From Kofleriaceae bacterium (lineage in GTDB: Bacteria; Myxococcota_A; Polyangia; Haliangiales; Haliangiaceae), in the NCBI GenBank assembly GCA_046597055.1, contig JBKJLC010000083.1:13894-77893 (forward strand): a stretch of 64,000 nt of DNA. Direction: 5' to 3'. The position numbers and the translations under genes were made by a program. How positions within the stretch are numbered: the first letter of the stretch is position 1; the number at the start of each line of letters is the position of its first letter. The notes beneath the pieces were generated by a model, which searched no databases, had not been told where the DNA came from, and worked only from the letters and a program-made list of their open reading frames with translations. Below, in pieces: positions 1-64,000 of this stretch.

Positions 1-2
1 CC

Positions 3-719
3 GATGCACGCGGTCTCATCCTGGAACCGCTTGCTGGCCGGCGTCCGGATGTACGTCATCGGGTCCTTGCCGAGCATCTCGTGGGCGAGCCCGAACGCGT
101 GCGCGGTCTCCTGCGCGATGGTCCAGCACGACTGGGCGATGTCGCTCGGATACAGGTTGATGAAGCTGAACGTGATCGCGTTCGGGATCACACCGCAGCT
201 GTACGGCGACACGCCGGCGACCCCGTTGGGGAAGCCGACGTTGGTGGGGAGCCCGGCCGACATCGCTTCCCAGTGGCCGACGGCGCAGGTGGCGTTGGGA
301 TCCGGGCACGGATCGGTCGCGGTCACTCCGATGTTGAACTGCGCGTAGGTGTCCTTCACGCAGGCGACGATCTGGTTCCAGGTCGTGTCGCTACCCGCGT
401 ACGCCGCCAGGGTCCGGTTGCTCGTGCCGCTGATGATCGACGACGTATTGTTCCGCGAGTCCTCGCGGCCCGTGCTGCGGCCCGGCTTGATCACGCAGCC
501 GTTGGGCTTGCAGTTGTTCAGGTAGAGGATCCGCGACGGCGGTGCGTGCGGGACCACATCGGCGACCGGCAGGTCGACCGGGATGAAGATGCGCTGGTAG
601 GGCGAGAGGTCGTAGCTCTCCGGCGGCGCGGGCGTCTGGTCGGCCTGCCCGAGGGCGACGCTGACACCGGCGAAGGTCACGAACAGGGCACACGCAACGG
701 CGGTAGCGTGAATCTTCAT
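3..719 (-). CDS. Secreted metzincin-like protein, runs off the window edge (C-terminus missing); paralog of 840..2291
   Basis: ATG at 719 gives MKIHATAVACALFVTFAGVSVALG (signal peptide), then SRILYLNNC, CVKDTYAQFNI and CWTIAQETAHAFGLAHEMLGKDPMTY; not in the ORF track because no stop codon lies in the window. Confidence 0.85.
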   Translation of the reverse strand, partial: MKIHATAVACALFVTFAGVSVALGQADQTPAPPESYDLSPYQRIFIPVDLPVADVVPHAPPSRILYLNNCKPNGCVIKPGRSTGREDSRNNTSSIISGTSNRTLAAYAGSDTTWNQIVACVKDTYAQFNIGVTATDPCPDPNATCAVGHWEAMSAGLPTNVGFPNGVAGVSPYSCGVIPNAITFSFINLYPSDIAQSCWTIAQETAHAFGLAHEMLGKDPMTYIRTPASKRFQDETACI

Positions 720-839
720 CAGGACCCTGATAGCGGGCCCGGCGTCTGCCGGTCCATGCCACCGGACTGGCAAGAGATCACGTCGCGTGCTTCCCTCTCA
801 CATCAGTCCGGTTCCGAGCGAGCCCTCGGAGGCAGCGGG

Positions 840-2291
840 TCAGTGCGGGCGCGCGGACGGCTTCCGCCGGCGGCGCAGGAGCAGCCCGGCGACCGCCAGC
901 CCGGCGCCGATCGGCGCGATCGGGCTGGTGCCAGATCCGGTCGAGCAGCCGAGGCAGCCGCCGCTGGTCTCGCCGGCGATGCAGTAGCCGACGCCGTCGG
1001 TGCCGTTGGCGCAGGCGAAGCTGTCGGGGCACTGGTTGGCGACGCCCGGCATGCACTGCTCGGTGCAGCTGTTGACGCCCTCGCTGCCGACGCACAGACC
1101 CGAGCTGCACTCGAGCGGCGAGCCGCAGCTCTCGCCGAGGCCGCCGGGCGCGCCGGGGCCGGGCACGCAGCGGCCACCGACGCAGGTGTAGTCGTCGCCG
1201 ACCGCCGCGCAGTCGCCGGGGCGCTGGCACGGCGCGCCGATGTAGACGTCCACCGAGGCGGTGCCAGGCGTGCCGTTGGCGTCGACCGCGCGGACCTCGA
1301 CGCGGTGGCTGCCGGCGCCGAGCGTGGCGGGCGCGTTGAACGCGAACGGGCCGGCGGTGAGGGTCTGGGCGATCTGGTTGTCGACCAGCAGCTCGACCTT
1401 GGCGATGCCCTGGTCGTCGATGATCTGGGTGCTGACCACGAAGCCCGGCTCGACCTCATCGCCCGGGCGCGGGCTGACGATCTCGATGGTCGGCGGCGAC
1501 GGCGGCGCGGCCCCGAAGATCGCCATCAGCTCGGTCACCGAGTTCTGCTTGGTGCGGCAGTAGCAGTTGCGCACGGTGCTCTCGCCGCAGTCGGCCAGGG
1601 TGTCCTGGAACCGCTTCTTGCTCGGGGCCGGCAGGTAGGTCATCGGGTCCTCGCCGAGCAGCTCGTGGTCGAGGCCGAACGAGTGGGCGGTCTCCTGCGC
1701 GATGGTCCAGCACAGCTCGTCGACGTCGGCGCCGAGGGTGCCGGCGAACGCGTACGTGATCGAGTTGTCGATGATGTTGCAGCTGCGGAAGTCGAACGGC
1801 GACACGCCGCCGACCGCGCCGGGCGACTGGCTGACGTAGCCGATGTCGGCGGCGACGCCGGCGACGATCACCTCCCAGTGCGGCGTGGTGCAGCCGGTGG
1901 TGCTGGTACACGGGTCGACGTCGGTGACCGCGATGTTGAAGCGGCCGTAGGTCTCCTTCACGCAGGCGACGGTCCGGTTCCAGATCGCGTCGCCATGGGT
2001 GAACGCCGGCACCATCGAGTTGCGGCGCGCGACGGTGGAGCGGTTGGTGCGCGAGTTCTCCGCGCCGGCGAAGATCGAGCAGCCGCCGACGCAGCGGTTC
2101 AGGTAGATCAGGCGCGACGACGGCTCGGCCGGCACGGTCCGCGCCTGGTAGCGCTGGCGGGCCGGGAACGACAGCGAGGCGTTGGCCTCGGTGACCGGGA
2201 CCCGCTCGCGGAGGGGCCGGTCTGCCCGCGCTCCGGCGGTGGTGGCGATCATGGCGGACAGGACGACCAGCGACGAGGCGAGCAACTTCAC
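840..2291 (-). CDS. Secreted metzincin-like protein with Ig-like domain, Cys-rich repeats and MYXO-CTERM sorting signal
   Basis: GTG at 2291 (VKLLASSLVVLSAMIATTAGARA signal peptide); QETAHSFGLDHE..DPMTY; Ig-like PTIEIVSP..DDQGIAKVELLVD; C-terminal GGCLGC..hydrophobic..RRRRK. Confidence 0.85.
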   Translation of the reverse strand: MKLLASSLVVLSAMIATTAGARADRPLRERVPVTEANASLSFPARQRYQARTVPAEPSSRLIYLNRCVGGCSIFAGAENSRTNRSTVARRNSMVPAFTHGDAIWNRTVACVKETYGRFNIAVTDVDPCTSTTGCTTPHWEVIVAGVAADIGYVSQSPGAVGGVSPFDFRSCNIIDNSITYAFAGTLGADVDELCWTIAQETAHSFGLDHELLGEDPMTYLPAPSKKRFQDTLADCGESTVRNCYCRTKQNSVTELMAIFGAAPPSPPTIEIVSPRPGDEVEPGFVVSTQIIDDQGIAKVELLVDNQIAQTLTAGPFAFNAPATLGAGSHRVEVRAVDANGTPGTASVDVYIGAPCQRPGDCAAVGDDYTCVGGRCVPGPGAPGGLGESCGSPLECSSGLCVGSEGVNSCTEQCMPGVANQCPDSFACANGTDGVGYCIAGETSGGCLGCSTGSGTSPIAPIGAGLAVAGLLLRRRRKPSARPH

Positions 2292-2444
2292 GGCCGCCTT
2301 GATACCCGGGCGGGGGGCCCCGGTGACACCAGGGGCTCCTCTCAGTCGATTACGCGGGTTGCTTCCCCGGCATCTCAGGCATCGCACCGACAAACCGAGG
2401 CAGGACGGAGGCTTACGGCCCGGTGAGCCCGGCGGTCGCCCCGG

Positions 2445-3440
2445 TCAGAACAGCCCGGCGGCCACCATGAACACCAGATAGGCGAGGATGAGAAGCCCGC
2501 CCTCGATGCGGGTCACCCGCCGGTTGCCGCGCATGAAGAAGACCGCCAGCAGGGTGCAGGCGGCGAGCCCGATCGCGTCGACCGCGTGCATCCGCTCGCC
2601 GACCCGGACCGGGTGCAGGTACGCGACCATGCCCAGCACCAGGAAGACGTTGAGCAGGTTCGAGCCGATCACCGAGCCGACCGCGAGCGAGCCGTGGCCG
2701 CGCTGGGCCGCCATCACCGAGGCGATCAGCTCGGGCAGCGAGGTGCCGAGCGCGACGATGGTCATGCCGAGCATGCGCTCGGAGATGCCCAGCTCGCCGG
2801 CCAGGCGGCTGGCGCCGGCGACGAACTGGTGGCTGCCGGTGATGACCAGGAACACCCCGATCGAGGCCATGACCAGCGCCAGGAACCGCGAGCCGCCCGC
2901 GCGCTTCTTGCCTCCGCCGTAGGACGCGGCCACGTCCTCGGCCTGGTGCGCGTAGTCGACGGCCTCGTCGGAGGGGTCGTGGCGCGAGCTGATGGTGAGC
3001 GTCGCGATCGTGAAGACGACCGCGCACCCGACCAGCACCAGCCCCTCGATCCGGGAGATGACGCCGTCGTAGAGGGTGACCGGGATCGCGACCACCGAGC
3101 CGAGCAAGATCGGCACCTCGCGGCGGATGATGCGGGCGTCGACCACCGGCGGGGCGATCAGCGCGGTCAGGCCGAGGATGAGCGCGATGTTGGCGGCGCA
3201 CGAGCCGATCACGTTGCCGAGGGCGACCGGCGTGAGGTGGCCGGCGGCGGCCTCGGTCGAGACCGCCAGCTCGGGCGCCGAGGTGCCGTAGGCGACGACG
3301 GTCAGGCCGATCACGAGCGACTTGACCCCGAGCGCGCGGGCCAGGGTCGCCGAGCCCCGGATCAGCCACTCGGATCCCACGAACAGCAGGAGGACCCCGC
3401 CGATCAGGCGCGCGACGGCGATCGGCGTGTCGAAACCCAC
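2445..3440 (-). CDS. Calcium/sodium antiporter (CaCA, YrbG-like)
   Basis: Two alpha-repeats GTSAPE / GTSLPE with GNVIGS / GSVIGSN, about 10 TM segments. Confidence 0.92.
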   Translation of the reverse strand: MGFDTPIAVARLIGGVLLLFVGSEWLIRGSATLARALGVKSLVIGLTVVAYGTSAPELAVSTEAAAGHLTPVALGNVIGSCAANIALILGLTALIAPPVVDARIIRREVPILLGSVVAIPVTLYDGVISRIEGLVLVGCAVVFTIATLTISSRHDPSDEAVDYAHQAEDVAASYGGGKKRAGGSRFLALVMASIGVFLVITGSHQFVAGASRLAGELGISERMLGMTIVALGTSLPELIASVMAAQRGHGSLAVGSVIGSNLLNVFLVLGMVAYLHPVRVGERMHAVDAIGLAACTLLAVFFMRGNRRVTRIEGGLLILAYLVFMVAAGLF

Positions 3441-3450
3441 GGCGCGAGTG

Positions 3451-4113
3451 TTACCCGGGCGGCGGGCGTCGGACCAGGTACCGGGCGTGCTTCATGAGTC
3501 GCTCGACCCGGGGCCAGTCGTCGGAGTCGTAGTAGCCGCGCAGGTGGCCGGTCTGGTCGACCAGGACGAAGTGGCCGCTGTGGGTGATGTTGGGGGCGCC
3601 CGACGCGGTGGTGCCGCCGAGGTCGTCGAAGCCGATCTGCATGCCGCGCTCGACCAGCGCGCGGACCGCGCCGATGTCACCGCGGACGAAGCGCCACCGC
3701 GCCGGATCGGCGCCGTAGCGCTCGGCGAACGCGGCCAGGGCCGGCACGGTGTCGTGGTCGGGATCGACCGAGATCGAGAGCAGCTTGAGGGCGACCACGT
3801 CGCCGGTGCGCTCCTGGATCGTGCGCATCTTCATCGACGTGACCGGGCACACCGTGTCGCAGCGGGTGAAGATGAAGTTGACGATGGTGACGTGGCCGCG
3901 CAGCGACTCGCGGGTGACGGTGGCCCCGGTGTGATCGGTCAGCGAGAACGGTGGCAGCTCGCCGTGATCGTCGAGCTTCGGGATCTCGGGCGGAAACACC
4001 ACCGTCGGCAGGAACACGGTGGTGCCGACGATCAGCACGATGACCGCGACCAGGCTGAGGAAGAGCGTGCGACCGCTGATGCGAGCCGGCCGCGGCGCTG
4101 CCGAGGTGGACAT
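3451..4113 (-). CDS. SCO1/SenC family copper chaperone
   Basis: N-terminal TM; FIFTRCDTVCP (CxxxC); ISVDPDHDT; ITHSGHFVLVD. Confidence 0.92.
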   Translation of the reverse strand: MSTSAAPRPARISGRTLFLSLVAVIVLIVGTTVFLPTVVFPPEIPKLDDHGELPPFSLTDHTGATVTRESLRGHVTIVNFIFTRCDTVCPVTSMKMRTIQERTGDVVALKLLSISVDPDHDTVPALAAFAERYGADPARWRFVRGDIGAVRALVERGMQIGFDDLGGTTASGAPNITHSGHFVLVDQTGHLRGYYDSDDWPRVERLMKHARYLVRRPPPG

Positions 4114-4185
4114 GCAGCGACATGTACCACCGTGCGGGGGTCACGCATCGCGGCATGCTGTCGCGACCCGGGGTAGGCTTGGCCG

Positions 4186-4668
4186 ATGCGACCCAAGACC
4201 ACGTGCCTGGGTGTGGTGGCCGCGGCCGCGCTCGCCCTGACCGCGACCCCGGCCCGGGCCGAGGTCGGCGTCGGCGTCTTCCTGGGACAGCCGACCGGGC
4301 TCGACCTCAAGCTCGATCTCGCGCGCCGCTCGGCGCTCGACATCGTCATCGGCTGGGAGTACTTCGACGACGGCCGCGACGGCTATGCGCACCTGACCTA
4401 CCTGGTCGGGCTGGGCGCGGCGCGCGGCCGCTCGGTGCTGATCCCGTTCCGGCTCGGCATCGGCGTCGCGGCCTACGGCGGTGCCGGCGACTTCGGGGAC
4501 GAGGTCAACATCGCGGTGCGGGCGCCGTTCGAGGTCGGCATCCGCTTCCGCAGCGCGCCGATCGAGATCTACGGCGAGATCGCGCTGAAGCTGACGCTGC
4601 TCGACGAGAACGAGAACGATGACGACATCGACTTCGATGGCGGCATCGGCATGCGCATCTACTTCTGA
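4186..4668 (+). CDS. Small exported outer-membrane beta-barrel-like protein
   Basis: Signal peptide ending PARA; GVGVFLGQPTGL; alternating beta pattern; C-terminal GIGMRIYF. Confidence 0.7.
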   Translation: MRPKTTCLGVVAAAALALTATPARAEVGVGVFLGQPTGLDLKLDLARRSALDIVIGWEYFDDGRDGYAHLTYLVGLGAARGRSVLIPFRLGIGVAAYGGAGDFGDEVNIAVRAPFEVGIRFRSAPIEIYGEIALKLTLLDENENDDDIDFDGGIGMRIYF

Positions 4669-4677
4669 CCGGCCGGG

Positions 4678-9069
<4,392 letters not shown>

Positions 9070-9147
9070 ACCGAGCGAACCCTCCGGCCCGCTCGCCCCA
9101 TCATAGTCGCGGAGGCGACCGATTCGCCTGCTGGAGTGCGCTTCATC

Positions 9148-9807
9148 TCACGACGGCGGCAAGCGCTTGATCACCAGGTTGTCGAACCAGGTGTCGGTCT
9201 CCCAGTTGTTGAAGCCGAGGTGGTCGTGGCCGACCCCGGTCAGCGGTTGCGGGTCCTGGTAGCGCAGGAACGGTGTGGCCAGGTCGTCGACGTACCACTC
9301 GATCGTGTCGCGGCGGCGGATGATGCGCCAGTGGTAGCGCTGGTTGGCGACCACCCGCGGCAGCGGGCGCTTGACCATCTCGGTGCCGTGCTCGTCGAGC
9401 CGGGCGATGAACGAGGTCGTGTTCTTCCAGCCGCCCATGCCGATCACGTAGCCGGTCGCGGTGTAGCGGTTGCCGTCGGGGTCGAACGAGCGGCCATCGC
9501 CGAAGACCTCGAGCTTGATGTCGCCGTCGGGCGAGGTCGACCAGGCGTCGAGGTCGATCTGGAGGTCGCCGGCGGGCAGCCGGCGGGCGAGCCACAGCGG
9601 GTGGTTGTGGGCGCCGTGAGCGTTCAGGGCCCCGTCGCGCAGGTGGTAGCCACTGCCGGTCCGGGTCCAGTCCGGCCCGAGCGAAGCCCGGTCGAAGCTG
9701 TCGAGATAGCTCGACTCGATCGGCGGCGACTCGCGGACCTTGCAGGCGGGCGCGAGGCCCCCGAAGGCGACGCAGGCGATGGTGAGGAGGGCGCGGGAGG
9801 CGCGCAT
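9148..9807 (-). CDS. Lipoprotein with a beta-sandwich (lectin/ConA-like) domain
   Basis: ATG at 9807, signal ending GLAPAC; Trp-rich beta pattern ending GFNNWETDTWFDNLVI. Confidence 0.65.
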   Translation of the reverse strand: MRASRALLTIACVAFGGLAPACKVRESPPIESSYLDSFDRASLGPDWTRTGSGYHLRDGALNAHGAHNHPLWLARRLPAGDLQIDLDAWSTSPDGDIKLEVFGDGRSFDPDGNRYTATGYVIGMGGWKNTTSFIARLDEHGTEMVKRPLPRVVANQRYHWRIIRRRDTIEWYVDDLATPFLRYQDPQPLTGVGHDHLGFNNWETDTWFDNLVIKRLPPS

Positions 9808-9925
9808 GGCCGCGACTATGCGCGACCGACCCGGGTCGCGCAAACGTGCGGGGATCCACGTGATCGAAACCATTGTTGATTCCGATCCTGGACCCCAGGG
9901 GATCTCTTCCCGGACCGGGTTTCCG

Positions 9926-9947
9926 TGTCAGAGGCGGCCCTTAGGTT
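9926..9947 (+). promoter_or_regulatory. Candidate DNA-damage promoter motif TGTCAG-N10-TA-N3-T (RecA-NDp/PafBC-like)
   Basis: TGTCAG AGGCGGCCCT TAGGTT ends 10 nt before the exonuclease ORF start. Confidence 0.5.
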
Positions 9948-9956
9948 GGTCGCGAG

Positions 9957-11105
9957 TTGCGGATCGAGTCCCTCACACTACCGTTCGGACGGGAGTATCT
10001 GGAAGCGCCGGTCACGCCGCGCCCGTCCGACCAGGCTCCCTCCCGCGCCCGCCGCCGCGGCCGCGCCAAGCTCGAGTCGGTCGCCCCGACGCCGCTCGAG
10101 GCCGCCACCGTCGTCACCGCGCCCATCACTGCCACTGCCACTGCCACTGCCACTGCCACTGCCACTGCCGCTGCCGCTGCGGGTGCCGCTGCCGCGGCGG
10201 GTGCCGCTGCCGCTGCCGCGGCGGATGCGGGTGCGGCGGCCGCGGCCGCTGCCAATGCCGCGGCCGTCGCCACCCTCCGCCCCCAGGACGGCGTCTACGT
10301 CCTCGACGTCGAGACCACCGGCACCGACCGCCGCCGCGACCAGGTCATCGAGCTCTGCATCCAGTTCGGCCTCGATGACCGCGCTCCCAGCCGCACCTGG
10401 CGCTTCAAGCCCTCGGTCGCGATGTCGCCCGGCGCCCAGGCGGTCCACGGCATCTCGATGGACGACCTCGCCGCCTGCCCGAGCTTCGCCGACTGCGTCG
10501 ACGAGATCGAAGCGATCTTCGCCGACGCCCGCGTGATCGTCGGCTACAACCTCACGTTCGACATCGACATGCTCCAGGCCGAGATGGAGCGCATCAAGCG
10601 GCCCTTGCTCGACGTCAGCGGCAAGACGATCGTCGATCCGTTCCGGCTCTGGCAGCAGTGCGAGCCGCGCAGCCTGCAGCACGCCCACCAGCGGTTCGTC
10701 GGGCAAGGCTTCGAGGCCGCGCACTCGGCCTCGGCCGACGTCGCCGCGACCGGCCGGGTCCTGTCGGGCATGCTGCGCAGCTTCAACCTCGACCACCACG
10801 ACTGGAGCGCGATCGCCACGATCTGCGACCCGCAGCGGTCGAGCTGGGTGGGCCCGTCGCGGCATCTGCGCTGGGAGGGGACCACCATCATCCTCTCGTT
10901 CGGCAAGCACAGCGGCACCCCGCTCCACGAGCTCGACCGCGGCTACCTGCGCTGGGTCGCCGACAAGGACTTTCCGGTCCACGTGACCGTGATCTGCAAG
11001 AAGGCGCTCGAGCTCGCGCCTGACGAGCTGGTCGCGTGGGTGCGCCAGCAGTTCGGCGAGCCGGCCCCGACCGGCGCCCCGCCGTTCGCGGCGCCCGGCG
11101 GGTAG
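9957..11105 (+). CDS. DEDDh 3'-5' exonuclease (DnaQ/ExoX-like) with low-complexity N-terminal linker
   Basis: LDVETTG, VHGI, GYNLTFDI, AHSASADV; C-terminal FGKHSG..GYLRWV; start uncertain (TTG). Confidence 0.88.
   Translation: MRIESLTLPFGREYLEAPVTPRPSDQAPSRARRRGRAKLESVAPTPLEAATVVTAPITATATATATATATAAAAAGAAAAAGAAAAAAADAGAAAAAAANAAAVATLRPQDGVYVLDVETTGTDRRRDQVIELCIQFGLDDRAPSRTWRFKPSVAMSPGAQAVHGISMDDLAACPSFADCVDEIEAIFADARVIVGYNLTFDIDMLQAEMERIKRPLLDVSGKTIVDPFRLWQQCEPRSLQHAHQRFVGQGFEAAHSASADVAATGRVLSGMLRSFNLDHHDWSAIATICDPQRSSWVGPSRHLRWEGTTIILSFGKHSGTPLHELDRGYLRWVADKDFPVHVTVICKKALELAPDELVAWVRQQFGEPAPTGAPPFAAPGG
10131..10178 (+). repeat. In-frame hexamer repeat (GCCACT)6(GCCGCT)2 encoding an Ala-Thr/Ala run
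   Basis: Read directly from the sequence. Confidence 0.95.
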
Positions 11106-11113
11106 CCAACCCG

Positions 11114-11560
11114 TCAGCGCGGGACCCGCGCCGCCAGCTCGTTCGCCGAGATCAGGCCTTCGACGCGCGCGCGCTCGGTGCCATCGGGCGTCAGGAACAG
11201 GACCGTCGGCGTTGCGTGCGCCGACCAGCGATCCTGGAAGGCGAGATCGTCCTCGTCGTTCTCGGTGACGTCGATCCGGACCCGCACCCAGCCTTCGAGC
11301 GCGGCCCGCACGGTCCGGGTCTGGTAGTGGCGAGCGAGCTCCTTGCATGGCGCGCACCAGCTCGCGGTCACGTCGACCATCACGCCTTTCGCGCCCCCCG
11401 CGCGGGCCCGTGCCAGCCCGTGCTCGAGGTCGGTCTCCCAGCGCGGCGCCACGATCGGGCCGGAGCCCGACGCCCGTGGACGAGCTGGAGCATCGCGATC
11501 GCATCCCGCGAGTAACATGGTGGCCGCGAGCACGACCCGGGCGAGCGATGCTGGCGTCAC
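11114..11560 (-). CDS. Thioredoxin-fold lipoprotein
   Basis: Lipobox LAGC; ASWCAPC; TPTVLFL. Confidence 0.85.
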   Translation of the reverse strand: MTPASLARVVLAATMLLAGCDRDAPARPRASGSGPIVAPRWETDLEHGLARARAGGAKGVMVDVTASWCAPCKELARHYQTRTVRAALEGWVRVRIDVTENDEDDLAFQDRWSAHATPTVLFLTPDGTERARVEGLISANELAARVPR

Positions 11561-11982
11561 GGGACGACCGCCGGGGCAGGCGTCGACGGCGACGCGATCG
11601 CGCCCGGCGGCAGGCTCCGGCCGGGCTCGTCGAGCCAGCCGCGGTGCTCCGCGCGCGCGCGGCCGCAGCGCTGGTCCTCGTGCACGCCGTACCCGGCGGA
11701 CGACGCGAGCAGGACGCCCAGGACGCCATACGTGATGCCGAGCCCGCGCACCTCGGCGGGCTCGGGCTCCTCGGGGGCCCCGTTGATCATCGCCGCCGCG
11801 GCGAGGCCGGTCAGGCCAGCGAGGACCGCATCGACGGCGACGGCGAGCCTCCCTTCGGAGCAGGTCGGCAGCTGGTCGCGACGGTAGCCGCTAGGCAGGC
11901 GCTCGACCCCCACGAACGAACAGCCGGTGACGAGCGGGGCGAGGAGGGCGAGCGTGAAGAGACGGCGGGCCGGGAGGCTCAT
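11557..11982 (-). CDS. Hypothetical lipoprotein with two hydrophobic segments
   Basis: MSLPARRLFTLALLAPLVTGC lipobox; stop overlaps the start of the thioredoxin gene. Confidence 0.6.
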   Translation of the reverse strand: MSLPARRLFTLALLAPLVTGCSFVGVERLPSGYRRDQLPTCSEGRLAVAVDAVLAGLTGLAAAAMINGAPEEPEPAEVRGLGITYGVLGVLLASSAGYGVHEDQRCGRARAEHRGWLDEPGRSLPPGAIASPSTPAPAVVP

Positions 11983-12105
11983 ACCGCGCACGTGTCGTCC
12001 GGACCGGTCCGCGGTTGCGTCGCGTTCGTGACGCAGCCGGCCTGCCCTCGCCGTCGGTCCGTGCGATCGTGCCGGCGCGTGTCGCGCGGTCCACGGTCAG
12101 CACGG

Positions 12106-15100
12106 GTGACGACGCCGGCGCTCGAGCGATCGCTGCCGTCGGGGCTGGTGACGCTGGGGCCGGTGGTCGATGGCGGCGTGGTCGCGCACGGCGACGACGA
12201 GCAGGCCGAGCACGAGCTGCTGGGGTTCCTCGCCGAGCACCTGGCGACCCTGCCGCCGGCGCAGGCGGCGCGCTACTTCCTGCCCGAGGGCGTCGAGGTG
12301 ATCACGGTGGAGGTCGCGCTGGATCCCGGCCTGCCGACCCGGCTGCGGCCGCCGCGCCTGGTCGGCGTGGCGTGCGTGGTGGTGCCGCACGGGGTCGGCG
12401 AGCGCAGCGAGGCGACCGGGGGTGGGGACCCTGCCAGCTTCGCTGGTGGGGCGGGGGGCAACCCTCCCGGTGGGATCGACCGGTGGGGCTTCGTGCCGGC
12501 GCTCGACGCGTCGTTCTTCGTGCACCGGCGCGAGGACTTCCTCGAGGTCGCGCGCCGCGAGATCGCCCGGGTCGCCCGCGCCCGTGGGCTCGACGGCGAT
12601 GACTGGCGGCGGGTGTTGCCCGCGCTCGATACCCAGGTGGTCCCGCTCGAGCTGACGGTGCGGTTCGCCGCGGCCACCGAGGCCACCGGCGATCGGCTGG
12701 CGGCCGAGCACAGGCGGGTCGCGGCCGAGGTCCTCGACGCGATCGCGGTGCGGCTGGCCGAGCGGGTGCGCGGCGGCGGCGTCGAGCTGGTCGGCCGCGA
12801 CCGCGAGCTGGCGTCGCTCGACGCGCTGCTCGGTGGCCGCGATCGGCTGTCGGTGCTGCTGAGCGGCGACGAGGCGGTCGGCAAGACCGCGCTGGTGCTG
12901 GCCTGGGCGCGGCGCCACCCGGCCCGGCCGGCGTGGGTGACCTCGGTGGCCCAGCTGGTCGCCGGTGCCTCGGGCTTCGGCGAGGCCGAGGCCCGGATGC
13001 AGTCGATCTTCGGCGCCGCCGAGGCGCTCGACGCGGTGCTGTACTTCGAGGACTTCGGCAGCCTGTTCCGCGAGCGGCCCGAGGAGGGCGGCCTCGACGT
13101 CGCCGCGGTGGTCCGCCGGAACATCGTCGAAGGCCGGGTCCGGGTGGTCGCCGAGATCACGCCGTTCGCGCTCGAGCGCGCCGAGCGTCGCGACGTCGGC
13201 CTGGTCGGCGCGATGACCCGGGTGCCGCTGGCGCCGATGACGCCGGCGCAGGCGCTGGTGGTCGCACGCGCCCACGCCACTCACTGGCGGCGGGCCGAGC
13301 CGCGCCGGCCGCAGCTCGCCGACGCGACGGTGGCGGTCGCGGTCGAGCTGGCGCGGCGCTACCTGCCGTACCGGATGTTCCCGGGCAAGGCGGTGCGGCT
13401 GCTCGACGAGCTGCGATCCGCTCGCGACGGTGCGGTCGGGCTCGACGGCGCGCCACTCGAGCTCGGGCCCGAGGATGCCTACGAAGGGTTCTCGCTGGTC
13501 ACCGGCATTCCCACGTTTCTCCTGCGCGACGACCAGGCGATGCGGGTCGGCGAGCTGGTTGCCCGGCTGCGCACGCGCATGATCGGCCAGGACGTCGCGG
13601 TGCAGCGGGTCGCCGAGACGCTGTGCACGGTGAAGGCGCAGCTGCAGCCGGCCGACAAGCCGCTGGCGACCTTCCTGTTCGTGGGCCCCACCGGCGTCGG
13701 CAAGACCGAGCTGGCGCGCAGCCTCGCGCACCTGCTGTTCGGCGGCGAGGAGCGGCTGGTCCGCTTCGACATGAGCGAGTACGCCGATCCGTGGGCGGCC
13801 GAGCGGCTGATCCGCGGTTCCGGTGACGGCGACGGCCTCCTGACCTCGCGGGTGCGCGAGCAGCCGTTCTCGGTCGTGCTGCTCGACGAGATCGAGAAGG
13901 CGCACCCGGCGGTGCACGATCTGCTGCTCCAGGTCGCAGGCGAGGGCCGGCTCACCGATGCGCGCGGCCGCACCAGCTACTTCCACAACACGATCATCAT
14001 CCTCACGTCGAACCTCGGCGCGCACCACGGCGGCGGCGCGGTCGGCCTGCGCGCGAGCAGCGGCGACGGACGCGAGCGCGAGCTCGGCCGCTATCAGGCG
14101 GCGGTCGCGACCGCCTTTCGGCCCGAGATGCTCAACCGCTTCGACGCGGTGATCGCCTTCCATCGCCTGAGCGAGGCCGAGGTCGCCGACGTCGCGTGCC
14201 TGCAGGTCGCCAGGCTGGCCGACCGGCGCGGGCTGGTCCAGGCCGCGGTCGGGCTCGACGTGAGCGAGCGAGCGCTTGCGGCGCTGGCGGTGGGCGGCTA
14301 CTCGGCCGCGTACGGCGTGCGCGCGCTGCGCCGGCACCTCGATGAGCAGGTGGTGGCGCCGGCCGCGCGGCTGCTGGCCCGGGTCGGCAGCGAGGGCCAC
14401 GGCGGGCTGCTCGCGGTGCGGGTCGACGGCGAGCCGGTCGGGCTCGGGCTGTCCGAGGGCTCGCACCTCGGCACCGTCGCGCCCGCCGCCGGGCCGGTCG
14501 AGGCTCCCGCGTTGCGGGTCAGCCTGTACCGGCGGGTCGGCGCCAGCGCGCGCCGCGGTGCCCAGGGCCTGACCCTGCTCGCCGAGGTCCGGCGGGAGGC
14601 CGACACCTGGCTCGCGCGCGATGTCGCCACCGAGGTGCGAGATCAGGTCAGCTGGCTCGAGGCGCAGCTGGCGCAGACCGACGAGTCGCGCGCTCGCGCG
14701 GGACGCGCGGGCCGGTCCCGGCGCGACGTCGGTGGCAAGGCGCGCAAGGAGGCGCTGTCGGCCGAGCAGCGCCAGCAGATGGCGACCGAGCTGCATCGGC
14801 TGCGGCGCGGCTGGGACGACGCCCACGCGGCGCGCGACGAGATCACCGCGGCCGAGGACCTCGGGCTCGAGGTCGCGCTCGCGGGCGGCGCGATCGAGGA
14901 GGTCGCGGCCATGGCCGGGCCGCTGGCGGCGCGGTTCGCGACCGCGATGTTCTGGCTGGCGGTGGCGCGGCTCGAGCAGCGCGACGCGATCACGCTGGCG
15001 CTGTCGGCGCCCGAGCTGTCGGTGCCGCTGGAGCGCTGGCTCGGCGCGCTCCTGGCCGAGGCCCCGGCCCGGCGCTGGACGATCACCGGGCACCTGACCG

Positions 15101-15603
15101 GCGTGCGCGACCCGGCGGTGGCGTGGCCGGAGTCGCGGGTGTGGGGGCCGCCGCGCTCGGCGGCGTGGCTGTCCGAGCGCCTCGCTGGCGAGGGCGGGAT
15201 CCGCAACGTGCTGCTGCGGGTCCGCGGCCCCGGCGCGGCGTGCCTGCTCGGCCTCGAGGCCGGCACCCATCGCTTCGTCGGCATCGCCAAGGTGAGCCCG
15301 TGCCACCTGGTGGTGCGGCGGATCGCCTTGACCGCCGACTTCGACGACGACGCCTGGCTGCGGGTCGGCGCGCTCGCGGCGCCGGCCCAGCCCGGCAAGG
15401 GCAACTTCGAGCGGCTCCATGCGGCGACCGACCACGTGATGGTCATGGGCCGCCGGGTCGAGGTGGCGTGGCCGCGCTACATGGCGCAGCTCGAGGAGGT
15501 CGGGCTGGCGCGGATCGCGCGCGCGCTCGCCGACGACGAGGCGGTCGCCGACCTGTACCCGATCGAGCTGACCGAGCCGGCCGCGCCCGAGACCGAGGCG
15601 TGA
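12106..15603 (+). CDS. Atypical ClpA/B-like double AAA+ ATPase 1 with C-terminal release-factor-like module
   Basis: GTG at 12106 (approximate); D1 LVGRDREL, GDEAVGKT, VLYFEDF, FPGKAVRLLD; D2 GPTGVGKTE, FDMSEY, LLDEIEKAHP, GRLTD, TSNLG, FRPEMLNR, YGVRALRR; C-terminal GIRNVLLRVRGPGAACLLGLEAGTHRF. Confidence 0.9.
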   Translation: MTTPALERSLPSGLVTLGPVVDGGVVAHGDDEQAEHELLGFLAEHLATLPPAQAARYFLPEGVEVITVEVALDPGLPTRLRPPRLVGVACVVVPHGVGERSEATGGGDPASFAGGAGGNPPGGIDRWGFVPALDASFFVHRREDFLEVARREIARVARARGLDGDDWRRVLPALDTQVVPLELTVRFAAATEATGDRLAAEHRRVAAEVLDAIAVRLAERVRGGGVELVGRDRELASLDALLGGRDRLSVLLSGDEAVGKTALVLAWARRHPARPAWVTSVAQLVAGASGFGEAEARMQSIFGAAEALDAVLYFEDFGSLFRERPEEGGLDVAAVVRRNIVEGRVRVVAEITPFALERAERRDVGLVGAMTRVPLAPMTPAQALVVARAHATHWRRAEPRRPQLADATVAVAVELARRYLPYRMFPGKAVRLLDELRSARDGAVGLDGAPLELGPEDAYEGFSLVTGIPTFLLRDDQAMRVGELVARLRTRMIGQDVAVQRVAETLCTVKAQLQPADKPLATFLFVGPTGVGKTELARSLAHLLFGGEERLVRFDMSEYADPWAAERLIRGSGDGDGLLTSRVREQPFSVVLLDEIEKAHPAVHDLLLQVAGEGRLTDARGRTSYFHNTIIILTSNLGAHHGGGAVGLRASSGDGRERELGRYQAAVATAFRPEMLNRFDAVIAFHRLSEAEVADVACLQVARLADRRGLVQAAVGLDVSERALAALAVGGYSAAYGVRALRRHLDEQVVAPAARLLARVGSEGHGGLLAVRVDGEPVGLGLSEGSHLGTVAPAAGPVEAPALRVSLYRRVGASARRGAQGLTLLAEVRREADTWLARDVATEVRDQVSWLEAQLAQTDESRARAGRAGRSRRDVGGKARKEALSAEQRQQMATELHRLRRGWDDAHAARDEITAAEDLGLEVALAGGAIEEVAAMAGPLAARFATAMFWLAVARLEQRDAITLALSAPELSVPLERWLGALLAEAPARRWTITGHLTGVRDPAVAWPESRVWGPPRSAAWLSERLAGEGGIRNVLLRVRGPGAACLLGLEAGTHRFVGIAKVSPCHLVVRRIALTADFDDDAWLRVGALAAPAQPGKGNFERLHAATDHVMVMGRRVEVAWPRYMAQLEEVGLARIARALADDEAVADLYPIELTEPAAPETEA
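12400..12477. repeat. Palindromic REP-like element apparently inserted in frame in ATPase 1
   Basis: Hairpins CCCTGCCAGC-TTC-GCTGGTGGGG (12429-12451) and CGGGGGG-CAAC-CCTCCCG (12452-12469); unusual T-ending codons. Confidence 0.55.
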
Positions 15604-18600
15604 GGCGCACGCTCGCGATCGCGGTCTACGAGCACCGGGTGGACTCCAAGGTCACCTGGTGGCCGCTGGTCCCGCGCGCGTGGGGCGGGCCGATCACCGG
15701 CACCAGCGAGGTCCGCATGCGCGAGGAGTTCGGCAAGCTGGTGCGCGAGGCGCTGCGCCTGGTCGATCCCGCCGAGCACGAGCTGTGGGACGCGCCGCCC
15801 GGCCTGCGCCTGCACCGGCTCCACCTCGATCTGGCGACCCAGGGCCCCAACCCGAAGCGGGTGGCCGGGTCGTTCCCGCTGATCCTCGAGCCGCGCTGGT
15901 TCACCGACGAGCGGCAGCGGCTGCTCGCGTATCACCCGCGCGATCGGTCCGCGTGGTTCGACGCCGACGATCTTGCCGAGGCGGAGGTGCTGGCGCCCCA
16001 CTTCGCCCGCAAGGCCTGGGCGGCGCTCGACGCCGACCAGCTCGAGGAGCTCAAGGTCACCGGCAAGGATCGCCTGCTGGTGGTGTCGTACAGCGTCGAG
16101 CCGACCTCGCTGCTCGATCGGCTCAAGCCCGAGGCGACCGAGCGCGGTCGCGCCGGCCTCGGCCGCGCCACCCGCCGGGTGCTCGGCGACCTCGCGGTCG
16201 ACCAGACCGCGCGCGCGATCGACCGGACCCTGCCGATCGGCGAGCCGCGCGAGCCGTATCGCGGCCAGCTCGGGCGCCTGCTCGGTGGCGACCGGCCGCG
16301 CTCGACCGTGCTGATCGGTCGTCCGGGATCCGGACGGTCGACCCTGCTCGCGCGCTGGGTCGACGATCGGCTGGCCGAGGATGGCTGGTTCCTGCACCGC
16401 AACGCCGATCGCATCCACCGGGTGTGGCGGCTGTCGGGCAAGCGGCTGATCGCCGGCATGCAGTACTTCGGCGACTGGGAGGCGCGCTGTCTCGACGTGG
16501 CCGAGGACGCGCGCAAGCACCGCGGGATCCTGTGGTTCGACGACCTCCACCTGTTCGGGAGGCTCGGCATCACCCGCCAGTCCGAGCGCAGCTTCGCCGA
16601 CTTCTTCCGGGGCCCGGTCCAGCGCGGCGAGCTGGTGGTGATCGGCACCGCGACCCGCGAGCAGCTGGCGCGGCTCGAGGACGACGCGCCCGCGTTCGCC
16701 GGCCTGTTCACGCGGATCGCGATCGAGCCGACCACCGCCGAGCAGACCCGCGCGCTCCTGCTGGCCGAGGTTCGCCGGCTCGAGCGCGAACATCCGGTCG
16801 CGATCCACCCGTTCGTGCCGCGCACGGTGGCCGAGCTGGCGTCGGCGCTGTGGGCGTGGACGGCGGCGCCCGGGGCCGCGGTCGAGCTGCTGCGCAAGCT
16901 GGTCGCGTGGCGGCTGGCGGCCCAGTCGACCGAGGAGGGCGGCGAGCGGCTCGAGATCGGCCCCCGCGACGCGGTCACCCTGGCCGCGCGCGAGACCGGC
17001 CTGCCCGAGCACCTGATCACCCTCGACCAGCCGCTCGACCCGGCCGCGGTCGAGGCCCACTTCGCGGCCCGCGTGATCGGTCAGGACGAGGCGGTCGCGG
17101 TCGCCACCGAGGTGGTGCTCAAGGTCCGCGCCGGCCTGACCGACGCCAGCCGGCCGCTCGGCGTCTACCTGTTCACCGGGCCGACCGGCACCGGCAAGAC
17201 CGAGCTGGCGACCGCGCTCGCCGAGTACCTCTACGGGGATCCGAAGCGGCTCCTGCGCTTCGACATGAGCGAGCTGTCGGGACCCGATGCGGTCGCGCGC
17301 CTCATCGGCGACCGGTTCGCGCCCGAGGGGCTCTTGACCCAGCGCATCCGCGAGCAGCCGTTCGCGGTCGTGCTGCTCGACGAGATCGAGAAGGCCCACC
17401 CGGCGGTGCTGGCGCTCTTGCTCCAGCTGTTCGACGAGGGCCGGCTCACCGACGCGGCGGGCGACGCGGCCAGCTTCCGCCACGCCGTGATCGTGATGAC
17501 CTCGAACCTCGGTGCCAAGGTGGCGGCGCCGATCGGCTTCGGCGACGGCGCCGCGGTGGTGATGGGCGACATCGCGCGCGCGGTGCGGGAGTTCTTCCCG
17601 CCCGAGCTGTGGAACCGCATCGATCAGGTCGTGCGGTTCCGGCCGCTCACGCCCGAGGTCGCGGCCCGGGTGGTCGACAAGGAGCTGGCCAAGCTGCTCG
17701 GCCGCCGCGGCCTGCGCGAGCGCAACGTGTTCGTCTACGCCGGGCGGGCGATCCGCGAGCGCGCGGTCGCGCAGGCGTTCGACAGTCGCTACGGCGCGCG
17801 CACGGTCAAGCGCTGGCTCGAGGACCACGTCGCGACCCGGCTGGCCGAGGCGCTCACCACCGCGCCGCCGGCCCGGATGACGGTCGCGCGCCTGCGCGAG
17901 GACGGCGCCACCGTCGGGGTCGACCTCGAGGTGCTGGCCGAGGTCGAGTCGCTGCCCGGCGACTACCCGATGGCCGAGCTGCGCGAGCTGTCGGCGTCGG
18001 CCCTGGTGCCGCACGCCGAGGCGATGGCCGACGAGATCGACCAGGTCCTGGCGAGCCGCGAGCTGATCGCGCAGGAGGAGGCCGCGCGCACCGGTCCGCG
18101 CGCCGCCGAGGTCCGCTACTACGCCGAGGGCTATCGCGACGAGCTGCTGCGGATGCGGACGATCCTGGTCGGGCAGGGGCCCCCGGCCCGCGCCGGGCGC
18201 ACGCTCGAGGAGTCGGATGACGAGCTCACCCACGATCTCGAGGTCCACGATCGCGAGTCGGTGATCCACCAGTCCTCGTACCGGCGCGGCTACGTCGAGT
18301 CGAAGATCCGCTTCGACCGGCGCAGCCTCGGCCGCGGCGCGCAGCGGTTCGATCAGCGGACCGGGCTCGAGGCGCTGGCGCGGGCGCGGCTCCTGATCGA
18401 TCACGTCGGCGAGCTCGCCGATCCTGACGCTCACGTGGTGACGGTCGAGCTGGCCGCGGTCGGCCGCGGGGTGGCGAGCTGGAGCCTGGCCCGGGTGCTG
18501 GCGTCGCTGCCCCACGACGAACTGGCGGTCCGGACCCGGGATGGTCGGGTCACCACGACCACGCCGGTCGCCGGTGCCCACGTGGTCCACGCGGTGCTGG

Positions 18601-18989
18601 TGGTGCGCGAGCTGTTCGCCGCGCCGGCGCTGGTGGCCGAGCACGGCAGCCACGTGTTCCAGTCGCTCGCGGGCGAGCCCGAGATCGTGCGGGTGTCGGT
18701 CACGCCGGGGCCAGCCGAGCCGCGCGCGCGGGTGCGCGCGCACGAGGTGGCGCTGGCCGGCTTCGAGGCGGCGGTCGCGGCGGGCCAGCCCGGGATCAAC
18801 CCCGAGCCGCTGTTGCCGGTGGTGCGGGTGCTGTCGATCGCGCCGGCGCCGCGCCCCGGTCAGCCGATGACGGTCGACGTCGAGGACTTCATCACCGGGT
18901 TCACCGGCCGGCTGTCGGTGCCCAACGAGCTGGCGGCGATCAACGGCTGCCGCGAGATCCGCTGGAGTCGGGTCGGAGGTCGGCGATGA
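15600..18989 (+). CDS. Atypical ClpA/B-like double AAA+ ATPase 2 with IGF loop and divergent release-factor-like C-terminus
   Basis: GTGA overlap with ATPase 1 stop; D1 GRPGSGRS, ILWFDDL; D2 GPTGTGKTE, LLDEIEKAHP, APIGFG, YGARTVKR; C-terminal AEHGSHVF and VVRVL..VEDFITG. Confidence 0.9.
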   Translation: MRRTLAIAVYEHRVDSKVTWWPLVPRAWGGPITGTSEVRMREEFGKLVREALRLVDPAEHELWDAPPGLRLHRLHLDLATQGPNPKRVAGSFPLILEPRWFTDERQRLLAYHPRDRSAWFDADDLAEAEVLAPHFARKAWAALDADQLEELKVTGKDRLLVVSYSVEPTSLLDRLKPEATERGRAGLGRATRRVLGDLAVDQTARAIDRTLPIGEPREPYRGQLGRLLGGDRPRSTVLIGRPGSGRSTLLARWVDDRLAEDGWFLHRNADRIHRVWRLSGKRLIAGMQYFGDWEARCLDVAEDARKHRGILWFDDLHLFGRLGITRQSERSFADFFRGPVQRGELVVIGTATREQLARLEDDAPAFAGLFTRIAIEPTTAEQTRALLLAEVRRLEREHPVAIHPFVPRTVAELASALWAWTAAPGAAVELLRKLVAWRLAAQSTEEGGERLEIGPRDAVTLAARETGLPEHLITLDQPLDPAAVEAHFAARVIGQDEAVAVATEVVLKVRAGLTDASRPLGVYLFTGPTGTGKTELATALAEYLYGDPKRLLRFDMSELSGPDAVARLIGDRFAPEGLLTQRIREQPFAVVLLDEIEKAHPAVLALLLQLFDEGRLTDAAGDAASFRHAVIVMTSNLGAKVAAPIGFGDGAAVVMGDIARAVREFFPPELWNRIDQVVRFRPLTPEVAARVVDKELAKLLGRRGLRERNVFVYAGRAIRERAVAQAFDSRYGARTVKRWLEDHVATRLAEALTTAPPARMTVARLREDGATVGVDLEVLAEVESLPGDYPMAELRELSASALVPHAEAMADEIDQVLASRELIAQEEAARTGPRAAEVRYYAEGYRDELLRMRTILVGQGPPARAGRTLEESDDELTHDLEVHDRESVIHQSSYRRGYVESKIRFDRRSLGRGAQRFDQRTGLEALARARLLIDHVGELADPDAHVVTVELAAVGRGVASWSLARVLASLPHDELAVRTRDGRVTTTTPVAGAHVVHAVLVVRELFAAPALVAEHGSHVFQSLAGEPEIVRVSVTPGPAEPRARVRAHEVALAGFEAAVAAGQPGINPEPLLPVVRVLSIAPAPRPGQPMTVDVEDFITGFTGRLSVPNELAAINGCREIRWSRVGGRR

Positions 18990-21292
18990 CCCGGCCGAGC
19001 TTCCGCGTGTTCTTCACCGAGCACGACAACGGCAAGGTGTCGGGCGTCGTGATCCGCCGCCGCGAGCTGGTGTTCGACCCGCCGCCGCCGGCAGCGTGGG
19101 GCGACGGCCAGGACGACGTGCTGGCCGCGCTCGAGCCAGGCTTGACCGCCGCGGTCGCCGAGGACGGCCCGGGCCGCTACCTGTTCACCGAGGACCTCGA
19201 GCTGCGCCGGGTGGCGGTCGAGGTCCGGCCCCGGGTGGCCGCCGATGGCGCCTGGGTGCTCGGCAGCCGCACCATCCCGGTCCGGATCGGCTTCGCCGCG
19301 TTCGCCGAGGTCACCGCCGGCACCAGCGCCGGGCGGGCCGCGACCGACGGCGGCTTTCGCGTGCTGGTCCCGCGCCATCGCTGGTCGCTGGTGCTCGAGA
19401 GCCTCGACGACGCCGCCGAGGTGCTGCGCCACGCGGTGTTCGCCGCGATGCTCGGCGACACGCCGGCGAGCGTGTTCGACTTCCGCGCCGGCGTCCGCGA
19501 GTGGATCGAGGTCTGGGAGCTGCCGCACCTGGCCGCGGCCGACGATGAGGCGCAGGAAGCCGAGCCGCCGCCGCCGCCGACCCTGGCCGCGGTCGCCGAG
19601 GACTGGAGCCGCAAGATCCAGCGCAAGCAGCTGGTGCCGCCGGTCGGCGATCCACCGGGCGCGACCGCGCTGGTGGTCGCGCTCGAGCGCACCCCACCAC
19701 GCTCGGTGCTGCTGGTCGGCGACAGCGGGGTCGGCAAGACCGCGATCGTGCGCCGCGCCGCCAAGCACCTCGCCGAGCGGAGCAAGGGCAAGGACAGCGA
19801 GCCGCGGCGGCTGTGGGCGACCTCGGCCGGCCACGTCACCGCCGGCATGGTCTACCTCGGCATGTGGCAGGACCGTTGCCTCACGCTCGCGCGCGAGCTG
19901 TCAGCGACCGAGGACTGGCTGTACGTCGATCGCCTGGTCGACCTGCTGGCGCCGCAGCCCGACGGCGCCAGCATCGCCGACCTCCTGGCCCCGGCGGTGG
20001 TCGCCGGCGAGCTGCGCATGATCGCCGAGGCGTCGGAGTCCGAGCTGGCCCGGTGCCGCCGCCGCAACCAGGCGTTCGTCGACGCGTTCGAGGTGATCCG
20101 CGTCGACGAGCCCGGGCCCGACCAGGTGATCCCGATGCTGGTCACCCACCAGCACCGCAAGGACCCCGAGGTCACCTGGCACCCGGGCGCGCTGCGCCGC
20201 GCGATTGCGCTGCTCGCCGGGTTCCGCCGCGATCTGCGCTTTCCCGGCAAGGCGTTCGGCTTCCTCGACTGGTGGAACCAGGACGCGCACAAGCCGCCGC
20301 GCCAGGTGCGGCCCGGTGACGTCGCCGCCGCCTACGCCCGCTGGTCGGGCCTGCCGATCGAGCTCATCACCGACGAGCGCCCGACCGGGCCGGCCGAGAT
20401 CGCGGCGGCGCTGCGCGCCGGCGTGGTCGGTCAAGACGCCGCGTGCGCGGTGGTCGCGCGGGCGCTGGCGCGCTTCAAGGTCGGCCTCGACGATCCCGAG
20501 CGACCGGTCGCCTCACTGCTGTTCGCCGGCCCGACCGGCGTCGGCAAGACCGAGCTCGCCAAGCAGATCGCGACCTACCTGTTCGGCGCCGGCGACCGCC
20601 TGGTCCGCATCGATCTGTCCGAGTACATGACGCCCGGCGCGGCCGGCCGTCTGCTCGAGGTCGGCAGCGGCGCGACCTCGCTCGCCGAGCAGGTCCGGCG
20701 CCAGCCGCTGTGCGTGGTCCTGCTCGACGAGATCGAGAAGGCGCACCCCGAGGTGTTCGACCTCCTGCTCGGCGTGCTCGGCGAGGGCCGGCTCACCGAC
20801 ACCATGGGTCGCCTGGTCGACTTCCGCATGGCGGTCATCGTGATGACCTCGAACCTCGGCGCCGGCGGCCGTGCCGCGCCCGGCTTCGGCGCGGACGCGC
20901 TCCCCGACCACGCCGCCGCGGTCCGGGCCCACTTCCGGCCCGAGCTGATCGGTCGGCTCGATCACGTCGTGTCGTTCCGCAGCCTGTCACCGGCCGACAT
21001 CGAGCGCATCGTCGACCTCGAGCTGGCCAAGATCCGCCGCCGGCCCGGCCTCGTGCAGCGCGGCCTGACCCTGCGGCTGTCGACCCCGGCGCGCGCCTGG
21101 CTCGCGAGCCACGGCTTCGACGCCGGCATGGGCGCCCGACCCCTGCGCCGGCTGCTCGAGGAGGTCGTGGTCGCGCCGCTCGCCGTCCGCATGGCCGGCG
21201 ATCCCGGCCTGCGCGACCGCCTGCTCGGCATCGTCACGGCCGGCGAGGCGGCCGGGGCCGGGGTGGACGAGCTGATCGTCCTGCCGGCGTGA
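18986..21292 (+). CDS. Atypical ClpA/B-like double AAA+ ATPase 3 (no C-terminal extension)
   Basis: ATGA overlap with ATPase 2 stop; D1 GDSGVGKT, WLYVDRL, FPGKAFGFLD; D2 GPTGVGKTE, LLDEIEKAHP, GARPLRR. Confidence 0.92.
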   Translation: MTRPSFRVFFTEHDNGKVSGVVIRRRELVFDPPPPAAWGDGQDDVLAALEPGLTAAVAEDGPGRYLFTEDLELRRVAVEVRPRVAADGAWVLGSRTIPVRIGFAAFAEVTAGTSAGRAATDGGFRVLVPRHRWSLVLESLDDAAEVLRHAVFAAMLGDTPASVFDFRAGVREWIEVWELPHLAAADDEAQEAEPPPPPTLAAVAEDWSRKIQRKQLVPPVGDPPGATALVVALERTPPRSVLLVGDSGVGKTAIVRRAAKHLAERSKGKDSEPRRLWATSAGHVTAGMVYLGMWQDRCLTLARELSATEDWLYVDRLVDLLAPQPDGASIADLLAPAVVAGELRMIAEASESELARCRRRNQAFVDAFEVIRVDEPGPDQVIPMLVTHQHRKDPEVTWHPGALRRAIALLAGFRRDLRFPGKAFGFLDWWNQDAHKPPRQVRPGDVAAAYARWSGLPIELITDERPTGPAEIAAALRAGVVGQDAACAVVARALARFKVGLDDPERPVASLLFAGPTGVGKTELAKQIATYLFGAGDRLVRIDLSEYMTPGAAGRLLEVGSGATSLAEQVRRQPLCVVLLDEIEKAHPEVFDLLLGVLGEGRLTDTMGRLVDFRMAVIVMTSNLGAGGRAAPGFGADALPDHAAAVRAHFRPELIGRLDHVVSFRSLSPADIERIVDLELAKIRRRPGLVQRGLTLRLSTPARAWLASHGFDAGMGARPLRRLLEEVVVAPLAVRMAGDPGLRDRLLGIVTAGEAAGAGVDELIVLPA

Positions 21293-21323
21293 GTGCCGGG
21301 CAGGCTCGCAGTACGTTGGTTCG

Positions 21324-21635
21324 ATGGAAGCGGACGACGAGCTCCCCGAGCTGCTCAAACGGGTTCGAAATCGGTCAACCTTCCTGGTGTTCGTTCGAGC
21401 ACTCGAACGGGATCGACGCGCGGCAGCCGAGCTGGAACGCGCCTCGCCGTCATCGCCGTACGGTCCCGGCGCCCGCGGCTGGGAGAACGGTACGATCGAG
21501 AGCTTTCTCGAGTCGGCGGTGGGCTGGGCCGAGGACGTGATGCCGCTCCGGGGCGCGCGAGCGGCCTGGTTTCCCGCTGCGCCCTCGTGGGCGGCGTTCG
21601 CGCGGTTTCTCTACATGGGCAAGCTCTACGAGTAG
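21324..21635 (+). CDS. Small hypothetical helical protein (WENxTIxxFLE..PSW..FA..L..GKLYE)
   Basis: Protein-like 103-aa ORF; codon usage less GC-skewed than its neighbours. Confidence 0.7.
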   Translation: MEADDELPELLKRVRNRSTFLVFVRALERDRRAAAELERASPSSPYGPGARGWENGTIESFLESAVGWAEDVMPLRGARAAWFPAAPSWAAFARFLYMGKLYE

Positions 21636-22084
21636 CCGGACGCCGACCTCGGTCAGAGGGGGCCCGCAGGGTTGAACCCATCTCGATGTGATCAAAGACG
21701 TCCCTCTTTTCCGGATTCTCTGAGCCGGTGCGAAGCGCCGTCGTCGGGCAGCGGGCAGCGGGCAGCCGGCAGCGGGCCGAGCATCGAGTTGCCCTCGAAG
21801 CCGTTCCTCTTTCCGGTCGCCATCCTGGGCGAGGCGGCGAACTCGTCGGGGAGATCGGCCCGGATCTCGGGCGGCTGGCGGAAGTCGCGGTGCCGCGTTG
21901 GCCTGCGAGAGTGGCGCGAGGGGCCACGGGTTCGGCCGGTCAGCAGCGCGATCAGAACGACCGCGGCCACCGCGGACACGTGCGCCTCCCGCGGGCCGGG
22001 CCAGGGACGACCGCCGACGCATGGCAGGGCGCACGGGCCCGTGGTGGTGCCGGGATGCCGCCTGGCGCCAGCGACCGCGGTGGC

Positions 22085-22810
22085 CTATGGCGCGGGCCCC
22101 GGCACCTCGCGCGGATCGATCGGGCCGTGCCGTCGCCAGCCGACCCTGAGCAGCCAGCTCGAGGCCGGCACCACCGGTAGCGGCTCCCCGCCCATCGCGG
22201 CTCCTGACGGCACGGTGCCCGGACGCCAGCCGTCGAAGCGGAGCCCGCTGGAGTACGGATCGACCTGGGCCCGGCGCTGGGCGCCGCCGCCGAGGTCCTC
22301 GCGATGCCGCCGCCAGTTGTTGATGACGTAGCAGAGCGCGTGACGTGCCTGCCGCGGCGTGCGGATGACCGTGACGTGATATCGCGACAGGAAGACCTGG
22401 CCGCGGTGTGGTCGCGCCAGCCGGCGGTCGCGCGTGATCGCCTGGTTGAGCAAGCGTGCCGCCGAGATCTCGAAACCCTGCATGCCGCGCGCGAGCGCGC
22501 GCTCGTCGTCGGCCTCGACCAGCAGGTGGACGTGATTGTGCTGGATGCTGATGTGCACGATGCGGAAGTCATGGCGCGGTAGCGTCGTGAGCATCGCGCG
22601 ACGGAGCGCCTGGTAGGCACTGCGGCGGCGGAGCCGACCGACCTCGCGGCTCACCGCCAGGACGACATGGACCGGCTGGGCGGGCGTGATGGGCGCGCGC
22701 TTGCGGACGCGCTGGTGCGGGCGTCGGCCGGCTGCGGGCTTGCGGCCGGCGCCGGGCCGGCGACCGCCGTGGGTCCGGAACTCGAGCGTGGTCTGCCGCG
22801 AGGCCGCCAT
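22085..22810 (-). mobile_element. REP-associated tyrosine transposase (RAYT, HUH/Y1 family)
   Basis: ATG at 22810; HGGRRPGAGRK, PVHVVL, SIQHNHVHLLVEA (HUH), GQVFLSRYH, YVINNWRRH, DPYSSG. Confidence 0.85.
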
Positions 22811-22824
22811 TCTTGATTGCACCG

Positions 22825-22852
22825 ATATTATCAGGTTGCTGGTTCTGGTCAA
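22825..22852 (-). promoter_or_regulatory. Candidate sigma70 promoter of the RAYT gene
   Basis: Minus strand TTGACC-N16-TAATAT with TG extension, 14 nt upstream of the ATG, in an AT-rich patch. Confidence 0.5.
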
Positions 22853-22960
22853 TGAGCGATGGCAGGATCGCGAACAGCACGGTTTGGCCTCGATCGTGTG
22901 CACCCGGCAGGCCTTGTTCGGGGCGGCGTGCTGAGGTGGGCGGCATGGTGCTCGTGGCTG

Positions 22961-23129
22961 GGCTGTGGACTTGACGCGCCTGTGGAGAGCGCGCCTGCCG
23001 ACGCGTGCGCCGCGAGCGGGCAGGGAGCGCCGGCGCGACCCCGCACAGGCGCTTGGAAAGCCGCGCCTTCGGGTCGTGGGCATGCGGAGTCGCGGTTGGT
23101 GGGCGCGCCTTTCCACAAGGCCCACAGCC
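22961..23129. other. Structured non-coding element (three-way junction)
   Basis: Stems GGCTGTGG/CCACAGCC, GCGCCTGTG/CACAGGCGC and TGGAAAG/CTTTCCA, with inner CGCGCC/GGCGCG pairs. Confidence 0.65.
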
Positions 23130-23204
23130 GTGCCGACCCCTCACCCTGATCAAAAACTTTCCGGATCCGGAGCGATGCGGGGAGGATCCCAGCGCGGCAT
23201 CCCA

Positions 23205-23252
<48 letters not shown>

Positions 23253-23260
23253 GCGGATGG

Positions 23261-24729
<1,469 letters not shown>

Positions 24730-24733
<4 letters not shown>

Positions 24734-25914
24734 GCGACGTCGAGCTCCGCGCCGTCGAGGGTGATCACGTCGCCGGTGATGAGCTGGACCCGGCCGTGCG
24801 CGATCGCGGCGCCGCCGAGCTGGAGCGGCCCGGTGGCGCGGCCCAGGTGCGGTCGACCCGCGATGAACACGAGGTCGCACGCCAGGCCGTGGCTGGCGAG
24901 ATCGATCCGGTCGCCGGGTCGCGCCAGCAGCAGGGTGCGGCCGCGGTCGAGCCCGTTGTTCGCGGTCAGGGTCAAGACCGGCGGCTCGCCGGCGACCGCG
25001 TAGTCGATCCGGCAGTCCTCGCCGAGCTCGAGCTGGCCGTGATCGACCAGCGGCATCTTGCCGGCGATCGGCATGCCGCCGATCAGCGTGCCGTTGCGCG
25101 AGCCGGCGTCGCGCACGACGAACCGCGGCTGGTCACCGACCTCGACCTCGGCGTGGCGGCGGGAGACCCCGCCGGCCCGCAGCGGCAGATCGCACAGCGC
25201 GTCGCGGCCGAGCCCGATGACCGGCGCCGCGCACACGATGACCGGGCTGCCGGTGCGCGGGCGCAGCTCGACCCGCCCCGACGTGATCAGCCGCGCCTGC
25301 AGCTCGTCGAGCAGCCGCCGGTGCTCGCGGCTGGGCGCGCGGGCCAGCGCCGCCTCCAGCGCGAGCCGCGCGTCATCGCGCCGGCCCAGCCGCAGGTGGA
25401 CCTCGTAGTCGGCGAACGCCTCACGCGCGGCGTGCTCGCTCGACGAGCGACGCTCGTCCTCGGCCATCGCGGTCTCCATCAGCTCGACGTGGCCGCCGTC
25501 CGAGTAGGCCTGGGCCGCGGCCGGGAAGTCGTCGAGGTGCTCGTAGGCCTTGCCGGCCTCGCGGTGCTCGCCGCCGGCGGTCAGCAGCGCGGCCGCTTCG
25601 CGCACCTTGTCGTGGTCGCGCCGGGTCGCGATGCCCTCGGCGAGCGCCTTGGCCAGGAGCGCGCGGCCGAGCGCGGCCGACGCCACCCGCCGTAGCTCGG
25701 CGTCGTCACCGGCCCAGTGGATCGCGTCGCGCAGCGCGGTGATCTCGGCGGCGCGATCGTTGGCGCGGGCGGCGCGGGCCAGGTGCATGCGCACCGCCGA
25801 CGGGAAGTCGCCGGCCAGCGCATAGTGCTGGGCGGCCGCGTCGAGGTTGCCGGCCGCCTCGGCGGCGCGCGCCGCGCGGTGGTCGGCGGACAGCCAGCGG
25901 CGGAAGCTGCTCAC
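24730..25914 (-). CDS. TPR-like plus FHA domain protein
   Basis: Helical repeats, then LGRDALCD..VSRRHA..DAGSRNGT (FHA) and a second degenerate FHA-like segment. Confidence 0.8.
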
Positions 25915-25937
25915 GGGACGACGGTCACCCGCACGGG

Positions 25938-27296
<1,359 letters not shown>

Positions 27297-27360
27297 CCCG
27301 GCTGGCAGACCACGGTAACGGCACCCGACCGCGGTCGCGGACGGCTATACTCATGCGAGC

Positions 27361-28302
27361 GTGCGTGTCCGCCTCGTCCTGACGGCCTGCTTGCTGGGCG
27401 CCGCGTCCGCGGTGGCGGCTGCGCAGCCGGCTCCGATCGTCGACGATCGGCCGGCCACGCCGGGCGCGATCGAGGCCGGCGCCGTCCTGGTCGCCGAGGG
27501 CACCGCGCTCGGCGGCCAGAACCGCTACGAGCAGGCCCTCACCCGCTTCCTGGTCGCGGCGGATCGCCACCCGTCCGCGACCCACGACTGCCTGGTCGCG
27601 CTGGCCTACGCGCGCATCGGTCGGCTGACGCCGGCGCGGCTCTGGCTCGACGCCGCGGCCCGGCGCGGCGACGTCCGGCCGCCGTGGTGCGCGTCGACCC
27701 TGGTCGACGACGTGACCGCCCAGCTCGCCACCCGCGGCTTCGTCGCGATCGAGGTGGTGGTCACCCCGGCCGACGCCGAGGTCTGGATCGGCGACGACGT
27801 GCACGTCCGCGGCGGTCGCACGATCTGGCTGCCGCCGGGCGAGGTCGCGGTGCGCGCGCAGCGCACCGGTCACCAGCCGGTCGAGCGCCGCGATCCGGTC
27901 GTGGCCGGCGCGCGGCTCGTGCTCGACCTGCCCGCGATCGTCGCGACGCCGGATCGACCGGTGCGCGCCGCGCCGCCGCCGTCCGCGTCGCGATCGCGGC
28001 TGCCGTGGCTCGTCGCCGGCGCCGGCGGCGCTGCGCTGATCGCCGGCGGCGTGTTCCACGCGCTGGCGGCGGGCACCCGCGCCGATGCCAACGCCGAGTC
28101 GCCGGCCAGCGGTTCGTTCGCGACCCTCGACGCCCGGTTCGTCCAGCAGCGCGCGGTCGCGCTGTCGCTCTACGGGGCCGGTGCGGTCGGGGTCGGGGTC
28201 GGGCTGTGGCTGGCGACCCGCAGCGGCGACGAGCCGCAGCGCGGCGCCGGGCTCACGGTCGGGCGCGGTGGCGGCGCGGTCACCTGGAGCGGGACCTGGT
28301 GA
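27361..28302 (+). CDS. Exported TPR plus PEGA-like protein with C-terminal hydrophobic segments
   Basis: Signal peptide; VTPADAEVWIG..LPPGEVAVRAQRTGH; Gly-rich TM segments. Confidence 0.7.
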   Translation: MRVRLVLTACLLGAASAVAAAQPAPIVDDRPATPGAIEAGAVLVAEGTALGGQNRYEQALTRFLVAADRHPSATHDCLVALAYARIGRLTPARLWLDAAARRGDVRPPWCASTLVDDVTAQLATRGFVAIEVVVTPADAEVWIGDDVHVRGGRTIWLPPGEVAVRAQRTGHQPVERRDPVVAGARLVLDLPAIVATPDRPVRAAPPPSASRSRLPWLVAGAGGAALIAGGVFHALAAGTRADANAESPASGSFATLDARFVQQRAVALSLYGAGAVGVGVGLWLATRSGDEPQRGAGLTVGRGGGAVTWSGTW

Positions 28303-29861
28303 GCGCCGCCGCCGCGTCGTTCGCCCCGACCCGGCTCTGCACGCGCTGCGGCGCGACCCCGATCGGCGACAGCCGGGTGTGCCCGACCTGCGGCGCGCGC
28401 GTGGTCGAGATCCGCGCGCCCGAGGACGCGCTGATCGGCAAGGTGATCGACGAGCGCTTCGAGATCCGCTCGGTGCTGGGGCAGGGCGGCATGGGCACGG
28501 TCTACCGCGCGCATCAGCGCTCGGTCGATCGCGAGGTCGCGGTCAAGCTGATCGATCCGCGGCTCGCGCGCGAGGTGACCGCGGTCCGCCGCTTCCTGCG
28601 CGAGGCCAAGCTGGCCAGCCAGCTGTCGCAGCCCAACACGGTCAGCGTGTTCGATTTCGGCCAGAGCGCCGACGGCTATCTCTACCTGGTCATGGAGCTG
28701 CTCGACGGGCGCACGCTCGGCACCGTGATCCGCGAGGACGGGCCGTTCCCGCTGGCGCGCGCGGTGCGGGTCGGCGTGCAGCTGTGCGATGCACTCGAGG
28801 CCGCCCACCAGCTCGGCATCATCCACCGCGATCTCAAGCCCGGCAACGTGCTGGTCCTGCGCCATCCGCCCGGCCGCGATCTGGTGAAGGTGCTCGACTT
28901 CGGCCTCGCCAAGTCGGTGCTCACCGAGGGTGAGGACATCACCGAGTCCGGCCACGTGGTCGGCACGCCGCGCTATCTCGCGCCCGAGCAGCTCGCCGGG
29001 CGGCCGCCCGATCGCAAGGTCGATCTGTACGCGGTCGGCGTGATCCTCGCCGAGGTGACCATGGGCCGCTCGCTGTTCGTCGGCGACGCGCTCGGCGCGC
29101 TGCTGCTCGAGAAGCGCGATCCGCCCCCGCTGCCGGTCGAGGTGCCCGCGGCGCTGCGGCCGATCGTCATGCGGTTGATCGAGCCGGATCCCGAGCTGCG
29201 GCTGGGCGATGCGGCCGAGCTGCGCGAGGCGCTCGGCGCGCTCGGCGCGTTCGATGGGGCGCGGACGCCGCCGCGGGCGCGGCCGCCGGTGGCCGCGTCG
29301 GAGATCCCGGACGGGATGGGGACGCCGGCGACCAGCTTGATCCTCGAGATCATGCAGACGAGCGAGACCGAGGTGAGCATGCCGTCGGTCAGCACGCCGA
29401 CCCCGGCGACGGCGGTGTCGGTGACGGTGCCGGCCGGGGCGGGCGCATCGGCAGCGGCATCGGCAGCGGCAGCGCGGCGGACCCGGGTGATCGGGATCGT
29501 GCTCGGGCTGGCGGCGATCGCCGCGGCCAGCGTCGTCGTGCTGTCGCGCGGGCCTGCGGACCGTGCCGGCCTGACGCCGGAGCGTGCCGGTGTGCGGCCG
29601 GATCCGGCGCCGGTGCCCGCGATGGTGGACGCGGCGGCCGAACCCGATGCAGCGCCGGCCGCGGCCGAGCCGCCACCGGCTGATGCACCGCCCGCGACCG
29701 GACGCCCGCCGGACGCACCGCGAGCGCCCGCCTCGGACCGGCCGACGCCGCGGCGCACGCCGCGGGTCAAGCCGCCGCCGCCGACCGAGCGGCCAGGCCC
29801 GACCTCGCCGACCGATCGGTGCAAGCGCACGCCGCGGCCGCCCGAGTGTCCGCCGTTCTGA
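28299..29861 (+). CDS. Membrane Ser/Thr kinase with N-terminal zinc ribbon
   Basis: GTGA overlap; CTRC..CPTC; GQGGMGTV, HRDLKPGN, DFG, YLAPE; TM VIGIVLGLAAIAAASVVVL; Pro-rich tail. Confidence 0.9.
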   Translation: MSAAAASFAPTRLCTRCGATPIGDSRVCPTCGARVVEIRAPEDALIGKVIDERFEIRSVLGQGGMGTVYRAHQRSVDREVAVKLIDPRLAREVTAVRRFLREAKLASQLSQPNTVSVFDFGQSADGYLYLVMELLDGRTLGTVIREDGPFPLARAVRVGVQLCDALEAAHQLGIIHRDLKPGNVLVLRHPPGRDLVKVLDFGLAKSVLTEGEDITESGHVVGTPRYLAPEQLAGRPPDRKVDLYAVGVILAEVTMGRSLFVGDALGALLLEKRDPPPLPVEVPAALRPIVMRLIEPDPELRLGDAAELREALGALGAFDGARTPPRARPPVAASEIPDGMGTPATSLILEIMQTSETEVSMPSVSTPTPATAVSVTVPAGAGASAAASAAAARRTRVIGIVLGLAAIAAASVVVLSRGPADRAGLTPERAGVRPDPAPVPAMVDAAAEPDAAPAAAEPPPADAPPATGRPPDAPRAPASDRPTPRRTPRVKPPPPTERPGPTSPTDRCKRTPRPPECPPF

Positions 29862-29897
29862 GCTGGCTGCCTCGCGCACGCCGCAGCCGGGCGGCCG

Positions 29898-31118
<1,221 letters not shown>

Positions 31119-31413
31119 CGCCGCCAGTCTACACGTCGGTGCGTCGCCCGGGCGACACGGTCCCGCGCCCGGTGTGGCCTCGATCCTACAGAAGTCCCGC
31201 GGGCGCGGTGGTCCCGCGCGCTTGCGCCGGGCGCGCCTGGTACGCGCCGTGCTCCAGGTCCGGTCGTGTCCCGGCGCCGTCTCGATCGTTGCCGCTTCAT
31301 GCCGGTGGTCTCCGCGGACCGCGTGAGGCTCGCTGCCCACCTGCGCGGCGGCTGACCAGCGCCCGACCGGCAATCGATCGATGTCCTGCTCACCCACTTG
31401 CCCCGGTATCTTC

Positions 31414-32562
31414 ATGACCCCACGCATGCCTCGCTCACGCCTCGTCGGTTCGTTCGCGCTGACCGCACTCGTGCTCGCCGCCTGTGGCGGCACCGACCCA
31501 GACGATGGCAGCGACGGTGGCGGGATCGACGCTGCCATCCCCGAAGGCGCCGGGTTCACCCCGATGCCGCTCCTCTCGCGCGGCCAGCCGGTGGCCGGTG
31601 TGGGCGCCGAGCTCGCGCGGGCGGTCGACGGCGACTACCACCCGTTCTTCACCTGGACCGCGCCGGTGACCGCGGCCGCGCCGGCGTGGATCGCGATCGA
31701 TCTCGGCGCGCGCGGGGCGGGCGTCACCCAGGCGATGGTGACCTGGACCCGCAGCGTCGCCGACTGGGACGCTAGCTCCGAGGCGATCGCGGTCGACTAC
31801 ACGCTCGCGACCTCGGCGACCTCGACCGACGGTCGCAACGGCACCTGGACCGAGGTCGCGCGCGTGGCCGGCAACACCTTCGGTCGCCGCGCCCACAAGG
31901 TGCCCTTCACCGGCCAGCGCTGGGTGCGCCTCGAGGTCACCGCGGCGGTCGGCGCCACCGTCGAGCTCGACGAGATCGACGTGCACGATGCCACCGCGGG
32001 CGCGCGCGACACCTGGATCTTCCTCGGCGATAGCATCACCGCGATGAGCGTCAACCGATCGCATCCATCGATCGGCGATCACGTGCACATGGCGGCGCCG
32101 GCCTACGACCCGATGATGCTGCCGGCCGGCATCGGCGGCACCAGCGCGCAGAGCGCGCGCGCGCACCTCGACGCCTGGCTCGACGGGTTCCCCGACGTGC
32201 AGCACTGGACGCTCGCCTACGGCACCAACGACTCCGCCAGCGGCGATCCGCAGTTCGCGGCGCTGTACGAGACCAACCTGCGCGCGTTGATCGAGACCCT
32301 GCGCGCGCGCGGCAAGACGCCGATCGTGCCGCGCATCCCGTACAAGGTCGTCGCCGATCCGGCTCGCGACGTCGTGCCCGCCTACAACGCGGTGGTCGAC
32401 CGGCTGGTCGCCGAGTACGGCCTCGTGCCGGGCCCCGATCTCTACACCTGGTTCAAGGCCCACCCCGAGCAGCTGCCCGATACCGTGCACCCCGACGAGG
32501 ACGGCGCGGCCGCGCTGCGCCGGCTGTGGGCCGACGCCGTGCTGCCGCTCTACCCACGCTGA
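31414..32562 (+). CDS. Lipoprotein with discoidin (F5/8)-like domain and SGNH hydrolase
   Basis: Lipobox LAAC; AVDGD..WIAIDLG..RWVRLEV; FLGDSIT, GIGG, GTND, DTVHP. Confidence 0.85.
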   Translation: MTPRMPRSRLVGSFALTALVLAACGGTDPDDGSDGGGIDAAIPEGAGFTPMPLLSRGQPVAGVGAELARAVDGDYHPFFTWTAPVTAAAPAWIAIDLGARGAGVTQAMVTWTRSVADWDASSEAIAVDYTLATSATSTDGRNGTWTEVARVAGNTFGRRAHKVPFTGQRWVRLEVTAAVGATVELDEIDVHDATAGARDTWIFLGDSITAMSVNRSHPSIGDHVHMAAPAYDPMMLPAGIGGTSAQSARAHLDAWLDGFPDVQHWTLAYGTNDSASGDPQFAALYETNLRALIETLRARGKTPIVPRIPYKVVADPARDVVPAYNAVVDRLVAEYGLVPGPDLYTWFKAHPEQLPDTVHPDEDGAAALRRLWADAVLPLYPR

Positions 32563-32571
32563 CCGCGCCGG

Positions 32572-34482
32572 TCAGTCGGGCAGGCCGCTGCCGAACCGTC
32601 GGGTGTACTCGGTGGCCAGCGCCTGGCGGCCGGCCTTGTCGCCGGTGACCTTCAGCGCCTTGGCGAGCGCGCGGTACGCCTGCGCCAGCTCGGGGTCGGC
32701 CGCGATCGCGCGGCGCAGCGCGCCGACCGCGACCTTGGGCTGCCCGTCCTGGAACGCGATCACGCCGGCGAGGTACTGCGCCCAGGCCGCGCCGGCCCAG
32801 CCCGCGATCGCCTGCTTGCACAGCGGCCGGGCCCGCGGCAGCTCGCCTTGCCGCAGGTGCAGGTCGCAGCGCGCGGCCAGGATCCCGGGCGCGCCCTTCC
32901 AGCGCTTCTCGGCCGCGGCGGCCTGGGTCGCCACCCGCGCCGGCTTGTTGGCGTACACGAGATCGAGCAGCTCGCGGACCGCGGTGACGTACTCGCCCTC
33001 GTCGTCGACCGCGATCTTCCAGCGCCGCGCGTCGGGGGGCAGCCCGTAGCGCGCGCGGGTGCGGCCCGCCCACACCGTGACCGGATGCGGCGTGGTCGGC
33101 TTGGCGATCGCGGTCGAGCGCGCCGCGGCCCGCTCGGCGTGGGTCACCAACCCGAGCACCTGGTAGACGGTCGCGACCTCGTCCCACACCGGCGCGCGCT
33201 CGCCGGCGCGCGCCTCGACCTGGGCCAGCAGCGCGATCGCAGGCTTGCGGGTGCCGCCGGCGATGTGACCCTGGACCCGCGCCAGGTACGGGCGCGGATC
33301 GTCGGGGCTGATCTCGGCGGCGCGATCGCAGGTCGCCGTGGTGGTCGCGTGGCCGGGGCCGTCCTTGCCGATGTGGACCTCGCAGATGGCCTGACGGAGC
33401 TCGGCCGACGCGGGATACGCGGTGACCAGCGCCGCCAGCTCGGCGAGCGCGTCGTCGCGCTGGCCCTGCTGCGCGAGCCGCTGGGCCCGCTGGTATTGCT
33501 CGTACGCGCCCGGCGGCACCGGGATGTCGGGGGTGACTGGCGCGGCCCCATCGCCAGCCTCGCTGGCGTCGGCGACCGCGTGCAGGCTGGCGATCCAGTC
33601 GCGCAGATCGTTCTCTTCCCACCCGCCCCACGGGTTCGACTCGATGAAGCTGACCAGCCGCGCGGCCCGTGCGCGCGCGTCGCCGCCCCCGGTGGCGCCC
33701 AGCCATCCCTCGAGCGTGAGCTGCATGAGCTCGCGGCTCCGGTCCGACAGCTGCGTCATCTTCACGTCGTACGACGCGTGCATGATCCAGCTGGTGTCGC
33801 GCTCGTGCACCGCCCCGAGGGTGTGGGCGATCTCGTGGATGAGGACCAGCCCCTGCTTGTGACGCCGCCGGGCCTGGTGCACGACCTCGCGATCCTCGCG
33901 GCTGGTCTCGGGCAGGTGGCGCTCGAACCGCTTGCGCTCGGTGACGTCGGCGTAGCCGCGGACGACCAGGTGGCGACCGAGCAACCGCGCGACCCCGAGC
34001 TCCTCGAAGCGGGACTCGACCAGCGTCAGCGACGACGTGTAGCCGAGCACCCAGTCGGCGCCCTTGCCGTCGTCGAGCGCCTCGAGCGCGACGAGCACCT
34101 CGCGCAGCCCGACGCCGACCTGACGCACCGGCCACGGCTTCATCTCGGCCACCTCGAGGCGCAGGCCGACCGCCGGCGCCAGGAACTGGTTGGCCTCGTC
34201 GAGCTGCTCCTCGATCTGCGCGCGCCACCGCACGTTCTGGCTGCGGAAGTCGTCGTCGACCCAGATCCGCACGCGCGCGGTGCGGACCTCACCGGTGAAC
34301 GGCTTGTTGATCTCGAGCTTGCCGGGCATCTGCCGGATCAGCTCGGTGTCTTGCGCGACCTCGGTGCTGGACTTGGTCCACAGGAAGCACGACGACAGCC
34401 CGATCACGGCGGTGACCGCGAACAGGACCAGACGCGCGGCGGACGCGAGCGAGACCAGACGCGCGAGGGGCACGGCGTCCAC
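32572..34482 (-). CDS. Zinc metallopeptidase (metzincin) lipoprotein with TPR repeats
   Basis: Lipobox LSSC; HEIAHTLGAVH with Met-turn WIMH; C-terminal TPR-like helices. Confidence 0.85.
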   Translation of the reverse strand: MDAVPLARLVSLASAARLVLFAVTAVIGLSSCFLWTKSSTEVAQDTELIRQMPGKLEINKPFTGEVRTARVRIWVDDDFRSQNVRWRAQIEEQLDEANQFLAPAVGLRLEVAEMKPWPVRQVGVGLREVLVALEALDDGKGADWVLGYTSSLTLVESRFEELGVARLLGRHLVVRGYADVTERKRFERHLPETSREDREVVHQARRRHKQGLVLIHEIAHTLGAVHERDTSWIMHASYDVKMTQLSDRSRELMQLTLEGWLGATGGGDARARAARLVSFIESNPWGGWEENDLRDWIASLHAVADASEAGDGAAPVTPDIPVPPGAYEQYQRAQRLAQQGQRDDALAELAALVTAYPASAELRQAICEVHIGKDGPGHATTTATCDRAAEISPDDPRPYLARVQGHIAGGTRKPAIALLAQVEARAGERAPVWDEVATVYQVLGLVTHAERAAARSTAIAKPTTPHPVTVWAGRTRARYGLPPDARRWKIAVDDEGEYVTAVRELLDLVYANKPARVATQAAAAEKRWKGAPGILAARCDLHLRQGELPRARPLCKQAIAGWAGAAWAQYLAGVIAFQDGQPKVAVGALRRAIAADPELAQAYRALAKALKVTGDKAGRQALATEYTRRFGSGLPD

Positions 34483-34536
34483 GCTAGCGCGCCCACGCCG
34501 GCGGCGCGAGCGAACCGGCGCCTCGCGCGCGGGTCG

Positions 34537-35013
34537 TCAGGCGGCCAGTCGCGCCAGCAGCGGGTCGTGCGTCATCGGGGTGCCGTAGCGCACCAGCAGC
34601 GGGATGCCGACCAGCTCGAGACCCATGACGTAGTCGTCGCCCTCGTGCTCCTCGCGGAGCCACAGCACCCGGGCCTTGAACCGATACGACAGCGACTGGC
34701 CCTCGTCTTCGATGACCAGCTCGACGCTGTCGCCGGTCTCGGCCCACGGGGCCGACCGGCATACCAGCCCGCCCGGCGCGATCTCGGTCACGGTCACCGC
34801 GTCGTGCAGCTTGCCGCCGCGCAGCACCGCCGACAGCTCGACCCGCTCGCGCCGGAACCGCCGTCCGTCGGGGCCACGCAGGTCGCTGGCCTCCGCGACG
34901 AACGCGGCCTCGAGCCCGGTCAGCGTGTCGATCTCGTCCAGCGTCAGCCCGGCGCCGGTGGAGCACTTCCCCAGCAGCACTCGATACTGGTACACGAGGT
35001 CGAGCGCCGGCAT
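34537..35013 (-). CDS. PilZ domain protein
   Basis: ATG at 35013; RRFRRERV (RxxxR), EIAPGG, ARVLW, MGLEL. Confidence 0.75.
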   Translation of the reverse strand: MPALDLVYQYRVLLGKCSTGAGLTLDEIDTLTGLEAAFVAEASDLRGPDGRRFRRERVELSAVLRGGKLHDAVTVTEIAPGGLVCRSAPWAETGDSVELVIEDEGQSLSYRFKARVLWLREEHEGDDYVMGLELVGIPLLVRYGTPMTHDPLLARLAA

Positions 35014-35025
35014 GTCGTGGGATTG

Positions 35026-35041
35026 AGCAAGGGCGGTGCCA
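35026..35041 (-). promoter_or_regulatory. sigma54 (-24/-12) promoter of the PilZ gene
   Basis: Minus strand TGGCAC-CGCCC-TTGCT, an exact consensus match. Confidence 0.75.
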
Positions 35042-35209
35042 CCGCTCGGGAAGCCGTCGCGCAGGCCTAACTGCTGGAAACCCTCGGCACCGTAGGGCCC
35101 CCTGGCGGGTAGGGTGACCGGGTTTTGCGTCACCAGGTGCATGCACGTTTCCCGCACGGTTGACACACCGACACACGGTGAGAAGCTGACGCGGGAGTCG
35201 GACAAAACC

Positions 35210-36553
35210 GTGGATCTCTTCCATCAGAGCGCACAGGCCCGGAGGCTCAACCAGCCGCTGGCCGAGCGTATGCGACCGCGATCGCTCGCGGAATTCATCG
35301 GGCAGGAGCACCTGCTCGGCCCCGGCCGCCTGCTCGGGCAACTCGGCCCCGGGCAGAACATTCCGTCGCTTCTGCTCTGGGGACCGCCTGGGACTGGAAA
35401 GACCACCCTTGCTCGGCTGATGGCCGAGGCGCTGCGTGCGCACTTCATCACGCTGTCGGCGGTCCAGGCCGGTGTGAAGGAGGTGCGGGAGGCAGTCGCC
35501 GAGGCGGCCACCCGCCGCGACCAGTACGGACGCAAGACCCTGCTCTTCATCGACGAGATCCACCGCTTCTCGCGCACCCAGCAAGACGCGCTGCTGCCCC
35601 ACGTCGAGGCCGGCACGGTCACGCTGGTCGGGGCAACCACCGAAAATCCGTCGTTCGGCGTGGTCGCGGCGCTGCTTTCCCGATGCCGGGTGGTGCGCCT
35701 CGAGGCCCTGACCGAGGAGGCGCTGGCGCTGATCTTGCGCCGCGCGATCGCCGACCGCGAGCGCGGCCTGGCTGCCATACCGGTCGCGGTGGCCGACCCG
35801 GTGATCGCCGAGATCGCGACCCTGGCCGCCGGCGACGGGCGGCGCGCGCTCGGCGTGCTCGAGGCCGCCGCCTCCCTGGCCCGCGGCATGGGGGGCGTCG
35901 GCGATGGCGTCACCCCCATCGACATCAGCCGTGAGCAGGTGATCGAAGCCGCCCAGACCCGTGCGCTCGCTTACGACAAGGCGGGCGACGAGCACTACTC
36001 CGTCATCAGCGCCTTCATCAAGAGCCTGCGCGGCAGCGATCCGGACGCCGCGGTCTACTGGATGACGCGGATGCTGGAGGCCGGAGAGGACCCGCGCTTC
36101 ATCTTGCGTCGGATCGTCATCTTCGCGTCCGAGGACGTCGGCAACGCGGATCCGCAGGCGCTCGGGGTCGCGGTCGCCGCGCTCAACGCGTTCGAGCTGG
36201 TCGGCCTGCCCGAGGGCGCGCTGTGTCTGACCCAGGCCGTCGTCTACCTGGCCTGTGCGCCGAAATCGAACACCGCGCTGACCGCGTACGGCGCGGCGCG
36301 GCGGCTGGTCCGCGAGCATGGCGCGCTGCCGGTGCCGCCCGCGTTGAAGAACGCCACCAACGCGCTCGCCCGCCAGATGGGCCACGGCCAGGGCTACAAG
36401 TATCCGCACGACTTCGAGGGCGCGTACGTGCCGGCCGACTACCTGCCGGTCGCCCTGGTCGGCCAGCGTATTTACGAGCCGACCACCTCCGGCTACGAAG
36501 CCGAGATCCAGGCGCGGCTCGCGGCCCTCGCGGCCCACCGCAAGCGCGGCTGA
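35210..36553 (+). CDS. rarA: Replication-associated recombination protein A (RarA/MgsA)
   Basis: PLAERMRP, GPPGTGKTT, FIDEIHRF, GATTENP, SAFIKSLRGSD, ASEDVGNAD, GYKYPHD. Confidence 0.95.
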   Translation: MDLFHQSAQARRLNQPLAERMRPRSLAEFIGQEHLLGPGRLLGQLGPGQNIPSLLLWGPPGTGKTTLARLMAEALRAHFITLSAVQAGVKEVREAVAEAATRRDQYGRKTLLFIDEIHRFSRTQQDALLPHVEAGTVTLVGATTENPSFGVVAALLSRCRVVRLEALTEEALALILRRAIADRERGLAAIPVAVADPVIAEIATLAAGDGRRALGVLEAAASLARGMGGVGDGVTPIDISREQVIEAAQTRALAYDKAGDEHYSVISAFIKSLRGSDPDAAVYWMTRMLEAGEDPRFILRRIVIFASEDVGNADPQALGVAVAALNAFELVGLPEGALCLTQAVVYLACAPKSNTALTAYGAARRLVREHGALPVPPALKNATNALARQMGHGQGYKYPHDFEGAYVPADYLPVALVGQRIYEPTTSGYEAEIQARLAALAAHRKRG

Positions 36554-36698
36554 GCAGCGGCAGCGGGCGTCCGCTCGCATGGATCGGATCGGGCACCCGG
36601 GCGGGTCGATCGAAAGCGAGGCCTGTGACGTGAATGCTTCACCGCCTCTGACCCCGCGGAGGTGCCCCGCCGCGCCGTTCCGTGATACTCGTTACGCG

Positions 36699-36965
36699 AT
36701 GTCTGCCGCGCTCGATCCCGCCCATGAGGAGTTGTTCCTGGGCATCGCCTACGCGCTGTTCATGAATCGCCTGCACGTCCTGCGGCTCACCGAGGTGGTC
36801 CGTCATGGAATCCGGCCCAATCCCGAGGACGGGAACATGGAGGTCCCGGAGCCGCTCGACACCGAGCTGAAGCAGCAGGCGGTCGACTACGTGCTGAAGT
36901 GCTTCCCGCAGCACTTCGCCAGGAAGCTGGCCTCGTCGACCGAGACCTGGCTCGCGCTGTCCTGA
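36699..36965 (+). CDS. Small hypothetical protein
   Basis: 88-aa ORF from ATG 36699 with genome-typical codon usage. Confidence 0.65.
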   Translation: MSAALDPAHEELFLGIAYALFMNRLHVLRLTEVVRHGIRPNPEDGNMEVPEPLDTELKQQAVDYVLKCFPQHFARKLASSTETWLALS

Positions 36966-37097
36966 GCGTCGCGCGCGACGCCGGTCGACGGCCGGGGTGC
37001 CATCGGTCGTGATCACCGGGCCGCGCCCCGCGCACGCGATGCGGGTCTGACGGCGGCGCGCACGCGCGGGTGGGCTGCGAGCTGCTAGCCTCGCGCC

Positions 37098-38027
37098 GTG
37101 GTTGTTGTTCGCCTGCTGGTCGTATTCGTCGTCGCGGTCTCTGGGGTCGGCGCCTGCGCGCGTACCGGCCCACCCGATCCCACGATGGCCGCGCTCCACC
37201 GCGATCTCGAGCGGACGGTCTCGGTCGCGGCCGCGGCCGGCTGGAGCATCGACCGACTGGAGATCGACGACGCGCTGCCGGCCGCGCTCGACTCGGTGTG
37301 CCGGGTCGATCCGCTGGCGCGGCGCGCGCTGCTGACCTGGCTCGGCGAGGAGATCCACCGGCGCGGCGGGCCGGTCGAGAAGGCCTTCGCTGCCCGCGGT
37401 CGAAGCCTCGGCCGGGTCACCGAGCTCCTGGTGCTGACCCGCGCGCGCCTGCTGCTGGCCGCCGCCGACGACGCGGCCGGCACCGACTGTCCGTTCTGGC
37501 TCGGGGTCGAGGAGCCGTTCCGCGGTCGCCAGATCAGCGACGACCGCTGGCAGCTCAGCCTCGGCGGGGGTGGCAAGGGGCTGGCGATCCGCCAGGGCGA
37601 GCAGCGCGACCTCTCGTTCGGCGGCGCCGGCCGCCTGCTGATCGGGCGCGCCTTCGGCTCGCGCTCGGCGCTGTTCACCGGCCTCGAGCTCGGCGCCAGC
37701 GCGTCGTTCCCCAAGGACGACCTCGGCCAGCGCGGCGCGCTGCTGATCGCGGTCGACCTGGTGGTGCCGCTGGTCTACCGCCACACGTTCACCAACGCCT
37801 ACGTCGAGGTCTCCGCCGGCTGGCTCGGCCACACCACCGAGGACGACCTCGAGCGGATCGATCAGGGCTTCCACGTCGGCGCGTCGGTCGGCGCGCGCGC
37901 GCTGCGCACCCGCTTCTTCTTCCCCGGGGCCGCGCTCGGCGTGTCGTACGAGCAGACGCTGGTCGACGGCGCCGATCTGTCGATGCTCAAGCTCGGGGCC
38001 CGGGTCGCGTTCGACGCCAACCTGTGA
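37098..38027 (+). CDS. Hypothetical lipoprotein with C-terminal beta-rich domain
   Basis: Signal with VGAC; helical N-terminal half and alternating beta pattern in the C-terminal half. Confidence 0.65.
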   Translation: MVVVRLLVVFVVAVSGVGACARTGPPDPTMAALHRDLERTVSVAAAAGWSIDRLEIDDALPAALDSVCRVDPLARRALLTWLGEEIHRRGGPVEKAFAARGRSLGRVTELLVLTRARLLLAAADDAAGTDCPFWLGVEEPFRGRQISDDRWQLSLGGGGKGLAIRQGEQRDLSFGGAGRLLIGRAFGSRSALFTGLELGASASFPKDDLGQRGALLIAVDLVVPLVYRHTFTNAYVEVSAGWLGHTTEDDLERIDQGFHVGASVGARALRTRFFFPGAALGVSYEQTLVDGADLSMLKLGARVAFDANL

Positions 38028-38051
38028 GACGGCGCGCGTGCCGTCACGTGC

Positions 38052-38675
38052 TCAGGGGGTGGCGCCGAGCATGCCCCGACGCTCGATGAAGTCGACGATC
38101 GCCGCGACCCCGGCGCCGTCCTTGATGCACGTGAACACGAACGGGCGGTCGCCGCGCATGCGGCGGCTGTCGCGGTCCATGACCTCGAGCGAGGCCCCGA
38201 CGTGGGGCGCCAGGTCGGTCTTGTTGATCACCAGCAGGTCGGACCGGGTGATGCCGGGGCCGCCCTTGCGCGGAATCTTGTCGCCGGCGGCGACGTCGAT
38301 CACGTACAGGGTGAGGTCCGACAGCTCGGGGCTGAAGGTCGCCGCCAGGTTGTCGCCGCCGCTCTCGATGATCACGAGCTCGAGCTCGGGGAAGCGTCGG
38401 ACCAGCTCGTCGATCGCGCCCAGGTTGATCGACGCGTCCTCGCGGATCGCGGTGTGCGGGCAGCCCCCGGTCTCGACGCCGACGATGCGATCGGCCGGGA
38501 GCGCCTCGCTGCGCAGCAAGAACTCGGCGTCCTCGCGCGTGTAGATGTCGTTGGTGACGACCGCCATCTGGTAGCGATCGCGCAGCGCCTTGCACAGCGC
38601 GTCGACGAGGGCGGTCTTGCCGGAGCCGACGGGGCCGCCGACGCCGACACGGAGGAGGTGGTGGTCGTGGGTCAT
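38052..38675 (-). CDS. ureG: Urease accessory GTPase UreG
   Basis: [44 protein letters not shown]. Confidence 0.95.
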
Positions 38676-38689
38676 CAGTGGGTCTCCCG

Positions 38690-39241
38690 TCAGGAACGAA
38701 ACAGCCGGACCTCGTCGGTCTCGTGCCAGGCGGCGGCGATCGCCGCGCCCGGCGCACACGCCCCGAGATCGTCATCGGTGGTGGCGCGCGCGGTGGCGAC
38801 GATCGCCAAGATCGCCGCGCCCAGCGCGGCGAGCAGGCGCTGGCCGGCGGTCTGGCCGAGCGGCACCAGCTTCACCGCGACCGCGACCTGGGCCTCGCAC
38901 CAGGCCCACGCGTAGGAGAGCAGCCGAGCCAGGGCGTGTCCGAGCCAGCGATCGGCGGCGCGCGCCTCGGCGCTGTCGCGCATCGCCCGCAGGCGTGCGG
39001 CCCAGCCGTCGAACGCCGGGCCGTCGTCGGTCGTCGCGCGCAGCCGCGCGAGCACCGCGAGGTCGGTGGTGGCCAGGCAGCCGCGCAGCCGGCCGCCGAT
39101 CCAGCCCTCGGCGCCAGCGGCATCCGCGACCCAGCCGCGCAGGATCGCGGTCTCCAGGCCGTCGGAGTACGCATACGCGCCGATCGGCAAGGCCGGGCTC
39201 ACCAGCTGCAGGAGCCGCATCAGTCCGAGGTCGACGTTCAT
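38690..39241 (-). CDS. ureF: Urease accessory protein UreF, apparently internally shortened
   Basis: [43 protein letters not shown]; 183 aa, with ALARLL joined almost directly to YAWAW. Confidence 0.85.
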
Positions 39242-39303
39242 GTCGGCTCGTCCGGCTCGGGGTCGGGGTCGGGGTCGTGGTCGTGGTCGGGGTCGGGGTC
39301 GGC
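39238..39303 (-). pseudogene. Probable remnant of a ureE His/Asp-rich tail
   Basis: Reads [24 protein letters not shown] with ATGA overlap on the ureF start; an in-frame stop at 39319-39321 lies just upstream. Confidence 0.45.
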
Positions 39304-39310
39304 TACGCGA

Positions 39311-39331
39311 GCCCTGGCTCAGGGCCACCGG
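39311..39331. repeat. Dispersed 21-mer GCCCTGGCTCAGGGCCACCGG (second copy at 44779-44799)
   Basis: 20 of 21 nt identical to 44779-44799. Confidence 0.7.
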
Positions 39332-40006
39332 AACCTGATCTCGATCTCCGTCAGGGGCGCCGTGGTCGAGGTGCGGCCCGGCTTTTCCAGCGTCGAGCCC
39401 GACGTCGCCGTTGCGGTCATGGCGGCGTCGTCGTCGCGGTCACGGAGGCGTCGTCGTCGCGGTCTCGCCGAGCGACAGCACAGGTCGTCCCGACCTGTCC
39501 GGTGGGTTTCGCGCAGCGCTTACAGAAAATCATCGAAGTGGCGTGCGGCCTCCAGGCGTGAATCGTCCCGTCGCACTTTGCGACCGCGCCCGATCGCCCG
39601 ATCGCACAGCACCACCTGCTCACGGGGCGGGTGCGCCCGGTCTGAGCGGGAGGGCTCGTACGCACTGCCGACTCCTGAAAGTGCGCCGTGTGCGGATGTA
39701 GGTGCGTGCTCGCAGCGTCGCTGTGGGGAGGTGTAGCGACGCGTCCGCGGCGCGCGCGTTCCGGTGGCTCCACGATGTGCCGACATGTCCGCCAATCCCG
39801 CAGCGCAGCGGGCTCGCTCTTGCAGCAGTCGGAAATCGCGAGAGTTCACGGGACAGTCTGGTGGGTCGATCTCGATCACCCCGTGCCGTCGGTGTCACGC
39901 CAGGCGTGGCACGCGTCGTCGCCCCGGCTCTCGCTTGTCGCGGCATTGGCTTTCAATGACCGAGATTGACAATCCGACTCAGGTCACCATTTTCGGAAGG
40001 AACATC

Positions 40007-40834
40007 TTGATCTTCAACTCGAAACTCGATCTCGTCGGCGTCGGCATCGCCGCCCTCCTGCTCTCGCTCACCACCGGCTGCGGCGACAGCATGAGAGCGG
40101 CCGATGGCGTCTATGGCGTCGATGGCGGGGCCGGCGAGGGCGTCAGCGAGGCGCTCAAGGCCGCGTGGCTGCCGGTGAACCTCGGGTCCGCCGGTGACTT
40201 CGTGATCCTCGCCAAGAGCGGCGTCTCGACGGTTCCGCCGGCGGTCATCACGGGCGACCTCGGCGTCAGCCCGATCGCGGCCACCGCCATCACCGGCTTC
40301 TCGCTGACCGCCGACGCCACCAACATCTTCGCGACCTCGCCCCAGGTGACCGGGAGGGTGTACGCGGCCAGCTATGCGTCGCCCACGCCGTCGCGGTTGA
40401 CGACCGCGATCGGCGACATGGAGCGCGCCTTCACCGACGCGGCCGGGCGCGCGCCGGGCGTCACCGAGCTCGGCGCCGGTAACATCGGCGGAAAGACGCT
40501 CCTGCCGGGCGTCTACAAGTGGAGCACCGGCGTCCTGATCCCCGCCAGCGTCACGCTCCGGGGCAGCTCGACGGACGTCTGGATCTTCCAGATCGCCCAG
40601 AACCTGGCCATGAGCAGCGGGACCCAGATCGTGCTGGCGGATGGGGCACGAGCCGAGAACATCGTGTGGCAGGTCAGCGGTGGGGTGACGCTCGGGACGA
40701 CCGCGCACCTCGAGGGCGTCGTGCTGGCCAAGACCGCCATCACGCTGCAGTCGGCCGCGTCGGTCCGTGGCCGACTCCTGTCGCAGACCGCCGTCACGCT
40801 CATCAAGAACACGGTCGCCAAGCCCGGCGCGTGA
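40007..40834 (+). CDS. Ice-binding-like (DUF3494) lipoprotein
   Basis: TTG at 40007 after GGAAGG (alternative ATG at 39956); LTTGC lipobox; VNLGSAGDFVILAKSGVS, ITGDLGVSP, PGVYKW, VWIFQI, GRLLSQTAVTL. Confidence 0.9.
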   Translation: MIFNSKLDLVGVGIAALLLSLTTGCGDSMRAADGVYGVDGGAGEGVSEALKAAWLPVNLGSAGDFVILAKSGVSTVPPAVITGDLGVSPIAATAITGFSLTADATNIFATSPQVTGRVYAASYASPTPSRLTTAIGDMERAFTDAAGRAPGVTELGAGNIGGKTLLPGVYKWSTGVLIPASVTLRGSSTDVWIFQIAQNLAMSSGTQIVLADGARAENIVWQVSGGVTLGTTAHLEGVVLAKTAITLQSAASVRGRLLSQTAVTLIKNTVAKPGA

Positions 40835-40889
40835 CCGAAGCCGGGCCGCGAGCCCGGGCGACTCCTGGAACCCCGAGCCGGTGGCGGGC

Positions 40890-41032
40890 GTGATCGGGCA
40901 CGGGGTGCCGATTTGCGTGGCGCTCGAGCCGGTGGACCTGCGGCTGGGGGCGCAGCGTTGGGGCCTCGGGCGCGAGCGCATGCAGGTGGAGCCGCGGTCG
41001 CGGGCGTTGTTTGTGTTCGTCGGCAAGCGGGC
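40890..41032 (+). pseudogene. IS66 family accessory protein TnpB N-terminal fragment
   Basis: VIGHGVPICVALEPVDLRLG..RERMQVEPRSRALFVFVGKR, truncated; no tnpA or tnpC. Confidence 0.7.
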
Positions 41033-41042
41033 ACCAGCATGG

Positions 41043-41818
41043 CGGCTCCGGCTGGAGTGGGCGGCAGCGCGCTGATGCTGCGGCCGGATGCCGACGTGCT
41101 GACGGTTGCGCTCGATAGCGGCTTCCAGTCGGCCAGCTCGTTCGCGCGGGCCTTCGAGGACCACTTCGGCATGACCGCCACCCAGTGGCGCGCTGGCGGG
41201 GCGGCGGCGTGGAGCAAGGATCGGCGAGCGGTTCGCAAGCCGGGTCAAGCGGACCGCAAGGACTGCAACGCCCCGGCCGATGGCCTCGCGCATTCTCCGT
41301 CGGGAGAGGCGCTCGACGCCTCGCCACCCACGGAGAACCTCATGAACGCGACCGTGAAGACCCTGCCGAGTTACCGACTGGCCTACATGCGATACACCGG
41401 CCCCTATGGCGCCAACAGCGGCATCCCGCAGCTGTGGATGCGGCTGCAGCGCTGGGCGATACCGCGCGACCTGTGGACCGCCGACCGCCTGTGCATGGGC
41501 ATCGCCTACGATCACCCCGCGGTGACCGATCCGGCGAAGTGCCGCTACGACGCCGGCATCGTCGTCCCGCCCGGGCTCGAGCTCGATGCGCAGGTGAACG
41601 TCCTCGACTTTTCCGGCGGCAAGTTCTGCGTGGCACCGTTCGAGGGCACCGCGCGCGACATCGCCGACAGCTGGGGCCGCGTGTTCAGCGAATGGATGCC
41701 GCGAAGTGGCTATCAGCCGACCGACGGTCCCTGCGTCGAGCTGTATCGCGGCGACGCCTTCGACGAAACGACCGGCGTGGTGCGGTGCGACCTGGGCACG
41801 CCGGTCAAGCCGCTGTAG
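41043..41818 (+). pseudogene. 5'-truncated, frameshifted AraC-GyrI regulator; the GyrI-like domain 41342..41818 is intact
   Basis: RLRLEWAA in one frame, VALDSGFQSASSFARAFEDHFGMT in another; first HTH absent; AYMRYTGPYG, CRYDAG, WMPRSGYQP. Confidence 0.75.
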
Positions 41819-41835
41819 CCGCGACGCACGGCCGT

Positions 41836-42186
41836 TCAGCGGGCCGCGACCTGGTCCGGCGTCCGGCGCGCCGATGCCCCGGCCCGCGACTGCCCGATCC
41901 ACTCCCACGCGCAGGCGGTGCCGCGCTCGGGTCGCAGGCTGACCGCGACGCTGAGCTCGGCGCACTCGTGATCGAAGATCAGCAGCGTCTCGACGTCCTC
42001 GACCACCCCGGCGACCAGGCGCAGGAACCCCTCGACGCCCGCGCGCAGCCCGGCGTCGTCGAAGCGCTCGGCCAGCTCCACCTGCGTGACCGAGGTCCAG
42101 AGCGCCCGCGACCGGGCCCGGGCCAGCCGCCAGCGGCTACCCCGCAGCAAGGGGTGACAGTGGATGGAGGGGGGCGTCATCGTCAT
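41836..42186 (-). CDS. Possible small hypothetical protein
   Basis: The 3' part of the ORF has protein-like composition (GVEGFLRLVAGVVEDVETLLIFD); start uncertain. Confidence 0.35.
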   Translation of the reverse strand: MTMTPPSIHCHPLLRGSRWRLARARSRALWTSVTQVELAERFDDAGLRAGVEGFLRLVAGVVEDVETLLIFDHECAELSVAVSLRPERGTACAWEWIGQSRAGASARRTPDQVAAR

Positions 42187-42281
42187 CGCGTCCACCATCG
42201 CAGCCGTGCATGGACGCCAGGACTGGCTCCGGCAACCGCTGGGGAACGTTTGCGTGGCGGCGCGAACCGCCGTTCCCGCGG

Positions 42282-42671
42282 TCACGCCAGCGTGGTGCCC
42301 AGCCAGCCGGCGACCCCCAGCGGCAGGAACGCGATCCACTGGCCCAGCTGGATCAGCGCGCGCGGTCGCTTCGACGCCAGCGCGACCGCCACGAACAGCC
42401 CGGCGTACGCGAGGTACAGCGTGGCGACCGCGCGCACGAGGGTGTCGGTGCCAGCCGAGGGTGCCAGGCCGGTGGCGACCAGGGCGAGCCCGGCCAGCCC
42501 CAGCTGGGCGCTGACGCCATGCCACACGACATGCATGGTGTCGCGGGCGACCGCGTCGAAGTGGGCCGCGAGCATGGGCCGGGCGACCGCACGGCCACCG
42601 CCGATGACGTGGACGACCGTGAGCCAGAGCGAGGCGGTGCCGAGAACGAGGGCGGTGACATGGACGGACAT
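42282..42671 (-). CDS. Small four-TM membrane protein, divergent from TetR
   Basis: Four hydrophobic segments; GGAG RBS upstream. Confidence 0.75.
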   Translation of the reverse strand: MSVHVTALVLGTASLWLTVVHVIGGGRAVARPMLAAHFDAVARDTMHVVWHGVSAQLGLAGLALVATGLAPSAGTDTLVRAVATLYLAYAGLFVAVALASKRPRALIQLGQWIAFLPLGVAGWLGTTLA

Positions 42672-42685
42672 GGGATGACTCCTTC

Positions 42686-42707
42686 CACCATACGATGGCG
42701 TATGGTG
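42686..42707. promoter_or_regulatory. TetR operator 1
   Basis: Inverted repeat CACCATACG-ATGG-CGTATGGTG. Confidence 0.8.
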
Positions 42708-42747
42708 ACGAATTCGTCTCGCCCGATCGTGCTGGCGACCGCGAAAA

Positions 42748-42765
42748 ACATACGGTACCGTATGT
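42748..42765. promoter_or_regulatory. TetR operator 2
   Basis: Perfect palindrome ACATACGGTACCGTATGT just before the tetR ATG. Confidence 0.8.
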
Positions 42766-42766
42766 C

Positions 42767-43324
42767 ATGGCGCGCGCCGCTGGCCCCCGGGCACCCCTCG
42801 ACTGGATCCAGGCGGCGGTCGCGGCGCTGGGCCGCGAGGGGATCAAGGGCGTCCGGGTCGAGGCGCTGGCCCGCCGGCTGGGGGTGACCAAGGGCAGCTT
42901 CTACTGGCACTTCACCGACCAGCGCGCGCTGCTGGACGCGGTCCTGGCGCACTGGGCCGAGCTCGGCACCCGCGGCATCATCGAGCAGGTCGAGGCCGGC
43001 GGCGGCTCGGCGGCGGACCGGCTGCGCCGGCTGTGGCAAGTGGTCAGCGGACCCGACCTCGGGCCCGAGCTGGCCCTCCGCGACTGGGCGCGCAACGATC
43101 GGCGGGCCGCGGCCGCGGTGGCCCAGGTCGACAGCGAGCGCGTCGCGTACCTCCGGCGGTTGTTCCGCGAGCTGGGCTGCGCGCGCCGCGAGGCCGAGGC
43201 GCGGTCGCTGCTCCTCTACTCGCTCCTGGTCGGCGCCTATTTCATCCGGGCCGACCACGCCGGACGTACGCCAGCCTCGGTCGCCACCGATGCGGTCGAC
43301 CTGCTGGTCACTCCGACCGGGTAG
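42767..43324 (+). CDS. TetR/AcrR family regulator
   Basis: GVRVEALARRLGVTKGSFYWHF. Confidence 0.92.
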   Translation: MARAAGPRAPLDWIQAAVAALGREGIKGVRVEALARRLGVTKGSFYWHFTDQRALLDAVLAHWAELGTRGIIEQVEAGGGSAADRLRRLWQVVSGPDLGPELALRDWARNDRRAAAAVAQVDSERVAYLRRLFRELGCARREAEARSLLLYSLLVGAYFIRADHAGRTPASVATDAVDLLVTPTG

Positions 43325-43328
43325 CCGG

Positions 43329-44288
43329 TCAGGCGCCGAGCGTGCGGCGGGCGAGGTCGAGCGCGCGCGGGCCCAGCGTCGAGCCGCGCCAGGCGAGGGC
43401 GCGGGTGACGACCAGCGCCTTGTCGGCCGAGCTCAGCCGCGGCCGGCCGGCGAACAGGTCGGCGCCGGCCGACTCGATCTTGTCGAGGATCCGGGTGCCG
43501 CCGTGCCACATGAGCGCCAGCTCGACCGAGAGGTCGGCCGAGACCACCTCGACCAGCGGGCGAGCGCGCTCGAACAGGGCGCGGGTGCGTGCGACCAGGT
43601 AGCGGACCAGGTGGCCGATCTGCGGGCTGGCGCGGCGTGCGGCGATGTCGGCCTCGGTGACGCCGAAGTGGCGGAGGTCCTCGGCCGGCACGTAGACCCG
43701 ACCGCGCGCGAGGTCGGCGGGCATGTCCTGGACCAGACGAGCGATCGCGAGCCCACTCGACAGATCGTCGGAGAACGCGTGCAGGTGGGGCGCGCGATAG
43801 CCGCCGATGTAGAGCAGCAGGTGGCCCACCGGCTCGGCGGCCTGGCGGGTGTAGCCGAGCAGCTCGCTCCAGGTCGCGTAGCGGTGGACGTCGAGGTCGG
43901 TCCGGAAGCCGGACAGGAGCTGGGTGAACTCGGTGATCGGCAGCGAGAACTTGGCGACGGTGTCGGCCAGCGCGATGAACACCGGGTGCTCGGGCGGGCG
44001 GCCGTAGTAGGTCGCGTGGAGGTCGGCCTCCCAGCGGTCGAGCTCGCGGGTCCGGCGGCCCTCGTAGGCGGCCTCGTCGGCGAAGTCGTCGGCCGCGCGC
44101 GCGAACGCGAACATCGCCCAGATGTGCTTGCGCAGCTGCGAGCGGGCGAAGATCGACGCCACCGGGAAGTTCTGGTGGTGGGCGTGGCAGAGCGCCTCGC
44201 AGTAGCGATAGCAGGCCTCGAGCTCGAGGCTGGGCGGCAGGGGTACGGCCTGAGCCGGAGCCCGTCGGTCACCGATGCGATGGATCAC
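43329..44288 (-). CDS. hpnC: Squalene/phytoene synthase family, HpnC-like
   Basis: AHHQNFPVAS, FARAADDFADE, AEPVGHLLL, DLARGRVYVP, RPRLS. Confidence 0.8.
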   Translation of the reverse strand: MIHRIGDRRAPAQAVPLPPSLELEACYRYCEALCHAHHQNFPVASIFARSQLRKHIWAMFAFARAADDFADEAAYEGRRTRELDRWEADLHATYYGRPPEHPVFIALADTVAKFSLPITEFTQLLSGFRTDLDVHRYATWSELLGYTRQAAEPVGHLLLYIGGYRAPHLHAFSDDLSSGLAIARLVQDMPADLARGRVYVPAEDLRHFGVTEADIAARRASPQIGHLVRYLVARTRALFERARPLVEVVSADLSVELALMWHGGTRILDKIESAGADLFAGRPRLSSADKALVVTRALAWRGSTLGPRALDLARRTLGA

Positions 44289-44469
44289 GTGCAGTCCTCG
44301 AGAATGGTGGCGCCAGCATAGCTCGCGCGGGGCAGAGCGACCGAGCGAAAGTGGCGTCCGGTCGGCCGGAGGGCCACGGGCGGGGTTCGCGGGTGGCCAG
44401 AAGCGACCTCAGGGGGTTGATGGAACAACCGGGAGCGGGGTTACAGCCGGCCCCGCCGTTCGCCCCGAG

Positions 44470-44915
44470 GCGCGGGCGCTCGTGTTGAGCCCGGTGCCGG
44501 TGCCGACGCGGATGCCGCTGCGGGCGTGGGTGCCGCTGCCGCTGCGGTTGCGGTTGCGGTTGCCGCTGCCGCTGCCGCTGCTGATGCCGATGCCGCTGCT
44601 GATGCCGATGCCGATGCTCCTGCCGGTGCCGCGGCCGGTGTCCGCGGCGAATGCGGATGCCGCCGCTGCGGGTGGTTTCGCTCAGGATGCTCGGGGGGGG
44701 GCCTACTGCGAACGCAGGCGCGCGAGGTGCAGCATGTGACTTCGACACTGCCCTTCGACGGCGGGCTCGCTTGCGCTCGCCCTGGCTCAGGGACACCGGG
44801 AAAGGTGGAGCTCTTCGCTCGCTCGGCGGGGCACCGGCAGCCGAGCGGCTCCGCGCAGGGGCAGGGGCAGCGGCACCCGCAGCGGCACCCGCAGCGGCAG
44901 CGGCAGCGGCGGCGG
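44470..44915. repeat. Intergenic degenerate hexamer tracts surrounding REP-like palindromes
   Basis: GCCGCT/GCCGAT/GCGGTT runs at 44470-44670 and GGCAGC runs at 44860-44915; CCCTTCGAC..GCTCAGGG at 44751-44792. Confidence 0.65.
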
Positions 44916-46190
44916 CTACGCGCCGGCCAGCCGGAGCAGGATGGCGCGGGCCGCCTCGGGGCGGACGTCGCCGGCCGCGGCCATCTCGGCGGCGACATCG
45001 TCGACTTGCTCGGACGAGGCGCCGGCCGAGCGGGCGACGGCGCGGGCGTGCAGGGCCATGTGACCGCGCTGGATACCCTCGGTGGCCAGCGCGCGCAGGG
45101 CCGCGAGGTTGCACGCGAGACCCGCCGCGGCCGCCAGCGCGGCCAGGCGGGCGGCGCTGGCGGCGCCGGCCAGGCGCAGCGCCAGCCGGGCGCCGGGGTG
45201 GACGTGGAGCGCGCCGCCGACGGTGCCGACCGCCAGCGGCAGCTCGAGCTCGCCGAGCAGCGCGCCGGGCGCCTCGCGCCACACCGCGAGCGGCCGGTAC
45301 GCGCCGGTGCGCGCGGCGTAGGCGTGGGCCCCGGCCTCGACCGCGCGCCAGTCCTGGCCGGCCGCGAGCAGCACCGCGTCGATGCCGTTCATGACGCCCT
45401 TGTTGTGGGTCGCGGCTCGGTACGGATCGAGCTCGGCGAACCGTGACGCCGCGGCGATCGCGGCGCGGACCTCGTGGCCGGGAGTGTGCGCGTCGCCCAG
45501 GGCCGGGTCGGGCACCCGGCACGAGATCCGGACTGTCCGGCGATCGGACAAATTGGAAAGGATGCGCAGGCCGACCCGGCCGCGCGCGATGGCGGCCGCC
45601 TCGTCGGCCAGCCGCTCGCACAGCGTGTTGACCAGGTTGGCGCCCATCGCCTCGACGCAGTCGACGTCGAGGTGGATCACGACCACCCCGCCATCGAGGC
45701 CGGCGCGGGCCAGGATCCGGCTGGAGATCGCGACCGGACCGCCGCCGCGCGCGCACAGCCGGGGCGCGAGGTCGCGAGCGCGCGCGAGCAGGCGCGGGGC
45801 GTGGTCGGCGAGCGCCGCGGTCGCCGCGTCGACGTCGGCGACGTGCGTGACCTGGATCTGGCCGGTGACCACCGCCGGCGCCACCACCGCGGTGAAGCCG
45901 CCTCCGGCGCGGACCATGCGGGCGCCGTTGCCGGCCGCCGCGACCACCGACGGCTCCTCGACCACCATCGGGACCAGCGCGTCGACGCCGTCGACCGTGA
46001 AGTTGGTCGCGACCGCGAACGGCAGCGCGTAGCGGCCGAGCACGTTCTCGATCATGTCGTCGGCCGCCTCGAGCGTGAGGCCGTCGTCGAGGGCGTCGAG
46101 CTCGGCCAGCGCGAGGCCCGCCGCCTCTGCCACCCGCCGGCGGCGCTCGGCCACCGGGACCGCGTACAGGCCAGGCAGGCGAGACGACAT
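44916..46190 (-). CDS. mvaA: Class II HMG-CoA reductase
   Basis: ATG at 46190; MIENVLG, EEPSVVAAA, EAMGANLVNT, ILSNL, RAATHNKG, EGIQRGHMALH. Confidence 0.95.
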   Translation of the reverse strand: MSSRLPGLYAVPVAERRRRVAEAAGLALAELDALDDGLTLEAADDMIENVLGRYALPFAVATNFTVDGVDALVPMVVEEPSVVAAAGNGARMVRAGGGFTAVVAPAVVTGQIQVTHVADVDAATAALADHAPRLLARARDLAPRLCARGGGPVAISSRILARAGLDGGVVVIHLDVDCVEAMGANLVNTLCERLADEAAAIARGRVGLRILSNLSDRRTVRISCRVPDPALGDAHTPGHEVRAAIAAASRFAELDPYRAATHNKGVMNGIDAVLLAAGQDWRAVEAGAHAYAARTGAYRPLAVWREAPGALLGELELPLAVGTVGGALHVHPGARLALRLAGAASAARLAALAAAAGLACNLAALRALATEGIQRGHMALHARAVARSAGASSEQVDDVAAEMAAAGDVRPEAARAILLRLAGA

Positions 46191-46201
46191 GGGCTCGGAC
46201 C

Positions 46202-47131
46202 TTATGCCCCGTGCGGTCGGAAGTCCACGCCGGTCGGGTCGACCGCGAGCGGCAGGGGCGCCAGCGCCGCGGCCGCGATCACGTCGCGCAGCTCGCCCGG
46301 ATCGACCGTGGCCGGGGCCGCGATGACGACCACGTCGCCCCCGCCAGCGCCGGTGGTCTTGGCGGCGGCGCCGAGCCGGCGCAGCGCGGCCTGGAGCGCG
46401 GTCACCGCTGGGGGGACCAGGGCGACCCCGGTGGTGGTGGCGAGCGCGGCGAGCGCGCGACCGCCGGCGTCGATCGCGGCGATCGCGCGGACGGCATCGG
46501 GCGCGGCCGCGAGGTCGGCGGCGGCCGCGGCGATCGCGCGCAGGGCGTCCTCGACGCCGGGCGCCAGCCGGGCGCGCGCCGCCTGGACCGCCTTCACGAG
46601 CGTCGCGGTGTCGGCCGGGGCGCCGGTCCACACGAACGCGAGCTGCAGGTCGGTCGGCAGCGTGACCGGCTCGACCGCGCCGGCGCGAAAGCCGATCACG
46701 CCGCCGTGGGTCGCGGCCGCGATGTCGGCACCGCTGCCAGGCGCGCCACGCCGACCCTGCGCGCGCGCATGAGCGACGTGGGCCAGCCCGCGGATCACGC
46801 CCGGGTCGGTGACCCCGGCCAGCCCGCAGGCGAGGCCGATCGCGGCGACGGTGGCGGCGGCCGACGAGCCCAGGCCGAGCTTGCGGTCGCGATCGCGCAG
46901 CGGGTTGGTGTCGACGTCGATGCGGGCGAACGGCGCGGCCGCATCGACGCCGAGCTTCTCGGCGACCACGTCGCGGGCGGCGACCAGGAATGGCGACGGC
47001 GCCACCGGCGCGCGCGCGAGGGTCGCCCGGGCCCGGCGATCGACCGCGACCAGCACCGCCAGCCCGCCGTCGAGGACCGCGTACTCGCCGGCGAGCATGA
47101 CCTTGCCGGGTGCGGTCGCGACCGCGGTCAT
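46202..47131 (-). CDS. Phosphomevalonate kinase (GHMP family)
   Basis: APGKVMLAGEYAVL, KLGLGSSAA, GSGADIAA, KTTGAGGGD. Confidence 0.88.
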   Translation of the reverse strand: MTAVATAPGKVMLAGEYAVLDGGLAVLVAVDRRARATLARAPVAPSPFLVAARDVVAEKLGVDAAAPFARIDVDTNPLRDRDRKLGLGSSAAATVAAIGLACGLAGVTDPGVIRGLAHVAHARAQGRRGAPGSGADIAAATHGGVIGFRAGAVEPVTLPTDLQLAFVWTGAPADTATLVKAVQAARARLAPGVEDALRAIAAAAADLAAAPDAVRAIAAIDAGGRALAALATTTGVALVPPAVTALQAALRRLGAAAKTTGAGGGDVVVIAAPATVDPGELRDVIAAAALAPLPLAVDPTGVDFRPHGA

Positions 47132-48135
47132 GGGCCCGCTGCCTCGGCGATCACGACGGCTGGGCCCCCGGCGGCGGCGACGGTCACCGCGGTCACGCCC
47201 GGCACCGCGCGCATCGCGGCCGCGACCGCGTCGGCATCGGCGCGGTCGGTCAGGACCTTGACGTGGGGCCCGGCGTCCATCGTCGCCCACGCCATCCGGC
47301 CGGCGGCGCGCAGCCCGCGCACGGCCTCGAGCGCGGCCAGGCTCGCCGGCAGCCAGTAGATGATCGGCGGCCGCGACGCGATCGCGGTGGCGTGCATCGC
47401 CAGCGCGTCGTGCTCGGCGACCGCGCCCAGCGCGGCCAGATCGCCCGCCGCGATCGCCGCCTCGGCGCTGATCAGGTCGCGCGGGACCACCGCCAGCCAG
47501 CCGGGGTAGAGCGGCGAGGTCTCCGCACAGTGCTCCATCGCGTCGCGCGAGCCGTGGGTCTTGGCGACGCCGCCACCGATCTCGCATACGACCATGCGCA
47601 CCCGCGCCGCCAGCGCCGGCGCATCGATCGGCGTCGCGTAGGCGTCGTCCCCATCGGGACGCGCGCCGGCGTGCATGCGGACGAACCCGCCGTGGATCGA
47701 GCGCGCCGCCGAGCCCGAGCCGATCCGCGCCAGCCGCGACAGCGCCGCGGCGTCGAGCGTGAGCCCGGCCGCGCGGGTCGCCGCCAGCGCGAGCGCGGCG
47801 AACCCCGACGCCGACGACGCCAGCCCCGACGCGGTCGGGAAGTGATTCACCGTGTCGATCGCGGCGTGGGCGCGGGTGCCCGCGATCGCGCGGACCTGAT
47901 CGAGCCAGACGCTGGTGCGGGCCAGCACGCCGGCCGCGGCGGGCGCGCCGCCCAGCCGCATCTCGTCGGCGGGGAGGGCCGGGTCGAACCGCACGGTGGT
48001 GATCGTGGTCAGCGCGTCGAGCGTGAGCGACAGGCTGCCGGCCGCGGGCAGGTTGCGCGCGGCGTCGCGCTTGCCCCAGTACTTGACGAGCGCGATGTTG
48101 GCGCAGGCGCGGGCGGTGACAGGCTGGCCGATCAT
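47128..48135 (-). CDS. mvaD: Diphosphomevalonate decarboxylase
   Basis: NIALVKYWGK, GLASSASG, GSGSAARS, TMDAGPHVK. Confidence 0.95.
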   Translation of the reverse strand: MIGQPVTARACANIALVKYWGKRDAARNLPAAGSLSLTLDALTTITTVRFDPALPADEMRLGGAPAAAGVLARTSVWLDQVRAIAGTRAHAAIDTVNHFPTASGLASSASGFAALALAATRAAGLTLDAAALSRLARIGSGSAARSIHGGFVRMHAGARPDGDDAYATPIDAPALAARVRMVVCEIGGGVAKTHGSRDAMEHCAETSPLYPGWLAVVPRDLISAEAAIAAGDLAALGAVAEHDALAMHATAIASRPPIIYWLPASLAALEAVRGLRAAGRMAWATMDAGPHVKVLTDRADADAVAAAMRAVPGVTAVTVAAAGGPAVVIAEAAGP

Positions 48136-49051
48136 GGGGTTCCTCCGACGGTGGCGATGAAGCCGTCCTTGCCGAGCGCGCGCCAGCCCGCGAGCACCGC
48201 GTCCTCGCGGCCGGGCGCCAGCGCGATCACCGCGCCGCCACCACCGCCACCGGTGAGCTTGGCGCCGGCCGCACCGGCCGCGGTCGCGGCGGCGACCAGC
48301 TGGTCGAGCACCGGCGCCGACACGCCCAGCCGGGCCAGGCGCTGGTGGGCCTCCGCGAAGATCGCGCCCAGCTGGGCGTGATCGCGGGGCGCGTCCGCGC
48401 CGAGGAGCTGCGCAGCGGTCTCGGCGCTGGCGCCGAGCGCCGCCAGCTCGGCATCGACCGAGGTCGGGTGCGCGGCCCGCGCGGCGGCGACCCGCTCGAC
48501 CATCGCGGCGGTGGACCGCGGCTGGCCCGACAGCCCGATCACGACGGTGAGCGGGGCCGCCGCCAGCGGGGTCAGCCCGGCGCCGCGACGGAACAGGCCG
48601 AACCCGCCGCGGGTGGCGATCGCGACGTCGACCCCGCTCGGATTGCCGTGGAAGCAGCGCTCGGCGTGATCGGCGATCGCCGCGACCGCGTCGTCGTCGA
48701 GCTGGCGCCCGGTCGCCACCGCCAGCGCGCGGGTGATCGCGACCGCGAGCGCGGCCGACGAGCCCAGCCCGGCCCGCGCCGCCAGGTCGCTAACGCCGTC
48801 GAGCCCGAAGCCTCGCTCGAGGCCGAGCGCGCCCGCGACCGCGACCAGCGCGCGCGCGACCGGATGGTCGTCGTCGGCGCCCACGTCGATCGACCAGCCC
48901 GGCACCCGCAGCGCCAGCGGCCCCGGTCGCGCCGTCGCGATCAGCGCGACGCCACGATCGAGCGCGCCGGCCAGCGCCGGGTGGCCGTAGACCGCGGCGT
49001 GCTCGCCGACAAGGATCACCTTGCCGTGACCGCGGCTGGGCGCCGGCGGGG

Positions 49052-49055
<4 letters not shown>
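48132..49055 (-). CDS. mvk: Mevalonate kinase
   Basis: GKVILVGEHAAVYG, GLGSSAA, FHGNPSGVD, KLTGGGGGG. Confidence 0.93.
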
Positions 49056-50143
<1,088 letters not shown>

Positions 50144-50170
50144 GGGCCGTTTGTAGCACGCACCCCGGCG

Positions 50171-51052
50171 TCAGTAGACGAGCATCAGGATCACGACCGC
50201 CCACGCGCCCAGGTTGAGCAGGAACAGCGGGTCGCGCAGCATCGCGTCGGTCGGGCTGTGGCGGCCGGGGCGGACCAGCGTGAGCCAGGCGAACCGGGCC
50301 AGCCCGAACCCGCAGAACGGCGCGCTCCAGGGCAGGTCGCGGGTGCCGAAGAACTCGATGGTGTGCGGCGCGATCGTGTACAGCACGTAGGCGGTTGCGG
50401 TCGCCACGCCGAGCACGAACATGCCGAGGCGCAGCCAGCTCGGGCGGTAGCCCGCGAGGGCGGCGCGGGTGGTGGTGGCGTCGCGGCCGTCGCGGGCCGC
50501 CGCCGACAGCTCGTGGGCGCGCTTGCCCATCGCGAGGTAGGTCGCGAGCAGCCCGGTGCAGACCAGCAGCCAGCGTGACGGCGTGACCGCGATCGCCGCG
50601 CCGCCGGCCCCGACCCGCGCGATGAACCCCGACGCGATCAGCGCGACGTCGACAAAGGCGACGTGCTTGAGCCACAGGCTGTACGACAGGTTGACCGTGA
50701 GGTACGCCGCTGCCCACGCGCCGGTCTGCCACGACAGCAGCACGCACGTGAGCAGTGCGGACGCGGCCAGCGCGCCGGCGAGGATCAGCGCGGCCCGCTC
50801 CGACAGCTGTCCAGCCGCGATCGGGCGGTGCCGCTTGGTCGGGTGGACCCGGTCGGCCTCGACGTCCTTGATGTCATTGAAGGCGTAGACCGCGCCCGAC
50901 AGCGCGCAGAAGGCGGCCACGGCGAGCGCCGAGCGCACCAGGAACGCCTGCTCGAGCAGGTGCTTCGAGAACACCAGCGGCGCGAGCACGAACAGGTTCT
51001 TCACCCACTGGTGCGGGCGAAGCGTCAGGACAACAGCGCGGACGCTCGCCAT
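50171..51052 (-). CDS. UbiA family, decaprenyl-phosphate phosphoribosyltransferase-like
   Basis: LRPHQWVKNLFV, NDIKDVEADRVHPTKRHRPIAAG, GKRAHEL, SPTDAMLRD. Confidence 0.88.
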   Translation of the reverse strand: MASVRAVVLTLRPHQWVKNLFVLAPLVFSKHLLEQAFLVRSALAVAAFCALSGAVYAFNDIKDVEADRVHPTKRHRPIAAGQLSERAALILAGALAASALLTCVLLSWQTGAWAAAYLTVNLSYSLWLKHVAFVDVALIASGFIARVGAGGAAIAVTPSRWLLVCTGLLATYLAMGKRAHELSAAARDGRDATTTRAALAGYRPSWLRLGMFVLGVATATAYVLYTIAPHTIEFFGTRDLPWSAPFCGFGLARFAWLTLVRPGRHSPTDAMLRDPLFLLNLGAWAVVILMLVY

Positions 51053-51056
51053 GCGC

Positions 51057-52904
51057 CTAGGGCGTAGCAGGAACCGGTGCCGCAGGCTCACCAGTTCTGG
51101 GGCCGGTGCCCGCGCCCGTGCCGACCCCGGTTCCAATGGCCGCGCCCGTGCCGATCCCCACACCGGCGCCGGTGCCGGTGCCGGTGCCCGCCCCGGCGCC
51201 GTCGACCTTCGGCGCCGCGTCGTCGGCCGCGTCGTCATCGGCCTCGTCGTCATCGGCGTCCTCGAAGCTGCCGCCCTCCTCGTCGTCGTCCTCGAAGCTG
51301 CCGGTGTCGTCGAGCGACTTGCCGTACGCCTCGTACCAGTCGACGATCGCCTTGGTCTCGCACGCCTTCACCGCGTCGGCCGGCTGCGCCCGACACGCGG
51401 TCACGTCCGTGAACAGCCCCAGGCAGTTGTCGCGCTCGAACTCGTCGGTGATCGCGTTGCACTCCTCCTGCCGCTTCACCTTGCCGGTCGGGAGGGTGAC
51501 CTCCTTCACGTTCGAGATCGCGACCACGCTGCTGCGCACCAGCTGGACCAGCCCGTCGAGGTTGCCGCGCGGCTTGGGATCCGGGACCACGGTCAGCGCG
51601 GGCACGTAGGTGACCACCGCCAGCGCAACGATCATCGCGCCGATGAACGGCAGCACCGACCACACCACCTCGGTGACCGGCTTGCGGAACTTGAAGCTCG
51701 AGATGAACAGGTTGAGGCCGACCGGCGGGGTCAGGTATCCGATCTCGAGGTTGAGCAGGAAGATGACGCCGAGGTGGTACGGATTGACGCCGTACTCGTG
51801 AGCGATCGGCGCGACCAGCGGCAGCACGATCAGGATGGCCGAGAAGATGTCCATCATCATCCCGACCACGAGCAGCAGGCAGTTGAGCGCGAGCAGGAAC
51901 GCCTCGCGCGAGCCGATGTTGTCGCGGGTCCAGGCGACCAGCATCTTGGGAACGTCGGCGGTGACCAGGTAGTTGGTGACCGCGTTGGACGCGAACACGA
52001 TGATGAAGATCGCGCCGATCAGCGCCATCGACTCCTTGGTGATCACCCACAGGTGGATCGGCTTGACGTCGCGGTAGACCCCCATCTCGACGATCAGCAG
52101 GTACACGACGGTCATCGACGCGATCTGGGCGATGTCGCCCATCCCGATCGCGAGCGCCACGATGATCAGGAACGGCAGGGCCAGCTCGGGCAGCGCGACC
52201 GCGAACGAGCGGCCGAGCTCGCCGAGGTCGAAGCGCTGGCGGGGCAGCTTCTTCACCAGGGCGATCCCGATCACGACCATCGCGAGCATGCCGACCAGGA
52301 CGATGCCGGGCACGATGCCGGCCCACACGAACCGCTCGGTCTCCCACGCCCACAGCGGGTTCTGCTGGGCCCAGCTCTTGGTCAGGTCCTGCTGGAGCCC
52401 GAGCACGGTGCCGAAGATGAACAGCGGCAGCGCCGGCGGAAACAGCAGGCCGACCGAGCCAGTGCCGGTGACCAGGCCGAGCGCGAACCGCTCGGGGTAC
52501 TTCTGCTTGATCAGCGCCGGCATGAGCAGGCTGCCGAGCGCGATGATGGTCACGCCCGACGCGCCGGTGAAGGTCGTGTAGATCGAGCACGCGATGATGG
52601 TGACGATGCCGAGGCCGCCGGGCACCCACCCGAGCAGCGCGTTGGCGAACCGGACCAGCCGCTCGGCGGTCTTGGAGACCGCCATCAGGTAGCCGGCGTA
52701 GATGAACAGCGGGATGGTCGAGAAGATGGTCGCGGCGTCGCCGGTGCCCATCTTGAAGAACTCGTAGATGTACCCGCCGAAGTCGGCGTCGAACGGCCGG
52801 GGCCCGTCGTAGCCGCCGATGCCGACCAGAAATAGCATCACCGCGAACAGCGGCGCGCCGATGACAAAGGCGACGAGCAACCCGAGGAAGAGGAGCGTGG
52901 TCAT
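51057..52904 (-). CDS. TRAP transporter large permease DctM with long C-terminal extension
   Basis: IPLFIYAG, FTGASGVTIIALG, GLLFPPALP, GYLTPPVGLNLF; tail with four Cys, acidic run and Gly-Thr repeat. Confidence 0.92.
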   Translation of the reverse strand: MTTLLFLGLLVAFVIGAPLFAVMLFLVGIGGYDGPRPFDADFGGYIYEFFKMGTGDAATIFSTIPLFIYAGYLMAVSKTAERLVRFANALLGWVPGGLGIVTIIACSIYTTFTGASGVTIIALGSLLMPALIKQKYPERFALGLVTGTGSVGLLFPPALPLFIFGTVLGLQQDLTKSWAQQNPLWAWETERFVWAGIVPGIVLVGMLAMVVIGIALVKKLPRQRFDLGELGRSFAVALPELALPFLIIVALAIGMGDIAQIASMTVVYLLIVEMGVYRDVKPIHLWVITKESMALIGAIFIIVFASNAVTNYLVTADVPKMLVAWTRDNIGSREAFLLALNCLLLVVGMMMDIFSAILIVLPLVAPIAHEYGVNPYHLGVIFLLNLEIGYLTPPVGLNLFISSFKFRKPVTEVVWSVLPFIGAMIVALAVVTYVPALTVVPDPKPRGNLDGLVQLVRSSVVAISNVKEVTLPTGKVKRQEECNAITDEFERDNCLGLFTDVTACRAQPADAVKACETKAIVDWYEAYGKSLDDTGSFEDDDEEGGSFEDADDDEADDDAADDAAPKVDGAGAGTGTGTGAGVGIGTGAAIGTGVGTGAGTGPRTGEPAAPVPATP

Positions 52905-52908
52905 CGGT

Positions 52909-53487
52909 TCACCCAACTCCCTGATCGGGATCCGGCGCGACGCGCCCGTTCGACAGATACACGACCTCGATCGCGGCGTGCGCGAGCACGTGCAGCATGA
53001 TCAGCACCGCGCTCACCGGGATGAACCAGGCGAGCATCGTGACCGGCACCACCTCGTGCTGGGCCGGCTCGGTGCCGAGCTTGTCCTGGACCAGGCGGCC
53101 GCCGTAGAAGAGCAGCACCGCGGCCCCCGCCGTCAGCGCGTTGATGAGCAGCCGGAGCCCGGCCCGCCCGCGCGGCGGCAGGTAGCGCGAGATGAAGTCG
53201 AGCGAGAAGTTGCGCTTGAGGTGGGTCGCGTAGGCCGCGCCCAGCATCGCGATCGCGAAGACGGCGACCTTGATGAGCTCGATCGCCCACAGCGGTCGCT
53301 CGTTGGAGGCGAGGTCGATGATCGTCCGGTAGAAGCCGATCGCGACCAGCCCGGCGAAGGTGATCGCGATCAGCACCCGTTCCCCCAACCCCAGGTTGTC
53401 GTCGAGCTTCTGGATCGCGGCGGCCATCCGGGGCGGTGCCTCGGTCAGTCGATCGCCCGCAGTGGAAGACACACCAGGTTCGCTCAC
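52909..53487 (-). CDS. TRAP transporter small permease DctQ
   Basis: Four TM segments, MLGAAYATHLKRNFSLD; lies between dctP and dctM; start uncertain. Confidence 0.8.
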   Translation of the reverse strand: MSEPGVSSTAGDRLTEAPPRMAAAIQKLDDNLGLGERVLIAITFAGLVAIGFYRTIIDLASNERPLWAIELIKVAVFAIAMLGAAYATHLKRNFSLDFISRYLPPRGRAGLRLLINALTAGAAVLLFYGGRLVQDKLGTEPAQHEVVPVTMLAWFIPVSAVLIMLHVLAHAAIEVVYLSNGRVAPDPDQGVG

Positions 53488-53540
53488 CACCGCTTGAGCG
53501 TACGGGAACCCGCGCGCCGCGCTCAACCGGTGGGCCCTCA

Positions 53541-53575
53541 ATAATCAAAAGGCCCGGGCACTGGCCCGGGCCTTT
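53541..53575 (-). terminator. Intrinsic terminator or stabilising hairpin after dctP
   Basis: AAAGGCCCGGGC-ACTG-GCCCGGGCCTTT, followed on the minus strand by a T-rich tail. Confidence 0.8.
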
Positions 53576-53597
53576 CAGCTACCGCCCTGGGGCGAGG

Positions 53598-54614
53598 CTA
53601 CTTCGCGTTCTTCGCGCGGTAGTCGGCGCGGTGCTTGAGCACGAGGTCGAGCTCGGCCTGGGAGTAGACCTTGCCGACCAGCTCCTTCCAGACCTCCTGC
53701 GCCGCCTTGTCGAAGTTGGCGGCCATGTCGGCCGGGGTCTCGGTGATCTTCACGCCCTTGCGCTCCATCTGCTTCTTGGCGCTCTCGTTGTCCTTGCGGA
53801 TCTGCTTGCGCAGAATCTTGGACATGCCCTTGGCGATCTTGGTGATCATCTTCTGGTCGTCGGCCGACATCTTCTTGAGGACGTCGTTCTTCACGACCGT
53901 CGCCCCGATCGCGTAGCTCATCGGCAGCGAGGTCATGTACTTGACCTTGGTGTTCCACTGCAGCGCGACCGCGGCCAGCGGCGAGCCGTAGCACGCGTTG
54001 ATGCGGCCGGTCGCCAGCGCCGGCTCGACCTCGGGCACGCCGAGCGGGACGCCCGACACGCCGAGCTTCTTGTACATGGCGCGGACGATGCCGTCGTCGC
54101 CCCACAGCCAGACCTTCTGGTTCTTGAGGTCGGCGAGCGACTTGATCTCGTTCTTCGACATCACATAGACCCAGCCGACCTCGCCGCGGTCCTGGAGCCG
54201 GAAGCCCTTGGCGTCGAACTTCTTCTGGAAGTACGGCCACATCTGGTCGGCGACGAAGTCGAGCTCCTGGACCGTCGCGAACATGCGCGGCAGCTCGAGC
54301 ACCCGGATGCTCTCGTCGATCATCGACAGGCCGACCGAGGTCAGCGCGGCGCCGTCGAGCTGGCCGAGGTTGATCTTGCGGACCACGTCGCGCTCGTCAC
54401 CCTGGACGCCGCCCGCGTAGTACTTGACCTTGACCCGGCCCGTCGTCTTCGAGTCGATCTCGACCGAGCCCTTGCTCAGGATCTTCATCCACGAGCTGCC
54501 ATCGGGGGCCAGCGTGGCCATGCGGATTTCGATGTTGTCGGCGGCGGCGGTGCCGACGGTAGCGGCGGCGACCAGGGCGGCCGCACCAAAACGAACGAGG
54601 CTGGGATAACGCAT
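53598..54614 (-). CDS. TRAP substrate-binding protein DctP (TatP-like)
   Basis: ATG at 54614; signal peptide; MATLAPDGSSW, GGVQGDE, GQLDGA. Confidence 0.92.
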   Translation of the reverse strand: MRYPSLVRFGAAALVAAATVGTAAADNIEIRMATLAPDGSSWMKILSKGSVEIDSKTTGRVKVKYYAGGVQGDERDVVRKINLGQLDGAALTSVGLSMIDESIRVLELPRMFATVQELDFVADQMWPYFQKKFDAKGFRLQDRGEVGWVYVMSKNEIKSLADLKNQKVWLWGDDGIVRAMYKKLGVSGVPLGVPEVEPALATGRINACYGSPLAAVALQWNTKVKYMTSLPMSYAIGATVVKNDVLKKMSADDQKMITKIAKGMSKILRKQIRKDNESAKKQMERKGVKITETPADMAANFDKAAQEVWKELVGKVYSQAELDLVLKHRADYRAKNAK

Positions 54615-55552
54615 CAGAAGAGCTCCTTTTCCATCCTGAGGTAACGACGCGCCTTGCGATGCGCGATCTCGTTGGCAAGCCGCTGCTCCGGCCAGATCGC
54701 CGGGTCGGTCTGGAGCACCTTGAGCAGCTGCTCCCGGAACAACTTGCGGTCCTGGGTCATGACGCCGACCCGACGTGCATAATGCACACGCGCGAGCAGA
54801 AACTTGTCTTTGGTGAGCGCGAGGGCCCGGAGGAAGTGGGCCTCGGCCTTCTTGGCGTCGCCACCGAGCTGGGCGCCGGCCGCGGTGTAGACCAGGCCCA
54901 GGGCGACGTGCGGGGTCGCCGCGATCATCTCGTCCTTGGGCAGGCGCGTGGCGTCCATCTCGACGATCTTCAGCAGGATCCGCTTGGCGGTCGGCAGCTG
55001 CGAGACCATCTCGACGTTGTCCTTGTTCTGGTTGATCATCGCACCCATGGCGATGCCGGCCCACATCATGGGCACGCGCTGGCCGCCGCCGGCGCTGTTG
55101 ACCAGCTTCTCGACGGTCTCGTTGTCGCTGAACAGTTCCTTCTGCCAGCGGCCGCCCAGGCTCTTGAGCGCGTAGTTCATGCAGCGGATGAACATCTTGG
55201 TCGCGCGGGTCGAGTGGTACTGGGCGGTGTCGTAGTCCTTGCGGGCGATCGCCTCCTCCCACTCGTCCTCGACGAAGCCGATGCCGTACTGGCAGTAGCC
55301 TTCGGTGAGGATCGCGATCAGCTTCGCGTTGCTGGGATCGACGATCCAGAAGCCCTCGACCGTCTTGAGCGTGCCCGGCAGCGCCCGCGCGGCGAGCTCG
55401 TAGTCGGACTCTTGCTTGATCGAGGGCTGGGCGCGGGCGAGCACCTTCGACGTCGTCTTGACGGTGAACTGGCCCATGTCACAGGCCGCGCTCGTGCTGG
55501 CGACCAGCGCGGCGACGGTCGCGGCGAGCAGTGTCCGGATGTCCTGGCGCAT
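54614..55552 (-). CDS. TRAP transporter T-component (TatT) lipoprotein
   Basis: Lipobox SAAC; ESDYELA..ALP..LKTVEG, GGDAKKAEAHF, LANEIAHRKA..ELF; coupled to dctP. Confidence 0.85.
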   Translation of the reverse strand: MRQDIRTLLAATVAALVASTSAACDMGQFTVKTTSKVLARAQPSIKQESDYELAARALPGTLKTVEGFWIVDPSNAKLIAILTEGYCQYGIGFVEDEWEEAIARKDYDTAQYHSTRATKMFIRCMNYALKSLGGRWQKELFSDNETVEKLVNSAGGGQRVPMMWAGIAMGAMINQNKDNVEMVSQLPTAKRILLKIVEMDATRLPKDEMIAATPHVALGLVYTAAGAQLGGDAKKAEAHFLRALALTKDKFLLARVHYARRVGVMTQDRKLFREQLLKVLQTDPAIWPEQRLANEIAHRKARRYLRMEKELF

Positions 55553-55708
55553 GCGATTGGGATCCCTTGCAAGACGGAGATGGAGCGGTCTGGATTCAGC
55601 CGCCCCCCCGGTTCATGCGGAGGATCCGCAGCTCCCGGGACAGCGGCGAGGCTAAGTGAGCGTAAGGCGCGAGTCAAACCCCAGGCGCTGCCTGCTACAC
55701 TCCGCCGC

Positions 55709-57313
55709 GTGGCGCGCTGGACCGCGATCGCCGGGGTCGGGGCGCTCCTCGTGTGGGTGGGGTGCGACCGCGACCGACTCGGCTTCGGTTCGGCCGACCC
55801 GAACGAAGGGCGTTCGCGCGACACCGTGATCGTCGGGCGCCCGGCCGATGCGATCTCGCTCGATCCGGCCCGACCTACCGACGACGAGTCGGCCGAGGTG
55901 ATCGCGCAGGTCTACGAGACCCTGGTGCGCTACCCGCCGGGCGCGACCACGATCACGCCGGGCCTGGCCGTGCGGTGGGAGGCCGACGCGGCCGGGACCG
56001 CGTGGACCTTCCACCTGCGACCCGGGGTGGTCTTCCACGACGACACGCCGTTCGACGCCGATGCGGTCGTGTTCAGCTTCGAGCGCCAGCGCGATCCCGG
56101 CCACCCTGCGCACACCGGCACCTTCAACTACTGGGAGAACTCGTTCAAGAGCATCGTCTCGGTCGAGCGGGTCGACGCGCTGACGGTCCGCTTTCGCATC
56201 GTCAGTCGCTACGCGCCGTTCCTCGCCAACCTGACGATGTTCCCGATGTCGATCGTGTCACCGACGGCGGTGCGCGCAGCAGGCGCGGCGTTCTGGGAGC
56301 GCCCGGTCGGCACCGGGCCGTTCCGGGTCGAGCGCTGGGACCACGACGACCGCATCGTGCTCGCGCGCCACGAGCGCTACTGGGGCCCGGCGCCGGCGCT
56401 GAGCACGGTCGTGTTCGAGGTGATCCCCGACGCCCGCCAGCGCCTGATCGAGCTCGAGAGCGGGGCGATCGACCTCGCGCTCGCGATCCTCCCCGAAGAG
56501 CTGCAGTTCGTCGCGCTCCATCCCGGCCTGGTGCTGCACCGGCCGTCGACCAACAACGTCACCTACCTGGCGATGAACTGTCAGCGCCCGCCGTTCGACG
56601 ACGTGCGAGTGCGGCGCGCGATCAACCTGGCGATCAACAAGACGCCGATCGTGCGGCTCGCGTATCACGGGCTGGCCAGCCCGGCCGACGGGCCGTTGCC
56701 GCCGACCCAGTGGGGTCACCTGCCCGGGCCGGCGTCGCGCTACGCGCCAGCCGAGGCGCGGGCGCTGCTCGCCGAGGCGGTCGCCGCGGGCACGCTCGAC
56801 CTGGCGCGCACGTACACGCTGTACGCGCCGGCGACGCCGCGGCCGTACCTGCCGAGTCCGGACCGGGTGGTGCGGGTCATCAAGAGCAACCTCGAGCAGG
56901 TCGGGCTGCACACGCGCATCATCCAGCAGCCGTTCGAGGCCCACCTCGCCGACACCGAGGCCGGCCACCACGATCTCGCGCTGGCCGGGTGGGTCGGCGA
57001 CAACGGCGACCCCGACAACTACCTGTTCCTCCTGTTCGACCAGGCCAACACGGTGCCCGGGCTGGCCCGCAACATCGCCTTCTATCGCGACGCCGAGGTG
57101 TCGCGGTTGCTGCGCCAGGCCCAGATCGCGGCGACGCGCGGCGAGCGCGAGGCGCTCTACGCCGAGGTCCAGCGCCGGCTCGCCGCCGACGCGCCCTGGG
57201 TCCCGCTCGCGCACTCGCAGCCCGCGATCGCGGCGCGTGCCGACCTCGCCGGCGTGACGGTGAGCCGGTCGGGCCACGTCGTCTACCCCGGGTTGCGGCG
57301 GGTGCGGCGGTGA
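55709..57313 (+). CDS. ABC-type peptide substrate-binding lipoprotein (family 5, DppA-like)
   Basis: WVGC lipobox; SLDPA, YETLV, PGLAVRW, LRPGVVFHD, PVGTGPF, GWVGDNGDPDNYL. Confidence 0.9.
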   Translation: MARWTAIAGVGALLVWVGCDRDRLGFGSADPNEGRSRDTVIVGRPADAISLDPARPTDDESAEVIAQVYETLVRYPPGATTITPGLAVRWEADAAGTAWTFHLRPGVVFHDDTPFDADAVVFSFERQRDPGHPAHTGTFNYWENSFKSIVSVERVDALTVRFRIVSRYAPFLANLTMFPMSIVSPTAVRAAGAAFWERPVGTGPFRVERWDHDDRIVLARHERYWGPAPALSTVVFEVIPDARQRLIELESGAIDLALAILPEELQFVALHPGLVLHRPSTNNVTYLAMNCQRPPFDDVRVRRAINLAINKTPIVRLAYHGLASPADGPLPPTQWGHLPGPASRYAPAEARALLAEAVAAGTLDLARTYTLYAPATPRPYLPSPDRVVRVIKSNLEQVGLHTRIIQQPFEAHLADTEAGHHDLALAGWVGDNGDPDNYLFLLFDQANTVPGLARNIAFYRDAEVSRLLRQAQIAATRGEREALYAEVQRRLAADAPWVPLAHSQPAIAARADLAGVTVSRSGHVVYPGLRRVRR

Positions 57314-60129
57314 GCGTGATCCGGTCCGCCGCCGCGGTCGGGCGCGCGCTGAGCTGGCCGGTGCGGCGGCTGGCGCGGACCCGGCTGCGCACCAAGCTGG
57401 CGTTGTCGCTGTCGGTGGCGGCGCTGCTGCCGATGCTGATCGTCGCGTCGCTGGCCTCGGGGGTGGTGCTGGGGACGCTCGAGCGCGGCCTGAAGGACGA
57501 CGTGCAGCGCCAGCTCGACGTCGCGCTCAACCTCGGCCTGCGCGCAGTCGAGCGGCTGGGCGACGACGCGGTCCAGCTGGCCAGCGACGGCGATCTCGCC
57601 CGGGCGGTGCCGCTCGGCGAGACCGCGGTGATCGACGTGCTGGCCCGCACCGCGCCGCACGTGCCGTCGGCGCTGATCCAGGTGATGACCGCCGACGGTC
57701 GCCCGGTGGCGTCGGTGGTGATCGGCGGCGATCGGGCCCGGTTCGGCGAGCTCGCGGTCGACGGCCGCTCGCCGGTGGCGGAGGCCGCGGCCGCCGGGTC
57801 GCGGCCGGTCACCCTCGAGCTGTCGCCGGCTGGCGTGGTGGTGCGGGCGGCCGCGCCGGTGGTCGACAGCTCGCTGGCCCTGACCGGGTTGATCGTGCTG
57901 AGCGTGCCGCTCGACGGCGACTTCGCCGATGCGATCAAGAGCGCGCTCGGCGCCGACGTCCTGGTCGGCAGCTTCAACGCCGGGGTCGCGACCTCGACCG
58001 TGCGCGATCGGGTCGGCCGCCGGCTGGCCGCGGTCCAGGTCCCGACCGGGGTGCTGGCCGCGGTGCGCGCGGGGCGCCGGCCGGTGTCGACCCTGTCGAT
58101 CGCCCGTCGCGAGCACGCGGTGGCGTGGGCGGCGCTCGAGGACGATCGCGGCAACCCGCTGGGCCTGTTCGCGGTCGCGATCGATCGCCAGTCGCTGTCG
58201 CGCGCGCAGTCGGTCGCGTTCCGCTCGCTTGCGATCGGCGCGGCGGTGGCGCTGGTGTTCGCGTTGACCCTGGCCGGGCTGCTCGCCCGCCGGGTCGGCC
58301 AGCCGATCAACAAGCTGCACCGCGGCGCGCTGGCGGTCGCGCGCGGCGATCTCGATCACCACATCGAGGTCGCCGAGGGCGACGAGATCGGCGATCTGGC
58401 GCTGGCGTTCGCGCAGATGACGAGCGCGCTCAAGGAGAACCAGCTGCGGCTGGCCGCCCGCATGCGCGAGATGGTCGCGATCCACGACGCCGGGCGCACG
58501 ATGTCGTCGGTGATCGACCTCGGCCAGGTGTCGGCCAAGATCGTCGACTCGGTCGCGCGGGTGTTCGAGGTGCGGCTGTGCGCGCTGTTCCTGATCGGCG
58601 CCGGCGGGCGGCTCGACCAGCCCCGGCTGACGGTCGCGGGGGCCCGGATCCGGCGCGATCTCGGCATCACCCTGGTCGGCGCCGCCGGCGCGGCCAGCAC
58701 GGCCGCCGCCCACCTCGACCCGGTCGCGGCCCAGGTCGCCCGGCTGCGCGCGACCCTGCGGGTCGACGACGCCGGCGCCGATCCCCGCCGGCGCGAGGCC
58801 GCGCTGGCCGCCGGCATCGACGGCTCGCTGATGGCGACCCCGCTCGAGCGCAAGGGCGTGGTGGTCGGCGTGCTGGTGGTCGGGCGGACCCGGATTCAGC
58901 CGGCGTTCCTCGAGGCCGACGCCAATCTCCTCGCGACCTTCGCCGATCAGGCCGCGGCCGCGATCGAGAACGCCCGGCTGTACGAGCAGGTCCGCGACGC
59001 GTCGGAGGAGCTCGAGGCCAAGGTCCGCCTGCGCACCGCGGAGCTGACCGCGATCAACGCCGAGGTCGGCCGCGCGTTCGCCGAGCTGCGCGAGACCCAG
59101 GCCCAGCTGGTGCTGTCGGAGCGCATGGCCGGGCTCGGCCTGCTGGTCGCCGGCGTCGCGCACGAGATCAACTCGCCGTCCGCTGCGATCCGCGGCGCGG
59201 TCGACGCGATGACGTCGTCGATCGGCGCGGTCGAGGAGCCGATGCGCCAGATCACGACCGCGGTCGCCGATCCCGCCCACCGCGACGGTGTGTTCCGGGT
59301 GGTCGACGGGCTCGGCAAGGAGCTCGCCAGCCGCCGGCTGCCGACCGGCGCGTCGGTGCGGCGGGCCGCCAAGGAGCTGCGCGGCCGGCTGGTCGCGGTG
59401 GTCGGCGAGGCCCGGGCCGGCGAGCTGGCCCGCCGACTGGCCGAGTGCGGCGCCGACGAGGCGAACATCGACGACCTGATCGCCCGGGTGCCGGCGGGCG
59501 CCGCGGCCGCGGTGCTGGCCTACCTGGTCGAGCACACCGACCTGCACCGCAACGCGTTCATCATCGGCAACGCGATCGCCCGCATCCAGCGCATCGTGGG
59601 CGCGCTCAAGACGTATTCCCACCTCGACGAGGAGCCGACCCGGGTCGGCGCCGACCTCCACGAGGGCATCGAGACCACCCTCGTCCTGTTCGCTCACGCG
59701 CTGCGTGATATAACGGTCATCAGACGGTTCGGACAGTTGCCCGCGGTGCCGATCTTCGTCGATGAGCTCAACCAGGTGTGGACGAACCTGATCCAGAACG
59801 CCGTCCAGGCGCTTGGCGGGAAGGGCACGATCACGATCGAGACCGCACCCGCGGTCCGCGCCCGTGACGGCGCCGCCGGCGTCGCGGTCAGCGTGACCGA
59901 CGACGGTCCCGGCATTGCCCCCGAGATCCAGCCGCGGATCTTCGAGCCGTTCTTCACCACCAAGCCCAAGGGCGAGGGCACCGGGCTCGGGCTTGGCATC
60001 GTCGCGACCATCGTGGCCAAGCACGGCGGTGAGGTCGGGTGCGGGTCAGCGCCGGGCCGCACCGCGTTCGAGGTGTGGCTGCCGGTCTCCGCGCCTGGCT
60101 ACGTCGCGGACGGAGGCCCGCCACCATGA
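57310..60129 (+). CDS. Sensor histidine kinase (periplasmic sensor, HAMP, GAF, HisKA, HATPase)
   Basis: GTGA overlap; two TMs; DEIGDLALAF; FADQAAAAIENARL; AGVAHEINSP; NLIQNA, DDGPGI, FFTTK, GTGLGL. Confidence 0.92.
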   Translation: MSVIRSAAAVGRALSWPVRRLARTRLRTKLALSLSVAALLPMLIVASLASGVVLGTLERGLKDDVQRQLDVALNLGLRAVERLGDDAVQLASDGDLARAVPLGETAVIDVLARTAPHVPSALIQVMTADGRPVASVVIGGDRARFGELAVDGRSPVAEAAAAGSRPVTLELSPAGVVVRAAAPVVDSSLALTGLIVLSVPLDGDFADAIKSALGADVLVGSFNAGVATSTVRDRVGRRLAAVQVPTGVLAAVRAGRRPVSTLSIARREHAVAWAALEDDRGNPLGLFAVAIDRQSLSRAQSVAFRSLAIGAAVALVFALTLAGLLARRVGQPINKLHRGALAVARGDLDHHIEVAEGDEIGDLALAFAQMTSALKENQLRLAARMREMVAIHDAGRTMSSVIDLGQVSAKIVDSVARVFEVRLCALFLIGAGGRLDQPRLTVAGARIRRDLGITLVGAAGAASTAAAHLDPVAAQVARLRATLRVDDAGADPRRREAALAAGIDGSLMATPLERKGVVVGVLVVGRTRIQPAFLEADANLLATFADQAAAAIENARLYEQVRDASEELEAKVRLRTAELTAINAEVGRAFAELRETQAQLVLSERMAGLGLLVAGVAHEINSPSAAIRGAVDAMTSSIGAVEEPMRQITTAVADPAHRDGVFRVVDGLGKELASRRLPTGASVRRAAKELRGRLVAVVGEARAGELARRLAECGADEANIDDLIARVPAGAAAAVLAYLVEHTDLHRNAFIIGNAIARIQRIVGALKTYSHLDEEPTRVGADLHEGIETTLVLFAHALRDITVIRRFGQLPAVPIFVDELNQVWTNLIQNAVQALGGKGTITIETAPAVRARDGAAGVAVSVTDDGPGIAPEIQPRIFEPFFTTKPKGEGTGLGLGIVATIVAKHGGEVGCGSAPGRTAFEVWLPVSAPGYVADGGPPP

Positions 60130-61223
60130 GCGCGATGTCGTCCGCCAGCGGCGTGATGAGCGGCCACCACCCGCGCGAGACCATCCTGTGCGTCGACGAC
60201 GAGGAGGGCGTGCTCCACGCGCTGCGCACCCAGCTGACGGCGCGGTTCGGTCACGAGTGTGACATCGCCACCGCGTCGTCGGGCGCCGACGCGCTCGAGC
60301 TGCTCGACGAGCTGGAGCGCGACGGCGAGCGGGTCGCGGTCGTGATCGCCGACCAGATCATGCCGGGCATGAAGGGCGTCGAGCTGCTCGAGCTGGTCGA
60401 TCGGCGCTCGCCGACCACGACCAAGATCCTGCTGACTGGCCAGGCCGGCCTCGACGCGGTGGTGAGCGCGATCAATCGCGCCAACCTCAACCACTACCTG
60501 TCGAAGCCGTGGGACGAGTCGTCGCTGCGGCTCGCGGTCGAGAACCTGCTGCGCCAGTACCGGCTGACCGAGGAGAACCGGCAGCTGATCGCGACCCTGT
60601 CGGCCAAGAATCAGGCGCTGCTCGAGATGAACCGCGAGCTCGAGGCCAAGATCCACGAGCGCACCCACGAGCTGGCCGAGGCCAACTCGCGGCTGGCTCA
60701 GCTCGCGGTCACCGACGGCCTGACCGGGCTCTACAACCACCGCCACTTCCACGAGCGGCTCGCGCTCGAGGTCGAGCGCAGCGCCCGCAACGGCCTGCCG
60801 CTGTCGCTCCTGATGATCGACGTTGATCATTTCAAGCACTACAACGATCACCACGGCCACCCGGCCGGCGACGACGTGCTGCGCTCGCTGGCGCGGCTGC
60901 TCAGCGAGGGTCGCCGCGTGAACGACATGGTCGCGCGCTACGGCGGCGAGGAGTTCAGCGTGATCCTGGTCGATACCGCCAAGTTCACCGCCGCCAAGAT
61001 CGGCGAGCGCATCCGCGAGCGCGTCGCGACCTTCCCGTTCGCGCACGGCGGCGACCAGCCGGGCGGTCACGTCGCCATCTCGGTCGGCGTCGCCTCGTTC
61101 CCCGACGACGCCGGCGAGTCGGAGTCGATGATCCGCGCCGCCGACGACGCGCTCTACGCGGCCAAGCACGCCGGCCGCAACACCGTCGTGCTGGCGCCCC
61201 CGGCTCAGGTCGAGTCGACGTGA
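60126..61223 (+). CDS. Response regulator diguanylate cyclase (REC-GGDEF)
   Basis: ATGA overlap; VDDE, IADQIMPG, SKPW; DGLTGLYN, DVDHFK, RVND I-site, RYGGEEF. Confidence 0.93.
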   Translation: MSAMSSASGVMSGHHPRETILCVDDEEGVLHALRTQLTARFGHECDIATASSGADALELLDELERDGERVAVVIADQIMPGMKGVELLELVDRRSPTTTKILLTGQAGLDAVVSAINRANLNHYLSKPWDESSLRLAVENLLRQYRLTEENRQLIATLSAKNQALLEMNRELEAKIHERTHELAEANSRLAQLAVTDGLTGLYNHRHFHERLALEVERSARNGLPLSLLMIDVDHFKHYNDHHGHPAGDDVLRSLARLLSEGRRVNDMVARYGGEEFSVILVDTAKFTAAKIGERIRERVATFPFAHGGDQPGGHVAISVGVASFPDDAGESESMIRAADDALYAAKHAGRNTVVLAPPAQVEST

Positions 61224-62239
61224 CCGCGGCCGAGGCCCTGCCGATCGCCGTCATCGGCGCCGGCAGCTACGGGACCTGCCTCGCGATCCTGCTGGCCAAG
61301 GCCGGGCACCAGGTGACGTTCTGGGCGCGCAGCCCCGACACCGCCGCCGAGCTGGCGCGCACCCGCGAGAATCGCCCGTACCTGCCCGGCTTCGAGCTGC
61401 CGGCCGCGCTCGAGGTCACCGCCGATCTCCAGCGGGCGGTGACCGGCCAGGCGATCGTGATCGGGGTGACCCCGTCGCACGCGATCCGCGCCGTGCTCGG
61501 CGGCGCCGCGCGCTGGCTGGATCCCGACGTGGTGCTGGTCAACGCCAGCAAGGGCCTCGAGGAGGGCACGCTGGCGACCATCGACGAGGTCTACCGGCAG
61601 ATCATGCCGGCGCGGATCGCGGCGCGCGCCACCTTCCTGTCGGGGCCGACCTTCGCGGCCGAGATCGCGGCCGGGATGCCATCGGCGATCGTGCTGGCCG
61701 GGCGCGATCCCGAGACCACCCGGCTCGTGCAGCGCGCGCTGTCGACCGATCGCTTCCGCCCGTACTCGAGCGACGACGTGGTCGGCGTCCTGGTCGGCGG
61801 CGCGATCAAGAACGTCATCGCGATCGCCGCCGGCGTGTCCGACGGCCTCGGCTTCGGCTCCAACGCGCGCGCCGCGCTCATCACCCGCGGCCTGGCCGAG
61901 ATCACCCGGATCGGGGTCGCCATGGGTGCGCACCCGGCGACCTTCTCGGGCCTGTCGGGCATGGGCGATCTGGTCCTGACCTGCTCGAGCGACACCTCGC
62001 GCAACCGCAAGGTCGGGCTCGCGCTGGGGCAGGGCCGCGCGATGGCCGAGATCCTCGCCGACATGCGGATGGTCGCCGAGGGCGTGAAGACCACCAAGGT
62101 CGCCTATCAGCTGGCCCAGACGCTCGGGGTGCCGGCGCCGCTCACCGAGGTGATGCACGCCGTCATCCACGAGGCGGCGCCCGCCCGCGACGCGATGACC
62201 CGCCTGATGAGCCGCTCGCTCCGGCGCGAGCAGGACTGA
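61220..62239 (+). CDS. gpsA: NAD(P)H-dependent glycerol-3-phosphate dehydrogenase
   Basis: GAGSYGT, ASKGLE, LSGPTFA, KNVIAIAAG, GDLVLTC, SRN. Confidence 0.95.
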   Translation: MTAAEALPIAVIGAGSYGTCLAILLAKAGHQVTFWARSPDTAAELARTRENRPYLPGFELPAALEVTADLQRAVTGQAIVIGVTPSHAIRAVLGGAARWLDPDVVLVNASKGLEEGTLATIDEVYRQIMPARIAARATFLSGPTFAAEIAAGMPSAIVLAGRDPETTRLVQRALSTDRFRPYSSDDVVGVLVGGAIKNVIAIAAGVSDGLGFGSNARAALITRGLAEITRIGVAMGAHPATFSGLSGMGDLVLTCSSDTSRNRKVGLALGQGRAMAEILADMRMVAEGVKTTKVAYQLAQTLGVPAPLTEVMHAVIHEAAPARDAMTRLMSRSLRREQD

Positions 62240-62352
62240 CCGCGACCGGGCCGCCGGTTACGCCTCGGAGATCGTCCCAGGCCTGCGCGGCGCGCTCGGC
62301 GGCCCAAGCAGGGGCACACCGGCGACGCATCGTGTAATGTTTGCCACGCCCA

Positions 62353-63384
62353 ATGCTCGGGTATGTCCTCGATGAAGTCTTCGTGCACCACCGTGCGCCG
62401 TCCGGACACCCGGAGCGCCCGGCGCGGGCCGAGGCCGTGCGCGATGCGCTGTACGCGGCCGGGCTGCGCGAGCACGGTCAGCAGGTCGCGGTGCGGCCGG
62501 CGCGCGACGAGGAGCTGGCGCGGGTCCACACCGGCGCGTACCTCGACGAGCTGACCCGGGTCGTGCCCGGCAACACCGGCTGGCTCGATCCCGACACCTA
62601 CTACTCGCCGGGCACGTGGGACGCGGTGCTGGCCGCGGCCGGCTCGGTCAGCGAGCTCGCGCTGCAGGTTCTGTCGGGCCAGCTGTCGAGCGGGCTCGCG
62701 GTCGTCCGGCCGCCCGGACATCACGCCGAGACCCACCGCGCGATGGGCTTCTGCCTGGTCAACAACGTCGCGGTCGCCGCGGCCGCGGCGCGGGCGGCGG
62801 GCGCGGCGCGGGTCGCGATCCTCGACTGGGACGTGCACCACGGCAACGGCACCCAGCAGATCTTCTGGGACGACCCGAACGTGATGTACCTGTCGTCGCA
62901 CCAGTTCCCGTTCTATCCGGGTACCGGCGCCCCCGACGAGATCGGCGGCGCCCAGGCCCGCGGCGCGACCGTCAACGTCGGGCTGCCAGCCGGCTCGGGC
63001 GATCGCGACTACCTCGCCGCCTTCGATCACGTGCTGATCCCCGCGATCCGCCGGTTCCGCCCCGATCTGGTCCTGGTCTCGGCTGGCTTCGATGCCCACC
63101 ACGCCGATCCGCTGGCCGCGATGCGGGTGACCCGGTCCGGCTTCGTCGGCATGGCGGCGCGGGTCCGCGCGATCGCCGACGAGGTCTGCGCCGGGCGCTG
63201 GGTGGTCGCGCTCGAGGGCGGCTACGATCTGGCCGGGCTGGGCGAAGGCGCGACCGCCGCGCTGGCCGCGCTCGGCGCGCAGGCGCCGGCGCGGTTCGAC
63301 CCGACCCCGCTCGCCGACGCGGCCGAGCCCGCGCAGGCAGCGATCGCGGCGACCTTGCGCGCCCACCAGGAGCAGGCCCCGTGA
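62353..63384 (+). CDS. Zn-dependent deacetylase (histone deacetylase family)
   Basis: HPERPAR, RPPGHHA, GFC, DWDVHHGNGTQ, SAGFDAH, LEGGY. Confidence 0.95.
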   Translation: MLGYVLDEVFVHHRAPSGHPERPARAEAVRDALYAAGLREHGQQVAVRPARDEELARVHTGAYLDELTRVVPGNTGWLDPDTYYSPGTWDAVLAAAGSVSELALQVLSGQLSSGLAVVRPPGHHAETHRAMGFCLVNNVAVAAAAARAAGAARVAILDWDVHHGNGTQQIFWDDPNVMYLSSHQFPFYPGTGAPDEIGGAQARGATVNVGLPAGSGDRDYLAAFDHVLIPAIRRFRPDLVLVSAGFDAHHADPLAAMRVTRSGFVGMAARVRAIADEVCAGRWVVALEGGYDLAGLGEGATAALAALGAQAPARFDPTPLADAAEPAQAAIAATLRAHQEQAP

Positions 63385-64000
63385 TCTACGCCCACGCCGA
63401 GCCGGCGGCTCCGGTCCCGTTCGGCCAGCGCTACTGGCTGGTGCGACCGCTCGCCACCGGCGGCATGGCCGAGATCTACCTGGCGCGGCAGAACGCGATG
63501 GCGGGGTTCGAGAAGGACATCGTCATCAAGCGGCTCAAGCCCGAGCTCGCGGTCGACTCGCGGATCGTCGACATGTTCCTCGACGAGGCGCGGGTCGGCG
63601 CGCTGCTCAACCACCCCAACATCGTCCACGTCTACGACGTCGACGAGGAGGGTGGCATCCCGTACATCGCGATGGAGTACATCGTCGGTGAGGAGCTCAA
63701 CCAGCTGTGCCGGCGCGGGCTCACGCACGACAAGTTCCTGCCGCTGCCCCACGCGGTCGAGCTGATCCGCCAGGCCGCCGCCGGCATGGGTTACTTCCAC
63801 GCCAAGCGCGGCGCACCCGACGGCGCGACCCCCGGCCAGGGCTACGACATCGTCCACTGCGACATCTCGCCGACCAACCTGCTCATCACCGTGGACGGCT
63901 TCCTCAAGGTCATCGACTTCGGCATCGCGCGCGCTCGCGGCGGACGGTCGCGTCAGGAGGAGCACGCGCTTCCCGGCAAGCTGTCGTACATGTCGCCCGA
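63381..64000 (+). CDS. Ser/Thr kinase, N-terminal part (runs off the window)
   Basis: GTGA overlap with the deacetylase stop; ATGGMAEIY, VIKR, HPNIVHV, HCDISPTN, DFG, GKLSYMSP. Confidence 0.9.
   Translation, partial: MIYAHAEPAAPVPFGQRYWLVRPLATGGMAEIYLARQNAMAGFEKDIVIKRLKPELAVDSRIVDMFLDEARVGALLNHPNIVHVYDVDEEGGIPYIAMEYIVGEELNQLCRRGLTHDKFLPLPHAVELIRQAAAGMGYFHAKRGAPDGATPGQGYDIVHCDISPTNLLITVDGFLKVIDFGIARARGGRSRQEEHALPGKLSYMSP

Follow-up and report, generated by a model that had tools for sequence, protein, structure and literature searches.

Known Hsp100 proteins are homo-hexamers. In Pex1/Pex6 and other hetero-hexameric type II AAA+ rings, paralogous double-ring subunits combine a first AAA+ module (D1) that does not hydrolyse ATP with an active second module (D2), a likeness to the proteins described here. 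Pairing of an ATPase with a relative of the translation release factors (RFs) has been described as well: according to passages of PMC6514570, Dom34 lacks the catalytic Gln, and Vms1 binds the double-ring AAA+ protein Cdc48. The locus analysed in this work lies in a stretch of 64,000 nucleotides from a Kofleriaceae bacterium (the window) and contains three Clp-like genes, A, B and C. They encode double-AAA+ proteins with a degenerate D1 and an intact set of D2 ATPase motifs, and the products of A and B end in RF-like tails.

The positions of the genes and of their segments are listed in Table 1. A, B and C are open reading frames whose translation contains no internal stops, and the start of A matches the N-termini of its orthologs in the alignment. 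A GAGG sequence is located shortly 5' of the A/B junction and a GGAGG sequence 7 nt 5' of the B/C junction. Translation, the Pfam and NCBIfam matches and the reading of the junctions confirmed the first-pass annotation, which had described three paralogous double-AAA+ genes joined by GTGA and ATGA overlaps. Its statement that no clpP, clpS or T6SS gene is adjacent also held for the neighbours of A-B-C in the window; the ClpP of the same genome is encoded on a different contig. An Rfam scan of positions 9000-24000 gave no matches, and a promoter and terminator scan gave nothing exceeding shuffled sequences. An IS200-like ORF is present downstream of the three genes in the window.

Table 1. Positions (in the window) of the three genes, their segments and their junctions
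Feature	Positions	Strand	Description
Gene A	12106-15603	+	1165 aa; N-domain, degenerate D1, active-type D2, RF-like tail; Pfam and NCBIfam matches
Gene B	15600-18989	+	1129 aa; N-domain, D1, active-type D2, RF-like tail
Gene C	18986-21292	+	768 aa; N-domain, D1, active-type D2, without tail
A N-domain	12106-12759	+	about 218 aa, without Pfam family
A D1 AAA+ module	12862-13560	+	motif alignment
A D2 AAA+ module	13657-14379	+	AAA_2 residues 518-681, D2-small 688-758
A tail	14386-15600	+	405 aa; modelled class-I release-factor fold, domains 1, 2 and 4, without GGQ domain
GTGA overlap, A stop / B start	15600-15603	+	read in sequence: gcGTGAgg
B tail	17865-18986	+	374 aa; homology to A tail
ATGA overlap, B stop / C start	18986-18989	+	read in sequence: gcgATGAcc
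C N-domain	18986-19642	+	219 aa; confident AF2 model

In all three proteins Pfam AAA_2 was matched at E of about 1e-39 and ClpB_D2-small at E values between 6e-7 and 2e-15. The D1 modules matched AAA_16 and AAA, and AAA_lid_9 was seen solely as a 34-residue fragment, in A. The ClpA model aligned to A, B and C in a single stretch spanning D1 and D2, whereas ClpB models matched in two stretches, and a ClpB middle domain was not found. Clp_N gave no match at E <= 0.01 with the whole proteins and none at E <= 10 with the N-domains alone. The absence of a Clp-N repeat and of a ClpB middle domain, which had been noted from the sequence, was thus borne out by the Pfam and NCBIfam searches. The best scores of A, B and C (208-331 bits) are far below the cut-offs of the NCBIfam ClpA, ClpB and ClpV models (885-1232); against the ClpA models alone the scores were 208-300 bits, with cut-offs of 993 and 1350.

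The motif alignment agreed with the earlier description of a degenerate first and an intact second ring. The D1 Walker A motif reads GKT in A and C and GRS in B, and the D1 Walker B motif reads FED (A), FDD (B) and VDR (C) in place of hhhhDE. The Walker B Asp-Glu pair of D1 was found in none of the 56 A, B and C rows and the RRF arginine motif was absent, whereas the ClpA and ClpB of the same genome carry both. In D2 the Walker A, Walker B, sensor 1 and sensor 2 motifs are intact in A, B and C. A feature that goes beyond the initial sequence reading is the loss of the D2 pore loop: the segment corresponding to GAPPGYVG is 5-6 residues shorter in the three proteins and lacks Tyr-Val-Gly. This argues against classical hand-over-hand threading through D2. 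Of the three, B alone has a pore-loop aromatic in D2 (13 of 19 rows), the copy in the window included. The Tyr of the D1 pore loop was found in all 20 C rows, in 16 of 19 B rows and in one of 17 A rows; the A loop in the window reads SGFG. The losses of motifs differ from paralog to paralog.

A loop of the form h-G-F/L, aligned to the LGF of the genome's own ClpA, occurs in B (19/19), C (20/20) and A (15/17); in the window it reads VGL (A), IGF (B) and PGF (C). The ClpB of the same genome lacks the segment that holds the loop. Since this ClpA-type loop is kept in all three paralogs, ClpP may still be a partner despite the lack of an adjacent clpP gene. The loop could be an ancestral remnant.

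The first-pass annotation had called the C-terminal tails release-factor-like. For A this was supported both by the fold and by profile comparison. The AF2 model of the A tail (pLDDT 92.3, pTM 0.87) gave 37 Foldseek matches in the PDB at E <= 1e-3, the best being mtRF1 (7.7e-8), followed by RF2 and RF1. In the VIA comparison rows 1-41 were all class-I release factors. RF1 (1rq0_A) was aligned over 239 residues with Z 13.6 and rmsd 4.3, and RF2 over 262-269 residues with Z 12-12.8, the latter involving residues 58-382 of the model. A profile of 20 A tails matched RF2 among the PDB sequences at E 1.9e-7, and release factors made up 23 of the 30 matches listed for this profile. The match to RF2 covers domain 1, continues into the beginning of domain 2 and aligns the E-G-x-HR strand. 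Pfam PCRF scored 14.8 bits on the A tail of the window, below the gathering cut-off of 24. In the ESM Atlas the nearest clusters were PCRF-bearing, with scores of 0.78-0.84, below the lead level of 0.9.

The part of RF1 that carries the hydrolase is missing from the A tail. Residues 197-386 of the model were aligned by VIA to residues 102-349 of RF1 with just 153-161 positions, and about 90 RF residues had no counterpart in the model. Across 59 A, B and C proteins no GGQ motif is conserved. No Pfam RF-1 domain was detected on the window contig, and the five matches of the genome are all on other contigs. As modelled, the A tail consists of RF domains 1, 2 and 4 without the GGQ domain. The RF-like character of the tails, which was the pointer to the ribosome in the first-pass annotation, was thereby structurally verified for A.

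For the B tail the relationship to release factors is indirect, through its homology to the A tail, which was detected by hhalign of the profiles (75%, E 2.5e-5, 217 columns). Pfam PCRF did not match the B tail, and among the PDB sequences B-tail profiles matched no release factor and picked up coiled-coil or dehydrogenase noise only. With BLASTP no match between the two tails was obtained. Both the link between the two tails and that between the A tail and RF2 needed alignments deeper than eight sequences: with 8-sequence profiles, hhalign related the tails significantly neither to one another nor to P0008, and the A-tail match in the PDB was marginal (E 0.033). The codon-reading loop is apparently shorter than that of RF2. 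Within the genus, [SDT]PCH stands immediately behind the HRF strand of the tail, a sequence that is not conserved in distant three-gene sets. Set against the presumed site of SPF in RF2, the tails appear to conserve neither this tripeptide nor PxT. Because the codon-reading loop of the release factors does not appear to be conserved, stop-codon reading by the tail cannot be assumed.

The unusual N-terminus said to be shared by the three proteins was confirmed for A and B, whose N-domains are homologous (hhalign 95%, E 1.8e-8). It was not confirmed for C: the hhalign comparison of the B and C N-domains was not significant, with the possible handicap that the C alignment also held full-length rows. 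The A N-domain had no Pfam match at E <= 10, and the copy in the window contains a Gly-rich insertion. The AF2 model of the C N-domain (pLDDT 83.8, pTM 0.76) gave nothing at E <= 1e-3 with Foldseek against the PDB. Its best match in the wide VIA search was the HicB N-domain, with 76 aligned residues and a weak Z of 6.2, which falls below the best Z of 7-8 that is usual for models without a clear Foldseek match; dsRBD-like rows were also among the matches. Complex prediction of the three N-domains (654 residues) gave scores of 0.00, 0.41 and 0.18 in its runs, which speak neither for nor against an assembly.

A, B and C were found on a single contig in 12 of 16 genomes of the same genus, and in the other four the set is broken by contig ends. 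The three genes are present also in another genus and in another family, and 12 of 13 newly fetched loci had A-B-C in the same order. In the survey of neighbourhoods for conserved triplets, which the first-pass annotation had suggested, all three genes stood together in 48 of the 54 loci that had enough upstream DNA to be informative. The gene order A-B-C, start/stop overlaps of 4 nt (or 1 nt) and the layout with tails on A and B and none on C are kept across at least six families. Of the 401 genomes sampled from the phylum, 16 carry an A-type tail, and the distribution is limited to this one phylum. The cultured Archangium gephyra and A. lansingense (L092, L100) carry all three genes. No conserved neighbours were found across families, where only the abundant Ser/Thr kinases clustered, which suggests that the three genes form a self-contained module.

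In a quick tree of the paralogs, A, B and C separated into three clades, and each clade had a single member from any one genome. Rows L004_A, L005_A, L006_A, L015_A and L015_B, which are fragmentary or frameshifted, and rows L008_C, L010_B and L016_C, for which the motif anchor failed, were left out of this tree, and the outgroup row, a 366-aa ORF, was disregarded. As judged from these sequences, the paralogy of A, B and C is ancient. Six loci have C apart from A-B, about 27-30 kb away or on another contig, and in the L013 lineage an A-like gene is alone in the fetched stretch. The A-B pair was present elsewhere in the genome in all five genomes with unlinked C that were tested. The candidate module put forward in the first-pass annotation, dedicated, stoichiometric and pointing to the ribosome, is partly supported, by comparative evidence (order, overlaps, layout, clades, motif losses that differ between the paralogs, and persistence of A-B where C is unlinked). 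The loci with separate C and the solitary A-like gene indicate that a fixed three-part stoichiometry is not universal.

The preferred, though still tentative, explanation is that A, B and C form a co-functioning and probably heteromeric motor, derived from ClpA and docked on the ribosomal A site by RF tails that have lost the hydrolase. The layout of the genes, their motifs, the fold of the A tail, the conservation and the co-occurrence are observed; the hetero-oligomer, the binding to ribosomes and any link with ClpP are inferred. The three proteins would be ancient, co-inherited double-ring subunits of ClpA descent that act together, most likely in one mixed ring or at least as an A-B core with C. 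The first ring, which would bind nucleotide and is not built for hydrolysis, might serve for assembly and for contact with the substrate; the retention of the D1 pore-loop Tyr in B and C is adduced for the latter role. The second ring would be the ATP-driven motor. The tails of A and B appear to keep those parts of the release factor that in RF1 and RF2 sit at the decoding centre and the stalk. Because domains 1, 2 and 4 are kept and the GGQ hydrolase domain is lost, docking at the A site or the factor-binding site is proposed. The targets would plausibly be ribosomes that are stalled or have a vacant A site. The motor could then remodel or extract the nascent chain, a bound factor or the subunit interface, and the substrate might be passed to ClpP by way of the retained h-G-F/L loops.

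It is conceivable, if unlikely, that the tails are derived from release factors and have been repurposed: in a specialised chaperone or disaggregase peculiar to myxobacteria with large genomes, they would serve for oligomerisation, regulation or client binding and make no contact with the ribosome. A machine with a degenerate D2 pore loop and a catalytically degenerate D1 is atypical anyway; the tails do not appear to conserve the codon-reading loop found in RF2, and the occurrence in one phylum counts for this explanation as well. The strong divergence of the A and B tails, related through profiles and not by BLASTP, fits relaxed or changed constraints. Against repurposing, the RF scaffold is preserved in full, with domains 1, 2 and 4 (Z 12-13.6 over about 260 residues), and two paralogs have long retained it, as has a distinct family of about 900 aa with Pfam-significant PCRF. 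Moreover, loss confined to the catalytic domain is seen in paralogs of the factors that bind the ribosome and do not hydrolyse, Dom34 being an example in passages of PMC6514570. Another, rather improbable explanation takes the operon and its overlaps as a means of co-expression only, with A, B and C forming unmixed homo-hexamers that act serially or in parallel in one pathway. The homo-hexameric state of the known Hsp100 proteins counts for it, as do the six loci with distant or separately located C, the single A-like gene in the fetched stretch of one lineage and the existence of a single-gene relative of about 900 aa. It is opposed by the one-to-one co-inheritance across families, by the start/stop overlaps kept at both junctions and by the pore loops: A and C lack the D2 aromatic and A mostly lacks the D1 Tyr, so that all-A rings would grip the substrate poorly.

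The possibility that the genes constitute a conflict or defence module, in which the RF-like tails would serve to decoy or sense effectors that phages or competitors direct at translation, with the ATPase as the response arm, is considered remote. The patchy phyletic spread (16/401 genomes sampled), the downstream IS200-like ORF, the weak similarity of an N-domain model to the N-domain of the HicB antitoxin (Z 6.2) and partial PADLOC AAA matches to the candidate systems PDC-M37B and DolB are compatible with such a role. However, the PADLOC matches cover the generic D2 ATPase core only, the genes are accompanied neither by an effector gene, such as one for a nuclease or protease, nor by a conserved neighbour, and no phage-related context was found in the window. 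The paralog trees broadly follow family membership, which, as the tree is read here, suggests mostly vertical inheritance.

If the tails of the preferred ribosome-docked motor do bind ribosomes, a Clp/Hsp100 unfoldase would be physically linked to the bacterial decoding site; no bacterial rescue or quality-control pathway with such a link was found described in the literature searched. The machine would then be the bacterial parallel to the teaming of an RF paralog with an ATPase in eukaryotes. Whatever the function, the locus offers three Hsp100 paralogs that naturally co-evolve and have their motifs divided among them. With a non-catalytic D1, a D2 without the pore loop and an aromatic in one paralog, it provides a test case for the division of labour in mixed AAA+ rings. 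The cultured Archangium carriers and the confident model of the isolated tail make the system testable.

The first-pass annotation knew of no characterised system of this kind. For the printed literature this agrees with the outcome here: a full-text search, outside which fell subscription journals and supplements, found no description of a Clp-RF fusion or of the three-gene operon, and Clp, ClpB and PCRF had no occurrence in the searched passages of PMC6514570. It has to be qualified for the databases, where a related family exists, unnamed and likewise uncharacterised. Its members, single-gene Clp-PCRF proteins of about 900 aa from Polyangiaceae and Myxococcales MAGs (P0230-P0255), score 57-66 bits with Pfam PCRF (cut-off 24) and have no RF-1 domain listed. 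Like A and B they have a Clp core of D1 and D2 that leads into an RF-like tail without GGQ. They differ in having no N-domain, D1 beginning near residue 30, and they are not paralogs of the genes in the window, in whose genome no member of the family was found.

Among the characterised systems, ClpA and ClpC, unfoldases of Hsp100 class I which dock on ClpP, resemble A, B and C in having two AAA+ modules per chain and no middle domain, AAA_2 and D2-small in D2, and h-G-F/L at the LGF site. The three proteins differ from them by the lack of Clp_N, in place of which there is another N-domain of about 220 aa, by the absence of the D1 Walker B Glu, of RRF and of GYVG in D2, by the 400-aa RF-like tails on A and B, and by comprising three obligate paralogs instead of one gene. 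The A tail has the fold of domains 1, 2 and 4 in common with RF1 and RF2; it differs in the missing GGQ domain, the apparently shortened codon loop and the fusion to the C-terminus of an AAA+ motor. PrfH, a truncated relative which matched the A tail at Z 8.6-8.9 (VIA), keeps the GGQ domain and lacks domain 1. Pex1/Pex6 are eukaryotic, belong to another AAA+ clade and comprise two paralogs, not three, and the mixed ring of A, B and C is a predicted one. The functional analogy proposed here is with Dom34/Pelota-ABCE1 and Vms1-Cdc48, in which, according to passages of PMC6514570, an RF paralog that probes the A site is paired with an ATPase doing mechanical work. Those factors, which adopt the unrelated archaeo-eukaryotic eRF1 fold, are proteins of their own, whereas A and B carry a bacterial-type RF fold fused to a Clp motor. 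By this analogy the locus might, though this is doubtful, encode a bacterial counterpart of the Dom34-ABCE1 or Vms1-Cdc48 principle, which would be a new class of machine for ribosome rescue and quality control and the first natural hetero-oligomeric Hsp100: a hetero-hexameric Clp motor whose GGQ-less RF probes would enter the A site of stalled or vacant ribosomes and whose D2 would extract the nascent chain or a trapped factor or split the ribosome, possibly feeding ClpP.

Genes A, B and C, three paralogous double-AAA+ Clp-type genes, lie head to tail on the + strand of the window, whose G+C content is ~74%. The sequence GTGA is common to the stop of A and the start of B, and ATGA to the stop of B and the start of C; a Shine-Dalgarno-like GAGG or GGAGG lies upstream of both junctions. 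In the alignment of A N-domains with orthologs (A8), the start of A matched orthologous N-termini from other families. The same alignment revealed a ~27-residue Gly/Pro-rich insertion in the window's A protein that is missing from the orthologs of other genomes. Close protein relatives found by database matching were labelled Kofleriaceae, Myxococcales or Deltaproteobacteria MAGs.

Coordinates of genes A, B and C and of surrounding features (positions in the window; last row, positions in locus L013)
Feature	Position	Strand	Length	Source
Gene A	12106-15603	+	1165 aa	translation
Gene B	15600-18989	+	1129 aa	translation
Gene C	18986-21292	+	768 aa	translation
Gly/Pro-rich insertion, A N-domain	12370-12460		~27 residues	alignment A8
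DEDDh exonuclease	9957-11105	+		
Exonuclease-to-A gap	11106-12105		~1 kb	
IS200-like ORF	22085-23125	-		
Kinase / sigma-54 activator surroundings	4678-9069	-		
Kinase / sigma-54 activator surroundings	23261-24880	-		
Kinase / sigma-54 activator surroundings	25950-29861	+		
Kinase / sigma-54 activator surroundings	25938-27296	-		
Lone A-like gene	1578-6439			

Neighbouring genes in the window code for a DEDDh exonuclease, a 241-aa protein, Ser/Thr kinases and a sigma-54 activator, and an IS200-like ORF also lies nearby. Their annotation agrees with the first-pass annotation in that no clpP, clpS or T6SS gene is found among them; the ordinary ClpA-like, ClpB and ClpP genes of the same genome are all located on other contigs. 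The exonuclease upstream of A (RNase T-type, with a weak QSregVF_b match) is kept beside the operon only within the genus (loci L005 and L007) and is not conserved there in other families. In the gap between the exonuclease and A the reading frame of A is open from 11269, and the gap yielded no family match, no counterpart in orthologs and no promoter-like site. The ORF directly downstream of C gave a weak match to IS200-like Y1 transposases (E 3e-8); the ~800 bases separating it from C had no family match. The locus is flanked by several Ser/Thr protein kinases, one with AAA_16 and TPR regions, and by an FHA-domain sigma-54 activator; such surroundings are typical for myxobacterial genomes.

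An ortholog of C was present in all 16 genomes of the same genus. Three matches ~3.4 kb apart on one contig were found in 12 of these; in the remaining four the locus is cut by contig ends. A-B-C also occurs in one further genus of the family; it was not found in the seven other genera of the family that were searched. Another family of the order has a distant form (~40% core identity) with an identical layout (tail, tail, no tail) and 1-nt overlaps (TGATG). In an even sample of the phylum the A-type tail was detected in 16 of 401 genomes (12 of 254 genera), and 12 of 13 newly fetched loci had the tandem order A-B-C, mostly with 4-nt overlaps. The exception (L013, from genome G238 of another class of the phylum) carries a lone A-like gene with a release factor (RF)-like tail. 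Its start is overlapped by 4 nt by the stop of a preceding 447-aa ORF that matched no Pfam family, and neither B nor C was present within the 20 kb fetched.

The neighbourhood survey proposed in the first-pass annotation showed that the triplet is conserved. A C-specific pore-loop pattern, run against a single genome of each species, yielded 229 confirmed stretches, and linkage was judged in those 54 of the best 80 that had enough upstream DNA. All three genes were present in 48 of the 54 loci (one with a frameshifted A) and C was alone in six. An A-B pair was found elsewhere in all five genomes tested of these six; in two split-operon genomes C and A-B are, to judge by the lengths of the contigs and the ranges fetched, apparently on the same contig, ~27-30 kb apart. 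The split arrangement, with A-B adjacent and C elsewhere (loci L063, L090, L091, L095, L101, L103 and L107-L111), occurs in one lineage of Polyangiales- and Myxococcaceae-labelled MAGs. The cultured Archangium gephyra and A. lansingense hold A, B and C (L092, L100). No other gene was found to be kept beside A-B-C across families.

In a quick maximum-likelihood tree, from which eight rows were left out and whose outgroup included one incorrect ORF, A (15 rows) and C (16 rows) each formed a single clade with support of 100, and B lay on one side of a branch with support of 85. Each clade had one member per genome. The triplication is therefore older than the divergence of at least five families, and all three copies have been retained since. 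The distant-family copies formed long branches outside the A, B and C clades.

All three proteins matched AAA_2 (E ~1e-39) and ClpB_D2-small, and the ClpA model aligned with each in a single stretch across the first and second AAA+ rings (D1 and D2). With 208-331 bits they score far below the curated cut-offs for ClpA, ClpB and ClpV (885-1232), and domain-model matches included neither a Clp_N nor a middle domain. From 21 loci, 56 A, B and C proteins were aligned with the ordinary ClpA and ClpB of the window's genome. The Asp-Glu pair of the D1 Walker B is absent throughout (ED, DD or similar in A, DD or ED in B, mostly DR in C) and the RRF arginine motif is gone from D1; the D1 Walker A Lys is retained except in B of the window's genus, which has GR. 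D2 has intact Walker A, Walker B, sensor 1 (TSN) and sensor 2 (GAR) motifs, and the early description of a degenerate first and an intact second ring was thus correct. The D2 pore loop, GAPPGYVG, is 5-6 residues shorter and no longer has the Tyr; an aromatic occurs there only in B (13/19 rows; A 0/17, C 0/20). The D1 pore-loop Tyr is present in C (20/20) and B (16/19) and in one of 17 A rows. Where the ordinary ClpA has its LGF loop, an h-G-F/L motif was found in B (19/19), C (20/20) and A (15/17); the ordinary ClpB does not have the segment holding this loop. Motif and alignment evidence together suggest that A, B and C derive from a ClpA/ClpC-like ancestor, and are compatible with a ClpP partnership.

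The three proteins had been thought to share an unusual N-terminus. This holds for A and B, whose N-domains hhalign shows to be homologous (95%, E 1.8e-8), but the comparison of B with C gave no significant match. The C N-domain was modelled confidently (pLDDT 83.8) and had no convincing structural relative, the best match being the HicB N-domain with Z 6.2, a value in the range of ordinary noise.

The claim that the tails, the regions of A and B beyond D2, resemble release factors was at first doubtful, since Pfam PCRF reached just 14.8 bits for the A tail, under its cut-off of 24, and did not match the B tail. For A, it was then borne out by fold and profile. The predicted fold of the 405-aa A tail (89-row alignment) had a pLDDT of 92.3 and a pTM of 0.87. 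A Foldseek search of the PDB found 37 hits at E <= 1e-3, with mtRF1, RF2 and RF1 at the top, and rows 1-41 of a VIA search were class-I release factors: RF1 (1rq0_A) aligned with Z 13.6 and rmsd 4.3 over 239 residues, RF2 entries with Z 12-12.8 over 262-269 (model residues 58-382), and PrfH with Z 8.6-8.9. Three long helices (53-165) resemble RF domain 1, and an alpha/beta unit (201-314 plus 343-382) resembles domains 2 and 4. Just one short helix separates the strand at 306-314 from that at 343, and RF1 102-349 aligned with model residues 197-386 at only 153-161 positions, indicating that ~90 RF residues, the GGQ domain, have no counterpart. No conserved GGQ motif was found among 59 A, B and C proteins collected. 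By sequence alone, a 20-sequence A-tail profile matched RF2 (E 1.9e-7). The B-tail profile (19 sequences) matched the A-tail profile with 75% probability (E 2.5e-5, 217 columns, including the E-G-x-H strand), so that the B tail appears RF-like indirectly, through this homology. Against 1.84 billion representatives an A-tail profile hit 204 clusters at E <= 1e-3; most listed matches were 1100-1190 aa long with the tail at ~750-1140, and the shorter matches are likely to be fragments. Pfam RF-1 matched the window's genome five times, each time outside the window's contig. Three of these matches (contigs C210, C157 and C181) are genes with the RF-1 (GGQ) domain beyond RF1 and RF2, and several release-factor-type rescue factors may coexist there with A-B-C.

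Database protein P0008 (1080 aa) combines a C-like N-domain with a Pfam-significant PCRF tail. It led to a single-gene family of ~900 aa (P0230-P0255) in Polyangiaceae and Myxococcales MAGs, in which D1, from near residue 30, is followed by D2 and PCRF (57-66 bits), with no N-domain and no RF-1 domain. P0008 and P0230 have 100% identical tails, and P0008 appears to be chimeric, with an N-domain and D1 of C type joined to a D2 and tail from this family. The family indicates that a Clp core fused to a GGQ-less RF module is a wider theme of the phylum.

A-B-C is a self-contained ancient module of three ClpA-derived paralogs. By their motifs, D1 is non-catalytic, D2 is catalytic and lacks the classical pore loop, and pore aromatics are retained in a paralog-specific way; two of the three subunits bear RF-fold tails without the hydrolase domain, that of B as predicted from homology. 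In the simplest view A, B and C would act together in one mixed ring; the rival arrangement is three separate homo-hexamers, and the separability of C from A-B is a caution against over-reading.

The tails may target the A site or factor-binding region of the ribosome, where RF1 and RF2 bind through domains 1, 2 and 4. Dom34, which is a paralog of release factors and lacks the catalytic Gln, yet acts on stalled ribosomes (PMC6514570). The motor might there extract a nascent chain or trapped factor, split the subunits, or deliver to ClpP. The same caution applies here, as the RF codon-reading loop appears not to be conserved in the tails, D2 has no GYVG, and the B tail is linked to RFs only by way of the A tail. 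Competing explanations are that the tail was repurposed on a specialised chaperone, or that A-B-C is a conflict system with the RF as a decoy.

Full-text literature searches found no description of a Clp-RF fusion or of the three-gene operon, and the main text of a comprehensive survey of release-factor evolution contains no occurrence of Clp, ClpB or PCRF (PMC6514570). Database labels for these proteins are only "AAA family ATPase" or "ClpC". There is a realistic chance that A-B-C represents a new kind of ribosome-associated machine. The Clp motor and the RF fold are each known; what is new is their fusion and the three-paralog organisation.
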